Positions 1 through 64,000 of a DNA stretch of 64,000 nt are shown one piece after another (within the stretch, counting starts at the first letter, position 1; each line of letters opens with the position of its first letter). Source of the stretch: Guillardia theta CCMP2712 (taxonomy: Eukaryota; Protista; Cryptophyta). A program made the position numbers and the translations under genes. The DNA lies in NCBI RefSeq assembly GCF_000315625.1, contig NW_005434663.1, positions 1-64,000 of the forward strand, in the 5' to 3' direction. The notes beneath the pieces were generated by a model that worked only from the letters and a program-made list of their open reading frames with translations, was not told where the DNA came from and searched no databases.

Positions 1-955
1 TTTGTGGACTTGCTGGCCTGGCGCCCCAGCGACCAGCATGCGCTGCGCAGCGGCGTGGAGTTGGACCGCTGCAAGGGACTGGCGCAGCAGCTGATAGCGA
101 TAGACGGCAGCTATCTCAGCCGTTGTCATGCCGCCCAAGGTTAGCAGGGGAGTCAGCTCTGCCAAGCTGCCCCCTTTGCCCCAGGGTCCTCTCTTGGCTC
201 GAATCTTGAAAGATCGATCGTGCACGATGCTCACATGTACAGCTGTGAACTTGCGACCATCGATCGCGAAGTCCTCTCTTCCCTGCCAGAGCTTCTCCGC
301 TTGTGCATTGCGGAGGAAGGAAACAGTCACCGGGATCTCTCCAGCACTCGCTATCTCGGGTCTATACGGAGCCTTCCACATGATTGCTTTACTCTCTTGC
401 ACTGAGTCTACGATCAGTCCAATCTCTTCGAATTTCTTCTTCAACTTTTCTTCATGGTTGACATACACCGAGGAGATGCCCAGGAGAGTCATGGAGATGA
501 AGGAAGTTACCTCGTTGCCTGCTGAGGCGGTGTATGTCTCGACCTTCTCCTTCTTGGCTTCCTCAATCTGCTGCATAAACCACTCTCTGGATGCGTCACT
601 CCATCCAGTCATCGCTTCTTGCAGAAGCTCACGTCGTGCCTGCTGACATGTCGAGCGGATGGCTTCTGCGATAGCGTCGGGGGTGCATCCCTCCACAGCC
701 TTGCAAGCCTGGGCTGTCCTGCTGTTCGGATAACGCTTCGCGAAGCTCTTCACCCTCTCGACGAGATCAGCTTCGAGGACAGAGGCATCCACAAGTCCGC
801 TCTGCGTGTATTGGCATGATCTCCGATACAGCAGGTTGCGAACATTTTCATCATACTGAAGAACCATACTTAGAAAGCTATTTGAAGTATACAAACCTCT
901 CGCTTGCAGCTTCCTTGGCGCCCTGGCGGCTTCCCCTACACCTGGCAGGGAGCCA
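1..955 (-). mobile_element. Second-family (B-type) ORF1-like sequence, open off the left edge
   Basis: Shares long nucleotide identities with 12330-13080 (e.g. cgaggagatgcccaggagagtcatggagatgaagga, ctgcgtgtattggcatgatctccgatacagcaggttgcgaac). Protein is homologous to the N-half of element A ORF1. Confidence 0.85.
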
Positions 956-3081
956 TGCACCTCCAGCAGTTGCTTGATTGCTGCTGTCTTGATGCTTTCC
1001 CATTCCGTGTCTTCCACCCTTAGTACCCTGAAATTCTCATGCCATTCCCTTTCCATGATCGATCCTTTCACTCCTGCTATGAATGTTGCTTGTTCAACTT
1101 CATGGTCAGGGAGCAGAGCTGTGATTTCTGCTCTTAGAGCGGCATATTTCTCTTCTTTTTCCTGAAATTTCTTCTTCAGGCATTCCAGGCTTGTTTGTTC
1201 GACTCCGTCATATTCCGATGTCCTTGCGAATTCAATGATGACGATGCGTTTGATGTTTGTAAAGTAGCAGCAACCGTCTGGTATCCATTGTCCTTCTTGG
1301 TGCATGGAAGTCCCCATCGCTTCCATCACGATGCGCATTGGAGTTTCCCACCATGTAGTGACCTGTAGCCTTTGTTTCCTCCAACTCTGCTGCAGTCTTA
1401 CCTTGATCTTCTTCATGACTTGATTGTGTGCTTGTTGGATCATTGCTTGAAACTGCCGACATGCCAGCTGAATATGCCCCCAGGTTTCTTCTCGGTCTGG
1501 ACAGTGGGGGCAGCATGATGAGTTAGTCTTCCCCCATTGAAAGAGCTTCTTCCTCGTCGGTGCTGAGAAGGTTATCGCTTGGATAGCTGTTCGCGTAACT
1601 GAACCCAGGCTTTGTCTTAGCGCTTTGCCTAAGAGATTTCTTCCCACATGCATTTCGAGCATGAACTTCTCTGTCAAGGTGAGGTCTCCCGCTCGAATCC
1701 TTGCCACCATTGTCTGTTGTCTGATAATGTAGTCCCATTTCTTCAAGCGATCGAATCCTGATGTAGGATTTTCTTCTCCTGCAATGATGAATTCCATTGG
1801 GCTATCGTAGATTGCTTTCTCCCATCCCGAGGCAACTGTTTGTTTCCCTTGCTTGGCCAATTCTTTGGCCTCTTGAATGTGTCTCTGAGATTCTTTTGCT
1901 AGTTGGAGTCGGATCCTGATTCCCCTTCCTTCGAGTTTCTTCATGCAAGTGAGTAACCGATCATGTAAGTCCTCCAGCAGTTCGTCTTCGTATCGCATGG
2001 TATCCATTCGCAACGTATTTGTCATAAAGCGGTGGAAACGTGTGGACTGGTACATTATAGTGACTTGATTTCCCCTTTTGATTTGTATTCCTTCCTCAAG
2101 GACATGTTGCAGAAGTAAGCCAATTGCGATTGTGTTCGCTCGGATGATGCTGCACTTCCCATTGATTTTCATCCCTCCTCCTGACGTCATCTCTTTTTGT
2201 TGGAGAACATATCCTATTCGCATGGATCTGTTTTTTCTGCCCTGTGTGATGTCTCCTTCAATAGCTGCTGGGAAATGCCTTCCGCCTTGATGATTGCTGC
2301 GCGGCTGGATCTGATCCCTTCGTCTGTTACACAGCTCCTCATACGTTGGGAGGATGTTGTCCTGAAGCTGGACTCGTAAGTATGTTGGGAGTGTGTGCCT
2401 AACTAGTATCCATAACTCCTCTGCAGTCTTCATCAAACACCTATTCCCTGTTTGCCAGAAGTTTGCTGCATAAGCTATTTGAGCGCCTTTCGGGACCCGG
2501 CTGATAATTTCAAAACCTTCTGGTATCTCATCAATGTAATTCTTCCATCCTATCAGAATGACATGTATTGTATCCAGGATTTGTTCACGAAATCTCTTTT
2601 GTTTGTCCATCCAAACCACCACTCTGTGCAGTTCCCTTGCTCTCTTCTTGTCCAGAGCCTGGGGATGTGTGTGTAGGGTAGGCCAGTTACGAAATGTACT
2701 GATGTCGCATGCTGTAATCTCTGCTAGATGTTGTAAAAACTCGTATGCCAATGGTTGTGTTGTTTCTTGGCGAACCTCTGATACTACCTCCTCGAGTTGT
2801 TGCCACCATGTTGTAGCTTCTGTTTCGCCGTCGTCCAATGCATTAACTATTTCCAGCAGCAGATGTATGCTTTGATTGCAGTCTCTTCGGTTATTACCGT
2901 CCTCTTCCCTTGTTGCAGATGCGAAGGGAGCCGAGTCCAGTGACGCTTCCAACCATTCTATTGGTGGATCCACGGTCTTGCTTTCTTCAATTTGAGATCG
3001 CTCAAAGATGGCTATGTTCCCTTGAACTTTGAAAGGTAATTGCTTGTAGTGTAACAGAATCTTTCTTGCTGATTCCCTCCT
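1..3081 (-). CDS. Element A ORF2 C-terminal fragment (open off the left edge): degenerate RNase H, CCHC knuckle, restriction-like endonuclease, continuing in frame into an ORF1-like sequence
   Basis: Manual translation gives 1027 codons with no stop. It contains CPHCPDREETWGHIQLAC (1459-1512), AHNQV, WIPDGCCYF..RIVIIEFART..EKEEKY..FIAGVKGSI. It is missing from the ORF track because it has no stop in the window. Confidence 0.9.
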
Positions 3082-5630
3082 TCATCATAACAGGTGGGGT
3101 CATGTTGGAGCCACCGCCTCAAAATTACCCGGGTACAAGCCTTCGTATTCGTTTCCTCTCTCCCTTGGTCCGGTCTGGCTAGTTTCTTGTGTGGCTGAAG
3201 TTCATGTGGGCTAGCCTCCCTTTTTCCTTTCCTTCTCTTGTTTAGAGGCTTCCCCTCCTCCCTGGCTGGCCTTCTTCTCTTCCCTGTTCCTGCCTGCTCA
3301 AGTCCGAGTTTTGCCCAGATGACATTCGCTTGCAGATATTGTGCAAGGATTTCTTCTGCTTGTTCCCTTTGCTTTGGGAATGGCCAGAGTCGGATGGGCA
3401 GGTGCAGGGAGATGCCCTCGGTATCTGGGACGGGTAAGACACTTGTCATGGAGTGGAAGCCTACTTGGGGCAGTAGTCTCCATGCCTTTGCAAAACTCTC
3501 CCAGCCTTGCCGAGCAGGAGATGTAGGTAGGGAGTTTTCTCCGGACAGCAGGGAGTTTTCTTCTGAGAGCATCTTGTCCTCCAGGTCATGTAAGATGGCT
3601 ATTGTCCCCGGTTTCATCTTGCTTTCAATCATTTCCCAACTGATGGTGGTCTGCATTTTTTCCGCTATCCAGATTGCGAGTCTCTCCGGTCCTCTTATCT
3701 CTTCGTTCTCTTTGAGTCTGCCCGATCTGATTTCTCGTTGTAGCTGGTTTATTGTTTGACACCCCCATTGGTTGCACCATGATGTTAGTTTGTGGATCAG
3801 ACTGCTTTTGATATCATCATCCACCCTGCATTTCTTATTCGTTTCTTTCTCTAGATACCGAATCGCCGCCCTTCCCAAGATGGGTGCTGGATGGGGGAGT
3901 TGGAGGCCTCCTTTGTCCCAAGGTAGGTGAAAGATAGCGTTGCTTGTACTCTTGCTCAATCCCATAGCTCTTTTGAATGCTCTGGTCCAGAGGGTATCTA
4001 AGGTTTGTAAGTCTGACCAAGACCAGCTCACCAGTACCGCCGAGTATCTAAAGATATTGACGATGCCTACCTTCACCAGGTAATATTTTTGGGCTGCCGA
4101 GTAAGCAGATGATTCAATCAGCTTTGTCAGTTCTTTTGTCTTCTCCAAGATGTGTTCTTTCTCTCCCCACGTGAAGGGGCAGGTGTGCGCCTTGTTGCCT
4201 CTTCCTCCTGGTCTCCACAAGCTGATCCGGATCCCTAGATATTTGAACCATTTTGTCGGTGGTAGGTTCACAAACTCCTTGTCGAAGAACTTGATGGTCT
4301 GTGTTCCTGGGATCTCCCTTCTTAGCCGATAATCAAAGCTGGTGATTTCAGATTTCTTCGTGTTCAGTTCTAATCCACTCCATCGACAGAATCGCTCTAC
4401 CACTTGGACAAGCGTTTTCATCTCTCTCACTGAATGTGCTATCAGGACAAGGTCGTCTGCAAATGACAGATTATTAGGGTGTTGAGTTGCAATCTCGTCT
4501 TGTTGTTGATCAAGTTGTTTGGACAAGATGCTGAGCAGAAGATTTGTTTTTGGCGGACTTGCGGGGCTGCCTTGGGGTAATCCTCTGAGAAGTGGGATGG
4601 CTGCTGTTTCGAACCTCTCTGTCTGAATTTGCAGCGCTATCCCTTGGCTACAACTGATTGCGACGTCTACATCACACTGGTGAAAGCCATATACTTCCAT
4701 GATTTTTGCAATGGATTCGACTGCCACATTGTTAAAGAAGTTTGCAAAGTCGAGGTACAGCAGGATGAGGTCGTGTTGATTACTCTGAGCCTCCTCGATG
4801 ATGTTGAGTAGACGATGACCCTGCCTGATCGTTCCTCCCTCTGGTCTGAAACCTTCCTGGTTGTTAGTGAGTAGCTTATGTTTTTCAGCAGCTTTTGCCA
4901 GTCTGTGCGCTATGACTGCCTGGAAGATCCTCGTTATCGAGGAGAGGACGCATATAGGTCTTTGATTCTCCAAGATGTGACATATCTCATTTTTTGGGAG
5001 GAGCCTAACTCTCGCGAGCATCTTTAGTGTTTGCTTGTCTCCGATCAAGGCTCGGCTGATTGTCTTGCCTATTTCCTCCTTTGCACTGTCAGGCAGAGCT
5101 TTCAGAATCTCGTTTGAAATCAAATCCATGCCTGCTGCTTTCCGGTTGGCCAGTTTTTGAATCCATACTTGGATCTCGCCTGGCTCCAGCGGGTAAGCTA
5201 TCTCTACATCCCTGGTCGGGTGTTGATTGATTTGCTCTGGGGGTTCGAAGTCCGGTGGTTTGACGGAAGTCAGTGATTGACAGCTTTTGCAGAAGAAGAG
5301 GATTGATGCTTCTTCGTTTTTCTGGCTTTTGTCATATAACGGAATCAGTCGTCCTTTTGTTTGACATTCAGCTCTTGCACAGGTTCCGTTCATGGTACAT
5401 CCGTTGACTGCAAAGAAGGTTGCCGTGTGGGTTTCATCTTCTAGATCTCTTGCCAATCTCATGGGGAGGAATTGCTCGATGTTTTTGTATCCTTCCAGGC
5501 GCCACCCTCCTGGCTGTGTGATCAGTCCTCGGATGATGGGTACGATTGCGTGTGCAGGCGCCAGAGTTATGAACAGCTTTTGTGTCAGTGTTGCCTGGTT
5601 CCTCGCCCCGAGAACCTCGACGTGCAGCAT
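3012..5630 (-). CDS. Element A ORF2 fragment: non-LTR reverse transcriptase
   Basis: Motifs KAAGMDLI, RPICVLS, NQEGFRP, LDFANFFNNV, GLPQGSPASP, FADD, GLELNTKKS, FKYLGI, LPWDKGGL. Confidence 0.96.
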   Translation of the reverse strand: MLHVEVLGARNQATLTQKLFITLAPAHAIVPIIRGLITQPGGWRLEGYKNIEQFLPMRLARDLEDETHTATFFAVNGCTMNGTCARAECQTKGRLIPLYDKSQKNEEASILFFCKSCQSLTSVKPPDFEPPEQINQHPTRDVEIAYPLEPGEIQVWIQKLANRKAAGMDLISNEILKALPDSAKEEIGKTISRALIGDKQTLKMLARVRLLPKNEICHILENQRPICVLSSITRIFQAVIAHRLAKAAEKHKLLTNNQEGFRPEGGTIRQGHRLLNIIEEAQSNQHDLILLYLDFANFFNNVAVESIAKIMEVYGFHQCDVDVAISCSQGIALQIQTERFETAAIPLLRGLPQGSPASPPKTNLLLSILSKQLDQQQDEIATQHPNNLSFADDLVLIAHSVREMKTLVQVVERFCRWSGLELNTKKSEITSFDYRLRREIPGTQTIKFFDKEFVNLPPTKWFKYLGIRISLWRPGGRGNKAHTCPFTWGEKEHILEKTKELTKLIESSAYSAAQKYYLVKVGIVNIFRYSAVLVSWSWSDLQTLDTLWTRAFKRAMGLSKSTSNAIFHLPWDKGGLQLPHPAPILGRAAIRYLEKETNKKCRVDDDIKSSLIHKLTSWCNQWGCQTINQLQREIRSGRLKENEEIRGPERLAIWIAEKMQTTISWEMIESKMKPGTIAILHDLEDKMLSEENSLLSGENSLPTSPARQGWESFAKAWRLLPQVGFHSMTSVLPVPDTEGISLHLPIRLWPFPKQREQAEEILAQYLQANVIWAKLGLEQAGTGKRRRPAREEGKPLNKRRKGKREASPHELQPHKKLARPDQGREETNTKACTRVILRRWLQHDPTCYDEGGNQQERFCYTTSNYLSKFKGT

Positions 5631-7728
5631 GGTTTGATGTCTTGCACTCCAAAAGGTTTTGCTTGATTCTTTGGAGTTGTTCTGGAGGAATGTCTCGATT
5701 AACGGGTTCAGTTCTTGAAGATATGCTGTCTCCGGCTGTTGCAGCGCTGGCTGGAGATCTCTCCATGACGTTGTTTGGGTGGCACTTCTCTGGCAGTTGA
5801 CTCAGCATTGGGGCTTTGGGCTTAAAGTCTGACTTCTTGCCCATTGCATTTTGAGACTCTTTACTCCCTATCGTGCCCAAGCGTCTTCTTCGTTCTTCGC
5901 ATGTTTTCAGGAATATCTCTTGGTCTTGTGCTGCGCAGATCTCCTTGAATTTGGTCATATTCTCTCTTATTTCTGCATGTAAGCTCGACTCCTTGTGTGC
6001 GCGATCAATAAAGTCTGGAATTTCTGAAGCGTTTCTTAAGTCCTTGTGAAGTTGCTTGATTTTGCGCTTCAGATCCATCTGAATTTTGGATGCATGTCTT
6101 TTCCCGCTGGAGCCTCGTAGCGGAATTTCCTTGATGGGGAGGGCTGTTGTTATCAATTCGAGAATGTCGCAATCTTGATGTAGAGCTTGTGCCGCTTTTA
6201 TCTTCTCATCAAGTGCTATTGCCCATTCCACGCCTAGTCTTCCCGATAGCTTGTCCATCTCGACCACCCTTTTCTTTCGTCGAGGGGTTGCTTCTCGATC
6301 CCTCCTTTGCGGGAGGATTTCAATCTTTGGGATGGCTTGCTTACCCTCAGCATCGAGAGAGCTCACATTCACTACAAGTGCTCTGTGGTCGACTGCGGCT
6401 CCTATGATGCAATCCTCTGCGGTCTGCGATATTAAGCTTACTGTGCGAGATGGATGGTGTAATGCAAAGACATGATCCAGTTTTGCTTGGTGATGACCCT
6501 GCTTGTACCATGTGGAGAAGGTGAAGTGCGTGCTGCTTCTGCTCATCTTCTCGCAAGTGACCATCTGGGATCGTCCAAGTTCGTTTAAGCCTTGTTCCAT
6601 TCTCTCATCTGCACGGTGCATACTCGATTTGCTCCCGTATCCGACTCTCATGGGGATCTCTGGATGTTGTCGAGATGCATTGAAGTCGCCTCCTATGATG
6701 GTGAGCTTGACACTTGGCTCCGTCTTGAGCATCTGGCTCAGCGTTGCCCACATCTCGTCTTGATCCTCCCCTTGCGCTGCAGTAGGAAAGTGGGTGTTAC
6801 AGATCCCTATCGGTTCTTTTTTTCCGATCTGTAAAAGTTGTATTCTTTTTTGGAGATTCTGCTCTTCCAACATGTCAGCGCGGCGGCAGAGCAGGGGGGA
6901 GGGACGAGGGAGAAGGTCCGCATGTACTAGCGTCACAAGGCGAAGATCACTCTTACCCTTTCTCCCCTCCCCTGCACCTTTCGTCATGAACACTCGGTAG
7001 CATCCCCATTCTTTCTTGATCATCATTCGGAGATCTGCCTCCTTTCGTTTTCCCCCGACCAAAACTTCTTGAAGTAGCACGACTGTTGGTTGATATGTTT
7101 CAATCAGGTATCCTAGGATGTGTTTCAGCACAAATTGACTGCATCCATTGACATTGTGAGAAATGATGTTGCCAGGGGCGTTGTCCTTCCTGTGCGTTTC
7201 CACCCATGCTGATTGCACTGACCTGTCGGTGGTAGTCGTGGGTGGTTTGCTGCCTGCTGGTAGGATTTGCTCCTCCGCCCCCGTTGCCCATTGAAGGTGA
7301 GACGAGTTCCCATCTTGCATCTTTGTTGGGCCTGGTAGCTCCTCCTCTCCCCTTGTCTCCTTGTCGTTCTTCGAGATTGGCGCTGTGTGCATTGCTTGTG
7401 GCGGAGGAGGTGGCTGGAGTGGAGAGACGGGGCATGAAGCAGGAGGTGGGGGAGGGGAGGACGTCAGGATGTCTACCTGTGCTGACCTGTCTTGTAGTTG
7501 CAGGACCGTCGCGGCTATGAGCTTCGTTGATCCTTGTCCTCCTTGCTCCTGCTCGTCTTCCAATCTCTCCTGTAGCCGTGCATCTTCAGATGCCTGGGTC
7601 GCCTGTAGATCGCCTGCGCGTTCTTGGCCGTCTTCTCGCCTTTCCATCCGGTTAGGTATACGTTCCATGGTGAGCTCTGCAGCTTGCCATTCCTTGTAAC
7701 CTGTATCTTGCGCGTGCTGTAGAGCCAT
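5434..7728 (-). CDS. Element A ORF2 fragment: apurinic/apyrimidinic-like endonuclease (APE)
   Basis: Motifs SHNVNG, VLLQEV, ICNTHFP, IGGDFNA, KLDHVF, VDHRAL in canonical order. Confidence 0.92.
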   Translation of the reverse strand: MALQHAQDTGYKEWQAAELTMERIPNRMERREDGQERAGDLQATQASEDARLQERLEDEQEQGGQGSTKLIAATVLQLQDRSAQVDILTSSPPPPPASCPVSPLQPPPPPQAMHTAPISKNDKETRGEEELPGPTKMQDGNSSHLQWATGAEEQILPAGSKPPTTTTDRSVQSAWVETHRKDNAPGNIISHNVNGCSQFVLKHILGYLIETYQPTVVLLQEVLVGGKRKEADLRMMIKKEWGCYRVFMTKGAGEGRKGKSDLRLVTLVHADLLPRPSPLLCRRADMLEEQNLQKRIQLLQIGKKEPIGICNTHFPTAAQGEDQDEMWATLSQMLKTEPSVKLTIIGGDFNASRQHPEIPMRVGYGSKSSMHRADERMEQGLNELGRSQMVTCEKMSRSSTHFTFSTWYKQGHHQAKLDHVFALHHPSRTVSLISQTAEDCIIGAAVDHRALVVNVSSLDAEGKQAIPKIEILPQRRDREATPRRKKRVVEMDKLSGRLGVEWAIALDEKIKAAQALHQDCDILELITTALPIKEIPLRGSSGKRHASKIQMDLKRKIKQLHKDLRNASEIPDFIDRAHKESSLHAEIRENMTKFKEICAAQDQEIFLKTCEERRRRLGTIGSKESQNAMGKKSDFKPKAPMLSQLPEKCHPNNVMERSPASAATAGDSISSRTEPVNRDIPPEQLQRIKQNLLECKTSNHAARRGSRGEEPGNTDTKAVHNSGACTRNRTHHPRTDHTARRVAPGRIQKHRAIPPHEIGKRSRR

Positions 7729-7785
7729 GGTGAGCTCTGCAGCTTGCCATTCCTTGTAACCTGTATCTTGCGCGTGCTGTAGAGC
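7665..7785. repeat. Exact 60-bp tandem duplication in ORF2
   Basis: ccatggtgagctctgcagcttgcc...gctgtagag x2. Confidence 0.95.
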
Positions 7786-7808
7786 TCATCCAGCAGCAGA
7801 TGTCTTGT

Positions 7809-8681
7809 TCATGCGTGTTTTCCTTCGGGGGGGACGCCTTGTTGCCTCCCTGTGTTGAAGATATCTTGTTGTTGTGTTTTCCTTCGTGTCTGCAGCCCAG
7901 TTGACACACATGCCCTCCATGCCGTGTCGTCACAGTGTTCTTGTTGATCGCTAAGCCCAGTTGACACACATGCCCTCCATGCCGTGTCGTCACAGTGTTC
8001 TTGTTGATCGCTAATTGCCTCGGTGATAATCGTCGCCATGAGTATTCGCTGTGCGCCCCCCAATTGAAACTGTGCCTCCCTTTGGCTTCTGACTGTCCCC
8101 AGGTCTCTCTCAAGGGCCGTGCTAAGCGAGTCGACGATGTGTATTCTTTTTGTGTTAACATCTGCCACGATTAGGATCCAATGATTGCCGTTCTCTACGC
8201 AAGGGAATAAGAATGGTTGAGCTGCCCCGGCTAGCAGTCGTTTTGCTCTCCGTGCCCTTCCCTCCTGATCTCTCAAACCCGCTACTATTCTCGGGAGAAC
8301 AATGGTCCCTCTCTGCAGCCCAAATTGGTTTCTAGTTTGCTCGCTGGCATACCTCGTGCCTTGGAGCCATGCTATTTGAAATCTGTCTTCCGCTGGTTCT
8401 AAATTTCGGTTTACCTCAACGATTAATGCCTCCATAACGTCCTCAGAGAGAAATCCATCTTCTCCTGAGTTGAGCAGCGCCGCTGCTCCGTACTCTCTAT
8501 TGTTTTCCCGTAGACTCCAGGGGATCTCCCCTATCAAGTCGAATGTTTGTATTTTTCTGTTTTTTGGATTCTTTTTGTCATTCTTTTTCTCACCTTCTTG
8601 TCTCTTTCTGCTTGATTCCACCACGCCCTGGTGCCCACTGTCCCACCTGCCCTCAACTCCTCCTCCTCCTCCTGCTTCCAT
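7809..8681 (-). CDS. Element A ORF2 N-terminus: Ulp1/SENP (peptidase C48)-like domain
   Basis: FLSEDVME...FLFPCVENGNHWILIVADVNTKRIHIVDSL matches the C48 H-W-x-L-x-V-x-D...(Y/V)DSL signature. The QQ-x-x-x-x-D segment is duplicated. Confidence 0.7.
   Translation of the reverse strand: MEAGGGGGVEGRWDSGHQGVVESSRKRQEGEKKNDKKNPKNRKIQTFDLIGEIPWSLRENNREYGAAALLNSGEDGFLSEDVMEALIVEVNRNLEPAEDRFQIAWLQGTRYASEQTRNQFGLQRGTIVLPRIVAGLRDQEGRARRAKRLLAGAAQPFLFPCVENGNHWILIVADVNTKRIHIVDSLSTALERDLGTVRSQREAQFQLGGAQRILMATIITEAISDQQEHCDDTAWRACVSTGLSDQQEHCDDTAWRACVSTGLQTRRKTQQQDIFNTGRQQGVPPEGKHA
7894..8014. repeat. Exact 60-bp tandem duplication in the protease domain
   Basis: agcccagttgacacacatgccc...gatcgcta x2 (SDQQEHCDDTAWRACVSTGL x2). 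Confidence 0.95.
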
Positions 8682-10828
8682 TAGGCTTGCGCTGCTGGGA
8701 AGGAGTCAAGCGACATCTCTTCCGATTCTGCCGCCATGCTCCCAGCCTCGGGTACATCTTCCATTCGAGCGTCTTTCATCTGTAGCTCACTGCTCAAAAC
8801 AAATTTCAATTCGTTTCTATCTCCCAGCATTCCTACGAGGGAGAGCGCCGTTGCCTCCAGGAATTTATTCAAAGCAATGAAGAGGAGATCAGTTTTCAAT
8901 GGCTTCTCTTCATTTGGTGCGAAAGCGCTGTTCTTGCGTTTCGCTACCTTCCACGTATGTTTGCCTGCAATCACCCTGACTCGTTCACGCAGTCGCTTGC
9001 TCACGGCATTCTCTGCCGCGTTGGCACCCTTATCAGCCCACTCTTGTAGCGTGGGGAAGGATGCATTTCCTGGGCTCTCCGGAGCCATCTCTTGCACCGC
9101 GTCATCAAGATGGAGTTGAAGCTGCCCTTGCTGTTGCAGCTCGCTCCTAGTTACGTCAGCAATTGCTTCCTTAAGTTCTACGACGACCACGTCCGTTCCC
9201 GCATCTGGGAGGTTTATTTCATTGATAATGGAACTGAGCTCGATCTCTTTCCACACAGTTCCTTCTGCTCTGGTCCCCGTCGTTTGTGACCTGGCCTCAG
9301 GGTTAGACTGATCGCGAGTTGCCTGAGGCGACACTTGGAGGTTCAGACTGCTCGCTGTCGTTTGGATTTCAACTGTGCCTTGCCAGCAGAGGAGCTGTGT
9401 GGGGAATTCAGCCATCATCTTTCTTGCACTACTTTCACTGCGTAGCCGGAGAATGATACCAGACCCATCCCAGATCCCTGTTTCTGGATCGCATTGGAGG
9501 TGGATCCGTTGGAGATCTTTTTCCACCTGTGGATCAAAGCAAGCGACAGCCCTCCGAATGTTTCGGATGACTTTTGCTCTGCCCGTTTCATCACTTGCGC
9601 AGATTTTTTCAATCTCATTTCGGGAGAACTTCCCTGACGGCACAGGAGAGGAGATTTGTACCGAGTACAGCATCTCTGCTCCCGTTGCCATTGCCGTGCC
9701 CTCTTGTCGCACCGCATTCTTCATATTCTTGTGCAGCGCCGTTGCTTCCATCTGCACTGAGAACCATTTCAGTATTTTGTCATTCTCTGAGACCAGTCCC
9801 AAAGTGACTCCTGCACGATCCTTTCCATGTCGATCGAATGCTTGAAGAACGATGTCCGCTGCTTCAAGGCTCGAGCACGTTGCGATCCAGTCGACCTCTC
9901 TGTTCTGGTTGACTGTTTCTATTCCTACCGCAGCGAACACCTTCTTTGGCGGTAGGTTCCTCTTGGGGGGGAGGTTCACTGTCATTCCCGCGTTTGGGAT
10001 CAGATCAATGATCGCTAATCCCTGCTTCAGGCATAGCTGCCTGTAGATCTCACATATGTCACCTGTGCTCGAATCGTTGAGCATCAGGAGTTGGGCCACC
10101 TCAGCTAGGATTCCAACTCTGCCCATGTTCTCCTTCTTTGGCCGCATCTTGAACGAGATCGGTGGGTTGGCTGCTGGGTTCACTGCTAGAATCCTCCTGC
10201 CTGCCACCTTGAAGGTACCTTCTCCTTTCCAGAGTTTCTCAGCCGCCTCATTGCGGACAAATGTGATCACTGCTGGGATCTCCGCTGCCTGCACAAGGTC
10301 AGGCTTCAAGGGAGCCTTGAAGATCAGGCTCCTGCTGTCTTGCGTCTGATCGACGATCAAGCCTTGCTCTTCAAGCTTGAGGCATAAGTTTTCCACCTGT
10401 CTGGAAAAGTATGCAGGGATCCCAAGTACCTTCATGGTAATCGTCTGCACACTTGTGCCCTGGTCATCATATGATCTGGCCTCCATCTGCCTTTGTCTGT
10501 CAGCTTGGAACTCTGACAGGTACCACTGCCTGACATCGTCACCCCACTGCCTGAGCCCTTTCGGATTCTCCAGTGACGAGGGTTCAGCAAAGCTGCATGT
10601 CTGACTGATGGCTTCGGCTAAGGCTTCCAAGGATATTTCTTTGGCTTTCAGAGCTTTGCTCGTCCTGCTTTTGGGGTTCTGCCTTGCGAATTCATCCAGT
10701 CTCCGCATCAGTTCGGCTGATGACGGCATCGTGGCAGCTTCCGTCTGCCTCTTGAGGTAGCTGGAGGTACGGTACTGCACGATCTCGTCAGGGTTCACAA
10801 TAGATATTGGCCACATGTTTCGAAGCAT
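8681..10828 (-). CDS. Element A ORF1 (715 aa, putative gag-like/RNA-binding protein, no recognised family)
   Basis: Intact long ORF upstream of ORF2. Homologous to ORF1-like sequences at 1-955 and 11506-13080 (shared GLIVD, KAP..P, FxRN..AEKLWxG, GxFSRxE, LFIALxKF). Confidence 0.85.
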   Translation of the reverse strand: MLRNMWPISIVNPDEIVQYRTSSYLKRQTEAATMPSSAELMRRLDEFARQNPKSRTSKALKAKEISLEALAEAISQTCSFAEPSSLENPKGLRQWGDDVRQWYLSEFQADRQRQMEARSYDDQGTSVQTITMKVLGIPAYFSRQVENLCLKLEEQGLIVDQTQDSRSLIFKAPLKPDLVQAAEIPAVITFVRNEAAEKLWKGEGTFKVAGRRILAVNPAANPPISFKMRPKKENMGRVGILAEVAQLLMLNDSSTGDICEIYRQLCLKQGLAIIDLIPNAGMTVNLPPKRNLPPKKVFAAVGIETVNQNREVDWIATCSSLEAADIVLQAFDRHGKDRAGVTLGLVSENDKILKWFSVQMEATALHKNMKNAVRQEGTAMATGAEMLYSVQISSPVPSGKFSRNEIEKICASDETGRAKVIRNIRRAVACFDPQVEKDLQRIHLQCDPETGIWDGSGIILRLRSESSARKMMAEFPTQLLCWQGTVEIQTTASSLNLQVSPQATRDQSNPEARSQTTGTRAEGTVWKEIELSSIINEINLPDAGTDVVVVELKEAIADVTRSELQQQGQLQLHLDDAVQEMAPESPGNASFPTLQEWADKGANAAENAVSKRLRERVRVIAGKHTWKVAKRKNSAFAPNEEKPLKTDLLFIALNKFLEATALSLVGMLGDRNELKFVLSSELQMKDARMEDVPEAGSMAAESEEMSLDSFPAAQA

Positions 10829-10903
10829 TCTCGATGGTTTCCCGAGCTTCCTGCGTTCCTGGCGACTCTTGCTCTACCACGCAGGGACCCCGCTGATCTG
10901 CAT

Positions 10904-11120
10904 GCCTCAGATAAAGGGATCCTGCATGCCTCAGATAAAGGGATCAGATAAAGGGATCCTGCCTCAGATAAAGGGATCCTGCCTCAGATAAAGGGATCCT
11001 GCCTCAGATAAAGGGATCCTGCCTCAGATAAAGGGATCCTGCCTCAGATAAAGGGATCCTGCCTCAGATAAAGGGATCCTGCCTCAGATAAAGGGATCCT
11101 GCCTCAGATAAAGGGATCCT
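10904..11120. repeat. 20-bp tandem repeat (GCCTCAGATAAAGGGATCCT) x~11 at the 5' end of element A
   Basis: Eight perfect units at 10961-11120 plus about 3 full or partial units. Confidence 0.97.
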
Positions 11121-11165
11121 CTAAACCCTAAACCCTAAACCCTAAACCCTAAACCCTAAACCCTA
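11121..11165. repeat. Telomeric repeat tract (CCCTAAA) x~6
   Basis: Direct reading; plant-type TTTAGGG on the minus strand. Confidence 0.97.
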
Positions 11166-13130
11166 TTATTATTATTATTATGTGAGTTTATTAGAATGCT
11201 GGAATGTTGCTCGGCCTCGTTGTGGGCTTTTGCAATTTGATCCTAGTCTAAAGAGGCGCGCGAGCACTGGGAGTACACGGCCTACAATGCGAACCCTGCT
11301 TCTGAGGCGTCTTTCTACTCTCTACTTCTGCTGTCTTCTCTTGGCTTCCTCAGCCTCAGTCAGGAGAGTTGCCTCCCTCACCTTGGCCTTCGGTCGCCAC
11401 CTACTCCTCCTCCATTCAGCTTCCTCAGCCTCAGTCAGGAGAGTTGCCTCTCCTCACCTTGGCCTTCGGTCGCCTCCTACCTTCTCTCCTTACCTTGAGC
11501 TCAGCTCAAGCTCGGTACGGGCTCGCCCCGTCTTCTTCCTCGCCCTCGCCTTGCTCTTCCTCCATGTCTTCCTCTTCTTCGTCATCTTCCCTCATCTCCA
11601 CCCGCAGTCGGTCCTTCTTGTCCACCTTCAGCGAGCAGGCCAACACATGCATCTCTGCGAATTTACTCAGTGCTATGAACAGGAAGCTAAGAGATCGACG
11701 CTCTATGTCGTCGCTCTCCGCCTCCTGCTCAAGCTCAGCAGCTGCCGTTGCCCGTGGCGAGAACGCGCTGCCCCTCCTTGCCTTCTTGCTCTCTCCTTGC
11801 ACGCGAGTCCAGCGCTTGCTCTGCAGCCACTTATCTTCTTGAACCTCAATGCTGGCAAGCTTCAGGTTCATTATTCTTGCTAATTCCAACATGGCTCGCT
11901 TGACTCGCGTGGTCGATGTGTTACCTCCTCCGCACAGTGCTTCCATCTCCTTCCTCGAGAAGCGGCCTGTGCTCATGCTTGACTTCGACTTGATCTGCAC
12001 CCTGAAACTGCCGCTTGGAGCCTGCTCCCTGTCGCGAAGTACCTTCCTCTGCTTGGCAATCTTTCCTCTCGGCACGAAGGTGTCTGCTGTGAGCTCGACT
12101 GCAAACGTCTCTCTGAGCTTGGCGTCGTCGCTGACGAGAGTCAGGTGCACCCCCTCCATCGCCTCGCTCTCTCGCAGCGGCGCTGGCCGTCGATGGGCAG
12201 GATAGTACCCACTCGAGCTCTCTCTGCTGTTGAGCTCCGGTGCTTGCTCCAACAGCAACATACGTCTTCGGGCTCGGCCCCTTGCGACCTCTCTGCCCAG
12301 CACCCTGCACGAGCATGCCCGCCAGCGGTTGTACCTCTGCTGCGGCGAGACATTGCGAGATCAGTTGGAATTGATAGATCCGAGCTATGTCCGCCGTCGA
12401 CATTCCTCCAAGAGCTAGGAGCTGCGATAGCTCGGCAAGGCTCCCTCCCTTGCCCCAAGGTCCTCGCTTGGCTCGGAGCTTGAACGACCGGTCGTGTGCA
12501 ATGCTGACTTCAGTTGCTCTGAAAATTCGCCCGTCGATGCTGTACTCTCTGCTGCCTTGCCAGAGTGCGATGGCTTCTTCCGATTCCGAAGGAAGGAGAT
12601 GGTGACTGAGACGGCGTCTGCTCGTGCTATCTCAGGTCTGTAAGGTGCTTTCCACATGATGGACTTGTCGTCTCTATCGACTGAGTCTACTATGAGTCCC
12701 AGCTCCGTCAACTTCATTTTCAATTTGTCTTCTTGTCGCACATACATCGAGGAGATGCCCAGGAGAGTCATGGAGATGAAGGAGGTCTCCTCGGTGTCTT
12801 CGGTGCCGATGCCAGTAAGTCTCGACATTCTGCTGTTTGGCCTCTTTCATCTGTTGCATGAACCATGCTTTCGACCTCTCTCGACGAGGTCGGCCTCCTC
12901 GACGTGGCCTCCTGAGCGCTCACCCTGCGTGTATTGGCATGATCTCCGATACAGCAGGTTGCGAACGCTCTCATCATACTGTAGTACCATACTTAGAAAG
13001 CTGTTTGAACTGCACAAACCTCTTGCTCGCAGCTTCCTCCGGTGCCCAAGTTGCGCTCTCCCTACTACGCGCCACAGAGCAGCATGCCTCTGTCAACGGG
13101 CCCGGTTCCTAATGTCAACGGGCCCGGTTC
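11166..13130 (-). mobile_element. Element B: ~2-kb ORF1-only non-autonomous retroelement with AATAAA + (TAA)n tail; ORF frameshifted and internally deleted
   Basis: ORF pieces 12415-12828, 11921-12403 and 11506-12303 are homologous to element A ORF1. No RT. AATAAA at 11187-11192 (minus), (TAA)5 at 11166-11180, telomeric repeats on both sides. Confidence 0.85.
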
Positions 13131-13153
13131 CTAAACCCTAAACCCTAAACCCT
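13130..13153. repeat. Telomeric repeat tract (CCCTAAA) x~3
   Basis: Direct reading. Confidence 0.95.
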
Positions 13154-13229
13154 GACAAGGCCCGGCCTGCCTCTGACAAGGCCCGGCTGCCTCTGACAAG
13201 GCCCGGCCTGCCTCTGACAAGGCCCGGCC
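13153..13229. repeat. ~21-bp tandem repeat (GCCTCTGACAAGGCCCGGCCT) x~4
   Basis: Direct reading; resembles the element B 5' terminus gcctctgtcaacgggcccgg. Confidence 0.9.
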
Positions 13230-13261
13230 CTTAACCCTAAACCCTAAACCCTAAACCCTAA
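13228..13261. repeat. Telomeric repeat tract (CCCTAAA) x~5
   Basis: Direct reading. Confidence 0.95.
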
Positions 13262-13445
13262 GGATACCGCTTCGCGAAGCTCTTCACCCTCTCGACGAGA
13301 TCGGCGGCTCCGAGGCTCGACGTGGCCTCCAGAGCGCTCGCGGCCCTGCGTGTATTGGCATGATCTCCGATATTAGAAGCTGTTTCAACTATACCAAGAA
13401 CTTGCTCGCAGCTTCCTCCGTCCCCTTGCGCTCTCCCTACCGGCT
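13262..13445 (-). mobile_element. Element C: 5' fragment of a B-type element, truncated within ORF1
   Basis: cgcttcgcgaagctcttcaccctctcgacgagatc and ctgcgtgtattggcatgatctccgata are shared with 734-830. Confidence 0.85.
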
Positions 13446-13475
13446 CCTAAAACCCTAAAACTGAACCCTAAACCC
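13446..13475. repeat. Degenerate telomeric repeat tract
   Basis: cctaaaaccctaaaactgaaccctaaaccc. Confidence 0.8.
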
Positions 13476-13477
13476 GA

Positions 13478-13648
13478 TGCCTCAAGAAAGCGAGCCTGCC
13501 GGACTCGGGGAGGCTCAAGAAAGCGAGCCGCTGCCTCAACTTCGGAAAGCGAGCCTGCCTCAAGAAAGCGAGCCTGCCTCAAGAAAGCGAGCCTGGGCCT
13601 CAAGAAAGCGAGCCTTGCCTCAACCGGGGCGGAAAGCGAGCCTGCCTT
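13478..13648. repeat. ~19-bp tandem repeat (GCCTCAAGAAAGCGAGCCT), degenerate, x~7
   Basis: Direct reading; marks the proximal boundary of the retroelement array. Confidence 0.9.
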
Positions 13649-16600
13649 GTAGTCCCGAGTCCCGTTCAGTCGTTGATTTGTGATCCAAGTTGATCATCGT
13701 CTTGTCCATCGCCAACACATGAATCATGTGACCTTCTACTGGCAAGGTTACAATTCATCAAGTTTTACGGTAATCTCATGCCCCTCGAATCTTTCGCTCT
13801 GAAGCTCTGATGACACCAATCCATGACTGTGACGAGGTAAGGCATGATTCTATGTGTGCTTTTGAAAGATTTAGGACTGTGTTTGGAAGACTCTGAGTCT
13901 CACTTGTGTCAACGTGTTCATCCGACATTCCGAGGGCCTGTTTCCATTCGCCGATGAGAAAGAAGGTTTCGATTCTTCCTGTGAATGTTGCCAATACGTG
14001 TACCGTTGAAGTCGATTCATCTTATGTAGGCCATAGACATCTCCGGAGTCCGAGGACCTTTAGTTTGTTCTGACCGGGACTATTCTCCTCTCCTTGAAGT
14101 TCACCGTGACTCCACAGATAAACGGTTGCATGCGGCCATGACCGTGATTGCAACTTCCGGCGGAAATCCAACAGCTTGAAAACCAAGGCATCATTCCATT
14201 GAGAGAGCAGAATCTGCTCAAGATTACCCCCCGGCTAAATCCCCCCGGCCCCGCCATAGTGCTCCCCGCGGCGGAACGCTGTACCAACGGTTAATTCCCA
14301 CAGGCTAGGGGTTCAACGGCCGGGCCCGTCTGTCAGATCGAATATAGCAGTTCCACCCCCGTGCCGTGACGGCCCGTTATATAACAGATACCTTCTTTAC
14401 TCAAAGTTAAGTTAAAATCAGTACGAGGACCGTTAAATCAGGAGAGACGAGCCTCCGAGGCTTGACCCTGACACTCAGTCGCACAGGCCACACGGCGAGA
14501 AGAGAAAAGACAGCGAGAACCAAACCCAATCCTGCCGACTGCTGTCCCCCAAACTTAACTGATACCTTCCCTTAACTGCGCAGGTACATTTTTAAAATGA
14601 TATTGTTCACTGATGATTTCAAGCCTTGAGTTTGAGTCGCAGGGGAAGTCCGGAACAGTGTGGCCCGTGGGCCCCCGATAGATACAACGGCACCCGTACA
14701 TGATGCCGACGTTGATGGGGTGGTCTTCTACGCCCCTAAAACGACAGGACAAGGCGCCTGTAAAATGGTTTTAAAGACCCACTGCTGCTAGAATTATTTA
14801 CTCAGGTCATAGGGTAGGTACTCGATTGAAATAAAGTCTTTTCATGTCCCGAACGTGCAGCCCCCGTACGTCCCCCGGACCCAGGAAACAAAGCGAGAAA
14901 TTTAATGTTTCAATAGAAACAGAAAGACGATCAATATTGTTTATTGCTTCTGCGGCTGCGATGCAAAAACGTTTACTGCCATTTTATGCTTTCAAAATTG
15001 AGGCTAGGGTAAAAACTCATATAAAAAGTAAGGGGCATAGATACGGTTTGAACAGTAGGGGTGTTGGCAGCAGGACCCGAGTCTAGACTCAGGGTAGGTG
15101 GGGTAGTGACTTCTTTGAGGATAGAATCGGTGCAGGTGAGCTCCGGGCTGCGACAGAAAGAAAAGCCAATGGAAGTAGGGTGGGTACCATCATGAGGGAG
15201 GGTACTTCCGGATCTGTTCCACAACCTTTGCATTATTATTATTATTAGGGTCGCCCAAATGGGAGAGGTAGGGTACTCTCCTGTTGGTCAACAAAAAGAC
15301 TCGTTTTCGAGAACTACACCCCCACCCCCTCACGTGACAGCAAAGTTCCTTCAATTTTTAATACCCTTGGTTGAAGGCCACCCTACCCTTGAGTACAATC
15401 TACCTACGGGATTGTGCACCCCAACCAATAAACCCCCACCCCATTGAGGAACCTCGTTTCAGAATTAGTACCCGTGAATGACCAATCTTCAATTGTATAT
15501 TGAACCCCTTTGCTAACCACCTTTTGCAACTCTAACCTATCTCGAGAATGGACCCTACCCATCTTAGTTACAAAGTCTCAATCCTCACCCCTGCTTCTCT
15601 GAACAGAAATACCATCAGAGCACCCTACCCCGACTAAAAACTACTTTTTAAGAGTTGGGACTGAATTCCATTTACGGACTACCCCACCATGGATTTTCCA
15701 TTGATCTTCAGGAAATCTGGTGGGTCCCAAGTACGACCACTACAAGGTACCAGCATAAGGTGTTGTTCGAGAGTAGTAGGGTTATTCACAAGGGGTAATA
15801 AGATTCGTCCTGTGTATCTTAGGGGGTTGGGGTAGTACCCTACAGTTTCTTTGGGTTGTGATTGTACCACGGGTACTGGGGAACCCCCTTTCATGAATAA
15901 GATAATATACAGGAAAACTGGGGTACAATAACAGTGAAGAGGTTGAGGGCGGGTTCATGAACCCAATCCGAATATGGTGGGGTGATCCAGCTTTGGGGTA
16001 GGGTATCCTGGCCGCCCCATCTTGTTTCTATGGGATTTGATGGCCGCAGAGCTTCAGGGTGGGGTCGAGGGGGTGTCGGGGTGCAATTTGATTGCTTGGG
16101 GGCTCCGATAGAAATGGAAGTACCGGTGTTCCTAAAATTTTGGTCAAGGTATATGGAATCGGTTAGTTTTATGGGGTGGGGTAGGACTTGACAACACATG
16201 GGTGGGGTAGTCTGAAGGGTGTAGGGTAGAGGCGCGCAGGAGTAGGAAGGCTGAACCAAGTGAACATAACGAGCAAGCAAACAGCCGCAGAAGACTGAGA
16301 TCGAGATCACAAGGAGAGCTGGAGCAAGTGACAAGCTTAATGAAAATTATTGCATGAGTTGTGGATAATCTGCAAAAATTTAAAGAACAACATTTGTGCT
16401 TGTTCACAGATACAGGAAACCAAGGAAACGTTACAAGATCAAAGGGGTTGGAGTTATCTTCGAGCTGTTGCTGAAGTCTACTGAGAAGGATCCCGAATCA
16501 ATATTGGCAACTGCAAACTTGCTAGCAAGGTGTCCCCCAGTTCGTTGCTGTATAAAGGTTCGTTTGGATCATGCCCAGGCGCCCTCCCTGTTCGAGTGCG

Positions 16601-16946
16601 GTTCAAGCAGCAAATGCTTTCGTCAACGTCTTCATTGCCGAGAGCGATTCTGATGACCATATTTTGCCTAAGAATGGTACGAAACCTATTTTGAATATCC
16701 ATGTTTAGTTACTATATGTTGTTCAGGGTCATACTCGCCATTTCACGGTTTTAGTAGAATGTTACCACAACATGCTAGTGTGAGGGATGGAGGAACGGGA
16801 GTGGATGGTATTTCGCGTGCGGGACTCAACAAAATTGTTGGCAACACGTTTAATGAAGGAATGAGAAAGGTTTATTTATTCAAATGCTTGTGGTGCGTTT
16901 TTTGATTGTTTGATTTCAGCCTTCACGAAATGGAAATCCCGGCGAA

Positions 16947-17819
16947 TTGGGAAGCGTTGCCGCCCACAAACTTGCGAGGCATTTTTTGAGAGCTAGATGG
17001 AGGAATCCTGACGACTCGCAAGACCTCGTGGTCCTCCAACAAATGTTTTGTATGATGCAACCGCATCAAGTAGCAAACTGTGTCTTGGTTTTGCGGGAGT
17101 TCTCCAAATGGCGACCCGGACCAGCGGGAAGGGGAGGCGATAGAGCAAGTGGGAAGCTGGGCGAGTCGCGGAAATTGAAGCTTGAAGATGAAATGCGATG
17201 TGTCAAACAAAAGATTGAAGATGCGCGAGACAAAGATTTGTGCGAAGAAGATGAAGACGACAATAGCGACGCATTTTCAATGAGAAGCACAGTTGTGAAC
17301 GTGCAACGTGTACAGGAATCTGATGTAAGCTCAAACAAGAAAACATCGTGTGGAGCTTCCAGTGAAATTCCCCAATTCCCGGGATTATTGACACATGCAA
17401 CAAGTGTACAGGAGATTTTGAATCAGAGTTCAATGAACGCAGCTGCCGAGCATTTGACAAATCACAAGCTTTCGAGTGCAGATATCCTCAACACATTATT
17501 CCTTCAGGTTGCAGCTTCAAGAGTCTCACAAACTCATGTGTCATCGGGAAACGCGGGGCCGCTGAACGGAGTTTTCCCATCGACCATGGGGATTCCGAAT
17601 TCGTTTGTTAATGACACGCTGGCCTTGGACAAACACGGGTTTTCCATGTCACCTCCCATGGGGCTTAATCAATTGTGGAATCATCAAGTCGAGTCTTCAC
17701 AGTCGTCTAAACTGGACACAGAGGGTCATCGTATGTTAAGCAACTTAGGACGATCTCAGGGACCAATTCTGCCTCCTTTGAAGCAAGTCCTGCTTGAGTC
17801 TGCGATCAAATCGACCTAA
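16947..17819 (+). CDS. Hypothetical protein (true start probably in an upstream exon)
   Basis: 290-codon ORF with an ordered N-terminus (HKLARHFLRARW...LREFSKWRP) and a low-complexity tail; no family recognised. Confidence 0.55.
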   Translation: MGSVAAHKLARHFLRARWRNPDDSQDLVVLQQMFCMMQPHQVANCVLVLREFSKWRPGPAGRGGDRASGKLGESRKLKLEDEMRCVKQKIEDARDKDLCEEDEDDNSDAFSMRSTVVNVQRVQESDVSSNKKTSCGASSEIPQFPGLLTHATSVQEILNQSSMNAAAEHLTNHKLSSADILNTLFLQVAASRVSQTHVSSGNAGPLNGVFPSTMGIPNSFVNDTLALDKHGFSMSPPMGLNQLWNHQVESSQSSKLDTEGHRMLSNLGRSQGPILPPLKQVLLESAIKST

Positions 17820-18809
17820 ACCTTAATAATTTTCTTTGAATTAATTGTCATGGCATTTTTGTACTGCAACCATGTAAACTTATTTGAAATCTTCCATGCG
17901 AGTAATTTTATATATATCACTCACGGGTTGTCATAATGCCATCCCACCCGCACCTCATCAAATGAGCAAGTTTTGGTGATCCTGTGCTAGCCAGTTCTGC
18001 GGGCGATTTCTGTTTCCACGCTTGAGGCATGTTAGGAATTAGATGTTAAAAGAATAAGCACTTACCACCACGAGTTCAGTGCCATGAAAGCTGACTGATC
18101 TTGGAACGTGTCTTCTAGCCTGTAACTCCGTGTCAATGGAAAGGTCAATGGAAACGATTCACACTACGAATAACAATTATAAGTGAATGCATCCCATTCA
18201 TCAAACAAAACTGCATATCATCAATACAGGAAAGTAGGAATTTCTTGAATCTCAAACGAAGAAATTGCAAGCCACTATTGAGACGTTTCAAAAACAATCA
18301 TCGTCCTGATTAGCCATTCTTCATTCAATTATCAGAAGCAACTATCGCAGTGTAGCAGAATCCAGATATATCGATACAACTTATAAAGTAGTAGCTCACA
18401 GAACGACATGCCAAAGCGATTGAAATTGCAAGAATTCAATGATCAAACATCAATTGTTTCAGACAAAGAGGCAGAAAGCACAAAGATAAGCAAGCAGAAG
18501 AAGATGAAACAAAAAAAAAAGAACTTGGTCGTACATCGTTCAATGCCTCCTTCAGCGCCATCGGCGGTTTGTTCGCCGCCCATAACTGCTGCATGTCTCC
18601 TCGCTTTGGCTTTTCAGGGTGAGAAAACTGTCGGTAACTGATTGTAACGTTTCGAAACCGCTACCACCAACCTTCAAGAGACCGCAACCAAGGTTGGAAT
18701 ACAACGGTTTGAAGGAATTGCAACAAGTTTATAACGTTCGCAATAAGATTTCCTCGTAGTCCTCATGTCCGCAGCCTCCTCCCCACAACCACCTGTGCTT
18801 TCCCCCACC

Positions 18810-19105
18810 TCCTTGTCGCCTTCCTTCCTCCCTTCTCCCCTTCCTTGTCGCCTTCCCTTCCTCCCTTCTCCCCTTCCTTGTCGCCTTCCCTTCCTCCCCT
18901 CTCCCCTTCCTTGTCGCCTTCCCTTTCTCCCCTCTCCCCTTCCTTGTCGCCTTCCCTTCCTCCCCTTTCCCCTTCCTCGTCGCCTTCCCTTCCTCCCCTC
19001 TCCCCTTCCTTGTCGCCTTCCCTTCCTCCCCTCTCCCCTTCCTCGTCGCCTTCCCTTCCTCCCCTCTCCCCTTCCTTGTCGCCTTCCCTTCCTCCCTCTC
19101 CCCTT
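18810..19105. repeat. 33-bp pyrimidine-rich minisatellite (TTCCTCCCCTCTCCCCTTCCTTGTCGCCTTCCC) x~9
   Basis: Direct reading. Confidence 0.92.
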
Positions 19106-19545
19106 TCGCCCTTGCCCCGCCCTCTCGCTCTCACTCTCGCTCGGTCGCGTGCATTCCGTACTCCTTGCGCAAATTCTGCAGCATACATGCCCATTCATTT
19201 CTTCTTTTGTATTCTCGATCGAAATATAATGCTAGGGCCAACACTGTTGGTGTACCACGTCTTCGTAAACTTCATTCCCCTTTCTTTCGTAATGCTTTCC
19301 TGTGCTCTTTTCGGAAACTGTTTTGACAAATCGAGTGACAGTCTGTCGAGATCTTTTCAACACGATTCTTTTTTTCAGCCTCAGAGGACATTGTAGGCTG
19401 TTCAAAGGTTCTGTTCCCGTTTCTTTTTGTCATTTTGACCCATGGACTGCTAGTTCTTCTCGTGCTAGCACTTACATTCATCCAGCCAACCACGCAGTTC
19501 AGGTTTTTCTCTTTTGACTCCGAGACGGCCTTATCAGATGGCAGC

Positions 19546-22306
19546 ATGAGCGATGCCCAACCATCACGCCCAAGCATCGACAGGTGCCCTCCATTGTGCC
19601 CACCCTGCCCTTCTTGCGTCCCTTGCCTGCCCTGCTTCTGCAGTTTTGAATTAAAGGCTCCCAGAGAAACTCTCCAGTCAATCAAGGAGCTGGCGATCGC
19701 CTGGTCTGCTGCTCATGGCCTGCAAGTCATATCTGCAGCTCGCGCTCGTCCATGCATTGAAGTTTGGTCAGGTTCTTCGGCCAACAGGACTTGAATTAGC
19801 ACCAGTGAGTCTGCTGCCAATGCCGTTCCCGCGGCAGACGTACCACTTGGTCAAGGACATCATGCGAGACTTCAACAACCTGGTGCACAAGGTTAGTGCA
19901 GGGCGATGATGATGAAGTTGCTGATGAACCCAGGTGTCAATGAACCGTGGGTTTTTAAATGAGCATCTTTCTTCTGTTGCAAGAAGCGACGAGTTCCAGC
20001 GAAACTATCTGCAGATCTTTAACACCGTCAGTGTCACTTGCGGGTATTCTCATCTGATGAGTGTTGTAGGTGGCAGATGAAGGTGTGAGGCAGCCGATCT
20101 CGCTGGGTATTCACAGGTGACTTCACCCTTGCCCTTGGCCTCTTTACTGAGCTTGAGATCAGGTCAGACTACATGCTGCACGATGCCAATGATGGAAGTG
20201 CTCTCGAGCCGAAACAAGTGATGATGATGTACCGATACTCACATTTTGATAATTCTGAAGGTTGAAATCAACACAGTCGCCTCGAGCTTCGCGGCCTTGT
20301 CCGAGGTTCTATATCTTCATGCTGTTTCTGTCCTTGCCTTTACTTGCGAACAATCCTCATTGACTCTCCTGCTTGGTCATTCTTTCTTGTCTTCTTTCTC
20401 GTCTACTTCTATTTTGCTGCCACGACGTAATGATTGGATGTGAACACCAGCGGGTCTCTGCGCTCCACAAGTTTCTGGTGGAGAGGGTGAGAGATTGGAA
20501 ACGGCTAATAGGCAGTCAACCTGAGTCCCAGGTGCCGGCTGCGAAGCTCCAGAGCGAAAATTTGCCCGAAAATCTGCCAGTCTCAGGAATTTGCAGAGGT
20601 GAGATGAGCAGAATGTTGAGAAGGAGTGAAAAAGTTGTACAGGAATGGCGCTGGCAGACAAAGCGTATAAAGAGCAGGAGAGGCCAGATGCGAATCAAAG
20701 GTAAGGAGGAATGACGAGAGGAGGAGGGAGAACGCCAAGGTCATGAGGAAGCTGCAAGGCACGTGGGCATCTTGTTTGTGGTCCAACCGAACGAACAAAA
20801 CGTCTTTGACCAAAGGTCAGTCAGTTTTGCGAAATTCGCCTTCCCTCTTCTTCCTTACAGCCAATTCTTCTGCAATATTCAGTCTACGTTCTCCATTTTT
20901 TCATCGTCACCTTCCATGCAGGCACGTCGAGTTCTATCTGTGGGAGCATCACAGGATTCCTGTGCTGCGTGCGACTCTAGCCGAGGTTCTCGAGGTCGGT
21001 GCTGTTGATGGTTGAGGGAGACTGACGAGCTCGGCAGCATGCAGCCCTCGATGCGTCGAGTAAGAGGTAGGAGGAGACGGAGGTGGTGACGCTTGAGAGT
21101 TTAGGGGGATGGAGAGGAGAGGGTTTGAGGGATGGGTAGGTTGACGATGAAGGGGATGGAAATCTCCGTCGTCTATTTCCGTGCTGGCTACTCTCCCAAC
21201 GACTTTCCGACACAAGCAGAGTGCGTTACTCTTGGTCTTGTCCCCCTCCTCATTTCTTCAGGTGGGACGCTCGCCTCCTCTTGGAGCGGAGTGCCGCCAT
21301 CAAGTGCCCTACTGCTGCATACCAGGTAGCTCTTTTCCAATGCTTTCTGCCCTCTTCCTTCATTTTTCTCTCTTCTCGTGCTTCTTTCGCTGATCCGAAG
21401 ACCTCTCAGTGTGTTGGAGCGAAGAAGATTCAGCAGGTAAAAACTCGCCTCATTCTCTGCTCTCTGACTGTCCCTTAGGTCCTCGCCTGCCCAGGCATGG
21501 TCGAAAAATTCGTCGATGAGGACAGTGCGAAGCGGATTCGCTCGTGTTTTGCAGGTCTGAGTGATGTCGATGAAGGAGTCGCTTTGTTCATGGCTCTTAC
21601 TTCAGGGCTCTATGCGCTTGGCGATGGCAGCGTCGAGGCCGACAGAGCGAAGGAGGATGCGATTGCAAATCCGAGCAGGTGAGGCACGACCCATGAGAGG
21701 ATGAGACTGAAGTAGGAGCAAGATACGTGCTGAAGCCTCAGCGTGAAGGAGGAGGGAACAACTTCTACGAGGAGGTTAGGAGCAGGTTGAGATGCTGGCT
21801 GTGAAGAATGGAGCAGGAGATGAAGAAGAAACTTCTGGAAGGAAACAATGAGACACTGCAAGCCTATATCCTCATGGACATCATCCAAGCTCCCTCCATC
21901 CCCTCCGTCTTCCTCAGAAATTTTCAGGTCAGTCTTGTACTGCATACACCCCTCCACTCGTTGACTATCACTCACGGCCTTGCAGGCGATAGAGACGGAG
22001 GCGACGACAGAGCTGGGTACCTATGGCGTGTTCCTAGCAAATGGGGAGAGAGTGATGTTCTCGGAATGCGTGGGGTGAGGAAGGAAGAGGGAGAGACTGA
22101 GACGGACTGCTGAATCATGACAATTTTTCAGACATCTCCTACGATCTAAGCAGGCGACTTCTAAGGAAACTGGTGACCTCTCTTGCCTTCCCGACCTCTC
22201 TTGCCTTCCCGACACTTGCTCCTCACTGCCCCGCAGTGACTCTGCTTTCTTCTTCACAGGTGTCGCTGCTGGCTTTGGTGTCCTCGACAGTCCTATCCTG
22301 TACTAA
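19546..22306 (+). CDS. GSS: Eukaryotic glutathione synthetase (multi-exon; start approximate)
   Basis: Exons encode APVSLLPMPFP, RSDYMLH, QVEINTVASSF, VVYFRAGYSPND, ERSAAIKCP, GAKKIQQ, VLKPQREGGGNN, ELGTYG, GVAAGFGVLDSP. Confidence 0.95.
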
Positions 22307-22347
22307 GATCGTGTGCCCAATGAAGCTCCTCAGTTCGCGAGTCCTGC

Positions 22348-23409
22348 CTACAGGTCATGCGTAATGGCACGGGTAAAGTACTGGGTGGGCATGGTGAATC
22401 TGCTCCATTGTGAGGGAACTACGAGGAGGAAGAGGAGGAGAGGTACCCGCTATCCTTGCCAAATGGATTCGCTCCCTGCACCCAGAGTTAGAAGCAAGGT
22501 GGGTCAGGGGAAATGGAAGGAGGGAATGGGTAGAGGACGAGGAGAAGGACACGCAGAGGAAGTGCAGGTGATAAGCTCCACCTGAGAGGGGTTCGACATC
22601 GGGAAGAGTTGCGGCTTGGCAGAGTAGATAGTGATAGGAACGTCCTGCTCGACCAAGGGAGCGAGGTCTTCTCCTCGCTCCTCCTCCTCCAGACAGACAT
22701 GAGGCGACGCGATCTGATGCTCGAGCTGCAACCCATCGTCACTTGCCTCATGTCCCCGTCGGCACTCACCAGAAACGTCCGGTCCCTTCCTCTCGTCGGC
22801 GCGTTGTCTAGCGTTCGCATCCTCCTCTGTCCGCGGGTTTGGTTGTAATGTTCGTCGACCTGAGGCCACTGGTAGTCGAGGGATGTGGTAGTTTCAAAAT
22901 CCCGGGAAGGGGGAAGTGGAGGAGGTTTCTCACTGCACGCTGGGTCAGTGATGCAGGAGGGGTGGTAACAGGAAGGGTAATGTTGAGGGTAGTGGTGCTG
23001 GTATCCAACCTTGCTACGGTCTTCAGTCTCTGTAGCAGCATTTTTTCTCGTGCTCCTACCGTCGAGTCTGGCTGATAGTTGAGTTTCACATGCTCCGCGC
23101 GGGGGTCGCTGAAGTCTAGCTTGCTCGATGTCTTCAAGTCGCTGTTGTCTGCCCGCTGCGAGTGCTCTATGCATCGTTTGAAGGTACTGCCATCCCATCA
23201 GCATTGTGACTGACTCTCCGCACCTCCCTCGCTCTCGTGGTTTGACCATCATCTCCTCCTCTCCTGCTTCTCTGCCTCCTCTTTTCTCACCTCCTTCCCT
23301 TCGGACCATCTGCAGGCATTCGGAAATGACCAGTATAATCATGAAGCGCTTTTTCCTCCGACCAGTTGCCTATCAGGCAATTCTTCTTTTGTCCCAGGTT
23401 AAAGTCCAT
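22348..23409 (-). CDS. SPAG8/FAP143-like ciliary microtubule inner protein (multi-exon)
   Basis: N-terminal CLIGNWSEEKAL (NWE-type MIP motif), FETTTSLDY, EQDVPITIYS and C-terminal NPFGKDSGFTMP. Confidence 0.6.
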
Positions 23410-23548
23410 CTGTAACAAAACAAATTACTCTTCTCCTTCCTCAAGCTCTCCCTGCGCTTGTAACTTGGCAAGTGTAGGTAAATGCGGCACAGATGTACCA
23501 AGGAAAGGACTGAAGATGAGGAAGTAGTTGTATGCAGACCCTCTCCAA

Positions 23549-23752
<204 letters not shown>

Positions 23753-24360
23753 ATTTCATTTGCCACCAACTGAAAAAGAACAGGAAAAACGGGTTCAAAG
23801 CAGCACGGTTACTAAACGGTTATACAAAGTGCCAATAAAAAAACGCTTTATCGATAAATTATCCCACAACAATCTCAAGCGTTGCGTTTGTGACGGTGTT
23901 GGCCCGGAAACTTGCCAAGTCACTGCCGCATGAAGTTTGGGCCGGGCCGGCCGCCGCTCTGTGCAGCGGGCCCGTACTTATCACTGGGAACAGGGAACTA
24001 ACAGAGGTGATAATCAGTGAGGTTTGTACAGGTGTTCAAGCTTGTTTATTTTCATGATCATCATGGATCACTGGCCGCGGGCAAATGGCGGCCAGTCGCC
24101 CGGCCGGATAGCGCCGAGTTCACTGTCAAGTTAACAAAACTTCTCCTGTAAACCCCCTTCCTAGCCGTCTTGCTAAGGTCCTTCTGGTTTTATGTGCATT
24201 AAACTCGGTCTTGAGCAAAAACTGTCACAGTGTCTTGTTACAACTAAGGTCGATGTGATGTCTGCATTACTTTGGCACAGTACAAGTCTAACAAACTTGT
24301 GCTCCTGCATTCTAGTCTCCCAGAGAACTTCGGAAACACAAGGCTCCTTCACCCGAGTCT

Positions 24361-24492
24361 CTAGTTCCATACTAGCTTGAAGGGCACGGTCTTCTCTATT
24401 CTATTCTACTGGAGAAGACATTCTACTGGAGAAGACCTTCAAGCTAGTATGGAACTAGGGAAATATTCTACTGGCCTCCAGTAGAATATTTC
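24361..24492. repeat. Compound inverted-repeat (foldback) sequence
   Basis: Perfect 23-bp IR at 24361-24383/24436-24458 and perfect 15-bp IR at 24460-24474/24478-24492. Confidence 0.9.
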
Positions 24493-26164
24493 TGGTAGTA
24501 CTGCCTTCACTGATCAGACTGGGCCCCTTGTCCTCTTGTGTCCATGGATCCAGGGGTGGGACCTCCGAATCCCCCTAGCCGTTACTGACCCTGCGGCATC
24601 TGATAAGGACTGACTCGCTATCACCTGCTGTCTCCCATGGGTCCTAGGCTTCTGCTGTCTGAGTCTTCATGGTTTTCCTACGTCGTCCCTATGACAGCTG
24701 TTGCTGTCCTCTCCGTGAGTACCTTCCTGCATCTGTGCACCGAGCCTCGGAGCCACATCAACTGCTTGACTCGTAACGTAGCCTGAGGTGAGACTAGCTC
24801 CGATCAGTAGCCTCAACACAGTCACGCACAACTTGAAACACCACTGTCTGTAGACTCACTCAGCCACTGTCACTGTCACTGAGCCCGGAAGTTTCAAGTT
24901 GCCTGAGGGACTGAGCGTCCGAGCGAGAGCCACAGTGAGAATCAGACACACATACAAACACACACACAAGCACACACACACACGCATCACAGGTGCACAT
25001 TATCGATGTTCAAATAGACGGGGTTGGTTAATTGTCACCTCTGGCACTCCAAACCAAGAATTGTACCTCAAACTATCGATGTGCTTACGTTCATCACCTC
25101 AAAGATTGCCAACACAAAAAGTTTGATCATTCCCCCTCTGTCATTGTTTTCAGGCTCTTTCCTCTATTCCTGTGAAATCGCGGCTCATACACGCAACCTG
25201 TCTCCGAGACTCAGGCTTCGATGGACATAGTCGATATTAAAGGAATGCGCTGTACACAGCAAATCCTGTTTTCCCACCTAACATTTCCGTTTGCGGCTAT
25301 TTTTTTCACCTAACATCTTTTTTATTGCAGCTTGCAAATCCCCTCTCTGCATCGCGTATGGATCGAACGTTTGGGGAGGGAGGGACCAGAGGCCACCAGC
25401 CATGTATGTGCAGACATCCACCAAAGCTGCAAGAACCAGAAATGCAGCCTAATTCATGGATCCAACTTTAAAATGAGTATTAATATATAATTCGTACAAA
25501 ATGATTCTATTTTAAGAAAATTATAAATACTTATTCGCTGACGGGTGTATTTCCAAATGAAACAGGGTGATGCAAATGATATGAATCGGGGGGGGTGGGG
25601 TGTCATTTTACAGAATATGTTTATTAAAATAATATCTCATAATAAAGATAGGTAACGGTGGCCGGGATGTATGGGGGTGGGGGTTATCAACACGGGGGTA
25701 CTAAACTTGAAATGCCAACCAGGGTGAGGATATTGACTACCTTTATGACTGCGAAAAGGTGAGTAAATCATGGGTAGGGTACAGTAAAAGAGGGGTAATC
25801 ATCCTATATGTCAGGGTCATCGCAATAAGGGGTGGGATCAAATCAAGCAGGTTTTATGACGACATACGATGTCCTCCAGAAAGTTCCTCCCTTCAAAAAG
25901 GTATGGAGGGCCATGTGGACATGGAATAAAGGGGGTACCATATTGATATTTTCAAAATAATTTGTAAAGTTTTAATCTGTTTCTTGTCCAAATTCTGAAA
26001 CCACTTCTCGTCTTATCGAAATATAACCAATGAGGGGGTACATATCAGAAAATCCCTGGTTCGGAATTGGGGTGGGTAAGGACGGCCCGGGAAAGGTTCT
26101 TTCTCAAAGTTCATGGTGAATCCTTTTTATTTTGAGAGGCGGCGGCACACGGCAATCAGCTGCC

Positions 26165-26854
26165 ATGCTCAGGACCGCCGCCACTCTTGCGCTCGTCGCC
26201 TCCGCGTCCGCCTACACCCCCACCCTGGTGAGATCTACATCCTTTCTCATACTCACATCCCCTTTGTCTCTCTCCTTCCTTCTTTCCTTTCTTCTCTCCG
26301 CCTCTCACATCCGCTCTCAATGCCTACTTCATTTCCTCGAACCTAACCAATTGTGTTCCCTTCCACCTGGGTAGTTGCACTATCTCCTGAATATATCTTC
26401 CTGTCCTGTTAAAGTTTTTCCTGATATGTGGAATTGTCTACCCATGTTGAGTTGCGGACTATTTCTCCTATCTCATGATATGTAAAATTTTGGGATTCAG
26501 CAGCGCTGTTTTTTGGCTGCAGAAGCTGTTTTCTTAGACCTAACTCTTTTCTAGATGTCCCTCAACCCATCCAGGCGTGCGGTCGTGCAGGCTGGAGCCG
26601 CCGGAGCTGCTGCTGCTCCTTTCCTCCAGAACGCTCCCGCTGGCGCCTCCATGGACAAGTCCGCCCGCGCTCCCGTGATCACCATCTTCGATCACCGTGG
26701 CTGCAGCCGCGCTCCCAAGGAGTACACCGGCGGTCTCTCCAACACCCAGGACGACCAGATGTGCGTCAAGGCTCAGTCCCTCAAGATCGAGGTGTCTGAG
26801 CAGACTGCTGCTAAGCTCTTGCAGGAGAACCTCTCCTCCATGTTTGGCAAGTAA
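26165..26854 (+). CDS. cpeA: Cryptophyte phycoerythrin alpha subunit precursor (exons 26165-26227, 26555-26854)
   Basis: Signal peptide ending ASASA-Y, twin-arginine lumen signal SRRAVVQ...AGA, mature MDKSARAPVITIFDHRGCSRAPKEYTG...DDQMCVK. GT-AG intron with CTAAC branch site. Confidence 0.95.
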
Positions 26855-27394
26855 ATGTATACAATCTAAGGCTAGCTCAAAACTATTTTTCATTTTAAAT
26901 TCCACCAAATGTGAAACGGACCTTTTCATTGTTTCTCGGTTGTGCGGAATTCCTTTCATCACCTTGGTTGTAATTGAGATTCTTGCACTCACTGCCAGCA
27001 GAAATGATCTATTTCAGTTATGCGCGATTCCTTCTTGGCTTAGTTCCTCAACATGTAGTCATCGGTTCTCCTCAACATGTAGTCATCGGTTCTACGCTCC
27101 TTCCTCTCTCCTCTTCTATTCCGTCTGCCTCATGCACGTTTAAGTTGGTCCTCCTGCTGCTTGGTTCCTGACGCAATATGACGCCTCAAGGTGGGTGGGG
27201 GGTATGCACATGGGGTCAGGGTAGGAAAGAGGTTAATTGAGAAGGGGTGGTACCACGGGCCTGTGAAAGCATTTGATAGCAAAGTGATCTAATTACCATC
27301 ATGAAACGGGGGTGGTGTGATATTATGGGGGGTGCTCAAAAGACGTAGGAGGGGTCTATCTTTTAGACGCATCGGAGACGAATCAACCCGGAAA

Positions 27395-29940
<2,546 letters not shown>

Positions 29941-29968
29941 GACGACCCCATCTCCTTTCTGCATTCGA

Positions 29969-31053
29969 TTACAAGATATCACCTTGAAAGAGCTGTAAAG
30001 ACGGCCTCTGCAGATGCCCTGTTGAGGAAGAACTGCTCGGGCGAACAAGTTTGCTGCGAGACCACCGGAGATCCTCCTTCCCGGTGGGAAGGTTTGGACG
30101 ATGTTCGATCCTCTTCAGCTCCTTCTCGTCGTTGCCTTCGCTGTTCTCTGTCACCTCCGACATGGAAGAACTCGGAGAGAGCTTCGTCTCGCTCTTGGAC
30201 AACGACAAGTTGACCATGTTCCGCCGTTTGTGCTTGCTACAGTACTGTACTCGAGTGAGCGACGTCCACACGAGACGAGGGAGCGCGAGAAGGATAAGAG
30301 AAAGAGGGGAGAGGGACAAGAACGAGGGAGGATGGAGCACCTGCGGAGACTTGCCAACTTCCCCGTACCAGGGAATGCTGACGCAGCCATCAAAGCTGCA
30401 GCGAGAATGAACGAGATCCAAATCGCTTTTCCGTCGATGTTCGCCGCAGAAACGTGGTACGCCATCGCAGGCGTCTCCGAAGAGAGGCTGCCGCTTGCAT
30501 TCGGGATAGTGACACATCCTGGGGATTGCATCAGCACAGGACGACGGCAATTTTCGAAAGCTCACCTCGAGTTCACATTGATGTGTTGCGGCATCTTATG
30601 GTCGAGGCAGTAGAGTGGAAGACGACTGCTTGCCTCTCCGAAAGAGGCTCGCTTCGAGCATCCAAAGGGATGCCTGCACATGCGTCCAACCGGACGAGGA
30701 GGAGACTTGCTTGCCTTCCTCGTCCTGCGCTTCCTCACAGAGCCAATGGACATCGTCTCTGGAGAGGGCGAGCGTGACAGGACGAGCTGCCTCCAGTCAT
30801 TGGAAGATGGATGGTCAACCTGATCCATGGCAGAGAAGAGCGAGCAAACGTTCAGCCTCAAGTTTTTCTCTAAGTTGATAGCAACACAATCATCCAGCGA
30901 TCCATCAGCACGATGCAACAAGAGCATATCGTTGAACTTCCTCTCAGTCCAGCAGGGGTGTCCAGTAACTGCGAGACCTTCCATGCACGTGAAGCAGGGT
31001 AGAAGAAGTAGCAGGCAAAATAGGCAGCACAAGGGGGCACTCGGTGGATTCAT
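29969..31053 (-). CDS. EsV-1-7 cysteine-rich repeat protein (multi-exon, ends approximate)
   Basis: Three C-x4/5-C...(F/Y)G...C-x2-H(K/R) repeats: CRHPFGCSKRASFG..YCLDHK, CHYPECKRQPLFG..FCGEHR, CSFDGCVSIPWYG..YCSKHK. Confidence 0.8.
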
Positions 31054-32136
31054 GACATCGATCTCTTCATGCCATCAAGGAAACTTGAGATCATATTGGC
31101 CTGCAACGTCGAGAATAGAAAGATTTGTATTTGTTGTTCCGCTTGAGAAGGCAAGGGGAGGAGCACTCAAGTGTTTCCAATCATGCAACCGTTGTCAAGG
31201 AAAGGGAATGGAATGATACTCAATGCATTCGCAGCCTTGTTGACAAGAAACATCGCAACTGTTGAAAGCATCAGAAACAGATACTGAACTCTTCCTTGGG
31301 GATCTCCTAAACAACTCTGTGCTCGCTTCCCGTTTCCTCTTCTAATTCACAACAAGGGTCTTCTCTGTTATTCTATGCTGCTCTTCCGCAGTCCACTGAA
31401 CCCTGTCTGATCATGTTTAATCCTATCTCATCCTGTTGTACCCCGACCACTCTTCCCCATTATCGCTCTTGGTTCTGCTTTCCTCTGATTTCAACCTTTC
31501 GCATCATCATTCCACCTTGTCCTCTCGTACTCACCATCAAGTCATGTTTCGAAGTTTCTCTACCTGCCCATGCTTCTCCTCCTCCTCAGTCCTTCTCCTC
31601 CTCGTTTCCTTCGCCCTGCTCCCGCGCACCTCGCTGCCATTCCGAATCCCTTCTACACCCCGGGAGTCCCACCCCCTTTGTACCCTACCCTTTATATCAC
31701 CCCTAGACAAAACATGAAACTGTAAAACACCCCTACCTTTGATACTGTATACCCTTGCTTTAAGTGGGTGGTAACTTGCTGTTTACCCCAGTACCCCCTC
31801 AAGTTCAGCCATCCCTTTATTGTACCCCATCGGAGAAGGAGATTCCGGCGGTGGGGGTGGATGTTGCTAGTACCTGAATCCTTATAAGCTATGACTTAGA
31901 TTCGTAGAAATAGGTAAACCAAGGGGGTGCATGGACATGCAAGGAATGCCTAGGGGGTAGGGTCAATGACCCATAAAGTTCCAGGGAAAGAAGGGGGTGG
32001 ATCACCCCATATCATACTCCTGTAGGATCGGGGGTACTTCTACAGTTCAAAGATGGGGTGGGATGAGAATATGTGCAAAGGGTGGGTATCTTCACAGCAT
32101 TCAAGGGGTACCGGTGGGAAATTCTGAAGAGGCGGC

Positions 32137-32763
32137 ATGAAGGCGGCGGTGGGGCTAGTGGCTATGGCGACGTTGGCGACGATGACGCTGATAGCGCTGA
32201 AGGTTGACGAATGGGATGAGACCAGGAGAGGGGAAGAGACCATGATGGTTAGCGACCAGGGGGACGCCATGGTAGCTGATAAGCCATGGGGAGTAGATTT
32301 CGATTTACGATACTCCAAGGGCAAGCATCAATGGCAGATCACAAACCTCGTGCTCCATCCTCCTCCACCACCTCCTCCTGCAGGGAAGACTCCTCCCATG
32401 GTCATGACCAAGCCCACTTTCCCTTTCTTTGAGCTTCAGGCCATGAACAAGGCAGACGCTGAGGTCAAGAAGAAGATGGACGACCCTGACACTGACCCGA
32501 AGCTCAAGGAGGCCATGGAGGAGGGTATGAAATCTGCTTCGGGTGCGCTGGACTCGGCCATCGGATGCGCAGAAGGATCGCAGCCGGGATCTTCGATCTC
32601 AACTGCATGCCCCGGCATCGGCTCCGGGAAGCCCCAGGAGGTGAAGAGGCAGTGGAACATGGGGTTTCCTCCTCAAGAGGGGGCAGCAGCTCAGCAGGGC
32701 TCGGCGTACAAGCGAAGAGGCTTAACAGGAGGAGACGTCGATCGCGGCCAGACGGAGGAGTGA
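32137..32763 (+). CDS. Hypothetical protein with N-terminal signal/anchor
   Basis: Intronless 208-aa ORF with hydrophobic N-terminus and GC3-rich codons. Confidence 0.6.
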   Translation: MKAAVGLVAMATLATMTLIALKVDEWDETRRGEETMMVSDQGDAMVADKPWGVDFDLRYSKGKHQWQITNLVLHPPPPPPPAGKTPPMVMTKPTFPFFELQAMNKADAEVKKKMDDPDTDPKLKEAMEEGMKSASGALDSAIGCAEGSQPGSSISTACPGIGSGKPQEVKRQWNMGFPPQEGAAAQQGSAYKRRGLTGGDVDRGQTEE

Positions 32764-33006
32764 GCTTGAGCGGGCAGTCAATGGCTGGTTACCTCAAGGG
32801 GCGTGACATCAGGCTTTGTCCTTTGCGGGTCAACACTGAGAGATCTAAGGGGTTGCGGGGAGGACGGAGAGGAGTCGGAGGAAGCAGAGTTAAGCATGCA
32901 GCAGAGAGATTTTGTCTAGCGAGTGTGGGTGGTGTAAGATTGAAGGAGGTGAAGGAAAAGGAAGTCAAACTGTATCGACTGACGTCAACATTCCTCGCAT
33001 ATCCAT

Positions 33007-36000
33007 CTACAAATCTCTGGGCTGGTATCCCTTCCGCTCGTCTCCTACCAGCATCTCTTCCATGCTTCCAATGCCGAGCACGGAGCAGATGTCCAGCGGC
33101 TCCTCCTTGTCCTCGAGCCGCATCCCCTTCCCTTCCTTGCTCCGCCACGGGCTGAAGAACTTGACGGCCGTCAACTTGGGGCCCTCCCCGCTCTTGAGGA
33201 CATGCCCGTCAGTCACCAGCACGTACCACTTCTCCTCTCTCTTCAAGCTCTTCTCGTCCGGCTGGACTTCTGCCACGGCCCCGTTGATCGCCCCATAGCG
33301 CATGAGACTCTTGCGAAGCTTCTGCAGCTCCTCGTCGTACCTCAGCTTGGTATTCTTGCCTTTCTCTTTCCCGTCACCTTTTCCTTTCGTTCCCTTCACG
33401 CTTTTCTTCTTCGCCCGGCTCTTGGCTTCCTTGGCTCGCTCTCGCTCGCAGTCGAAGCAGTAGAAGTCGCCCTTGGGGATCTTGCTGAGCCCCAGGCATG
33501 CCGCATGGACAGTCCTAGGGCAAGAGTCGCAGCAGATGAGGTTGCCGCCCTCGAAGCAGATAAGGCAGTAGTCGTCCCACTCCTCCTGCTGGTGGCGCGT
33601 CGCCTTGCACAGATCTTCCACCAGTGCCAGCGCTCGATCGCCGAACATGTACATGGCCAACGCGATGGCGCCGACCGTTTGGCTTCCTTCAAGCAGCTTC
33701 ATCCACCTCGTTCGGTCCAGCTGAGAGGCCCACATGCCACCCCTGCTCCCCTCCTCCATCTCCATGTCTGCCAGCAGCGCGAAGCCTTCCTCCACCTGCT
33801 TATCGTCACAACAAGTGCAACCGACAACAGCTGCCTACCTCGTACGCCTCAAGGTCCTCCTCGGTCCCATCCTCCCACACAATGTGCCATAGCGCCGACG
33901 GCTCCTTCTCCGAGTTGAAATACTCTGACTCTTCCGCAGGAAGCCAGCCGACCACTTGCGCCTTGACGTACTTGGAGACGCCGAGGGCACCCTCGGCGGT
34001 CCTGTAGAGAAATCGATCGATCCAGTCGTGCCCTTCGGTCTTCCACTCGTCCAGGTCTAACGTGAGCTCGTTGAATGCGTTGCCGCCCTTGGAGTTGGCG
34101 AGCTCGCTCAGGAAGCGTTCGAGGTCCAGCAGGCAGCTAACGAGCTGAGACATGAGGGTCAGGGAGCTGCTGGGGACAGGGAGGGGTCTTACATCCTGAG
34201 CCGAGGTAAACTCCTTGACACGAGAGGAGACGGAGCTGAACTTTCTCTTAATGTTGTCGTCGCTTCCTCCTGTGAGGAGGATCTTCTGGATGAGTGCCAG
34301 GAGCTGCGAGCTCAGCTCCTGCATCTCACAGACGAGCGGAAGGAACTGCAAGGAAGAGATTTCAGCGAAGGAGACAGCGCCACAGGTTCCTACATCCCGA
34401 TTGTCTTGAATAACATTGAGGATGCGCGGATACTTGGTGCAATGCTTGCAGGAAGCCTTGAGCTGGTCCGTCATGACCTGCTCAGATTTGCTTCTCCAGC
34501 CCAGCTCCACCATCACGTCCCGGAGATCTTCATCTTTGACCATGTCCGAGACGTTTTCTTCTATCCAATCATTGCAAGCCTCAACCTGTGGAGCTGTCAC
34601 ACAGGGGGAAGCAGGGGGACGGGCCAACCTCCTTCATGATCTTGCTGCCTGCCTTCTTGATCTCCTGTATCTTCTGCTCCTTGAACTGTTGGAAGGGCAG
34701 GACATCGGCTAGAGGAAAGAACTTCACCTGTTAAAGTTTAAGTTATAAGCACACAGGCAGAGGATACAGTCTCACAGTTTTCGCATCATCGAACAATCGC
34801 CCATAAACCCACACAATCTTCTGACCGAACATGCTGCTCGACGAGAGACACTCGACACGCTTTGGCTTCTTGCACGTCTCCATGTCGTATCGCCTGATGC
34901 TTGCTTCGACTTCCCGCTGCTCAAAGTCTTGGAATCCAAGTTTCTGATCGTCAAACTTCACGCGCCAAAGAGCGACTTTCCTAGTCTTCTTCGATGCGCC
35001 ATCAGTGCTAGCCGGCAGCCAACCAATCACACGCCCGATCAACTTGCTCCTTCGACGAGTATAGCTGTTCTCAGGATCGACGTCAACCAGCACTCTTCGG
35101 TTGATGTGCTCGCTCCCTGTCCTCTGCCAGCCGCCCTCGTTCAGCTCGCGCACAACATCAGCATCCTCCTCGCTCATCTCATCCTCCGATTCCGTGTCCG
35201 GTTCTTCATCCACTGGCTCCACCACCTGGATAGGATGGGACAGTCTAGAGTTCGCGTCAGACTTGGCCCACAGCAGGTCACCGATCGCCGGCAACTCGCT
35301 CCAAGCATACGATTCTATCTCCCTCTGCATGTAATCGTCCTCGATGCTGGGCACAGGACATTGAGCCTCCAAGTTCTTCCAGTCAACTTGGGCCTCGTCT
35401 TCGATCGCCTTCTCGTAGTAGCTCACGACCCAGTCGAAGCCATTCTTGCGAAGGTTTTCAATCAGATGCGATTCTCTTGTGCCCTGCGGACCCAGCACGA
35501 GGACCCGGAAAAGAGCCTGGAGGGACCCGTCGGACGTGCGGTACAAAGACCACACAGGCCTACACCCAACCCCTTCGAACCTGATGTCATCAGATGGAGT
35601 CAACCACCTTTGACATGTTCACATCTCTACACTCACCTTCCCCTCTGCTGCCCAACAACTGACGCCGTGCTGACTGACTCGCTACTCTGTTCTCTCACCC
35701 ACAACGAGTGCTTGTTGCTGTCAAACACCCAGTAGCTTCGCCACCAGCGATCGTATCCCACAGGTTTGCTCCGGAGAATCCGCTCTGCCTTCCCGAGGGC
35801 CGCACGGAATTCTCGTTTCCTTCTGTTAGCATCGATGTCAAGCTTGTCGCTCCCGCCAACCTGGGCATCGTCGCCTCGTTAGAGATGTGGGGCTTACGTT
35901 CAGAGTTTCACCTTTGCGTTGGGCGACTCAGATGCTGCAGGTTCAGGCAGATCGTTCTTGTCCTTCTTGTCAGCAGCCTCAGACTTGACACCAGAGAAGT

Positions 36001-39000
36001 CATCCTCATGCCACTTGAGGCTCTTGCCCGAGTACATGATGAACTTCTTCACTGAGGACCTCTGGAGTCCCGTAAACTCGCGGACCCACTCGAACGGACA
36101 AGAGAACTCCTGTCCCTCGCTGACAAGCTTGATGTCGCCTTCGCTCTTCTTCAAAGTGGCCTTGATGTAGTTTTGTTTGCAACTGTCAAATAACAGTGAG
36201 CAACAACATTCCACGTTTTTCGACAAACCGAATCTCAAAAGGATGACCGTCCTTGGCGCTGACTTGGCACATCAGGTCAAGAATCTGCTGACTGGTTTCT
36301 GTCGCATCCCCTTCCTCCTTTTTGTCTGAATCTGAGAAGAATTCAGCACAAGAAGAACCAGCAGCCTACAACCTTTACGATCAGCCTTCTTCTGCTTTAG
36401 AGCCGCATCTTCAGCTCTCTTCTTCTCTACTATCTTTTCAATCTGATTTCTCGTTAATTTCCCCCTCATCCAAACAAAAACCTTCACCTGTCGCAGCTGT
36501 TGGTTCATGATTTGGCGAACTTTATCGCTCGAACAAGCCTCGTCGGTGAGAAACTGAATCATTTGAATCTTCAGCTCAACCGAAAGATCCTTTGGCTCTG
36601 TTGTTCCCAACGCTTTGTACAGTTTCTCGTACATGTCGAAGAAACTGTGGCGCTTGATCAATAGGCGGACCATTTCGGGCCAACATGCTTCGTTCAAGAG
36701 TTGCCAGACGTTGTACTTGACCTCACATTCAGCCAGTTCGGAGCTTAACAGGGGACCATGGGCCAACTGGATGTCAACAACATCAGACTCCACCGCATCC
36801 TCAAGCACTTCGTCGTCGTCACGAATCCATTGACACCTTGCCGCAAGACCTGACAACCATCTTGCAAGTTCGTAGAACCTCTCGACGTTGTCTCGAGCTC
36901 TCCTGTCTTCAGCTCCTCCAGACTCCACAATGCAGGACAGAAGGTCATCGTACGACATCTTTGAAGCTCCGAGAGGAGCAGCGAGGTCGTGAATGAATTG
37001 GTAGATGCAAAAGAAGTCTTCCTCCCATCCCGCGATCGGTAAAATATCAGCAGAACCTGCTGGCTTCTTCACTGAGCTCGCAACCTGGCCCTTATCTGGC
37101 CCGATGCTGATGAGATGTAGCGATTCATCTAGCTTCTTTGATTCATCATGTTTCATGGAAAGAATTTCTTTCTTTTGCTTCTGTTCATCCTTGACCTTCT
37201 GGCGAAGAGATTTCATTTTCTCCTTCTCGAGTTTGAATGCCATCTTCCCCTGAAGCTGTATCTTACGCTTCTCTTTCTTCTCTTTCTTCATCTCCACCTT
37301 CTGCTTTCGTTTATCGTATTTCTCGCGAACTGTTTCTGGCACTTCCTCGTCATACAGCTTGATGGCTTCGATCACGTCAGGCTCTTCCAGATCTTCACTT
37401 CCCATAGCATCGTCATCATACCTCAATCGCCAGATCGAAGAAGGTTCCCCGGTAACTTCAGAGGTGTAATCTGATTCTTCCGCAGGCAGCCATCCTATCA
37501 CTACTCCATCTGCTGCATCAACGATCCGACTCTTTCTGTCATAAATGAATCTTCGGAAGGGTTTTCCAACGTGCTGGTTGTCAGTACGCCATTCGCTCAG
37601 ATCATTTTCATTCGCTTGCTCTTTATCGTTGGCAGCACTTTGAGCTTTCTGTGCCTCCTCAACCTTCTTCATCACAGCCTTGGAACCAAGCTTCTTCTTG
37701 TTGATCCTAAATGCTTGTTTCTCGTATTTCTGTCGTTCAGATTGAGGCAATTCTGCATATTTCTGCTTCAGAATTTTGCGTAGAAGTGTCGGTTTCTCTG
37801 CTGAATCTGGATGCTCGGACTTGACGGCTGCTCGGCGTTTTTTTGCAAAGAGGCTGTATCCCGAAGTCATCAGCTTCTTCAAAGCTGGGTCAGTTGTAGG
37901 AAGCTCAAATTTCTCCTGCTTCTTTCCTTTCGATTTCTTGGCCGAGTTCGTTGCCTTCGCTGGAGACTCAGTGGAAGAAGGCTTCTTCTTCGGCGGTTCT
38001 TCTCCTGTAAATTTGTATTTGGAGCATTCAAGAACATCCGGGAGGCCCTCCAATATCCTTCTCACTTCCTTTAAAGCCAAACCAAATCGAAGTCCCAAAC
38101 TCTTCGTGTCCCACTTATTGACATGCAGCTTCTCTTCCTGGGTTCCGTTTTCAACTAAATGATTCTTGACTTGCTTCCAGGCATCTTGCGGTGATTTCCC
38201 TTTGAATGAGAGGTTTCTTTTGGGTACCTGTACCTGTTTTGAAGGGTAACGGTCAAAATTACCGAGGAATGACGAAATAAAATCACCTCAAACAAAGGAA
38301 TAAGGATACCATCTGAATTTTTTTCAGCACTAACACAATTTTGGAAGTGCAAATCAAGCTCCTCATCCAAATATTCCGATTGGAATCCCGTGGGATACAA
38401 GATATTGCTGTCATGAAATAATGGGGAAATTTTGTCGTCAATAATGGTTCCCAATGCCTGCACTGTCAAATTTCCAGACTTGGTAATGAATGGCACCTGT
38501 GGCATATCAGCAAACCATCTCAGTCACGTTGGTACATTACTGGGATCTTGCTTTGGAACAGCTCCGCCTCTCGGAAGAGCTCAATTCTTGACTTTTTGCT
38601 CTCGTTACCTTCCGAAACCGACTCAATGGCGTCCCTTCTCTTCGTGAATTCCTGCTGAGTCGGAGATATGTACGAGAATGTCTCGGTGATTGACCCGTCC
38701 TCCGCGGTAACCTCCTGCGACCGCACTGTCCATCCGTCTTCTATCACGTCCGGTCCCCCGCGTTTCTTGACTTCCCTTTGGAACTCCCTTAGCACACTTT
38801 GAGAGGTCCTCTTCCTCGGAGCTGATTTCGGGCCCGATTGACTCGTGTCCAGCGCCTCAGGAGCTGGTGGGGGATCGTTCACAGGCGCCGTATCGTTGGC
38901 TTGTTTAGGCTTCAACGGTGGAAGCTCCAGGTACTTCATTACTTCCTTTTTCGTGGGAAATTCCTGCTGAGTCGGAGATATGTACGAGAATGTCTCGGTG

Positions 39001-39572
39001 ATTGACCCGTCCTCCGCGGTAACCTCCTGCGACCGCACTGTCCATCCGTCTTCTATCACGTCCGGTCCCCCGCGTTTCTTGACTTCCCTTTGGAACTCCC
39101 TTAGCACACTTTGAGAGGTCCTCTTCCTCGGAGCTGATTTCGGGCCCGATTGACTCGTGTCCAGCGCCTCAGGAGCTGGTGGGGGATCGTTCACAGGCGC
39201 CGTATCGTTGGCTTGTTTAGGCTTCAACGGTGGAAGCTCCAGGTACTTCATTACTTCCTTTTTCGTGGGAAATTCCTGCTGAGTCGGAGATATGTACGAG
39301 AATGTCTCGGTGATTGACCCGTCCTCCGCGGTAACCTCCTGCGACCGCACTGTCCATCCGTCTTCTATCACGTCCGGTCCCCCGCGTTTCTTAACTTCTC
39401 TTTGGAACTCTTTCAAGACACTTTGAGAGGTTTTCTTTCTGGGTGCTGGTTTAGATTTCAAGTCATCTTGCATTACGTCACTTTGGGATTTTGCTTTTAC
39501 AGGCTTCTGCATTGATGGCGGAACATTTTCAGCTGAGACAAAGTCCTTGATGGAGTTTATCCTCCCTTTCAC
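33007..39572 (-). CDS. Large BAZ/MBD9-like chromatin regulator: MBD-like x3, FYRN/FYRC, HMG box, Tudor-like repeats, DDT, WHIM1, PHD (multi-exon; 5' end may extend to ~40130)
   Basis: GW...YISP...F.TKKEV.KYL; LTVQALGTI...LYPTGF; FGL...RRILEGLP...CSKYKF; SGYSLFAKKRR...ERQKYE; IYQFIHDLA; LSVELKIQMIQFL; CLICFEGGNLICCDSCPRTVHAACLGL..PKGDFYCFDC. Confidence 0.8.
38647..39430. repeat. 312-bp coding tandem repeat x~2.5 (104 aa, MBD-like unit)
   Basis: Identical ttcctgctgagtcggagatatg at 38649, 38961 and 39273. Confidence 0.95.
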
Positions 39573-41166
39573 ACCACTGCCGGGATTTTTCCCCTTACTT
39601 GATATCTCTTGTTTTATCCTAATAATCGAGTGTTAATCTTTCGTCCGTAGAGGGGGAAATACATACTTTTTTGTCGGCGATTGTGTCTCTGCTGATGAAA
39701 TTTCAAAAAGTTCGTATGTGTCTTCAACAGCACGTTTCTGTGGGGACAAAGCCATTTCGATTGGGAGTTGCTGGAACCGAGCAAACAATTATTTTGGACG
39801 GAAATCTAAGGATTATCCAGCATTTCGACTTGGATATTCGGCTGTTAAACAAGAAGAGTGTTAAAAATCCCCTTCATCTGATTCCTTTCATCTATATCAA
39901 GTTCATAGAAACGAAAAATTGCACAACTCCAGTCTGCTTGATTTGCACCCTGCCGACGTTCCTCTTTCCCAGGCCCTCCAAGAACACCAAGCCTGCTACC
40001 CACCGTGGACAAATTTAAACCATAATAGCGTGCATCAAAATTACTGGCCTCTGCCTATTGCGGCTCTCTCGGAAATCCACAGTCTATCTCATCAGATTCC
40101 TGTCTATGGATGTTTCTTCCTCCATTTCGCTGACCATCCTTTCTTCCTTCCTCTTTATCTTCTCTTCGTTTAACATTGCTTCATTCGAACTTCAACTCGT
40201 CTCCGAATCATCTCACCTCCTTATTTCCGCGTCTCTTCTTCTCTTTTCACTCTCTCCTCCACTTGCTGTTTCTTGCTTAGCTCTCCACTGCAAAATTAGT
40301 CCTGTCCTCGTATTGAATCCTGTAAATTCTCGTTCACTGACTTATCTCAATCTTGTTTGTCCCTTCTTAATCACTCTTCTGCCCTATCACAACCTCCCTT
40401 CGCCTCCCTTCTCCCTCACTTCCTCCCATTCCCGCCATCTTTCCGCAGTTCCATGCGCGCTTATCACCTTTCCACTACCCTTCAGCCTCCTGCCACCCCT
40501 AATATTGTATTCACTACCACAGACAGAAAAACACTACCCCCTCTTGATACCATCTGTACCCACCTTTTTCACTTCCAACAAAGACATTGCCATATCTATA
40601 CCCCTCCATTTCATCGAGTTACCCCCTTTACCTACCCCTCACCTCTCCCGCCAATTCTAAACGAAGGGCGGTCAATCCCTCACCCCTACCTACACTGAAG
40701 AAATAAGCACCCGTGCTTGTCGAATCGTACCCCTAGTAATTGATGTAGTACCCCTATTGTTCACATCCTTGACCCCACTGATATGCCTAGGCAAAATATG
40801 AAGATTGGCCTCTACCCATTATGGAATCTTATACCCCACAGTTGACCCACCTGATACTACCCCCTACCCACCTAAAACGTTAGCACACCCACCTGGGCTG
40901 CACCATCTCCGTCGGGTAACACCCCACCCAATAGGAAAGCCCATTTTCTACTTTAAAGACCACCACCGGTGCCATAGACCACTGAGAACCTACCTCAGAT
41001 ACGATTAATACCCTACCCCTCTCAATACCGCGTTTGACCACGTATTTGACCGTACCATTGGTCTGCCGGAAACCGTGGTTACGTTATTTCACAAGGTGAC
41101 GACGGTTACATGTACGGTTTCATGGCTGACTTTGGTCTACCAGCTGTGTGGTTCACTTCATCAGAG

Positions 41167-42056
41167 ATGAAAAGCATGGAGCGAGTGAACAGGATGAGCA
41201 GAAAGGAGGCGGAAGAGGCGTTCAAAGGATGCTGTGGGAGCTCCAGATATGCACGAGTGAGAAAATTCTCTTGTTTCATCATCTTCCTTCTCGTCTCTCT
41301 CGCTAGTCTGTTGTTTCTCAATAACACTTCCTGTCACTGTCTGCTATGTCAAGGCTCTACTTCACGTCTTCCCTGCCATCAACATGGAGAATATCTTCTT
41401 ACGCAAGTGTGGCAGTTGATGACCGAGAGCCGACCCTTTTCATCCCCTGATGACATGAAGTTAACATCCGATCGGATTTGGTCGGGGAGCTCGAGAGAAG
41501 ATATCCTCGAGGCGTTCGAAGCGCATCCGAGAATCGGGGACAAGAAGGGAGCAGAGCAGCATGGAGGGGTGAGGAGAGGCTGTAGGCATGTCAATAGAGT
41601 GATTGATCATGCTCTGGCAGAAATGGGCATCGAATGAGCAGAAAGGGATGGATTCTGCCTCAAATGACATCGCGCGTGCGATGATGAAGGGGAACGCGGA
41701 GTATGAGGCTAGGATGGGATTCCGGTGCGGCCTGCGTCGAGATGGTGAGGAAGAACTGATGCATTGTAGGTACATTGTCTGTGCGACGGGAAAGTCTGCG
41801 GAGGAAATGCTGCAGATCTTGAAGATGCGGGTCAACAACGCCCCAGATGAAGAGGTCGTATTTTGTTGCCACCTTCAGTACATATTGTTCACATGTTGGA
41901 TGTACCTCAGCTGAAAACTGGAGCTGCAGAACAGAACAAGATCACTCACCTGGTAAGAAAGCCGTGCTTGCTTGCATTACTGGTGTACTCTTCCTTCTAA
42001 TACTCTCACAGAGGCTGAACAAGTTGTTGTCTGAGCTATCAACAAGCAACCTATAA
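41167..42056 (+). CDS. uraD: OHCU decarboxylase (ureide pathway; multi-exon)
   Basis: Motifs CCGSSR, RPF, EAFEAHPRIG, EQ.G, N.EYE.RMGF.YIVCATGKS, AAEQNKIT..RL.KL. Confidence 0.92.
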
Positions 42057-42239
42057 GGCAAGAGGAGTTCGGCTTGAGCAATGGCAGTGATTTGCAGTAG
42101 CAACGATGTAGGGGCTCAAGGAGAGACATTTATGGTAGCATGAAAGATTGATGACATACAAGACATAGAGGGAGACATGGCAAGAATCAGGATGGGGTAA
42201 GGGTGGGCCAGCGGCAGGGGGGGGGTGGAGAAAGAGGCT

Positions 42240-43430
42240 CGAATTCTTTAAAGAATAGTTTGCACATCGACTTCTTCTGTGCAAGTTCAAAACCTGCTTG
42301 CCGCTCGCAAGATGGCTTCTCTTCTGAGAGAAACTGGGGGTTCCCCCCTTTTGGTCACTGTCTTGTCCCTGAAGGCTGCAAGTTTACATCAGACGAGTTC
42401 GCATTCATAAGATAGGTGAATCACCGATGTATTTGAGAGCCTGCGCAACAAGGAAAATCAAAAGGCATTCCACGCTCGGATTTGTTTCAGCTTACCCTTT
42501 TAACCTGATTTACGACGATGCCCCTTTGAAACATGCTGTAGTGTTCAGAGCCAGCGTAGAACGGTACCTTCTTTTGCTGATGGTAACACTGAAAGCAAAA
42601 AGATTAGACTCTGCAAGGTGACTTGATATGGGATTTCACTCCGGCAACTCACTTGCACATGGGGAACCTTCAACTTCTTCAGTTGGCCCACACTCTCAGC
42701 CCATTCTCTCTGCAGAATTGTTCCAGGTTGATATCTATTCACGTTGTAGGAAAAGATCTCACAGTAATGTGCGACTTGACTGGCACGATTGCAAACACAA
42801 CTTGTTCATGCATGTCGCCATCGATGTCAAGAGCCAGTCTCGAGAAGTCCCGCAGCAACACTTGATCGAAGGATTCCTCTCCATGGAACAGGACACAAAC
42901 CTGTGGAAAGTCTTAGCATAGATTGGAAACATGGCAAGTTATAATCACAAGTTTGTCCACAGCATTATGCAAGAGTGAGACGAAGTGGAATGCATCTTTG
43001 ACAGAGAATTGTCGAAGCTGGAGTATGTCATTCGACCTCTTCAGTTGCTTAATGATCTGTGAGTGCAGAGCAAATCTATCGCATGTCTCATGGTCACTGC
43101 CAAATGATCTCCTGAGAAAAGTAATCGCATTTGAATTACTTGGTTGTTGTTTGTGACTCAGGGACCTCAAACTTTTCTGTATGAATTGATCAAGTTGTTT
43201 CTCTTGTAATGATTGTTTTTCATACAATCCACCCTCGTCGAGGAGCTCGTTTTCCCAATCAGTCAGTTGTTCGCGAAGCTTGTATAAACATCTTTGGTCT
43301 TCTTCGAGGTTGAGGGTTGTTAGATGTTGGAAAGTGGGTTGGAGTTTGGCATCACTCTCGAAGAGAGATTCAAGCTTGAATGTTGACAAGATTGATGAGA
43401 TTCCTGTTGCCATGCAAGCTCATGGCATCA
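42240..43430 (-). CDS. Hypothetical helical protein (multi-exon, approximate)
   Basis: 166-aa ORF plus downstream open segments with splice-like boundaries; no family recognised. Confidence 0.4.
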
Positions 43431-44410
43431 TGAGAGGCATGTTGCTGGTTGTCGATTAAAAAATGAAGTAAGCATCTTGCTTCTGTACGACATGAACTCG
43501 ATACGAAGAAGGCCTTCGTGAGCTCAGCGGCTAGTGATCATTTGTACCCTATGTGACAGCGACGCTGTCAAATCTTGTACCCCCGGATGTGATGCATATC
43601 CTCTATTCCAGTACCCCTACCCCTCTTCTCCATTACTTGCTCTATTCTTGTGAGGGATAATTTGCTATACCCTCGTACTTGAGCCTCTCACGTTAAAAAC
43701 CTTTGGTACCTCGGACATCATCACCCATGGCTTATAACCCCTACCCCCTTTCCAGGCCTCTCCAAGGACATTTTCTGGCCCAGCCACCACCCTAGCCCCT
43801 GTTGCCTATTCCGATGAACCCGTCAGGAGGGGCTCGAGAGGGTTACCGTACCGTACCGTGACCTGTGACCGTCGGAACCTGGCACGGCGGCCGGCTCGAT
43901 GCCCATAACCGACGGAGCACAAGTCCCTCTCAAAGTGAAGTTTTAAAAATCAGCCGTGAACTTCAAAGTCACGCAGATATCACATCGACCTTCCGATAGT
44001 TGTAACAAGATGGGCCAACGCTATGCCCGGGCCCCGGGTCACCACTGAAGCCCAAATACGAGGGCTACAACCGTCACGGTTGAATTAAAACTATCATATG
44101 CTTCGGACGAGGACAACCGTACGGTCACGCCGGTGACCGGCGGTTGAATTAAAGCCTACAACGTGAATGACTCATGATACGTGACGCTCAGGCTCGCGAT
44201 GTTTCAGTTGATGAACAGGCTTTGTTTCCCACCCTCAGAGTCTCACTCACTGAGTCACACACGCGGACAACCGTTGCCGAAGTTGAAAACGACCACTGTC
44301 CGAGCCGCTGAGCCTCGCCGGACAATCATCCGATCAGGGCCCGGGCCCGGCCCGAGCGGCGGCCCGCCCGGGGCCTGCCATTATACTATACCGGTCTTGA
44401 GGTGCAGTCC

Positions 44411-46674
44411 ATGCTCTCAGGTCCGCTCACAATGCGCTCACCTGCTATGCTGCTGCTCCTCCTCCTCCTCCTCCTCGGATTCACCAGCGCTCAATGGAAG
44501 GCCAAGACAAGGGGACCCGGAAGCGCGAAGATCAAGGTGAACCTGCAAGACTCATACTCATCCGAAGAGGCCGAGCAAGAGCCAGAGAGAGAGGGGTGGA
44601 GGCAAACGGTGGTGAGAGACGATAGCGAGCGGGAGACGCGGGAGGCAACCGTGACATCAGATGACAAAAACGAAGTTAGCGGAGGTGGAACACACTTTGC
44701 GGTTCGAATTGTAGCTCCCAAGGAGGGGGAGCTGATCCGACACACTCCGTTTCAAGTGATCCTGGAAACGTCAGGAGGCTTCACAGTGCCAGAGGATGGA
44801 GAGATCATGCTGACTATGAGCTATCCCGGACGAGGAGATGACGTCCGAGTCCTCCAATCAACAGTTTTCAACTCATGGAATCTTCATCAAGGCGAGTTCA
44901 CCATCTCAGCGACTCTGGTGTCAACAAAGGACGAGCCCGTTTCTCCAACGGTATCCACTCGGGTCAGCCAGATCAGAGGTCCTCACTTCGTCCTTACGTC
45001 ACCTGAAGATGATCAGCTACATATCTCTCAGCAGACCCTCCCTGTCCTCTTTCATCTTGGAGGGGTTCTGCCGCAGGGAAGCGGAGGATGTGTAGAAATT
45101 TCTTGTACTCATCCTCGCGACGATCCCTTCCTATTCCGACAGTGCACCTTTGACGAAGGCAATCCGTTCTCGATACAGGATGGTCAACATCGTCTCGATG
45201 TCAAGATCTCTCCAGGAAATTGCACCATAACGGCAGGAGTTTCGGACGCAAACGGCAGCCCCCTAACCCCGGTCACCTCGCGAGTGTTCAGGGTAGTTGA
45301 CGAGCAATACGAGTGTCCTGGCGGTAGTGGCGTCACTTGTCACCATGGAGAATGCGTTGAGGATGGGGAGAGAGAAGCTCACTGCGAGTGCGACCCTGGT
45401 TATCATGGCAAGCGCTGTCTTCCTCGTTGGGCAGGGGAAGAGGTAGGAGGTGGACGAGGAGGCGTGGAGGAAGCGTACTTGCACATGATCAAGTCTGCCC
45501 TCCTCGATACGATCTATGCAAAAGACAGACCTGGCGAGACAAAGGTGTGCGTGCTGAACATGAAGACGTGATGAGTTCTTATAGGAATGCGTTAGGTTGT
45601 GGCAAGAAGCATGGTGGGAAGAAAAGGTCTTGATGACCTTGAAAACTTCGTGAAGGAGGAAAACTTATCATCGTGCGGTATGAAATCAGACTGAAATGTT
45701 GAGTTCAGGTGCTGGACAGAGATGTTCCGGGAGACTTGATGGAGACAGGTGTGTGGCAAGGGGGAAGGCAAGAGTTTGCTTGCGGACTGTTGGAGAGCTA
45801 ACTTGCAGCACAGCTGCATCCTTATGGCAGCGATTCTGAGAGCGAGAGGAGTACGGGACAGGAAGGTTCTGCTCTGTGCCTCAATTCTCATGCCTCTCTC
45901 AGACCTATCAGGTGTGGGTGGTCGATTCCTTCGAGGGCTGCCCAAAACCGGACCCAGAACTTTATCCGGCAGACAACAATGATCAGTAATGGGAAACTCT
46001 TCAGCATGGTGAAGGCCGGCCTAAACTTTCTTGCAGGCATCACACTTATGACAATCTCAGAGTTTCGCTTCACAAAGTAACAAGCAACCTCGCTGACTTC
46101 GGCCTAGCTAGCTCGCAGGTAAGAAAATTCCTGTTCAACCGAAGGCGTTGACATGCTCGGCAGGTCGAGTATGTGAAGGGGTGGTTTCATGACACCATGT
46201 ACACAGATCGGATTCAGGTCAGATGTCTCTTTTGCTTTTCTCTCTCATATGGTTCTCCTTTCCATAGAACATAGAGAACATCGCACTTTTGAGATTAGAC
46301 GGGGACCTGTACCAGTCCACGATTGAGGCATGCGACCAGAGCGCGCACCTTTCACTAAGCTTGCAGTAGGTGTTGAGAGCGGTCTATTTCAAAGTAGCAA
46401 TCGGGGGGGTGATCATCATCGATGATTGGAGATTAGACAAGATGCAGGTGTATCAACTCCTGACAAGGATGTTGAACACTTATGAAAAAACTTCGCAGGC
46501 TCGTTCTGCTGTCATCGACTTCCATCGGGAATGTATGATAGAGGATGTGAGGCCGTCTTTTGCACTCTTTGACCTCGTGTTCTCATCATCTTTCTTCTTA
46601 CCTCTCAGAGAATCCATGTCGGCGAAGATGGCCTTGCTTGGTGGCGGAAAGAAACCACAAGCAACTGTGGATAG
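44411..46674 (+). CDS. Secreted TylF/MycF/NovP-family O-methyltransferase with N-terminal Ig-like and EGF domains (multi-exon)
   Basis: Signal peptide; EGF C..HGEC..CECDPGYHGKRC; SMVG, VPGDLMETGVWQG, DSFEGLP, VKGWFHDT, IALLRLDGDLYQST, GGVIIIDD. Confidence 0.88.
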
Positions 46675-46685
46675 CATTCTGTATT

Positions 46686-47300
46686 CTACGATTCAGACCT
46701 CCTCTCATTTTCTTTTCGAAAATTCTCTTCCTGCTGTCTCCTCTCCTCCTGTGTCGTCGTTCCTGAAGCTTTTGAAGTGAAGTCTCTTTCCTCGATCCTC
46801 ACCCACCATGTTTGCTGGCTCTCTGCTTTTGTAGCTTTCTTGGGAAGAAGCTGCTGAAACATTCGGAGGTAGAAGCGGAAGAGCATGCGATGTTTCCTGC
46901 AGGTAAAACTCCATGCGAGATTGATACGGGAAGCCACTGCCCCTGCTGTCTGAAACGCAAGTGCTCTCCACAAGTTCGCCGATTTCCATGTTAGCCTGCA
47001 GATCCTGCAACTTGCGCTAATCCCTCGCCCTCCTCCTGTCTCGCTTCTTCTATCGTGAGTCTTTCGCGTCTCTTCCATGTGAGCAACGCCGCCATGTTGC
47101 ACTTCGCCTTTCTGGTCTTCTGCGGCACTCGAGACTGACACCAACAAGAGCAGCAAGAGCACAAGCGAGAGCAGCGACGAAGATGGGGAGGAAGAGGTAG
47201 TGGAATTGAAGAATGCAGAGGATGGAGGAGTTGAAGGAGGGGAGGGAGGGGAGGGAGGGGAGGTGGCGGTAGGAGAGGAGGAGGACAGGATTGAGCGCAT
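46686..47300 (-). CDS. Hypothetical membrane/secreted protein
   Basis: 204-aa ORF from ATG with a hydrophobic LLSLVLLLLLLVSVSSA segment. Confidence 0.35.
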   Translation of the reverse strand: MRSILSSSSPTATSPPSPPSPPSTPPSSAFFNSTTSSSPSSSLLSLVLLLLLLVSVSSAAEDQKGEVQHGGVAHMEETRKTHDRRSETGGGRGISASCRICRLTWKSANLWRALAFQTAGAVASRINLAWSFTCRKHRMLFRFYLRMFQQLLPKKATKAESQQTWWVRIEERDFTSKASGTTTQEERRQQEENFRKENERRSES

Positions 47301-47440
47301 GGACCTGCTTATCTTCGCGGGAGCATGTTCTTATTTTTACTCAAAGGAGTCTTCGGTACAAACCCTACAAGGACAGCAACCCGGACCTTTCATCCCTCCA
47401 TGCAGTCGCCCGCTGGCCGTTGACTGCAACCCGGCCGCCA

Positions 47441-50400
47441 TGGCCGACAGGGCGGTGGAGGTGCTGCGGGGGATGGGGTATGGCGGGAGGAGGAGGGAGG
47501 AGGAAGCGCAGGAACTCTCCGTGCATGTCAGAGACCTTCCTCGCCCTCTTGCTCCTCCTCCCGCGCCTGAACCAGGTTGGGAAGAGCGAGTGCGCGAAGA
47601 GAGGAGGATCCGCAACGCTGTGAGGAGATGGTCGGAAAAGTGCGACGCCCGGATGAAGGCGAAGGCCATGCAAGCTTGGAGGACGATCGCGTGGGAGGAG
47701 CTGAACTTGCGGCGAATCATGAGGCAAGTGAGGACGAAGCTGCATGCCTGGTTCTACGAGACCATGTACTCCGCGTTCGAGTTCTGGAAGGAGAACGCGC
47801 AGTCATTGAGCTTGATGAGGAAGAAGACGAGAAAAGTGATGATGTGGCTGGTCAAGAAGGACGTCATCCGCGCGTTGGGAGCATGGATCGCCTGCTGGGC
47901 ACACGCGAAGGACTGGCGAGTTTGTGCGCTAGAAGGGTGTTTGCAGTCGCGAGCCAAGAGGTACACAGCGTCAGAGGTCAAGAGCTTCATCAACTCAGCG
48001 AGAGGAGCCGCGCTCTTGCATGAGTTCTCCGAGGCGAGCGCGCAAGATCTGTCAGAGAAGGTCATCTCCTCCCGCATCGACCTCGAGGCCCTTCACGAGC
48101 ACCTCACCGTCGACGCCCTCACCGCCGCCCGCATCTTCCCTAGCGAAGACCAGGATCGAGCTCAGGCGCTCATCTGGAAGTTGGGGAGGCGAGCCGTCGG
48201 CTGTCTTGTCCTCGTTGATGTGACGTAGCATGGCAGGTTGATGTTGAATGACACCTCCCGCTTGGACACGCTCGAGATCTGGAACAGCCGAATGCTGCTG
48301 TCCATCGACATCTTCGAGGACGAGCTAGACAACACAGTGATAAGAGCAAGCAACACCAAGCAACAGACTAACAAGAACACAACTTTCACTTTCGTATACT
48401 CACGTGCTGCCATCGCTCCTCTTGCTGAGCTTAGTCGCAGTTCAACATCGACATGGTGGGATCGCTGCAAGACAAGGAGAGCAGACCTCTGAGAGCAAAC
48501 GGCGAACGGCTTTTGCAGGAATGGGCATGGGGTTATGCTCTCAACGTATCCAAGGTGCGATGATAATGCGCTTGTGACGGGGGTGAGGGCCTGGCAGACA
48601 GCTCAGGTCAGCAGCGTCAAGGTGCTGCTCAAGCTGAGAGAAGGAAATTTCGCGCTGGTGCACATCTTTGACTACGAGAAGAACGAGATGATCATCGAGA
48701 GTAACCTGGTGTGTCCAGCTGCTTGTTCGGCAACGAGCTTGACCTGTGACAGGTGAAAGGAGAGGGGGAGACCTCCAAGTGGTATCACTTTCAGTTCATG
48801 AGCGTGGACATGGACGGCAATGAGAGGAGGGAGATCATTCAATGGCAGAACACTTGGGTGGTAAGACATCTGCCCTCTACTGGCTCAGGCTCCGACTGGC
48901 TTCTTGACAGATTGTTGCGAGCATTTCGGATCGAGGCGAACAGCAATCAGCGTCGTCATCGAATCTTTTCTATTACAAAGAAGATCATCACAGCAGCCGC
49001 GTCATCAACAGGCAGCAAGCTGATCGTCTCAATCATCTTCCTTGACGCTTCTTCCTTCATCAGCGCCATCATCGCCACGGCAGGATGCACCAGCGGAGAA
49101 TGGAACTTCAACCCTGTGCGCGCTCAGTCCTGTCCCTGCTTGACCTTGACAGCGACGTCTTACTGCTCCAGGCCCCTCGCAACATCGAGATGCAGATCGA
49201 ATTTCGTGCTGCCGAAGACTTTGAGGACGAAGACGATGGCGATGACGATGGAGTTGACGATAGTAATCGAGACTTTGCCTTCGAGGCAGTGAAGGAGGCG
49301 GAGGCGCAGCTGCAGAAGTTGATGCAGGTACATGAAGGGGGGAACAAGTCAGTTTGCTCAGAGACTTGCAGGAGCATCCCGAAGAAGATAGTTCACAAGA
49401 AGTGAAAGAAGAGATGGACCGACTGCACAAGATGATTCGACAGTAAGAGCTGGAAGAGAGCTGAGAGGAATGATCTTCGAGCAGGTACTCCCTTGATCGA
49501 TGTGTGGAGCCGTTCGAGAGTCGAGTAGGATGGATTACAAACCGCCGGCTCCTGTTTGAGATCCCTTGCGAGGTTGCATGCAGCTACAACTTCATCATGA
49601 AGGAGTAAGTGGACTCGAGACCTGCTGCCTCTGCTCTCCTGATGGCGTTGAAGGTTTTGGTTCGTCAACCCGGACTTGAACCTGCACTTCTTCATCTGCG
49701 ACGAAGACGGCAGACATCGTAGAGACATGCAGCTAGTGAGAGGAGAGGGAGCAGAGCGGGAGTGACGTTTGAGTCGAGGTGTCTGTCGAGCCCTTCAAGG
49801 TTTTTTCCTTCTCCTTCGACAGGTCAAGTGAAGTTGGAGGGGTTGACAACTGACGGAGGGACGGGAAGGGAAGGCAACCTCTTCCTCGCTAACAACAACC
49901 GATCGTTTGTCCGGTATCGGCCTACGGAGATGCACAAGTCGGACTTCTTTTACAGGTCTCCCTTGGCTTGTCGGCAGCTCGACGTGACCCATGGCCCGCA
50001 GAGCATGGAAGGTTGAGATGCAGTGGAGCCCGGCAAGCAGCATCTGCTGCAGCGAGGAGCGCGTGTTCTGCATGTTCATGCGAGGGCCCGTCGTAGAGAT
50101 CTCAAAGGGATCAGGATCACTGCTGAGAATCTTCAGGGTCAAGCCTCCTGCCTCTATCGCTCTTTGACGCGCTTGCAGCTCAACTTTGAGGTCATCAACG
50201 TGGGTTGCACGATCTTTGCTATGCAGCGACTTATCTTTGTCGACTCCGACTCCATCAAGATGTGCAAGTTGATAGGTAGAAACACCACCTTCCTCCGCTC
50301 TCTCTCCTCTCCTCGCTCATTCTCTCCTCTCGCGTGTCTCTCCTCTGCTGGTATCTCCTGACGCTGCTCTCTCACGCAGCCGATGGAGCCAGCGGGTTAG

Positions 50401-50807
50401 CAGAGCTCGTCTGTCCTCCCCTGGGCGAGCACTTTCTCCAGGACAAGTCCATCAGCGTACCCGCCTGCTGTCGTCACGTCTCTCTCTGACGTGGGAGCAG
50501 CGAGCTCAGCAAGATTTCATCGCCAAGGGACTGGACAGTCCAGCGATCCTGTGGGACGGATCCTTTCTGTGGGTGGGGAGCCATGCTGGAGTCGCGCTGC
50601 CTGAGTTGAAGGCTGCGGCAGGTGACGGAGGCGCAAGCGAAAGGAGATCGGAAGGCGGGAACCAAGACCTTCTCCTGGACCTGCTACGCTCCCATGACGC
50701 GAGGGACCATGGCGAAGGGATACGGAACTCGAGCGCTGATCGCAACAGTGGCGGAGAAGAGTGAGGATGGAAGAGTTCAATCGAGACCGATTGAGCATCA
50801 GCAATGA
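47441..50807 (+). CDS. Hypothetical multi-exon protein with Sfi1-like Trp repeats near the N-terminus
   Basis: Periodic motifs AVRRW, AMQAW, AFEFW, ALGAW, followed by a series of short GT-AG introns. Confidence 0.5.
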
Positions 50808-50812
50808 AACCA

Positions 50813-51316
50813 TCATGTAGGCTGCATGTGCTCCGGTAGCTCCGCCCGCAGCGCGACCGCGTTCTCCCAGCATACCTGCCGCACCTGTAGCTGTTTTGAG
50901 CGCGTTATCCTGAGGTATCATCGATACCTGATCAACGTCTGGGCGTGCAGCCGTGTCGAGATTCACCATGGCGCTCACTAGCGCTCGAATAGGCCCCCCA
51001 TAGATCTCATCCACAGGCGCATAAACACCTGCATCCTTCCCTGAGCCACCAGATCTGATGCCGCCGAGCTCACCTTTGCATATTCTCATTCTCAACGCAT
51101 ACAGATTCACATTCTTCTCCCAGAACGGTGACGCCTTTTTCAGCAAACGTAAGCGCTCCTCGCCAGCACTGTCAAGTCGCAATACAAGATTGCAGAGTTC
51201 ATATATTACACAGCCCAACGACCAGATATCGGCCTGCAAGGCAAGATCAGCCTCCTTCTGCTTCTCCTGCTCAAAAGCTGCCTCCTCCTCCTCCTCCCTC
51301 TCCTCCTCCCCCTCGC

Positions 51317-51415
<99 letters not shown>

Positions 51416-52430
51416 TCCTCCTCGTTCTCCAAAACTACTTGCCGGATAAGAGTATGGCGATCCTTGCATGACCTCAGGGGCCATGTAGTAAGGAGTTCCA
51501 ACCACCTGCCATGCCACAATGGCAGACTGAGACACGAGGAGGATCGACAAGGAGACTTACTGTTGTGCACTCCAGTGTTCGAGAGCTGAAGAGCCGACCC
51601 AAGCCGAGATCTCCTAGCTTCAAGTTTCCTCCCTCTCCTAGAAAGACGTTGGCAGGCTGCCAGCATGTCACACAGAAACCAGCGGTAGGCCTGCTCACCT
51701 TCACGTCCCGGTGCATCATGTGGTTCTGCTTCATGTGTCGAAGCGCGTCTGCTAACTGCAACAGCTCCATCAGCCCGCAGGAGCTGAGAGAGGCGGCGAT
51801 GTTCAACCTGATAAGAATACAACCATACTATCGCTGGTCTCAGCCTGGAATTGTTCTGGGATTGTTCCCGAATAACTCTACAAGGTAAAGACAACTGTCA
51901 ATGCAAAAGGATAAAGAGAAAGCAATTGACCCTGCGAGATCTCCGTTTGTACATAGCTCTAGACAGATGTAAAACTCTCCTTGCTCTATCCAAGAATCAT
52001 AACACTTGATGATGTGCTGTCGAACGCGACGAGTGAGCTCTGATTCACAAAGGGAGAGGGGTGAAGAAAGCATCCAAGACAAACATCACCCTATTGTCCA
52101 CTTTCTGCAGAAGCTTCGCTTCTCTTACAACCTGGGCAACGCATTCGAACCAAGCAGACAAGGTTTGACTAGAATCAAACCTCATGTCGTTCTTTACTGT
52201 CCATAATCTCCAGGAAAATCTGTTTGAAACAGATCAGTCACCGTTAGCCTTGTGGTGGGTTGTCAAGTCTTCGTACCTGAACTTTTTTAAGCGCGACTTT
52301 GATTCCTGTCGGTTGATGTATCGCGCTAGAGCTCACTCTCAGTGGTGCGTCTGATGGACCCCTGGGGCTCCTACCTGTGTACAGTCGCAAACTTTCCAGC
52401 TCCTATTGTTGTGATATTCTTGTAATTCTG
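50813..52430 (-). CDS. NIMA-related kinase (NEK6/7-like; multi-exon, 5' end approximate)
   Basis: IGAGKFATV, VALKKVQ, ELCTNGDL, MHRDVKPANVFL, LKLGDLGLGRLFSS, VGTPYYMAPE, ADIWSLGC. Confidence 0.92.
51320..51415. repeat. (TCCTGC)n intronic microsatellite
   Basis: Direct reading. Confidence 0.95.
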
Positions 52431-52634
52431 TCGGTGAAATACATTTTCAAATACATAAATTGATAGTTCTCTTCCTTCAACCAACCCTCCTACTATCAAT
52501 TACTAACATGTTGGATAACTCTGACTTCTATTGCATATTACGACTCGTCGTATTTGTCAGCTTCTTCTTTTGTACCCTTATGCCCTCATTGCTTTACTGA
52601 TGAATTTGGACCTGTAACCCGATGTCCCTGCCTT

Positions 52635-52930
52635 TCTCCCTTGTTCCTCCTCTCCTCTCCACCTTTCCCCTCACTTTCCTCCCCTCCCTCTCCTCTCTTC
52701 TCTTCTCCTCACTATCCTCTCCTCTACTCTCCGTTTCCTCCCCCGTCTTCTCTCCTCCGTCCTCCTCCCTCTCCTCTCCTTCTCCCTCTCCTCTTTCTCT
52801 CTCCCCTGTCTCTCTCCCTTGTCTCTCTCTCCTCCCTCCCTCCCTCCCTCTCCCTCTCTCTCCCTCTCCCTCTCTCTCTCTCTCTCCTCCTCCCTCCCTC
52901 CCTCCCTCTCCCCTCTCCTCTCCTCTTACA
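52635..52930. repeat. CT-rich low-complexity tract
   Basis: Direct reading. Confidence 0.9.
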
Positions 52931-53110
52931 TGGATCTTCTCCTCCTCCATCAGCTCGTCTAGTTCTTCCATTGGTGGCGATCGACAGTCAGTATTCATCC
53001 CCCTCATTTCTCATAGCCCCACATCCCCTCACTGAGTGGATCATCGCCCTCACTCACATCGAATGTGGCCCTCATCCCCTCACTGTTCAAGTCGAGCGAA
53101 GGGGCATGGC

Positions 53111-54157
53111 ATGAGGGCAGTACCAATGCAGCTGCGACACAGAAGCTCGCGGCTTCTGCTGGGCGCCTCCCTCCTCCTCTCTCTCCCCATCCTCTTGATC
53201 CTGTCTCGTCTCAGCTCCGGCGATGACGACCGCGACGCGACGCTTCTCACGAAAAGAACTACCGCCCTCGAGTACTTCAAGGATCTTGGGTACAGCAATG
53301 CAGAGAAATGCGATGGAAGCTTGCCCATGGCAGAGCAGTCGCCAGTAGCGATTGAAGATGGACTGGACGGAAATGTTGTGAGAGAGCAACTTCCTCCCAT
53401 TGGATGGATTTCTCTCAACGATGGTGGCGTGTATCGCATGAAAACTCCTGGCACAGACCAAGTGACCGGAGAGCCGAATGTCAAGCTGTTTGTGAATGGG
53501 AACAAGTTTGACATGAGGGAGCTCCAGGCTCACATGGATTACGGAGGTCAGACTTACAAGCTCGATCACTTCCTCCTCAAGACACCCGCTGAGCACACTA
53601 TCGACGGTGTCACGTTTGGGATGGAGCAGCAGTTTGTGCATTATCCCGTGTCGCCGAGCTCACCTTACACCTCTCTTGTCGTCTCTGTCTTGTATCAGGA
53701 GCATCCTCTCATCTCTCCCGAGTTCATGGAGAAGTTGTACCTGGCGATCCCCTGCATGGGGGAGGGCAAACATTGCCAGCGAACGGTAAACTTTGCGTCC
53801 ATGGCTCGTACAGTGCTGTACCAGACAGCCGGCGCATCGAGGTTCCACAAGCTCACGTACGAGTACGATCCCATGGACGCGTGCAAGACTCCTCCCTGCG
53901 TCTTCGCGGGGTCAGCCGGCGACGCCATCGTGCAGAACTTCCTAGAGCCAACGTCTCGGGCCAACTTCCGCTCCTACTTCAAGTACAGGGGATCGCAGAC
54001 GCTGCCGCCCTGCGAGGAAGGAGTGCTGTGGCTGGTCATGCAGAACGCAGTTCCGATCCAGAGCGATCACCTCGCTGCATTCCAGCTCGCGCTCGGGGAC
54101 ATCGCGAGGCCTGTGCAGCCTCTTAACGGGCGAGTGATCCAGGAGGCGTTCAGGTAG
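53111..54157 (+). CDS. Alpha-carbonic-anhydrase-related protein, type II membrane anchored, lacking zinc ligands
   Basis: QSPVAI, PAEHTIDG, ME..FVH, YFKYRGSQTLPPCEEGVLW, RPVQPLNGR; N-terminal TM helix. Confidence 0.9.
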   Translation: MRAVPMQLRHRSSRLLLGASLLLSLPILLILSRLSSGDDDRDATLLTKRTTALEYFKDLGYSNAEKCDGSLPMAEQSPVAIEDGLDGNVVREQLPPIGWISLNDGGVYRMKTPGTDQVTGEPNVKLFVNGNKFDMRELQAHMDYGGQTYKLDHFLLKTPAEHTIDGVTFGMEQQFVHYPVSPSSPYTSLVVSVLYQEHPLISPEFMEKLYLAIPCMGEGKHCQRTVNFASMARTVLYQTAGASRFHKLTYEYDPMDACKTPPCVFAGSAGDAIVQNFLEPTSRANFRSYFKYRGSQTLPPCEEGVLWLVMQNAVPIQSDHLAAFQLALGDIARPVQPLNGRVIQEAFR

Positions 54158-54408
54158 CACGCGAGAGCGAGCGAGGGAGCGAACTGACTTTGATTGTTCA
54201 GCCGCTTATGGAAGTAGAAGGGAAAGAGACATCGGTGACGACAAGGGGAGATGTGTCTAGACGTCAAAGAGCATGTAGAAAGACTAAGATAACTACGAGC
54301 TTATGAAGCTCACTGAGCAAGATTTTACTATCCTCCTTCTCATATCCTCACTACCATGCTCTTCTATCTAGTTTCAGGCTCCATCCTCGGAATCACCTGC
54401 ATTAAGTG

Positions 54409-57400
54409 TCACACTCCTCCCTCCCTCCCTTCCCCCCTCCTCCTCCTTACCTTGCTGAACAAGCTGTGCGCGAATGCCGCGCAAGACCCATCGCTGCACG
54501 TCGGAGTTTTCAAGGGGAAGGATGACATGAACTCCGATGAACCCGCCGCTGCCACGTCATCACAACCCTCACAGCAGCGAGCAACGAGTACCTGTCGGAG
54601 ACACGAGGGTCGAGGTCTGACTGCGAGGGGGCTGAGGTAGCCACCTCCTTCCCAAGGTTGACTCGTCGTGTCCACCTACCGAGAGTGAAGCAGGGGCACT
54701 CGTAGCCGAGCTCCGCTGACGTCGACGCCGTTCTGACGTTGCGAACTTGCAAGATGGGGAGCAGGTTGGTGACGGAGCTGCTCTCGCTCAGCACCAGCCT
54801 GGGAAGCTCGACAGAAGCTCTGCGGGTAAGATGAGAGGAGCAGAAGTGCGGATAGAGTGGAGGAGGCATAGCAGGGAGAGGGGGAGAAGAGAAGGAAGGG
54901 AAAAAGGAGTTGAAGGAGGAGGAGGAGGAGGAGGAGGAGAACGATAAGGGGAAAGAGAAGAGGAAGGTGCGGGATGAGGAGAGGTTGTTACCCAAGGAGC
55001 TCTACTCCTCGGACGAAGGCTGTGGTGCCGAGACTAGCGATGTTGTCAGAGATCTCGTCTGTGCTCGTCTTCTTGGTCGGGATCAGATGCACTCGCGCCT
55101 CCTCCAAAGGGACTGCCTCCACACTGCTCGGCCTCGTCATTTCCCAGCTCACTTGACGTCAGGCAAACCTCGTGAGGATGCACTTGCGGAAGATAGAGGT
55201 CTTGAGGGCCGCGAAGAAAGCCTTGACGGAGAGCGGAGAGGGAGGCGGCAGACGAGGAACACCCAGAGGAGGAGAGGAGAGGAGAAAGAAGCGTCAGCAA
55301 AACTGTGTTTGAACAGTACAAGGGATCTCGATGGGAAGGGAGGGACAAGCAGGAGGGAGGCGAGAGGATGAGGGAAAGGAGGGAGAGGTGGGTTGGAAGC
55401 TTTCAGTTTCAGAGTTGATTTGAACCTGCGGGAAGAGCAGGGGAGCGAGGGAGTAGCACTTGCAGTACCCCAGCTGACACCAAGTTTGCAGCTGGGTTTG
55501 AGCTGAGCGTAGAAGGTTCAACCAAGCGTCGAGCTTGCGGACTCTCCAAGACTTCTGCTGCCAGTCTGCTGGGGTCTTCTCACTTTGGAGGCACCTGGCC
55601 ATCAACATCATCGGTTAGCACGTGGAGGATGAGGCAGGAGGGAGGGAGTTGCCTGAGAAGGTCCTGCTCCTCCCTCCTCACTTCCTCCCGCTGTACCCCA
55701 GTAGCTCCAAGTAGCGACCCAAGAGTGCTCGTCAAAGTTAGCCTGTAGGGTGTAGGTGAGAAGGAGGCGGACAGACGGAGGAGAAGGGGAAGAGTTTGGA
55801 AGGAGAAGCAACAAGGAGTGAGGGAGGAGGAGCGGAGGAGGTGGAAAAGGAAGAGGAGGAGGAGTAGGTGACCGTAGGTAGGAGTTGAGTTTGTTGTACG
55901 CGTCCACCTCCTGTCTCAGGTGCTGCTTGAGGACTTCGTCACTCGCCGCCACCTGCTCGAGCAAGGAGCCCTCGATCGAGCTGGGCAGCTGCTCGAGCAC
56001 CGCCTTCACCTGGACGCTCGTCAGAGATGAGGAAGGGGCATGTTGAGCCCACCAGCACGATCAGCTTGCTGTCCAGCTCGGACCTTTCGCGCACGGGGAG
56101 CTGTATCTCCTGGGGCTGCGACGCCTGCGGTTGGGCGACCTTCTTGCCCTTGTCGGGGGGCTGGAGGAAAGAGGACTGGCGGGTCACGTCCTTGCGGGAC
56201 AGCTTGGGGGCAGCTGGAGACACGCTCTTGGGGGTGCTGAAGATGGGCGGAATATCTCCCTGAGCTGGGTCCGAGCTGGAAGAGCCCTCAACGTGGTGGA
56301 TGGAGTAGATGAGGGAGAGAACTTCGTCGTCCAGCTCGAGGATGTCACGGAGAGACTGCTGGCGGTCGAGCCACAGCAGCTCGACCTTGCTCTTCCCCGC
56401 CATGCTCTTGAGCCCCTTCACTAGGGCACTGGCGCTGCCGCAGGAGGGGATAGAGAGTCCGGGGAGGATCTCGTGCTTAGGGTTGAGGATGCCGCGATGG
56501 AAGCAGCGGTTGATGAGCGCTGCGAGGACTCGAGCGTCGAAGCTGCTGCCTGCCTGACCCTCGTACTCGATGGCGACCAGGGAGCGAACGTGCCGCCACT
56601 CAACCTGCAGGCCTTGCATGATGGTCGACTGCAGCCAGTTGTAGAGAGACCTCGCGGCGTTCTCGAAGTCCTCGTAGACTGTCTGCCCGCTGAACCATCC
56701 TCCGGCATGCTTCAACCGCTCGTGCAGGATAGCATGGAAGATGCAGAGCGAAAGAAAGAATCTCCCCACCTCCAAGTCCGTCTTCCCCCTCCCTGCCTGC
56801 ACGTACTCGTCCTTGATCGTCTGCGCCACCTCCAGCGCCGCTTCGTAAACTCCATCGTTAATGTTGTCGTGGGCGCGGAGCTTGAAGCAATTCTGAGCCG
56901 TGCGGGCGGGGATGGCAGACATGTCGTCAACTACCAGCCACAGTCGGAAGTCTTTGTGAATGACTCTCCTCAGGAGGACAAAGGACAGGATGCTGTTGAT
57001 CGCCTCTACGTTGCTCTCAGTGACGGGGATGAAGCAAATCGCCAGCCAGCTCCCGCTCTCCATCCCCTCCGTCACCTCTCGCAGAAGCTGCTTCCTGCTG
57101 GAGTAGTCCGAGATGCTCCTCGTGCGCATGACTATCCTGTTGGCGCTGGCCAGGAGCTGCAGCCTCTGCGGCAGGTTGATCAGCTCCTGCGGGCTGGCAA
57201 GGCAGAGGACAGGGACGTTGGAGCAGGTCTTGTCGGAGAAGATCGTCTCCCAGTCGCTCCTCCTGGAGGGGAGGTACTCCGGGCCAAGGACCTCGGCGAT
57301 CACGTGCTCGAGGAGAGAATGTCTGCGGTCAGGGCGGAGGGCGTTGATGACCAGCATGTGGTCACAGATGCGCATCTTCCTCCTCTCCTTGTTCGGCTCC

Positions 57401-58470
57401 TCGTCCACCGACAGCAGCCCTGCTACCTCCGCCATCATCGTCTCCGGATGCTCCTTGAAGTACAGGGCGCGCCAGTCTGACCGGAACGGGTCTGTCTCGC
57501 GCGCCATCATCCCCGGCAGCCCCCGCAGAGGCGGCCAGAGCTGAGAAACTCTCACGATCTCCCCCCACGCGCTGGCTGGCAGCCACTTCATGTGCTCGGG
57601 CTGCTCCGAGAAGTCCGAGTCCCCGAAGTGCTGGCCGATGCCTCTGAGCCTCCTGGGCCTGGAGGAGGAGGAGGACGAGGGGGTTCCTCTTGTGGGAGAC
57701 TTGATGTTGGCCTTCTTGTCCCCTCCCTTGACGTAGGGGGAGGACTGGGCAGCCGAGCTCTCGTCGGACCCTCCGGGCAGCGGCCTGCCCGAAAGGAGGG
57801 CGACCAAGGGCAGGAACTCAGACTGCAGGAGGACGCCAGAGTTGACGAGGGACCAGAGGGCGAAGTAGCACGTGAAGAGCCACTTCATGTCTGCGTCGAG
57901 GCCCAGCACGATCCTGTTGTGGAGCTCGGAGCGATAGTTGGTGACAGACTGGATATGGCGGTTCGGGCCCTTGGGAAGATAGGAGCTCTGCATGCAATCC
58001 TTCAAGGTGATGGCTAGGAAGTGAATGGAGACAACGATGCTCTCTTGCGTGAACGCGTCAAGGGTTGACGTCAGATTGTACATGTCCACACCCACCCTTG
58101 CAAGCTCTGCAAATCTCTGGCATTCAGCGTCCAGGATTTTGATGCGGTCCTGCTGGATGGCCAGGTTGGACTTGAGATCGACTTCACGCTTGCGGAAGGA
58201 GGAGATGACGCTCAGGTTGGCGGTGTCGGTGAGCAGAACTCCGTCCGACCCCGCCAGGAAGGACAAGATGTCTCCGTCCAACACCTGCAAGGTTCGTCAG
58301 CAAGGAGAAGAGGACAAACAACGGGAGCAGGAACAGAAGCGAGTGAACAGTGTAGAGAAGAGGTGAAGGTGGTTGTTGATGAGATAAAAATGGAGGTAGA
58401 GTTAGAGGTCGAGGTTGGGAACAAGAAGAGGCGGCGGCGGCGGCGGCAGCAGCAGCAGCAGCACCAGCAC

Positions 58471-58505
<35 letters not shown>

Positions 58506-61500
58506 CCAGCAGCAGCAGCACCAGCACCAGCAGCAGCAGCAGCACCAGCAGCAGGTAGGAAATGAAGAGGAGGGAATGGCATCAGGCTGACCTTGAGGGC
58601 AGTGGAGGCCTTGCCAATGTCCATGGACAACTGCAGCTTCTCCTCCCACAACTCCATCCTCTCCAGGCTGACTGCTCGATCCAGCAGGAGGTGCTCCAGC
58701 CCAGCAGAGCTGATGGAGAAGTCGACGACGTTGAGGAGCGGGAAGCTCTTGAGTGAAGTCGGAGCATCCGCAGCAGAGCTGAGGAGGAGGATGCGGAAAT
58801 CGTGATGGACGCTGACGGTCTTCTCTTTACGCTGGACGGGGTCGAAGTAGCGGAAGCTCGAGAACTTCTCCTTGTTCCTCCTCCTCTCCTGCGGGGATAT
58901 CAAGACTTCAGCTGGGAGGCTCCTGAGGGCCATCAGGTCCCGGACCCCCTTCACCAGCAGCACCAGACCGGTCTCGCATGCCAGCGCGAGCATGCGAAAG
59001 AAGAAGGGGAGGTCTTCCATGCTCGCCCGGCAGAAGCCGCTGGCGTTGCGGTCCCGAGGATTGCTAGACATGCCCTTCTCCTCCTCCTCCTCCTGCCAAT
59101 TGGACGTGAAGATCCACTTGCTCTGTGGGGGCTCTCGAGCTCGGAGCTCCTGCAAGACCTCAGCACTGTGAGCGACGGAGGAATTCTCTCTCTTCTCCTC
59201 GAAGACGAGAAAATCTGACTGAGGTCGTCCGGCTGAGACAGGACGGAGAGAGCTGAAGGAGCTGGTGGCGTCTACGATCCACTTCTCAGCGATGCCGTGA
59301 GGGTCGAGGACGAGGGGGATAGACGAGGAGAAGACTAGGATGCAGGCAGAGTCGATGAGCTGTTCGTCGTCCAGTCGAACTCTCCAGAGGAAGCGATCGA
59401 AGTCATCCAGCAGCACCTCCTGCACCTCCAGCTGCCTGCTGCTCCTCCACAGTCCTCTGTTCACTGCGTCACTCAGCACGATCCTGTTCAGCTCTGACCG
59501 CAGGGAGGAGCGGAGGATGCCCCCGTAAGTCATGAAGCAGGAGAGGCAGCTTGCTTCCACTGCGATTTCTCCGATCTTCTTCTCCTTGTCCTCGTCCGAC
59601 CGGATCCAGTCAGCGCTGTGGTCCCGCAGGAACTTGATCGCTTCGCTCCCCATCCTGATGACGTTCCTCAGCCTCAGGCTGTCCGCCATCAGCCGCAGCT
59701 TCTGCTCCATCTGCACGTCCAAGTTCTGCTGCTTCTGCTGCAGTTTCTTCTCCCACCTCCTGATCTCATCGGTCAACGAGATGATCGCGTCCTGCTTTCT
59801 CTTCAGCTCCGCATGCTCCCCGTGGATCCCAGCAAGGGCAGACGCGTAGCGGTACATGGACAGCACCGTCCTGCACAGCAACTTGCCCACGTCGTCGTGC
59901 GATTCCCAGCTGCTTCCTGGGGAGAAGTCCTCCTGCTGCATGCCGTAGAGCGAGCTCGTGAAGGTTTGCGAGTTGACAAGCGGCTCCAAGAGCTCCAGAG
60001 TCTCTCTGGACGAGAAGATCAGGAGGGTGGAGCAGAAGGTGTAGCAAGAGAACGAGCTGAAGGAGAAATGGAGGAGGAGGAGGAGGAGGAGGAGGAGGAG
60101 GAGGTGGTGGTGGTGGTGGTGGTGGTAAAGGTGGAGTAGAAACCTTGTGATGTATCTCATGTCGATCGACGCGAGTTCTTGCAGGCACTCTGAGGGAATG
60201 AAAACTTCAGCTCGAGAATCAAACAGGACAAACAGGACAAACATAGACAACAGTGAAAGAAGAAAGAAGGAGGCAGGAGGCAGGAGGCAGGAGGCAGGAG
60301 GCAGGAGGCAGGAGGCAGGAGGCAGGACCTTGATCGAGGCTACTGGTATCCAAGCGACGAGAGGCGCTGACTGAGGAGAAGTCAGAGGCGCGTTGAAGCA
60401 GATGCTTTTGATACCTATGGACTTGTGCCGGGACATGACGCGAGAAAACTGCATGGAGCCTGAGGGAAAGACTTCCGCTCCCTTCCTCTCCATCGCCGAG
60501 TCGGAAGAGGATGAAGACTCCAGCAGAGCTGCCAGCTCGGAAGGAGAGTTTGCGGCCCAGGAGATGATGTTGAGCTGCCTGGAGAGGAAGAGAAGGATGG
60601 AGTCGGTGACAAGCTCGGTCAGGTCGGAGAGCTGGTTGACAGTCATCCACGCTTCGATCTGAAATCTGTTGACCTCCCTCAGCTGCTGCTGGCAGACGTT
60701 CACGTCCTCATGCAGGATCTTGAAGGAGAACGACCCGTTGCCCAGCTGCGCATCCAGCTCGCCCTCCAGCTCGTTCCTCTCCTGCACCATCTTGGATAGG
60801 ACGAGCCGGCGGCGTTCGATCTCGTACGTCAGGTCCTGCATGTCCGCCAGCTCGCTGTTGATCCTCAGCTTGTTGGCTACGGCAAGCCCGTTGTTCTGCC
60901 GCAGCTGCGCCTGGAATGTGCTGAGCTCTTCTTCTCCTCGTTTGATCCGTTCCGCCGCTCTCTCCTGCCTCGTCCAGACTCCCTTCAAGCAGGAGATCTT
61001 GTCCTCCAGCAGCCGCTCGAAGTCTCTCAGGAAGAGGTCGTACTTGGAGTGGAGGCAGGAGAGAAACTCTCCCTCGCAGCTTCCTCCTCCTCTCTCTGGC
61101 CCTGCCGCCCCTCCCCTCCTCTCCAGCTTCCTGAGCGCGTCCGGGATGTGCGAAAGGTGCTGAGTCAGCGTGGAGGACAGGTTGTGCTTCAGCTCGACTC
61201 CAGCTGATGCACTGATCTTCTTGAGAGTCTCCGCGGCCATGGAGGTCGCGGCGTCCTCCCCGAGCTCGGGGAAGTGAAGGATGTGGGCGGACTTGATGAG
61301 GCGCTCGCAGGAGGACTGGAGGAGGGAGAACCGGTCCGAAGACCCCAGCAACTTGTCCGATCGCTCAGTCAAGGTGCTAACAATCAGCTGCAGGTTCTTC
61401 CTAAGCCGAAACTCGGAGGAGGTGAAGACGTCCAGCTCGCCGGGCTGCTGGCCTTTGACCCCCAGCCGTTGGCGCAGGTCCTCTAAGATCTTGTCGCGGT

Positions 61501-64000
61501 CGGACGAGGAGAGAAAGGAGAAGCCTTGGCCCTGCAAAGAGATCTGCATCATGGCGGAGATGAGGCGAGGATGGGAGAGGGAGGAGTCGAAGAAGAACAT
61601 TGTAGTCTCGTCGTCAAACACGCAGTGAGCATACAGACTCTTGACAACAGTGCTAATGACGTCATGAAAGATCGTATCCGACGTTCCGATCTCCTCGTAA
61701 TCGCGGACAGCACAAGTCAACGAGCGATCCATGAGCTGACTGACATGGACCAGGTTTGTCCTGGCAAGGTTGGCCGCCAGGTCGACAAGCCGGTTGGACT
61801 GAAGGGCCTCGCGCTCGACGACGACGACAGGACGAGGAGAGTCCAGGTTGAAGAAGTTGCTAACAGGTTCCATGTTGAGACGAGATGCGATGGTTCTGTT
61901 GAGGAAGACGAGGCGGTTGATCAAGAAGATAAACTGCATGTAGTCCTCGTTGAGATCCTGACGACACATGTCACAAACAGAAACACAACCTGACTCAAAG
62001 TTCCAACCATCACTGTAGGGTCGTTGCAGGACTCACTCAGACTCATCTTAACTCCCGTGGAGATCTCAGGCACAATTCCTTCTCGATTCCTGCAGATGCT
62101 GTAGTAGTGATGTATCTCAGACTGAGTCTTGGTGAACATGTCCCCATGGAAAGAGTTTCCTCCTCCTCCTCCTCCTCCTCCTCCTCCTCCTGTGGTGCTA
62201 TTCTCAGAATCCGCATCTTGATCCTCCTCCTCCTCCTGCATACAAATGCATCTCAGCCCAGCACAAACACTCACACTACAGACCTCAATGATTTGATCTG
62301 TGCTTGCAAAATTTGACATCTGACGAGCGTTGGGGGCGGAGTGGATGTGGTTGGGAAGGAACGTGTAGTCGATGGAGATGTAGTCAATCTCAAGTACAGA
62401 GTCGCCCACGAAATAGTTCACTTTCCTCGACTTCCGGTCTGAAGACTCTCTGTACAGATGTTTCGAGGTGACGGTGTTGAGGAACCTGACAGCAACTGAC
62501 AAACTTGATCAGCCCGTCAGAGAGATCGAAAACAAGATTCACCATCTCGGTCAGTAGAGGACGACAACTTGTCCATGAATGTTCTCTTGCTCTCATGGAG
62601 GAAAAGCTGGAACATCTCCCTCTTGTTACGGACCTCGGACATGGAGCACAGGCAGAGGCCCTGGCAGAGCTCAATCATGGCGGGGAGTTCGAACAAGTGG
62701 AGCTGATGGGAGCGAGAGGGTGGGAGGATGCTTCCTATTCCTTCCACTGTGAGCACGACGGTGCGGATGATGAGATCGAAACACTGCAAGACATCGGGGA
62801 GGGAGGAGAAGTGGGAGAAGTAAGGACGGAGGATCTTGTTTGCGATGGAGAGGAGGTCCTCGCGCGAGGGAGGCATCATGGCGATATTCACGAGCTGCAT
62901 CATCATCCTCCTTGCTGCTTCGTCTCGCTGAACTGAGCAGTTGATGTCGTCCTGCCATGTCGCAAACTTGTGCTGAAATGTCTCCCACGTCCCATGCTCT
63001 GTACCACACGTTACCAGCATCGCACTTGAAAGTTTCTCTCTCCCTCTTCCTTCCCATCTCCCACTGCGTCTTCCCCTCAGTCACCCCCTCCCCTCGTCCC
63101 TCCCGCTCTCCCTCTCCACCTCTTCTTCCATCCTTTCTTCTCTCCTTTCCCCTTTCAATTTCCCTGCCCTTCTCTTCCTCCCCCCCCCCCCCAAGCCTCT
63201 TTCTCCTCACCAGGGTCGCCAGCAGGAAGGGAGAAGGCAAGAGGCCCGCACGTGGGCCGCTGGCAGGACATGCACAGCACAAACGAGAGATTGACTAGCG
63301 GGATCGTCCTCCTCCTCCTCTGCTCGGGCGACAGCCCCGTCGTGTACATCCCGTGCTCGGTCGTGAGCTGCCGGAGGTACTCCCACACTGAGTCGCTCGT
63401 GGTCAAGGGAGCCAGGTGGAGGTCGTCGACGACGATCGTTCCTCTTCCGCGCCCGAGCGGGGACAGCGCTCCTGACGGCAGCGGCTTCAGCATGACCTCC
63501 AGCGTCTGGTGGATGTCAGAAGCCCGGGCGAAGGAGGAGCAACTCCAGTTGATCACTCCGCTCCCTTGCATCCTCCTCCCTGCCGTGATCTGATGGAGCA
63601 GCGAGGACTTACCCGAGGAAGAGGAGCCCATCAACAGAATCCCGTTGGGCTGCGACCAGCCCCCGTTCCCCTGGTCGTGATCATCGATAGGGGAGGAGGA
63701 GGAAGAGGACGTGGAAGAGGACGAGGAGGAGGACGAGGAAGGAGCCATTAGATTGATGATCATGGAGGCACAAACGTTCTCAGCGGTGGGGAAGAAGGTC
63801 TTGGACCGGCTGATAGCCCCGCATCCGAAGTTCTCAACCTCCTCCATCCCCATTGCGTTCCATCGGATCCACAGACCGCTGTCAAGGTCAAGGCCCCAGT
63901 CGAAGATGGTCGTCTCCTCCTCTCCCCCTCCTCCTGGCACCATGATGCTGGTCGAGTTCTTTAGAAAGTGTGTGAACCTCTTCCGCTGCTCCATGTCCCG
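54409..64000 (-). CDS. Divergent dynein heavy chain-like protein, AAA3 to C-terminus (multi-exon, continues off the right edge; 3' end approximate)
   Basis: LLMGSSSSGKSSLL, VDDLHL..EYLRQL, FLHESKRTFMDKL, coiled-coil stalk, PLVLDPHG.A.KWI, VHHDFRILL, IHKDFRLWL, LCIFHAILHER, YECPCF. Confidence 0.85.
58430..58553. repeat. (CAG/CAC)n intronic trinucleotide tract
   Basis: Direct reading. Confidence 0.9.

Follow-up and report, generated by a model that had tools for sequence, protein, structure and literature searches.

Evidence for an R2-type endonuclease module in a Dualen/RandI-type retrotransposon from the cryptophyte Guillardia theta

Organization of the element

The window analyzed here is a stretch of 64,000 nucleotides from Guillardia theta CCMP2712 (contig NW_005434663.1, positions 1 to 64,000). 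At its left end, a non-LTR retrotransposon is encoded on the minus strand and adjoins the beginning of a second element. Read in the direction of the element, the features are the following:

11121..11165, minus strand: (TTTAGGG)6.4 telomere tract separating the element from the (TAA)n tail of the upstream element (TRF and reading of the sequence)
10898..11120, minus strand: 5' tandem repeats with a 20-bp unit (TRF and reading of the sequence)
8684..10828, minus strand: ORF1, 715 aa (ORF call), without Pfam family
7812..8705, minus strand: start of ORF2 with an Ulp1/C48-like protease region (Pfam Peptidase_C48, 19.4 bits, cut-off 20.7)
6463..7161, minus strand: APE-type endonuclease domain (Pfam Exo_endo_phos, 22.7 bits, just below cut-off)
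5770..5774, minus strand: 11-bp deletion, relative to the intact siblings L027 and L034, by which APE and RT come to lie in separate frames
3015..5801, minus strand: frame bearing a LINE-type reverse transcriptase (Pfam RVT_1, E 1.5e-28, match at about 4224-4997)
3038..3040, minus strand: 1-bp deletion by which RT and RLE come to lie in separate frames
955..3081, minus strand: C-terminal part of ORF2 downstream of the 1-bp frame break, stop-free, with post-RT region, RNase H-like region, linker, CCHC knuckle and RLE
1789..2316, minus strand: RNase H-like region with replaced DEDD catalytic residues (matched only by an iterated family HMM)
956..1749, minus strand: module of linker, zinc knuckle and RLE, with homology to about residues 848-1107 of R2Bm and 915-1165 of R2Tg
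1..955, minus strand: 5' portion of a partner element that has ORF1 only, outside the Dualen-type element (97.9% identity to partner copies)

The two N-terminal domains of ORF2 score just below the Pfam cut-offs in the window copy but gain support from relatives. For the protease region, Peptidase_C48 reaches 26.5 bits and thereby exceeds the cut-off in the intact relative P0150, which is 85% identical, so that a cysteine protease domain is found in the family. The family profile A2, built for the APE region, matches ExoIII (3g91, E 2.9e-8) and the L1 endonuclease (1vyb, E 4e-6, full length), and the APE catalytic motifs NVNG, LQE, GDFNAS, LD and DH are seen. An APE N-terminal to the RT, as it is expected for a Dualen element, is thus present by profile and motifs, with the Pfam score of the window copy lying below cut-off.

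The RNase H-like region occupies the position between RT and RLE at which published Dualens carry RNase H. Pfam RNase_H yields zero matches on the window element, and a BLASTP comparison between the post-RT region and the RNase H part of the relative P0086 gave no alignment. In alignment A3, the residues DGS, AE, TDS and AD of the relatives correspond to EGD, AN, YQS and AK in the window copy. More distant relatives show a clear RNase H, and all long RLE relatives examined also contain the APE region and RNase H. A SET domain was searched for in the element and none was found.

The C-terminal part of ORF2 in intact and decayed copies

The minus frame starting at position 3081 runs through 1027 codons with zero stops down to base 1, for which the probability of a chance occurrence is approximately (61/64)^1027, i.e., roughly 4e-22 assuming uniform codons. 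An earlier note on this DNA, made from the letters alone, had drawn attention to this frame as a hidden one missing from the list of open reading frames. This is correct, and the frame is absent because the list omits ORFs that run off the source. It does not represent a separate ORF. It is the C-terminus of ORF2, which is split in this copy by the 1-bp deletion. The copy on C90 encodes a stop-free APE-RT-RLE frame of 2261 aa and the one on C2 a frame of 1991 aa, also without stop, and an intact metagenome relative shows a 712-aa ORF1 followed by a 2573-aa ORF2 in the same arrangement as in the window. In these intact copies CCHC and RLE are located C-terminally to the RT in the same ORF, as in Dualen. 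Since the intact siblings form one continuous ORF, the RLE segment belongs with APE and RT, and the comparison of siblings suggested in the earlier note thereby gave a clear answer.

The extra base near position 3039 is present in 11/13 aligned copies and missing only from those in the window and on C35; in sequencing run X13, the single contig spanning 3038..3040 has the base. The copy on C35 has an RT frame of the same length, 929 aa, which implies that it carries the 11-bp deletion as well.

The frame does not belong to one element over its entire length. The part from 956 to 3081 belongs to the same element as APE and RT, whereas the part below 955 is derived from a different one: in the partner copies that match 1..955, the start is immediately preceded by telomere repeats and by the 5' repeat belonging to these copies. 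In all 18 sibling copies compared, homology ends exactly at 956, and the stop of the sibling ORF2, a TAG, lies 17 codons past this cut-off. The two elements are fused in frame via a 3-nt microhomology (GCA), and because the copy is cut at 956 and fused in this way to the partner element, no stop occurs before the contig end. The junction and both deletions were read from the assembly sequence. Contigs from four sequencing runs contain the normal 3' end of the element and the normal 5' end of the partner, not the 956 junction. The latter may thus be specific to the present locus, or it may represent an assembly join at the contig end. As a consequence of the 11-bp and 1-bp deletions, which shift the frames, and of the loss of the 3' end, the window copy is dead; its appearance in three frames and its missing stop are artefacts of decay. 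The segment 956-3081 is thus very probably the C-terminal third of ORF2 of an approximately 11-kb Dualen/RandI-type non-LTR retrotransposon, present here as a decayed copy fused at 956. The segment 955..3081 occurs with 87-98% identity in at least 45 places of the same genome.

Homology, fold and motifs of the RLE module

Natural intact copies were used as input for the searches and the fold model. An exhaustive phmmer search resulted in 132 relatives, in the long ones of which the domain is C-terminal, and a word-indexed homologue search with the 2261-aa sibling ORF returned 5 proteins only. Among PDB sequences, a single-sequence phmmer search with the 270-aa module gave zero matches and R2 was reached only by the family profile. 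This profile (A1, 44 sequences) matches 9nl3 and 9dou, both R2 proteins, with an E of about 1e-25 (6.5e-26) and R2Bm (8gh6) at E 2e-6, and the alignment pairs the PD, D/E, K..KY and G.RG motifs. No Pfam model reports the RLE, the sole mark being a sub-threshold zf-RVT match on the knuckle, and a look-up in the ESM Atlas returned zf-RVT or unnamed clusters only.

The AF2 model of the module has a pLDDT of 95.1 and a pTM of 0.90, and the top 7 Foldseek matches are all R2 (TMq 0.60-0.68). With VIA-align, the model aligns to R2Tg with a Z of 22.2 and an rmsd of 3.2 over 242 residues and to R2Bm with a Z of 19.4. The next fold class, PD-(D/E)xK cap-snatching endonucleases, follows at a Z of about 10. 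The hallmark motifs are located as follows:

1459..1512, minus strand: CCHC zinc knuckle C-x2-C-x8-H-x4-C, starting with CPHC; C, C, H and C each conserved to at least 90% in 44 relatives
1417..1431, minus strand: AHNQV, counterpart of the R2 RHN; H conserved to at least 90% in A1 and paired with 'rHN' of R2Tg in the alignment
1273..1284, minus strand: IPDG, the PD of PD-(D/E)xK; in A1, P is invariant and D conserved to at least 90%; paired with kPDlI of R2 in the alignment
1219..1239, minus strand: IIEFART, the acidic (D/E) followed by an R invariant in A1, aligned to vvDvTvR of R2
1144..1161, minus strand: EKEEKY, the catalytic-type K and KY; K and Y invariant in A1, aligned to aeKvrKY of R2
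1057..1083, minus strand: FIAGVKGSI, the G-x-(R/K)-G strand after the active site, aligned to GaRG of R2

All positions agree with those given in the earlier note for these motifs. Copies of equal length are without stop over 265 codons in 16/16 cases with identical hallmark motifs, among them IPDG, IIEFART and FIAGVKGSI, and the CCHC residues and the catalytic-type residues (PD, E and KxxKY) are likewise identical in these genomic copies, in line with the earlier note, in which PD, E and K looked intact.

In genomic copies, the RLE module shows a dN/dS of 0.13-0.24 at a dS of 0.2-0.4, i.e., purifying selection. In a comparison of the domains, dN/dS was 0.26-0.34 for the APE, 0.06-0.07 for the RT, about 0.10 for the RNase H-like region and 0.16-0.24 for the RLE module. 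Taken together, profile, predicted fold, residues and selection support the assignment of 956..1749 as a genuine R2-type module with a CCHC knuckle and a PD-(D/E)xK RLE, possessing the C-x2-C-x7/8-H-x4-C, PD, D/E and K..KY elements of such modules. The R2-type reading of the segment that had been put forward from its motifs is thereby strengthened, and the proposed structure prediction followed by Foldseek supplied part of the evidence. The conservation of the residues suggests that the module functions as a nuclease.

Alternative explanations

The frame might instead be explained without reference to the retrotransposon, either as an unrelated neighbouring insertion or as a chance antisense frame of a spliced gene on the plus strand. 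In favour of this, bases 1-955 are indeed part of a different element, and contigs of four putative RNA runs show many plus-strand GT..AG joints across 1277-3092. Against this, 956-3081 and the RT are collinear in all siblings, the minus frame is under purifying selection at the codon level and has strong protein homology, and no plus-strand ORF of more than 105 aa exists in the region. Both forms of this explanation, which we regard as very improbable, were rejected on collinearity, selection and homology; the PD-(D/E)xK fold is predicted and 956-3081 is no foreign insertion, so that neither of the two outcomes named beforehand as speaking against the RLE applies. Equally improbable is a separate 'ORF3' that is reached by programmed frameshifting or reinitiation. 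It would account for the 66-nt overlap of the RT and RLE frames, which lie in different frames in the window and C35 copies, but the majority of aligned copies have the extra base and read straight through, three intact copies or relatives encode a single ORF (2261, 1991 or 2573 aa), and the RT frame shared by the window and C35 copies implies a common decayed ancestor. A separate ORF3 was rejected on this continuity.

A different question is whether the module still cuts DNA. Prp8 carries an RLE-like domain without cutting DNA, and in a similar way the module might be a structural relic retained only for folding, for DNA/RNA binding or for positioning, with the APE performing all cleavage. 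It is well established that an APE alone is enough in SART1/TRAS1 and L1, and the RNase H-like domain next to the module is constrained although its catalytic residues are lost, which shows that constraint can persist in such a case. The RLE, unlike the RNase H-like part, has lost none of its catalytic-type residues: 44 distant relatives show an invariant P, K and Y together with a D conserved to at least 90%, all of these residues are identical in the 16 copies, and they align to active-site residues of R2. We consider a non-cutting relic unlikely, and an RLE that probably retained its nuclease activity is the reading adopted below.

Relationship to known elements

The earlier note had argued that without this frame the element would pass for an ordinary APE-RT LINE. 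The RLE is real and the element is more than that, but LINEs with APE and RLE are the known clade Dualen/RandI, and the implied novelty was overstated because this layout was already reported in cryptophytes with the same domain order (PMC5029228). Dualen is defined by the possession of APE plus RLE (PMC4640811, PMC9977147), and cryptophyte Dualen-1_GCr comprises C48, APE, RT, RNase H, CCHC and RLE (PMC5029228). By its domain layout, the window family is in all likelihood a member of Dualen/RandI of a kind known in cryptophytes (PMC5029228), with one ORF containing the C48 protease, APE, RT, CCHC and a C-terminal RLE in the order C48-APE-RT-RNH-CCHC-RLE. It differs from Dualen in that its RNase H-like part lacks the DEDD residues, that a separate 715-aa ORF1 is present and that it is found only in TTTAGGG repeats at fixed phases, arrayed with ORF1-only partners. 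Chlamydomonas Dualen-4b uses other insertion sites with long duplications (PMC9977147), and in the literature searched no target specificity of Dualen was found. The nearest named proteins are those of the cryptophytes Hanusia phi and Rhodomonas salina, the remaining relatives being metagenome proteins. For annotation, the element should be classed as LINE/Dualen, neither as an ordinary APE LINE nor as a new class.

With R2 (R2Bm, 8GH6; R2Tg, 9DOU/9NL3), the family shares the linker-CCHC-RLE part, homologous in sequence and predicted fold (Z 19-22 over about 240 residues), and the site specificity for a tandem repeat target. However, R2 has the RLE as its sole endonuclease, is devoid of APE, C48 protease and RNase H, carries an N-terminal zinc-finger and Myb and targets 28S rDNA, whereas the window family has a second nuclease and a C48 protease and targets the telomere repeat, a combination that differs from that of the R2 clade.

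SART1 and TRAS1 of Bombyx mori are telomeric-repeat-specific APE LINEs of the R1 clade with a poly(A) tail and the APE as only nuclease. As is generally known for the Bombyx elements, the 3' tail directly abuts telomere repeats in a fixed phase and copies form head-to-tail arrays, both of which is also seen here, and the orientation is the same as in SART1, where the G-strand repeat follows the tail. The window family differs by the additional RLE, the (TAA)n tail and its presence, in a protist, at the majority of chromosome ends. MoTeR of Magnaporthe oryzae (CRE clade; cited in PMC3636483) is likewise an RLE-bearing non-LTR element in telomere repeats but is without APE and has a different proposed priming model.

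Insertion into telomere repeats and proposed integration

Insertions of the family lie in TTTAGGG repeats; the phases of their junctions are fixed, and their 3' tails point towards the chromosome end. Genome-wide, 75 exact (TAA)n-TAGGGTTTAGGG junctions were found compared to 0 for a reversed control pattern, i.e., many independent copies share one fixed phase in which the 3' tail meets the telomere repeats. Of the 5' junctions read, 9/11 have TTTAG as their last bases. Junctions on the minus strand are found close to the starts of contigs and those on the plus strand mostly at high coordinates, close to the contig end in all contigs of known length (C2, C72, C149, C174 and C183).

Integration might begin with an endonucleolytic nick in the C-rich strand of the telomere, followed by target-primed reverse transcription in which the (UAA)n tail would pair with the ...CCCTA end at the nick. 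The natural G-overhang as primer could not yield the observed orientation. The two nucleases may share the two strand cleavages, and in the simplest split, drawn by analogy with SART1/TRAS1, the APE would nick the bottom (C) strand and the RLE would cleave the top (G) strand at TTTAG^G. The new aspect of this family may be that it inserts strictly into TTTAGGG telomere repeats at the ends of chromosomes. It is possible, although we put this forward only tentatively, that it represents the first target-specific Dualen lineage, a telomere-repeat-specific two-endonuclease LINE forming head-to-tail arrays with ORF1-only partners at the majority of chromosome ends in a cryptophyte, in which APE and RLE each cut one TTTAGGG strand at a fixed phase (C strand after CCCTA, G strand after TTTAG).

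With many young copies and both nucleases under purifying selection, the family is a well-defined Dualen case. Its target is short, known and repetitive and both junction phases are readable, and a division of labour is therefore testable on simple oligonucleotide substrates. Dualen is thought to keep an intermediate state in which the APE was gained and the older RLE is still present (PMC4640811). If the family is indeed a target-specific Dualen, it would offer a natural system for the roles of the two Dualen nucleases and insight into how APE-type LINEs replaced RLE-type LINEs. Downstream of the (TAA)n-telomere junctions various different elements are located, and an independent metagenome contig shows the same telomere-repeat arrangement.

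The RLE frame and its homology

The window corresponds to the initial 64 kb of contig C11 in the searched assembly (87 Mb, 669 contigs). Its minus strand carries the following features, listed 5' to 3' down to base 1:

11121-11165, minus strand, (TTTAGGG)6.4 telomere tract
10898-11120, minus strand, 20-bp tandem repeats
8684-10828, minus strand, ORF1, 715 aa
7812-8705, minus strand, frame with a weak Ulp1/C48 match
5437-7785, minus strand, frame with a near-threshold APE (Exo_endo_phos) match
3015-5801, minus strand, frame with a strong RVT_1 match
1-3081, minus strand, stop-free frame of the restriction-like endonuclease (RLE)

By composition, the sense strand is A-rich from approximately 1000 to approximately 13000 in the window, a typical trait of LINEs, and the G+C content is higher below 1000. 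The 5' part of ORF2 of the assembled window copy contains two perfect 60-bp tandem duplications (7665-7785 and 7894-8014; 2.0 copies, 100% identity), both frame-preserving by length, and outside the element array a 33-bp tandem repeat is present at 18810-19105 (9 copies, 95% identity, plus strand C/T-rich).

As stated in an earlier note, the minus frame starting at 3081 was missed by the ORF listing, because open reading frames running off the source are not listed. The window translation shows zero stops in the 1027 codons down to base 1, a run for which the chance is about 4e-22 assuming uniform codons. A motif search recovered all hallmarks that had been named for this frame at the positions claimed:

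1512-1459, minus strand, C-x2-C-x8-H-x4-C knuckle
1431-1417, minus strand, AHNQV
1284-1273, minus strand, IPDG
1239-1219, minus strand, IIEFART
1161-1144, minus strand, EKEEKY
1083-1057, minus strand, FIAGVKGSI

A single-sequence search of the PDB gave no match. When 1.8 billion representatives were searched exhaustively by phmmer with the C-terminal 270 aa of an intact sibling, 132 relatives were identified, among them proteins of 1100-3900 aa with the domain located C-terminally. An alignment of 44 RLE-module sequences shows complete or at least 90% conservation at all four ligand positions of the knuckle, at H in AHN, at both residues of PD, at the R following the acidic residue and at K and Y in K-x3-Y. 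The profile of this alignment matches the R2 proteins 9nl3 (E 6.5e-26), 9dou (R2Tg; E 9e-26) and 8gh6 (R2Bm; E 2.2e-6) in the PDB, pairing PD with kPD, the E of (L/I)EF with the D of vvDvT, K..KY with K..KY and G.(R/K)G with G.RG of R2. Moreover, an AlphaFold2 model based on the alignment (mean pLDDT 95.1, pTM 0.90) has as its best seven Foldseek matches in the PDB exclusively R2 structures (TM 0.60-0.68). VIA-align superimposed it on residues 915-1165 of R2Tg with Z 22.2 and an rmsd of 3.2 Å (242 of 270 residues aligned) and on residues 848-1107 of R2Bm with Z 19.4, the next class being the PD-(D/E)xK cap-snatching endonucleases with Z of approximately 10. The PD-(D/E)xK fold is thus predicted for the module, and profile match, fold match and conserved residues together identify the frame as a second, R2-type endonuclease with predicted nuclease activity, as the earlier note had proposed.

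Decay of the window copy

At least 45 places in this genome match the region 955-3081 (82-100% identity), many of them at contig ends. Similarity to the window ends exactly at 956 in all 18 copies compared; beyond this position the siblings carry 17 further codons and a TAG stop, showing that the window copy is 3'-truncated at 956. In the siblings, the stop is followed by a 3' UTR of about 430 nt, a (TAA)n tail, TTTAGGG repeats and the 5' tandem repeats of another element. In the assembled window, the join at 956 has a 3-nt microhomology (GCA) and leads into an ORF1-only partner element close to the 5' end of the latter; the usual start of this partner is directly behind telomere repeats and a 20-bp repeat of its own. 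No stop is seen in the frame only because this join happens to keep it open.

Furthermore, two deletions disrupt the reading frame of the window copy. A 1-bp deletion at approximately 3039, present in the window and C35 copies only (the base is retained in 11 other aligned copies), places RT and RLE in different frames, and an 11-bp deletion at approximately 5772 of the assembled sequence separates the APE and RT frames. As the deletions total 12 bases, APE and RLE share one frame and RT lies in another. In contigs of four putative RNA runs, the sequence at 956-959 continues as the normal 3' end of the element or the normal 5' end of the partner, and at 3038 the extra base is present. RT and RLE are normally encoded in one ORF: the C90 copy has 2261 stop-free codons spanning APE-RT-RLE, the C2 copy has 1991, and a relative of 85% identity on a metagenome contig has a complete ORF2 of 2573 aa. 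The frame is therefore no separate hidden gene but a part of ORF2 that was split off in a decayed copy.

The RT frame of the C35 copy (G000:C35:3000-12999) is 929 aa long, as in the window copy, implying that it also carries the 11-bp deletion; the normal stop codon is retained in C35. Both copies probably go back to segmental duplication of an already dead copy or to a single defective source rather than to two independent retrotranspositions.

Family membership and selection

In single sequences, APE scores slightly below the Pfam cut-off. A profile built from the APE region of 11 family members matches exonuclease III (3g91; E 2.9e-8) and, over its full length, the human L1 endonuclease (1vyb; E 4e-6), and the motifs NVNG, LQ(E/D), GD(F/W)NAS, LD and DH are all found. 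An APE region and RNase H are present in every long protein examined that shares the RLE, and a C48 protease in several. The combination of APE and RLE defines the Dualen/RandI group (PMC4640811; PMC9977147). The order C48, APE, RT, RNase H, CCHC, RLE was described for the cryptophyte Dualen-1_GCr (PMC5029228) and is exactly that of this family, in which an RNase H-like region occupies the RNase H position. Later, LINE/Dualen elements were listed for cryptophyte genomes in general (PMC12747079). Among named proteins, those of the cryptophytes Hanusia phi (50% identity) and Rhodomonas salina (44%) are closest, so that the source genome very probably belongs to a cryptophyte related to Hanusia and Guillardia. 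Judged by domain content and order, the family is Dualen/RandI. The window element is accordingly not a novel type but a decayed, 3'-truncated member of this known clade.

Sixteen copies of equal length show no stop over 265 module codons, and their hallmark motifs are identical despite 13-29 differences at other residues. Pairwise dN/dS of the RLE module is 0.13-0.24 at dS 0.2-0.4. Comparison of intact copies gave the following values:

dN/dS by region of ORF2
APE: 0.26-0.34
RT: 0.06-0.07
RNase H-like region: 0.10-0.11
linker-CCHC-RLE: 0.16-0.24

These sequence comparisons show that APE and RLE have both been kept by selection in the lineages leading to the compared copies. The RNase H-equivalent region (1789-2316, minus strand) is strongly constrained (dN/dS about 0.10) despite replacement of four catalytic positions compared to distant Dualen relatives (DGS to EGD, AE to AN, TDS to YQS, AD to AK); these are likewise replaced in the Hanusia phi relative.

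Insertion into telomere repeats

At 75 exact junctions in the genome, the (TAA)n tail is immediately followed by TAGGGTTTAGGG; the reversed control pattern gave 0. Minus-strand junctions are close to contig starts. Most plus-strand junctions have high coordinates, and in every contig of known length (C2, C72, C149, C174, C183) they are close to its end, showing that the sense strand and the G-rich strand are both directed toward the chromosome end. In 9 of 11 junctions read, TTTAG is the last sequence of the telomere tract preceding each element, and an independent metagenome contig has the same arrangement flanking an intact element. A target-specific Dualen was not found in the searchable literature; telomere specificity may be the new part.

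Given the observed orientation, the cDNA would be made on the C-rich strand, which would lack a natural 3' end in the required direction, so that for integration an endonuclease would have to nick telomere DNA in its duplex part before target-primed reverse transcription could take place, by analogy to SART1. Priming by the G-overhang would yield the opposite orientation. The TA common to tail and repeat could allow the (UAA)n RNA end to pair with a ...CCCTA-3' primer, and the two fixed junction phases would point to two sequence-specific cuts. In the simplest assignment APE would perform the first (C-strand) nick and RLE the second (G-strand) cut, but the two roles may be reversed.

The inter-element telomere tracts are short and near-constant, usually 6-8 repeats, though the downstream elements differ (window 11121-11165 and 13228-13261; extracted pieces L004, L007, L008, L009, L012, L035), which suggests that either the mechanism of insertion sets the tract length or the RNA carries the tract.

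Possible antisense transcripts, and abundance of the partner

In 1277-3092, contigs of the four putative RNA runs contain many joints at which the skipped parts begin with GT and end with AG on the plus strand, antisense to the element (e.g., 1676>1901, 1964>2335, 2048>2334, 2521>2577, 3033>3092; most in all four runs). With the runs being putatively RNA and the strand presumed, the joints resemble those of spliced transcripts antisense to the family. In each of the four runs, the summed contig word depth over the ORF1-only partner (1-955; 700-960) is 10-100x the depth over the Dualen part; the partner thus greatly exceeds the autonomous element in abundance or in expression.

Follow-up and report, generated by a model that had tools for sequence, protein, structure and literature searches.

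Introduction

To our knowledge, LINEs specific to telomeres occur in only a few lineages, namely insects, some fungi, Giardia and green algae. Such elements are informative about the relationship between retroelements and telomerase. Elements of the Dualen/RandI group, reportedly described by Kojima and Fujiwara in 2005, are of particular interest in that the ancestral restriction-like endonuclease (RLE) and the derived APE endonuclease are retained together. In cryptophytes, the Dualen elements Dualen-1_GCr of Geminigera cryophila and Dualen-5_CCu encode a C48 peptidase, APE, reverse transcriptase (RT), RNase H, CCHC and RLE domains, plus a SET domain (Lescot et al. 2016, PMC5029228).

Here we analyze an array of units at the left end of a contig of the cryptophyte Guillardia theta CCMP2712. 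The long unit of the array carries the C48, APE, RT, RNase H-like, CCHC and RLE domains in the same order as the cryptophyte Dualen elements. It differs from them in having no SET domain, in possessing a separate 715-aa ORF1 joined to ORF2 through UAAUG and in having lost the catalytic residues of RNase H. Insertion into telomere repeats and partners encoding only ORF1, both found in the G. theta family, go unmentioned for cryptophyte Dualen in PMC5029228. The array likely represents a subtelomeric consortium of telomere-repeat-specific non-LTR retrotransposons, composed of an autonomous 10.7-kb LINE of the Dualen type and of ORF1-only elements.

Results

Organization of the array

The window analyzed is a stretch of 64,000 nucleotides; w denotes a position within it. 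On the minus strand, the segment w1-13650 comprises one long unit and three short units or fragments, arranged head-to-tail with telomere tracts between them. This layout agrees with the initial annotation, which had described four such units and (CCCTAAA)n tracts at 11121, 13130, 13228 and 13446; all four tracts were located, the last in degenerate form. Exact double telomere-repeat matches in the array numbered seven, versus none in 100 shuffles. No family copies were found within the 64-kb window beyond w13650. The features are listed below.

w1-958, minus strand: 5′ part of a short ORF1-only unit of type A (positions 36-990 of the canonical 2.7-kb unit)
w956-11120, minus strand: long Dualen-type unit, corresponding to positions 1-9931 of L052, a relative of 10,731 bp
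w956-1374, minus strand: restriction-like PD-(D/E)xK endonuclease, C-terminal end clipped
w1459-1512, minus strand: CCHC zinc knuckle (CxxCx8Hx4C), nearly invariant among 38 homologues
about w1840-2270, minus strand: RNase H fold, from alignment to relatives carrying PF00075
w4224-4997, minus strand: reverse transcriptase (RVT_1, E 1.3e-28), with FADD at w4452-4463
w6469-7161, minus strand: APE-type endonuclease (motifs SHNVNG, LLQEV, GGDFNA, KLDH)
w7665-7785 and w7894-8014, minus strand: two exact 60-bp tandem duplications disrupting ORF2 (TRF and frame maps)
w7860-8210, minus strand: C48/Ulp1 protease remnant (Pfam PF02902, 19.5 bits)
w8679-8683, minus strand: UAAUG, ORF1 stop and ORF2 start, one-base overlap
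w8684-10828, minus strand: ORF1, 715 aa, annotated in G. theta as a hypothetical protein
w10944-11120, minus strand: 5′ tandem repeat of the long unit, 20 bp x 8.9, sense GGCAGGATCCCTTTATCTGA (TRF, 100% matches)
w11121-11165, unstranded: telomere tract of 6.4 repeats between the tail of unit 3 and the 5′ repeats of the long unit
w11166-13090, minus strand: short unit 3, 1.9 kb, B/A chimera from sequence comparison with type A
w13091-13134, minus strand: 5′ tandem repeat of unit 3, 22 bp x 2
w13130-13151, unstranded: telomere tract, 3 repeats
w13152-13229, minus strand: block of 5′-type repeats alone, 21 bp x 3.8, telomere-capped
w13228-13261, unstranded: telomere tract, 4.9 repeats
w13262-13445, minus strand: unit 4, a 3′-truncated and telomere-capped 5′ fragment of a short unit, 79% identical to type A positions 166-266
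w13446-13475 (approximate), unstranded: degenerate telomere tract
w13480-13650, minus strand: innermost block of 19-20-bp 5′-type repeats (GGCAGGCTCGCTTTCTTGA-like), proximal border of the array

The outermost unit, which runs off the contig start, shows 98% identity to the canonical short units L054, L055 and L056 and contains an ORF homologous to ORF1; the 5′ repeat is absent. At its fusion with the long unit (w956-958) there is no telomere tract but a 3-nt microhomology, GCA. Unit 3 is of type B in its 5′ two-thirds (67-83% identity to type A) and of type A in its 3′ third (98%). This unit has lost about 550 bp internally and contains a duplicated 62-bp segment (w11344-11480); its ORF is broken and its end is the canonical tail TCTAATAAACTCAC(ATA)n.

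The long unit and its two reading frames

Copies of the family are 96-99% identical, and intact full-length relatives are available on a 10,731-bp JGI contig (L052) and on an ENA metagenome contig (L060). The copy in the window has a complete 5′ end, with degenerate copies of the 5′ repeat extending to w10898; L052 and L060 begin with one or two copies of a variant of this repeat. The coding region of the window copy contains three frame breaks, and the sequence stops about 10 codons before the end of ORF2, the entire 3′ UTR of ~760 nt being gone. This copy is thus a dead, broken, 3′-truncated relic. Protein analyses were performed on natural open frames only. The UAAUG overlap between ORF1 and ORF2 is preserved in the window copy, L001, L011/L015, L052 and L060, and an AUGA overlap is found in the distant relative L059. 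Its conservation lends weight to the earlier proposal that the element is bicistronic and sets the family apart from the single-ORF organization of the Dualen/RandI group. SART1 is also said to have a UAAUG stop/start overlap (described by Kojima, Matsumoto and Fujiwara in 2005). In intact relatives, ORF2 spans about 2573 aa. Several sequencing runs contained 40-88% of the words sampled; none is recorded as RNA.

A Pfam search with ORF1 returned no family and no zinc knuckles. In the ESM Atlas, its only neighbours were RRM-like and fell below threshold (scores 0.76-0.81). The AF2 model was poor (pLDDT 59) and gave nothing at E <= 0.001 in Foldseek, the weak matches being mostly to multi-RRM proteins. 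These weak hints provide a lead only that ORF1 may be a multi-RRM-like protein. No homology was detected between ORF1 and the N-terminal 1300 aa of the SET-C48 Dualen-like protein P0031. Thus, ORF1 did not originate by splitting off from this polyprotein.

The initial annotation had assigned to the long unit ORF1, a Ulp1-like domain, APE, RT, an RNase H-like domain, CCHC and RLE. Every one of these was found. ORF2 begins with the C48 protease, followed by APE, RT, the RNase H fold, CCHC and finally RLE; the coexistence of APE and RLE in one element was likewise confirmed. The C48 assignment falls below the PF02902 cut-off in the window copy (19.5 vs 20.7 bits, E 9e-4) and exceeds it in the intact ORFs of other copies (26.5-32 bits). 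The window copy has the His at w8178-8186 and the Asp at w8127-8135, in a region where the ORF is interrupted by the duplications; no Cys motif was recognized in the part of this copy that was scanned, which lies outside its expected place (w7960-8100). The whole H..D..QxxxxNCG triad is intact in P0001. A cysteine protease is a feature of the Dualen/RandI group, and the type found here is that of cryptophyte Dualen. The Josephin-like protease that the initial annotation had attributed to classical Dualen elements could not be confirmed. The closest non-cryptophyte relatives of the RT retrieved here (E 3e-27 and 4e-21) are proteins of OTU-like/APE/RT/RNase H organization, in which the OTU-like match is weak.

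As in the Dualen/RandI group, the APE domain lies N-terminal to RT. It scored just under the PF03372 cut-off (E 9e-5 in the window, up to 5e-4), with the N/E/D-N/D-H motifs present and weak PDB matches to ExoIII and the L1 endonuclease. The RT ranked R2 proteins best in the PDB (4e-21 vs 6e-11 for L1 ORF2p). RNase H and RLE were undetected by Pfam and were identified through homologue alignment and structure models. For the RNase H region, PF00075 gave no match and the AF2 model aligned with RNase HI (E ~1e-6, TMt 0.6-0.7). The RNase H-like domain noted initially therefore stands as a fold; the equivalents of three of its catalytic acidic residues are replaced (E48 by N, D70 by Q, D134 by K) and it is predicted to be inactive. 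At the C-terminus, CCHC and RLE follow in the same APE-bearing protein, again as in Dualen/RandI. RLE motifs include PD (w1273-1284), the E in IIEFAR, EKEEKY (w1144-1161) and GVKGS (w1060-1074). Across the two domains, conservation among the 38 homologues reaches at least 90% for the motif residues C, C, H, C, P, D, R, K and Y; in LEFxR, the majority residue of the consensus is the acidic E. Matches of the RLE model (pLDDT 85) to the R2 proteins 9dou, 9nl3, 9nl2 and 8gh6 had E values between 8e-10 and 1e-6. Finally, ORF2 is collinear with the SET-C48-APE-RT database protein P0031 (RT 25% identity, E 2e-59; CCHC-RLE 26%, E 6e-19). Judged by this domain architecture, the long unit is a LINE of the Dualen type.

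Short units encode an ORF1 homologue

Short units measure 2.7-2.95 kb, and canonical copies contain a single ORF of 715 aa. Its product is 31-32% identical to ORF1 over ~630 aa (E 1e-70 and 3e-61), a degree of similarity that identifies it, at the sequence level, as a true ORF1 homologue. At many ends, short and long units are interspersed, and the ORF1-only partner invoked in the initial annotation thus gains a demonstrable relationship to ORF1 and a place within the same arrays. Recent activity is suggested by the many short copies whose 715-aa ORF is intact, with identities of 97-98%. At their 3′ ends, short and long units have in common only the terminal 13-nt TCTAATAAACTCA, an (AAT)n tail and, further upstream in the 3′ UTR, a single short box. 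Since so little 3′ sequence is shared, mobilization in trans can be proposed only by analogy; presumably, the short units are copied by the ORF2 protein (ORF2p) of the long element.

Insertion into telomere repeats

Across the genome, the pattern of tail plus telomere repeat matched 214 times, versus 0 for the reversed-pattern control, and the 13-mer TCTAATAAACTCA occurred 173 times. Of the 77 3′ ends located on contigs C1-C73, at least 63 (~80%) adjoin telomere repeats. Long-type 3′ ends are telomere-joined in 22 cases out of 30, and all but one of these 22 are directed toward whichever contig end is nearer; the remaining eight long-type ends have non-telomeric flanks, indicating either that specificity is not absolute or that a dispersed sister subfamily exists. 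The junctions have a fixed register: at the 3′ side ...ATA is followed by GGGTTTAGGG, and at the 5′ side elements begin after ...TTTAG(G). The sense strand of the element is always the G-rich telomere strand. Tails range from (AAT)3 to (AAT)16, and the lengths of telomere tracts and the numbers of 5′ repeats vary as well. Every telomere-joined unit examined belongs to the long or the ORF1-only families. Thus, most copies lie between telomere repeats, with position in the repeat and orientation both constant, as expected of a telomere-specific LINE, and the targeting of TTTAGGG proposed from the window alone extends to the genome.

An independent view of the insertion site came from an ENA metagenome contig of a related strain (L060), where unique DNA is followed by telomere repeats, a whole long unit, the tail, six telomere repeats and the 5′ end of a type A short unit, in the same register as in G. 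theta. Telomerase itself appears to be present: a TERT RBD match (51 bits) identifies the gene in G. theta, and contig C73 has a terminal telomere tract of 520 bp distal to an array. At least 8 of 32 distinct telomere tracts are preceded by 3′-truncated units.

Discussion

A model for the array

In the model that we favor, the bicistronic RNA of the 10.7-kb autonomous element would be translated into ORF1p (715 aa) and ORF2p (~2573 aa), the latter probably by termination-reinitiation at UAAUG. Because the element sense strand is the G-rich strand, first-strand nicking must fall on the C-rich strand, (CCCTAAA)n. The RNA, ending in TCTAATAAACTCA and (AAU)n, would then be copied by target-primed reverse transcription, yielding the invariant 3′ junction and the 5′ junction described above. 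Short elements, which end in the same 13 nt followed by the same tail, would presumably be copied in trans by ORF2p of the long element. With the 3′ ends of the elements facing the chromosome end and telomerase present, terminal erosion and subsequent healing would leave 3′-truncated units capped by new repeats; new copies inserting into the healed repeats might in turn generate arrays such as that of w1-13650.

The same arrays could be read as ordinary LINEs without site specificity that accumulate in subtelomeres, with the arrays owing their formation chiefly to exchanges among chromosome ends (recombination, break-induced replication, segmental duplication). The eight non-telomeric long-type ends fit this reading, as do arrays in both orientations on C8 and C72 and identical composite junctions on C8 and C181; indeed, the latter indicate that segmental duplication or break-induced replication also spreads arrays. 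However, some four-fifths of all 3′ ends share one repeat register despite the differing tails, tracts and 5′ repeat numbers that mark independent insertion events, orientation toward contig ends is uniform, and the register recurs in the related strain of the metagenome. Lack of site specificity is thus an unlikely account of the family. That the window array is a repeat misassembly seems hardly conceivable: although the assembly is fragmented into 669 contigs, this contig begins inside a unit and the w956 junction is found on no other contig, identical unit types, in the same order and with the same junction registers, recur on dozens of contigs as well as in two assemblies from other sources.

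Location at chromosome ends and the pairing of gag-only with autonomous elements, reminiscent of HeT-A with TART/TAHRE, might also suggest attachment to free ends without endonuclease cleavage, in replacement of telomerase as in Drosophila. Such a mode is very improbable. The sense strand is the G strand with the 3′ end distal, and priming from the 3′ end of the G strand would give the opposite orientation; telomere repeats lie on both sides of units; catalytic motifs are kept in both endonuclease domains; and a TERT gene and long terminal tracts exist. As for the short units, they might be relics, or be mobilized by another RT, rather than partners of the long element. The 13-nt end, which includes AATAAA, could then be a common polyadenylation or termination signal, and the paucity of shared sequence (13 nt, tail and one box) and the modest ORF1 identity would be accommodated. 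Against this, short units agree in target register, orientation and type of tail with the long units among which they are interspersed, many retain nearly identical intact ORFs, and no third family was seen among the telomere-joined units examined. We regard the absence of a partnership as rather unlikely and retain the consortium of autonomous and ORF1-only elements as the preferred interpretation.

A wider reading can be offered only tentatively, and we consider it less likely than not. Chromosome ends of G. theta would be mosaics in which telomerase repeats alternate with the Dualen-type element and at least three ORF1-only lineages; targeting would have evolved independently of insects and fungi; two intact endonucleases would divide the cutting of C-rich and G-rich strands; and a cycle of insertion, erosion and healing would operate, with a role in end protection. 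If so, this would be the first dual-endonuclease system with APE and RLE roles separable on one defined target. With a simple 7-bp repeat as target and an exact junction register, the system lends itself to a clean test of the endonuclease responsible for target specificity and of the strand cut by each enzyme.

The G. theta case adds a protist supergroup and another LINE group to the telomere-specific LINEs, and provides another independent origin of the arrangement of autonomous and gag-only partners at telomeres. The polarity of the elements makes erosion and healing events readable in sequence. On the practical side, the arrays account for where many G. theta contigs end, and the family accounts for the "hypothetical proteins" GUITHDRAFT_114135, _121998, _120322 and _113289.

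Comparison with known systems

In literature searches confined to papers on Dualen and telomeres and on Guillardia retrotransposons, telomeres and subtelomeres, we found no description of telomere specificity, a separate ORF1 or ORF1-only partners. The initial annotation had considered the whole combination undescribed. This holds in part: the enzyme architecture is already published (PMC5029228), while telomere targeting by a Dualen lineage, the presence of a separate ORF1 and the families of ORF1-only partners are apparently new.

TRAS and SART of Bombyx mori, which belong to the R1 clade, share with the G. theta family endonuclease-mediated insertion into telomeric repeats at a fixed nucleotide and orientation, coexistence with TERT and the possession of two ORFs; in SART, the sense strand is the G-rich strand as well (PMC7265360). 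TRAS/SART elements differ in being APE-only, with a zinc-knuckle ORF1, a poly(A) tail and no ORF1-only partner (PMC7265360), whereas the G. theta element combines APE, RLE and C48 with an (AAT)n or (ACT)n tail. Membership of the R1 clade was rejected on account of the RLE and C48 domains and of an ORF1 without zinc knuckles.

Closer in array structure are MoTeR1/MoTeR2 of Magnaporthe oryzae and the FoTeRs, in which autonomous and non-autonomous elements also form head-to-tail arrays with short telomere tracts between them, special 5′ repeats are found and terminal truncation is followed by telomere re-extension (PMC7367193, PMC12857005). MoTeR1, however, is CRE/SLACS-like and RLE-only (PMC7367193, PMC12857005). 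MoTeR2 has long 5′ and 3′ ends in common with MoTeR1 and encodes no homologue of a MoTeR1 protein. The 5′ ends of MoTeRs face the chromosome end, opposite to the G. theta family.

HeT-A, TART and TAHRE of Drosophila resemble the present system as a consortium of gag-only and RT-encoding elements in terminal head-to-tail arrays (PMC5537684). They belong to the Jockey clade, attach to ends devoid of telomerase repeats and have the opposite polarity (PMC5537684). In G. theta, unlike Drosophila, the telomerase repeats and the TERT gene persist.

Organization of the array

The assembly containing the window comprises 87.1 Mb in 669 contigs. All coding capacity of positions 1-13650 lies on the minus strand, and the exact double telomere repeat is found seven times in the window as compared to none in 100 shuffles. 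Units were assigned by comparison with canonical copies at other genomic locations and with L052, a relative on a 10,731-bp JGI contig, as follows:

958 to 1, minus strand: 5′ part of a type-A short (ORF1-only) element (positions 36-990, 98% identical), continuing off the contig start
11120 to 956, minus strand: long unit, equivalent to L052 positions 1-9931
11121-11165, plus strand: (CCCTAAA)n telomere tract
13090 to 11166, minus strand: 1.9-kb short element
13130-13151, plus strand: (CCCTAAA)n telomere tract
13152-13229: bare tandem-repeat block
13228-13261, plus strand: (CCCTAAA)n telomere tract
13445 to 13262, minus strand: short-element 5′ fragment, directly followed by telomere repeats
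near 13446-13475, plus strand: degenerate telomere tract
13480-13650: bare tandem-repeat block

This map bears out the initial annotation, which had described four related head-to-tail units, mostly punctuated by telomere repeats. No further copies of the family were found beyond position 13700 within the 64-kb window. The 1.9-kb short element is divergent type B in its 5′ two-thirds and type A in its last third, and has lost about 550 bp and duplicated 62 bp. At 956-958 the truncated long unit and the short unit meet at the trinucleotide GCA, and a telomere tract is absent; this microhomology junction would fit a deletion of the target while the 5′ end of the next insertion was being joined. 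Outside the array, positions 18810-19105 hold a C/T-rich 33-bp tandem repeat (9 copies, 95% identity).

Each unit begins with 1 to 15 tandem copies of a 19-22-bp motif, which varies by family while keeping a GGCAGG core (10898-11120, 13091-13134, 13152-13229 and 13480-13650; also locus L054 on contig C73, and L052 1-40). The bare blocks consist solely of these repeats, and stand-alone blocks capped by telomere repeats are also present. The repeats could serve as promoter monomers or as sites for protein binding.

The long copy of the window is a relic. Its ORF2 aligns in four frame pieces with P0001, the intact 2573-aa ORF2 protein of a relative, ends at residue 2563 of 2573 and contains, within its C48 region, two exact duplications of 60 bp. 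Other copies extend further, by about 450 bp (locus L006) to about 800 bp (L052), up to a 3′ end that reads ...GAGTCTAATAAACTCAAAT(AAT)n, then telomere repeats.

Coding capacity of the long unit

ORF1 of the long unit (715 aa, 8684-10828, minus strand) has a TAA stop that overlaps the ORF2 ATG by one base. This TAATG arrangement is kept in other genomic copies and in two external assemblies, and ORF2 is probably translated by reinitiation at UAAUG, for which SART1 is a precedent. A distant relative with only 47% ORF1 identity (L059, a 3552-bp Logan contig from SRR20069373) has an ATGA (AUGA) overlap instead, as well as a short 5′ tandem repeat. Since it retains ORF1 together with a C48-APE ORF2, the bicistronic layout predates the G. 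theta family.

Because no window copy is intact, ORF2 domains were read exclusively in natural open frames elsewhere. Locus L005 has C48, APE and RT within a single 1461-aa frame; L003 has APE, RT, CCHC and the C-terminal domain within one of 2261 aa. Complete ORF2 proteins are P0001 and that of the ENA metagenome contig L060 (2575 aa). In P0001 we recognized a C48 triad (NHW, VDS, QQxxxxNCG), APE motifs (SQNVNG, LLQEV, GGDFNA, LDH), the RT motif FADD, a zinc knuckle (CxxCx8Hx4C) and a C-terminal endonuclease motif, PDG..(x14)..EFAR..KEEKY. With the C-terminal 651 aa as query, an exhaustive HMMER search yielded 113 matches, the long ones being SET+C48+APE+RT or APE+RT+RNase H+zf proteins. Across an alignment of 38 sequences, conservation is at least 90% for the CCHC, PD, R and K..KY residues, and most sequences have the acidic E of LEFxR; the G. 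theta element has all of these residues. When the last 462 aa of ORF2 were modelled with AlphaFold (mean pLDDT 85), the structure matched the C-terminal part of R2 proteins (9dou, 8e-10; 9nl3; 9nl2; 8gh6, 1e-6), and its first 150 or so residues matched RNase HI at about 1e-6. Compared with homologues that have a Pfam RNase H domain, the G. theta protein has its catalytic residues replaced, TDGS being changed to IEGD, the E of RAE to N, TDS to YQS and NExAD to IQEAKE. This region is thus predicted to be an RNase H fold that has lost its active site.

ORF1-only units

Canonical short copies span 2.7-2.95 kb between telomere tracts and have one ORF of about 715 aa, 31% identical to long-unit ORF1 over 627 aa (E 1e-70) in one comparison and 32% (E 3e-61) in another. 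On these alignments, the short-unit ORF is a genuine ORF1 homologue. Types A and B share 58% identity. The only features common to short and long units are the terminal 13 nt, TCTAATAAACTCA, the triplet tail and, some 60 nt upstream, a CYCTTTAGAC..GGATCA box; through this shared 3′ end, ORF1-only elements are presumably copied in trans. In a third ORF1-only family (L012, G000:C72:435800-437285, minus strand), with its own 3′ UTR and an (ACT)n tail, long-type and short-type ORF1 are combined in a mosaic ORF. Among those listed, about 14 of 66 distinct telomere-joined ends have the (ACT)n tail, and one long-unit subfamily ends in ...AAAATCG(ACT)n.

Association with telomere repeats

The pattern "TCTAATAAA, 3-33 nt, telomere repeat" matched 214 times genome-wide versus 0 for the reversed-pattern control, corresponding to about 138 distinct junctions as counted from the listing; those close to contig starts are on the minus strand and those close to contig ends on the plus strand. 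By itself, the 13-mer is found 173 times genome-wide, and of its 77 occurrences on contigs C1-C73 at least 63 are telomere-joined. Of the 30 long-type 3′ ends whose flanks were fetched, 22 continue as (AAT)nA directly abutting GGGTTTAGGG, 21 of these 22 facing the nearer contig end. Flank mapping thus upheld the telomeric location proposed at the outset for the majority of copies. The other eight long-type ends, mostly contig-internal (G000:C54:320930, C12:621723, C79:226386, C84:42769, C97:53001, C97:57833, C1:98120, C355:7756), could be off-target events or members of a dispersed sister subfamily. The 3′ UTR at the C54 end is identical to that of the telomeric family.

Contig L060 comes from a related strain whose ORF1 is 85% identical; along it lie, in order, unique DNA, telomere repeats, a complete long unit with both ORFs open, the tail, six telomere repeats and a short-A start. 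This layout is independent evidence against an assembly artefact. Contigs C8 (1.172-1.194 Mb) and C72 (413-438 kb) each hold arrays in both orientations, perhaps because two chromosome ends were joined in scaffolding or because subtelomeric DNA was duplicated in inverted form.

The array on C73 has a 520-bp terminal tract at its end, whose G-rich strand runs 3′-outward and is the element sense strand; element 3′ ends are therefore distal. Sense being the G strand, priming from the natural G-strand 3′ end is excluded and a C-strand nick is required, after which the (AAU)n-tailed RNA would be reverse-transcribed (TPRT). Upstream telomere tracts terminate in TTTAG(G), with the family-specific 5′ repeats directly after. 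On both sides the register is exact, which argues for cleavage at a specific sequence, as demonstrated for TRAS/SART (PMC7265360). The nicking enzyme could be either of the two apparently intact endonucleases.

Of 32 distinct telomere tracts at loci that were chosen by body homology, 13 have no canonical tail before them, and at least eight of the 13 adjoin 3′-truncated units or bare 5′ repeat blocks. Given the element polarity, the simplest reading is that terminal elements would be eroded and then healed by telomerase, leaving 3′-truncated units capped by telomere repeats. In MoTeR elements, where it is the 5′ end that lies distally, the mirror image of this process has been documented (PMC7367193). 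A telomerase RBD match (PF12009, 51 bits, above the Pfam cut-off) is found at G000:C21:562211-562372; its in-frame TAG probably reflects an intron.

Expression of the family is only suggested, by sequencing runs of guessed kind and element-length external contigs. Runoff, lake and freshwater metagenome runs contained 36-45% of sampled 31-mers from positions 8000-13700. G. theta is a marine species, and the freshwater matches could come from close relatives or carry-over.

Comparison with known systems

The combination had been thought undescribed, a claim that fails for the domain architecture. Lescot et al. reconstructed cryptophyte Dualen elements from transcriptomes; one 5287-aa protein combines SET, C48 peptidase, APE, RT, RNase H, CCHC and RLE, a configuration that they note as unique to cryptophyte Dualen (PMC5029228). 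The domain order is the same and G. theta ORF2 is collinear with a SET-C48 protein of this kind; hence the architecture is not new. LINE/Dualen is also listed among cryptophyte repeats, with G. theta named as the exception to its expansion (PMC12747079). The G. theta element differs in lacking SET, in its separate ORF1, which bears no relation to the N-terminal part of that SET-C48 protein, in its predicted inactive RNase H, and in targeting telomere repeats and having ORF1-only partners. Full-text literature searches turned up no paper in which these features are described.

Three systems come closest in function: TRAS/SART, MoTeR1/2 and HeT-A/TART. TRAS/SART insert in the same way but are of a different clade and lack a partner. 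MoTeR1/2 also build such arrays together with a partner; however, they are RLE-only and of opposite polarity, and their partner is not a gag homologue. In HeT-A/TART the partner is gag-only, but these elements attach to the ends of chromosomes where the genome has no telomerase repeats.

Follow-up and report, generated by a model that had tools for sequence, protein, structure and literature searches.

Introduction

Retrotransposons that are specific for telomeres and are accompanied by partners without a reverse transcriptase (RT) are, to our knowledge, known mainly from insects and from one fungus. At Drosophila telomeres the abundant HeT-A elements encode a gag/ORF1 protein and no RT, and are thought to use the RT of the co-resident TART and TAHRE elements. 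HeT-A joins the chromosome end by oligo(A), with its tail towards the centromere, in a genome that has no telomerase repeats. For SART1 and TRAS1, two R1-clade elements of Bombyx mori, the RT is believed to recognise the 3' UTR, and we know of no ORF1-only partners of SART or TRAS. The sense strand of SART1 lies on the G-rich strand, and its poly(A) joins the AGG of TTAGG (PMC7265360). In Magnaporthe oryzae, MoTeR1 and MoTeR2 combine a telomere-repeat-targeted RT element with an RT-less partner, the two sharing their ends (Starnes et al., 2012, cited in PMC4640811).

Here we describe a stretch of 64,000 nucleotides (the window) from the cryptophyte alga Guillardia theta CCMP2712, in which elements comparable to each of these systems are found. 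As in SART1 and TRAS1, they occupy one fixed position of the telomerase repeat and form head-to-tail arrays interleaved with repeat tracts; orientation and type of junction are those of SART1. Apart from the host, the system differs from SART1/TRAS1 in its 7-mer repeat, in (TAA)n or (CTA)n tails that replace poly(A), in an autonomous partner with a Ulp1-like protease and a C-terminal zinc-knuckle/PD...E region, and in the fact that most of the sampled copies are ORF1-only partners, a ratio that is biased because the loci were collected through ORF1 proteins. These partners, families F and G, are like HeT-A in being ORF1-only and without RT, but their orientation is the reverse and telomerase repeats surround every copy. 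Their ORF1 is unrelated to HeT-A Gag, having no Pfam match and appearing RRM-like rather than of the zinc-knuckle type. The combination of a telomere-repeat-targeted RT element with an RT-less partner is that of MoTeR1/2; the MoTeR RT, however, is CRE-like and comes with a restriction-like endonuclease, and MoTeR2 has an ORF without a relative among the MoTeR1 genes, whereas F and G carry a paralogue of ORF1 of the autonomous element. Mammalian HAL1 (half-L1) is also a LINE derivative with ORF1 and without ORF2, but it derives from L1 and is dispersed, whereas F and G are old and site-specific lineages. Full-text literature searches turned up neither telomeric retrotransposons in Guillardia nor a telomere-specific Dualen element.

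An initial annotation had presented one 2-kb unit of the window, here called B, as a HeT-A/HAL1-like non-autonomous family mobilised in trans. The main result for B is a correction. Families that fit this reading do exist at G. theta telomeres, namely F and G, but B is not one of them. In all likelihood it is a non-functional, one-off chimera of ORF1-only, telomere-repeat-specific non-LTR retrotransposons, whose parents F and G are the non-autonomous partners. As a dead chimera it should neither be counted as a family nor be annotated as a gene.

Results and discussion

Unit B is bounded by telomeric tracts

B lies at a chromosome end of G. theta and reads on the minus strand (as do all its parts) from 13129 to 11166, between two telomere tracts. 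The upstream tract, GGG(TTTAGGG)2TTTAGG (13130-13152), ends in TTTAGG and forms the 5' junction. It is followed by a G2-type tandem repeat with two units of 22 bp (AACCGGGCCCGTTGAC..., 13086-13129), the last of which ends in GAGGC and precedes ATGC; this G2-type repeat is present nine times at locus L001 (12584-12770). The body of B (11833-13085) belongs to the G2 subfamily and comprises a 5' UTR, the start codon (ATG, 12990) and the codons of ORF1 as far as number ~445. At 11832-11833 this body passes bluntly and in frame (...CAAGAAGAT/AAGTGGCTG...) into the last 108 codons of family F with their stop (11506-11832, the stop being at 11508-11506), where the amino acid identity to the proteins P0015, P0017 and P0018 is 99-100%.

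The 3' UTR, also of family F, measures 325 nt (11181-11505). It contains two 76-bp units, box 1 (TTAGAC, 11252-11247) and a terminal box (TCTAATAAACTCA, 11195-11183) followed by CA. The duplicated segments (11480-11419 and 11404-11344) are 96.8% identical at a period of 76, and family F copies have two to three of these units. The minus strand then continues through ...AATAAACTCACA (at greater length ...CATTCTAATAAACTCACA) into the (TAA)5 tail (11166-11180), and from there into TAGGG(TTTAGGG)5TTTAG (11121-11165) and the 5' repeats (20 bp) of the element that follows. This downstream tract is the 3' junction of B and at the same time the 5' junction of element A. A telomeric 21-mer occurred eight times in the window and not once in 100 shuffles. 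The junction, the tail, the 3' UTR and its duplication are real, as established by reading of the sequence together with repeat and shuffle analysis. The initial annotation had described all four correctly, including the direct joining of (TAA)5 to TAGGG(TTTAGGG)n and a separate 3' UTR of about 320 bp. No ORF2, RT or endonuclease (EN) was found between the two telomere tracts bounding B.

Unit B joins parts of two families

The ORF of B had been described as homologous to both ends of ORF1 of element A, with the middle and all of ORF2 missing. The losses stand: ORF2, RT and EN are missing and about 165 codons are gone. A single ORF is not present, however, and B is not a shortened copy of A ORF1: its relatives are the ORF1-only families G2 and F, and the ORF1 of these has no more than 31-32% identity to that of A. 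In tblastn and blastx comparisons the homologous coding sequence was distributed over five frame segments, the longest ORF being 265 aa. The frame is broken by four indels, a deletion of ~160 nt at ~12877, +4 at 12815, +2 at 12582 and -17 at ~12180, which are private to B in comparison with its closest relatives (L009, L005 and the G copies of L006 and L008) and do not occur at L009, L005 and L008. Assembly errors were considered for these indels and rejected, none of the four (+4, +2, -17, ~-160 nt) being in a homopolymer. The protein P0014 was rejected as a reference copy of B, as it is a different, A/G gene-model fusion.

Between 12875 and 11833 B is 96-98.7% identical to the G2 copies of L009 and L005 (98.7% to L009 10397-11445 outside the indels). 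The identity of its G2 body to G copies is 86%, and blastx gave 84-87% with G-type proteins. From 11832 to the tail, the last 667 nt, the nucleotide identity to at least 14 family F copies is 96-99.6%. Every alignment of B stops at 11833/11832, and the joint skips the ~165 codons, which include half of the RRM-like domain.

B might be regarded as a distinct short ORF1-only family that lacks the middle of ORF1 and is itself mobilised in trans. Its termini are complete, with 5' repeats straight after TTTAGG and the tail in the standard register, so that B could have inserted as a unit. We nevertheless consider such a family highly improbable, because the joint is crossed by no other copy among the ~30 sampled at 11 loci, because each half of B is 98-99% identical to a different full-length family, and because the ORF carries four private frame-breaking indels. 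A run search with the 62-nt G2/F joint, a weak test in which two words were sampled, also listed no sequencing run. Two parent families at 1-2% divergence, the unique joint and the frame breaks indicate that B is, as judged from its sequence, a G2/F chimera that is young but no longer functional. With this joint and these indels it is a single-copy deletion derivative, the very case that the initial annotation had named as contrary to its own reading. The G2/F joint of this chimera may have arisen in one of two ways. The RT could have started on F RNA and switched template to G2 RNA, or a non-homologous deletion could have fused a G2 copy to an adjoining F copy in the array.

Families F and G encode a conserved ORF1

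Both parent families include intact copies, F being 2.65 kb long with an ORF of 715 aa and G 2.85 kb with an ORF of 716 aa. A complete F at L001 4527-7197 consists of a telomere tract, a 5' UTR, the intact 715-aa ORF and a 3' UTR with three 76-bp units, which ends in ...AATAAACTCACA(TAA)4 followed by TAGGG. In F and G a single ORF lies between the 5' repeats and the tail, which is the structure of an ORF1-only LINE partner, and B holds only broken remnants of it. No Pfam match to an EN or RT was found in either family. The G. theta gene models that belong to the ORF1 family number 36.

The initial annotation had proposed a search for intact ORFs and for a dN/dS below 1, and both were found. 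Intact ORFs (708-716 aa) were present in four F and three G copies of the sampled loci, and the Nei-Gojobori dN/dS was 0.25 for F versus G (dS ~1.2), 0.18-0.19 for G versus G and 0.07-0.21 within F. These ratios indicate that ORF1 is under purifying selection, which applies to the families F and G and not to B. With respect to ORF1 of A, dS was saturated. This saturation and the low protein identity mentioned above imply that F and G are old lineages and not recent deletion products of A.

The ORF1 protein had no match in Pfam and, in a profile search, none in the PDB. Residues 381-488 of a structure model (pLDDT 61.5) could be aligned to RRM domains over 73-81 residues (Z 7.3-8.7, rmsd 2.1-3.0), which is suggestive only of an RRM-like domain in the ORF1 of F and G. 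Among public sequencing runs, one yielded a Logan contig with an intact F-like copy of 713 aa. A database fragment of 461 aa filed under Heterocapsa arctica is 100% identical to F ORF1; this entry is probably a cross-contamination. Homologues of ORF1 and ORF2 also occur in Hanusia phi, in database entries believed to be transcriptome-derived. Expression of the families may be read only from entries of this kind and from runs guessed to be RNA. At L003 11099-11140 six telomere units lie inside an F ORF1 in place of ~51 nt of coding sequence; the gene model P0020 seems to skip these units by splicing.

3' ends join the telomeric repeat in a fixed register

The complete 3' ends that were collected amounted to 21 (12 F, 3 G, 5 A and 1 A2), and each of them joins telomeric repeats. 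In 18 of the 21 the register is ...TA/GGG followed by full units; two are one base off and one has another register. If seven registers are taken to be equally likely, the occurrence of 18 of 21 in a single one has p ~5e-13, a value to be read with the reservation that the copies may not all be independent. The fixed register near the T/AGGG boundary and the SART-like orientation, both put forward in the initial annotation, were thus borne out, the sense strand being the G-rich strand as in SART1. The collected copies share with SART/TRAS-type elements a fixed position and orientation in the telomerase repeat. They do not share the poly(A), their tails being (TAA)n or (CTA)n, and probably not the RT/APE of the R1 clade, the ORF2 of the RT-encoding partner having extra C48 and C-terminal knuckle regions.

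All nine reference loci are situated at most 35 kb from a scaffold end, which five of them reach, and in eight of the nine the sense strand points outward. This terminal location could be explained by priming at the chromosome end in the manner of HeT-A/TART instead of by an endonuclease nick inside the repeat tract, and many 3'-truncated copies followed by new telomere repeats, suggesting erosion and healing, would agree with this. The orientation, however, is opposite to that expected: with the sense sequence on the G-rich strand, the 3' tails face outward. Moreover, telomerase repeats are found on both flanks in a fixed register, as for SART1, and element A encodes an APE-type endonuclease. 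End-priming is for these reasons hardly credible. Integration inside the repeat tract is SART-like, and the ORF1-only content of F and G is HeT-A-like.

The 5' junctions are located at TTTAG(G), after which come family-specific repeats of 19-22 bp, many with AGG at their start. Such AGG-starting units could pair with the TTTAGG-3' end in second-strand priming. The units are AGGATCCCTTTATCTGAGGC in A, GCGCCGGTTATTTCAGGCA in F, AGGCCGCCCCTTCCCGAGGC in G and ACCGGGCCCCTGACAGAGGC in G2 (examples at L001 12584-12770, L003 9643-9900 and window 10898-11120), and their copy number ranges from 1 to 13 or more. MoTeR 5' ends are likewise reported to have variable short tandem repeats.

RT-encoding elements A and A2, probable partners of F and G

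Element A (958-11120, minus strand) is autonomous and has nine 20-bp 5' repeats, an ORF1 of 715 aa and an ORF2 with Ulp1-like, APE and RT domains. Its ORF1 (10828-8681) is 91-96% identical to G. theta CCMP2712 proteins. In the window A falls short of its stop codon by ~50 nt, and the 5' UTR of an F copy follows in a blunt joint (940-975, minus strand) from which tail, telomere tract and 5' repeats are all missing. The frame of ORF2 consequently runs on into F. The true 3' end of A was found at L001 14694-14159; it includes a separate 3' UTR of ~400 nt and ends in GAGTCTAATAAACTCAAA(TAA)n. A second RT lineage, A2 (L008 12770-17020), is 64-65% identical to A in nucleotide sequence and 5'-truncated inside the RT. 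A search for a full-length A2 gave only a Hanusia phi transcript protein. An independent metagenome contig carries an intact A-like element whose ORF1 has 719 aa and whose ORF2 (2575 aa) includes C48, APE and RT; an F-like copy comes next to it.

The ORF2 domains of the partner scored E 1e-28 for RT, 4e-8 for C48 and 9e-5 to 3e-3 for APE, the last being below Pfam's cut-off. In the C-terminal region, a CCHC knuckle and a PD...E motif have been conserved across A, A2 and L011. Dualen/RandI elements have APE and RT plus a C-terminal restriction-like endonuclease, and with its C48, APE and RT followed by the knuckle and the motif A looks Dualen-like; all of these domains are absent from B, F and G. 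LINE/Dualen elements have been reported in cryptophytes by RepeatMasker-type surveys (PMC12747079). The C-terminal region of A had no sequence match in the PDB, and its structure model (pLDDT 46) was too poor for a search for a restriction-like endonuclease. At L001 14654-19273 (minus strand) the RT of an A copy is interrupted by an in-frame fragment of an LTR retrotransposon with an integrase core, a Tf2 SH3 and a chromodomain. A divergent A-like copy, A' (L003 7258-9643), is 84% identical to A in nucleotide sequence and has an intact 715-aa ORF1 and 19-bp 5' repeats of its own; it breaks off ~80 nt inside ORF2, where 13 F-type 5' repeats follow immediately.

A comparison of the 3' ends showed that F and G share with A and A2 only a short 3' motif and the type of tail. 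A2 ends in ...CATTTAGACTAG...CTAGCATTCTAATAAAATCGA(CTA)5, G in ...CTAGCATTCTAATAAACTCAA(CTA)n and F in ...CTAGCATTCTAATAAACTCACA(TAA)n, so that (TAA)n is found in A and F and (CTA)n in A2 and G. The box CTAGCATTCTAATAAA is common to A2 and G, and all four have in common only two short boxes, TTAGAC and TCTAATAAA(C/A)TC. These two boxes can pair. With fold z values of -3.3 (A), -1.7 (G) and +0.5 (B/F), a 3' stem shared by A, A2, F and G is weakly supported. A search for the 3' box in metagenomes gave only chance matches among the first 120 stretches listed. A (TAA)n 3' end is also known from the Drosophila I factor, which differs in being autonomous and not telomere-specific; there it reportedly results from repeated copying of the terminal triplet by the RT.

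The pairing of A with F and of A2 with G by tail type follows a LINE/partner pattern, which suggests mobilisation in trans. F and G are probably mobilised by the RT of A/A2-type elements, as far as can be deduced from sequence. The ORF2 protein of the 10.4-kb elements A and A2 would recognise the shared 3' end, i.e. TTAGAC ... TCTAATAAA(C/A)TC plus a trinucleotide tail, and would place a nick near 5'-CCCTA^AA in the C-rich strand. The ...TA-3' set free in this way could then pair with UA of the tail and prime reverse transcription. Finally, the 5' end would be joined after TTTAG(G), aided by the AGG that starts many (not all) 5' repeat units. The shared boxes and the different tails offer a tractable pair of 3' ends for the study of template choice by LINE RTs.

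Rearrangements in the subtelomeric array

On its minus strand the window contains, in this order, unique DNA, 19-bp repeats, a G-type stub, a telomere tract, a 21-bp-repeat stub, a telomere tract, B, a telomere tract, A and F. The two stubs with telomere repeats occupy 13153-13444 (minus strand), comprising a G-type 5' fragment (13444-13263), a tract (13262-13228) and 3.8 copies of a 21-bp 5' repeat (13227-13153). F is represented by the 5' part of a copy (1-957, minus strand) that is 98% identical to the intact L001 4541-5494 and ends at the window start.

B is not the only chimera in the sampled loci. At L001 7264-9843 A(1-1793) is joined to G(2031-2847), at L004 15942-16757 a G2-type 5' repeat to F(1852-2652), and from L005 5831 onward A'-type repeats to F(1313-2652). 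In addition, many copies are 3'-truncated, some being followed by new telomere repeats and others fused directly to the 5' end of the next element without a telomere tract. These numerous blunt rearrangements and truncated copies imply that recombination also shapes the arrays and could spread copies without retrotransposition. The yeast Y' elements are a model of such subtelomeric spread. The ORF1-only units might accordingly owe their spread mainly to subtelomeric recombination, gene conversion or segmental duplication and not to retrotransposition in trans. This is unlikely in view of four observations. First, the register stays fixed although copies differ in the length of the tail (3 to 13 units) and in how many telomere units separate them from one another. 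Second, 5'-truncated copies keep intact tails, the shortest consisting of 27 nt of A and (TAA)13. Third, the same junction is found in a divergent (85%) lineage from a metagenome. Fourth, ORF1 is under purifying selection.

The cryptophyte system would add an independent case of selfish elements settling in telomeres beside an active telomerase. In it, site-specific insertion of the SART kind goes together with ORF1-only partners of the HeT-A kind, which selection has long preserved. A more far-reaching proposal, which we put forward only tentatively and hold to be rather doubtful, is that a stable system of three parties maintains the ends of G. theta chromosomes. Two autonomous LINE lineages, both accompanied by a long-lived ORF1-only partner (A by F, A2 by G), would invade the telomerase repeats again and again at a single register, and erosion, healing by telomerase and re-insertion would build the subtelomere, chimeras like B recording frequent switches of the RT between partner RNA templates. 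If true, this would be an independent protist counterpart of the silkworm and fruit-fly telomere elements in one genome.

Stubs of ~20-bp 5' repeat units alone, followed by new telomere repeats, were observed in the window (13153-13227, 3.8 units) and at L004 15902-15920 (1 unit). Truncation just after the 5' repeats with subsequent telomere healing seems to be frequent. The non-telomeric part of the window contains a 312-bp tandem repeat (2.6 copies, 97% identical, 38647-39452) and a (TGCC)50 array (23549-23752).
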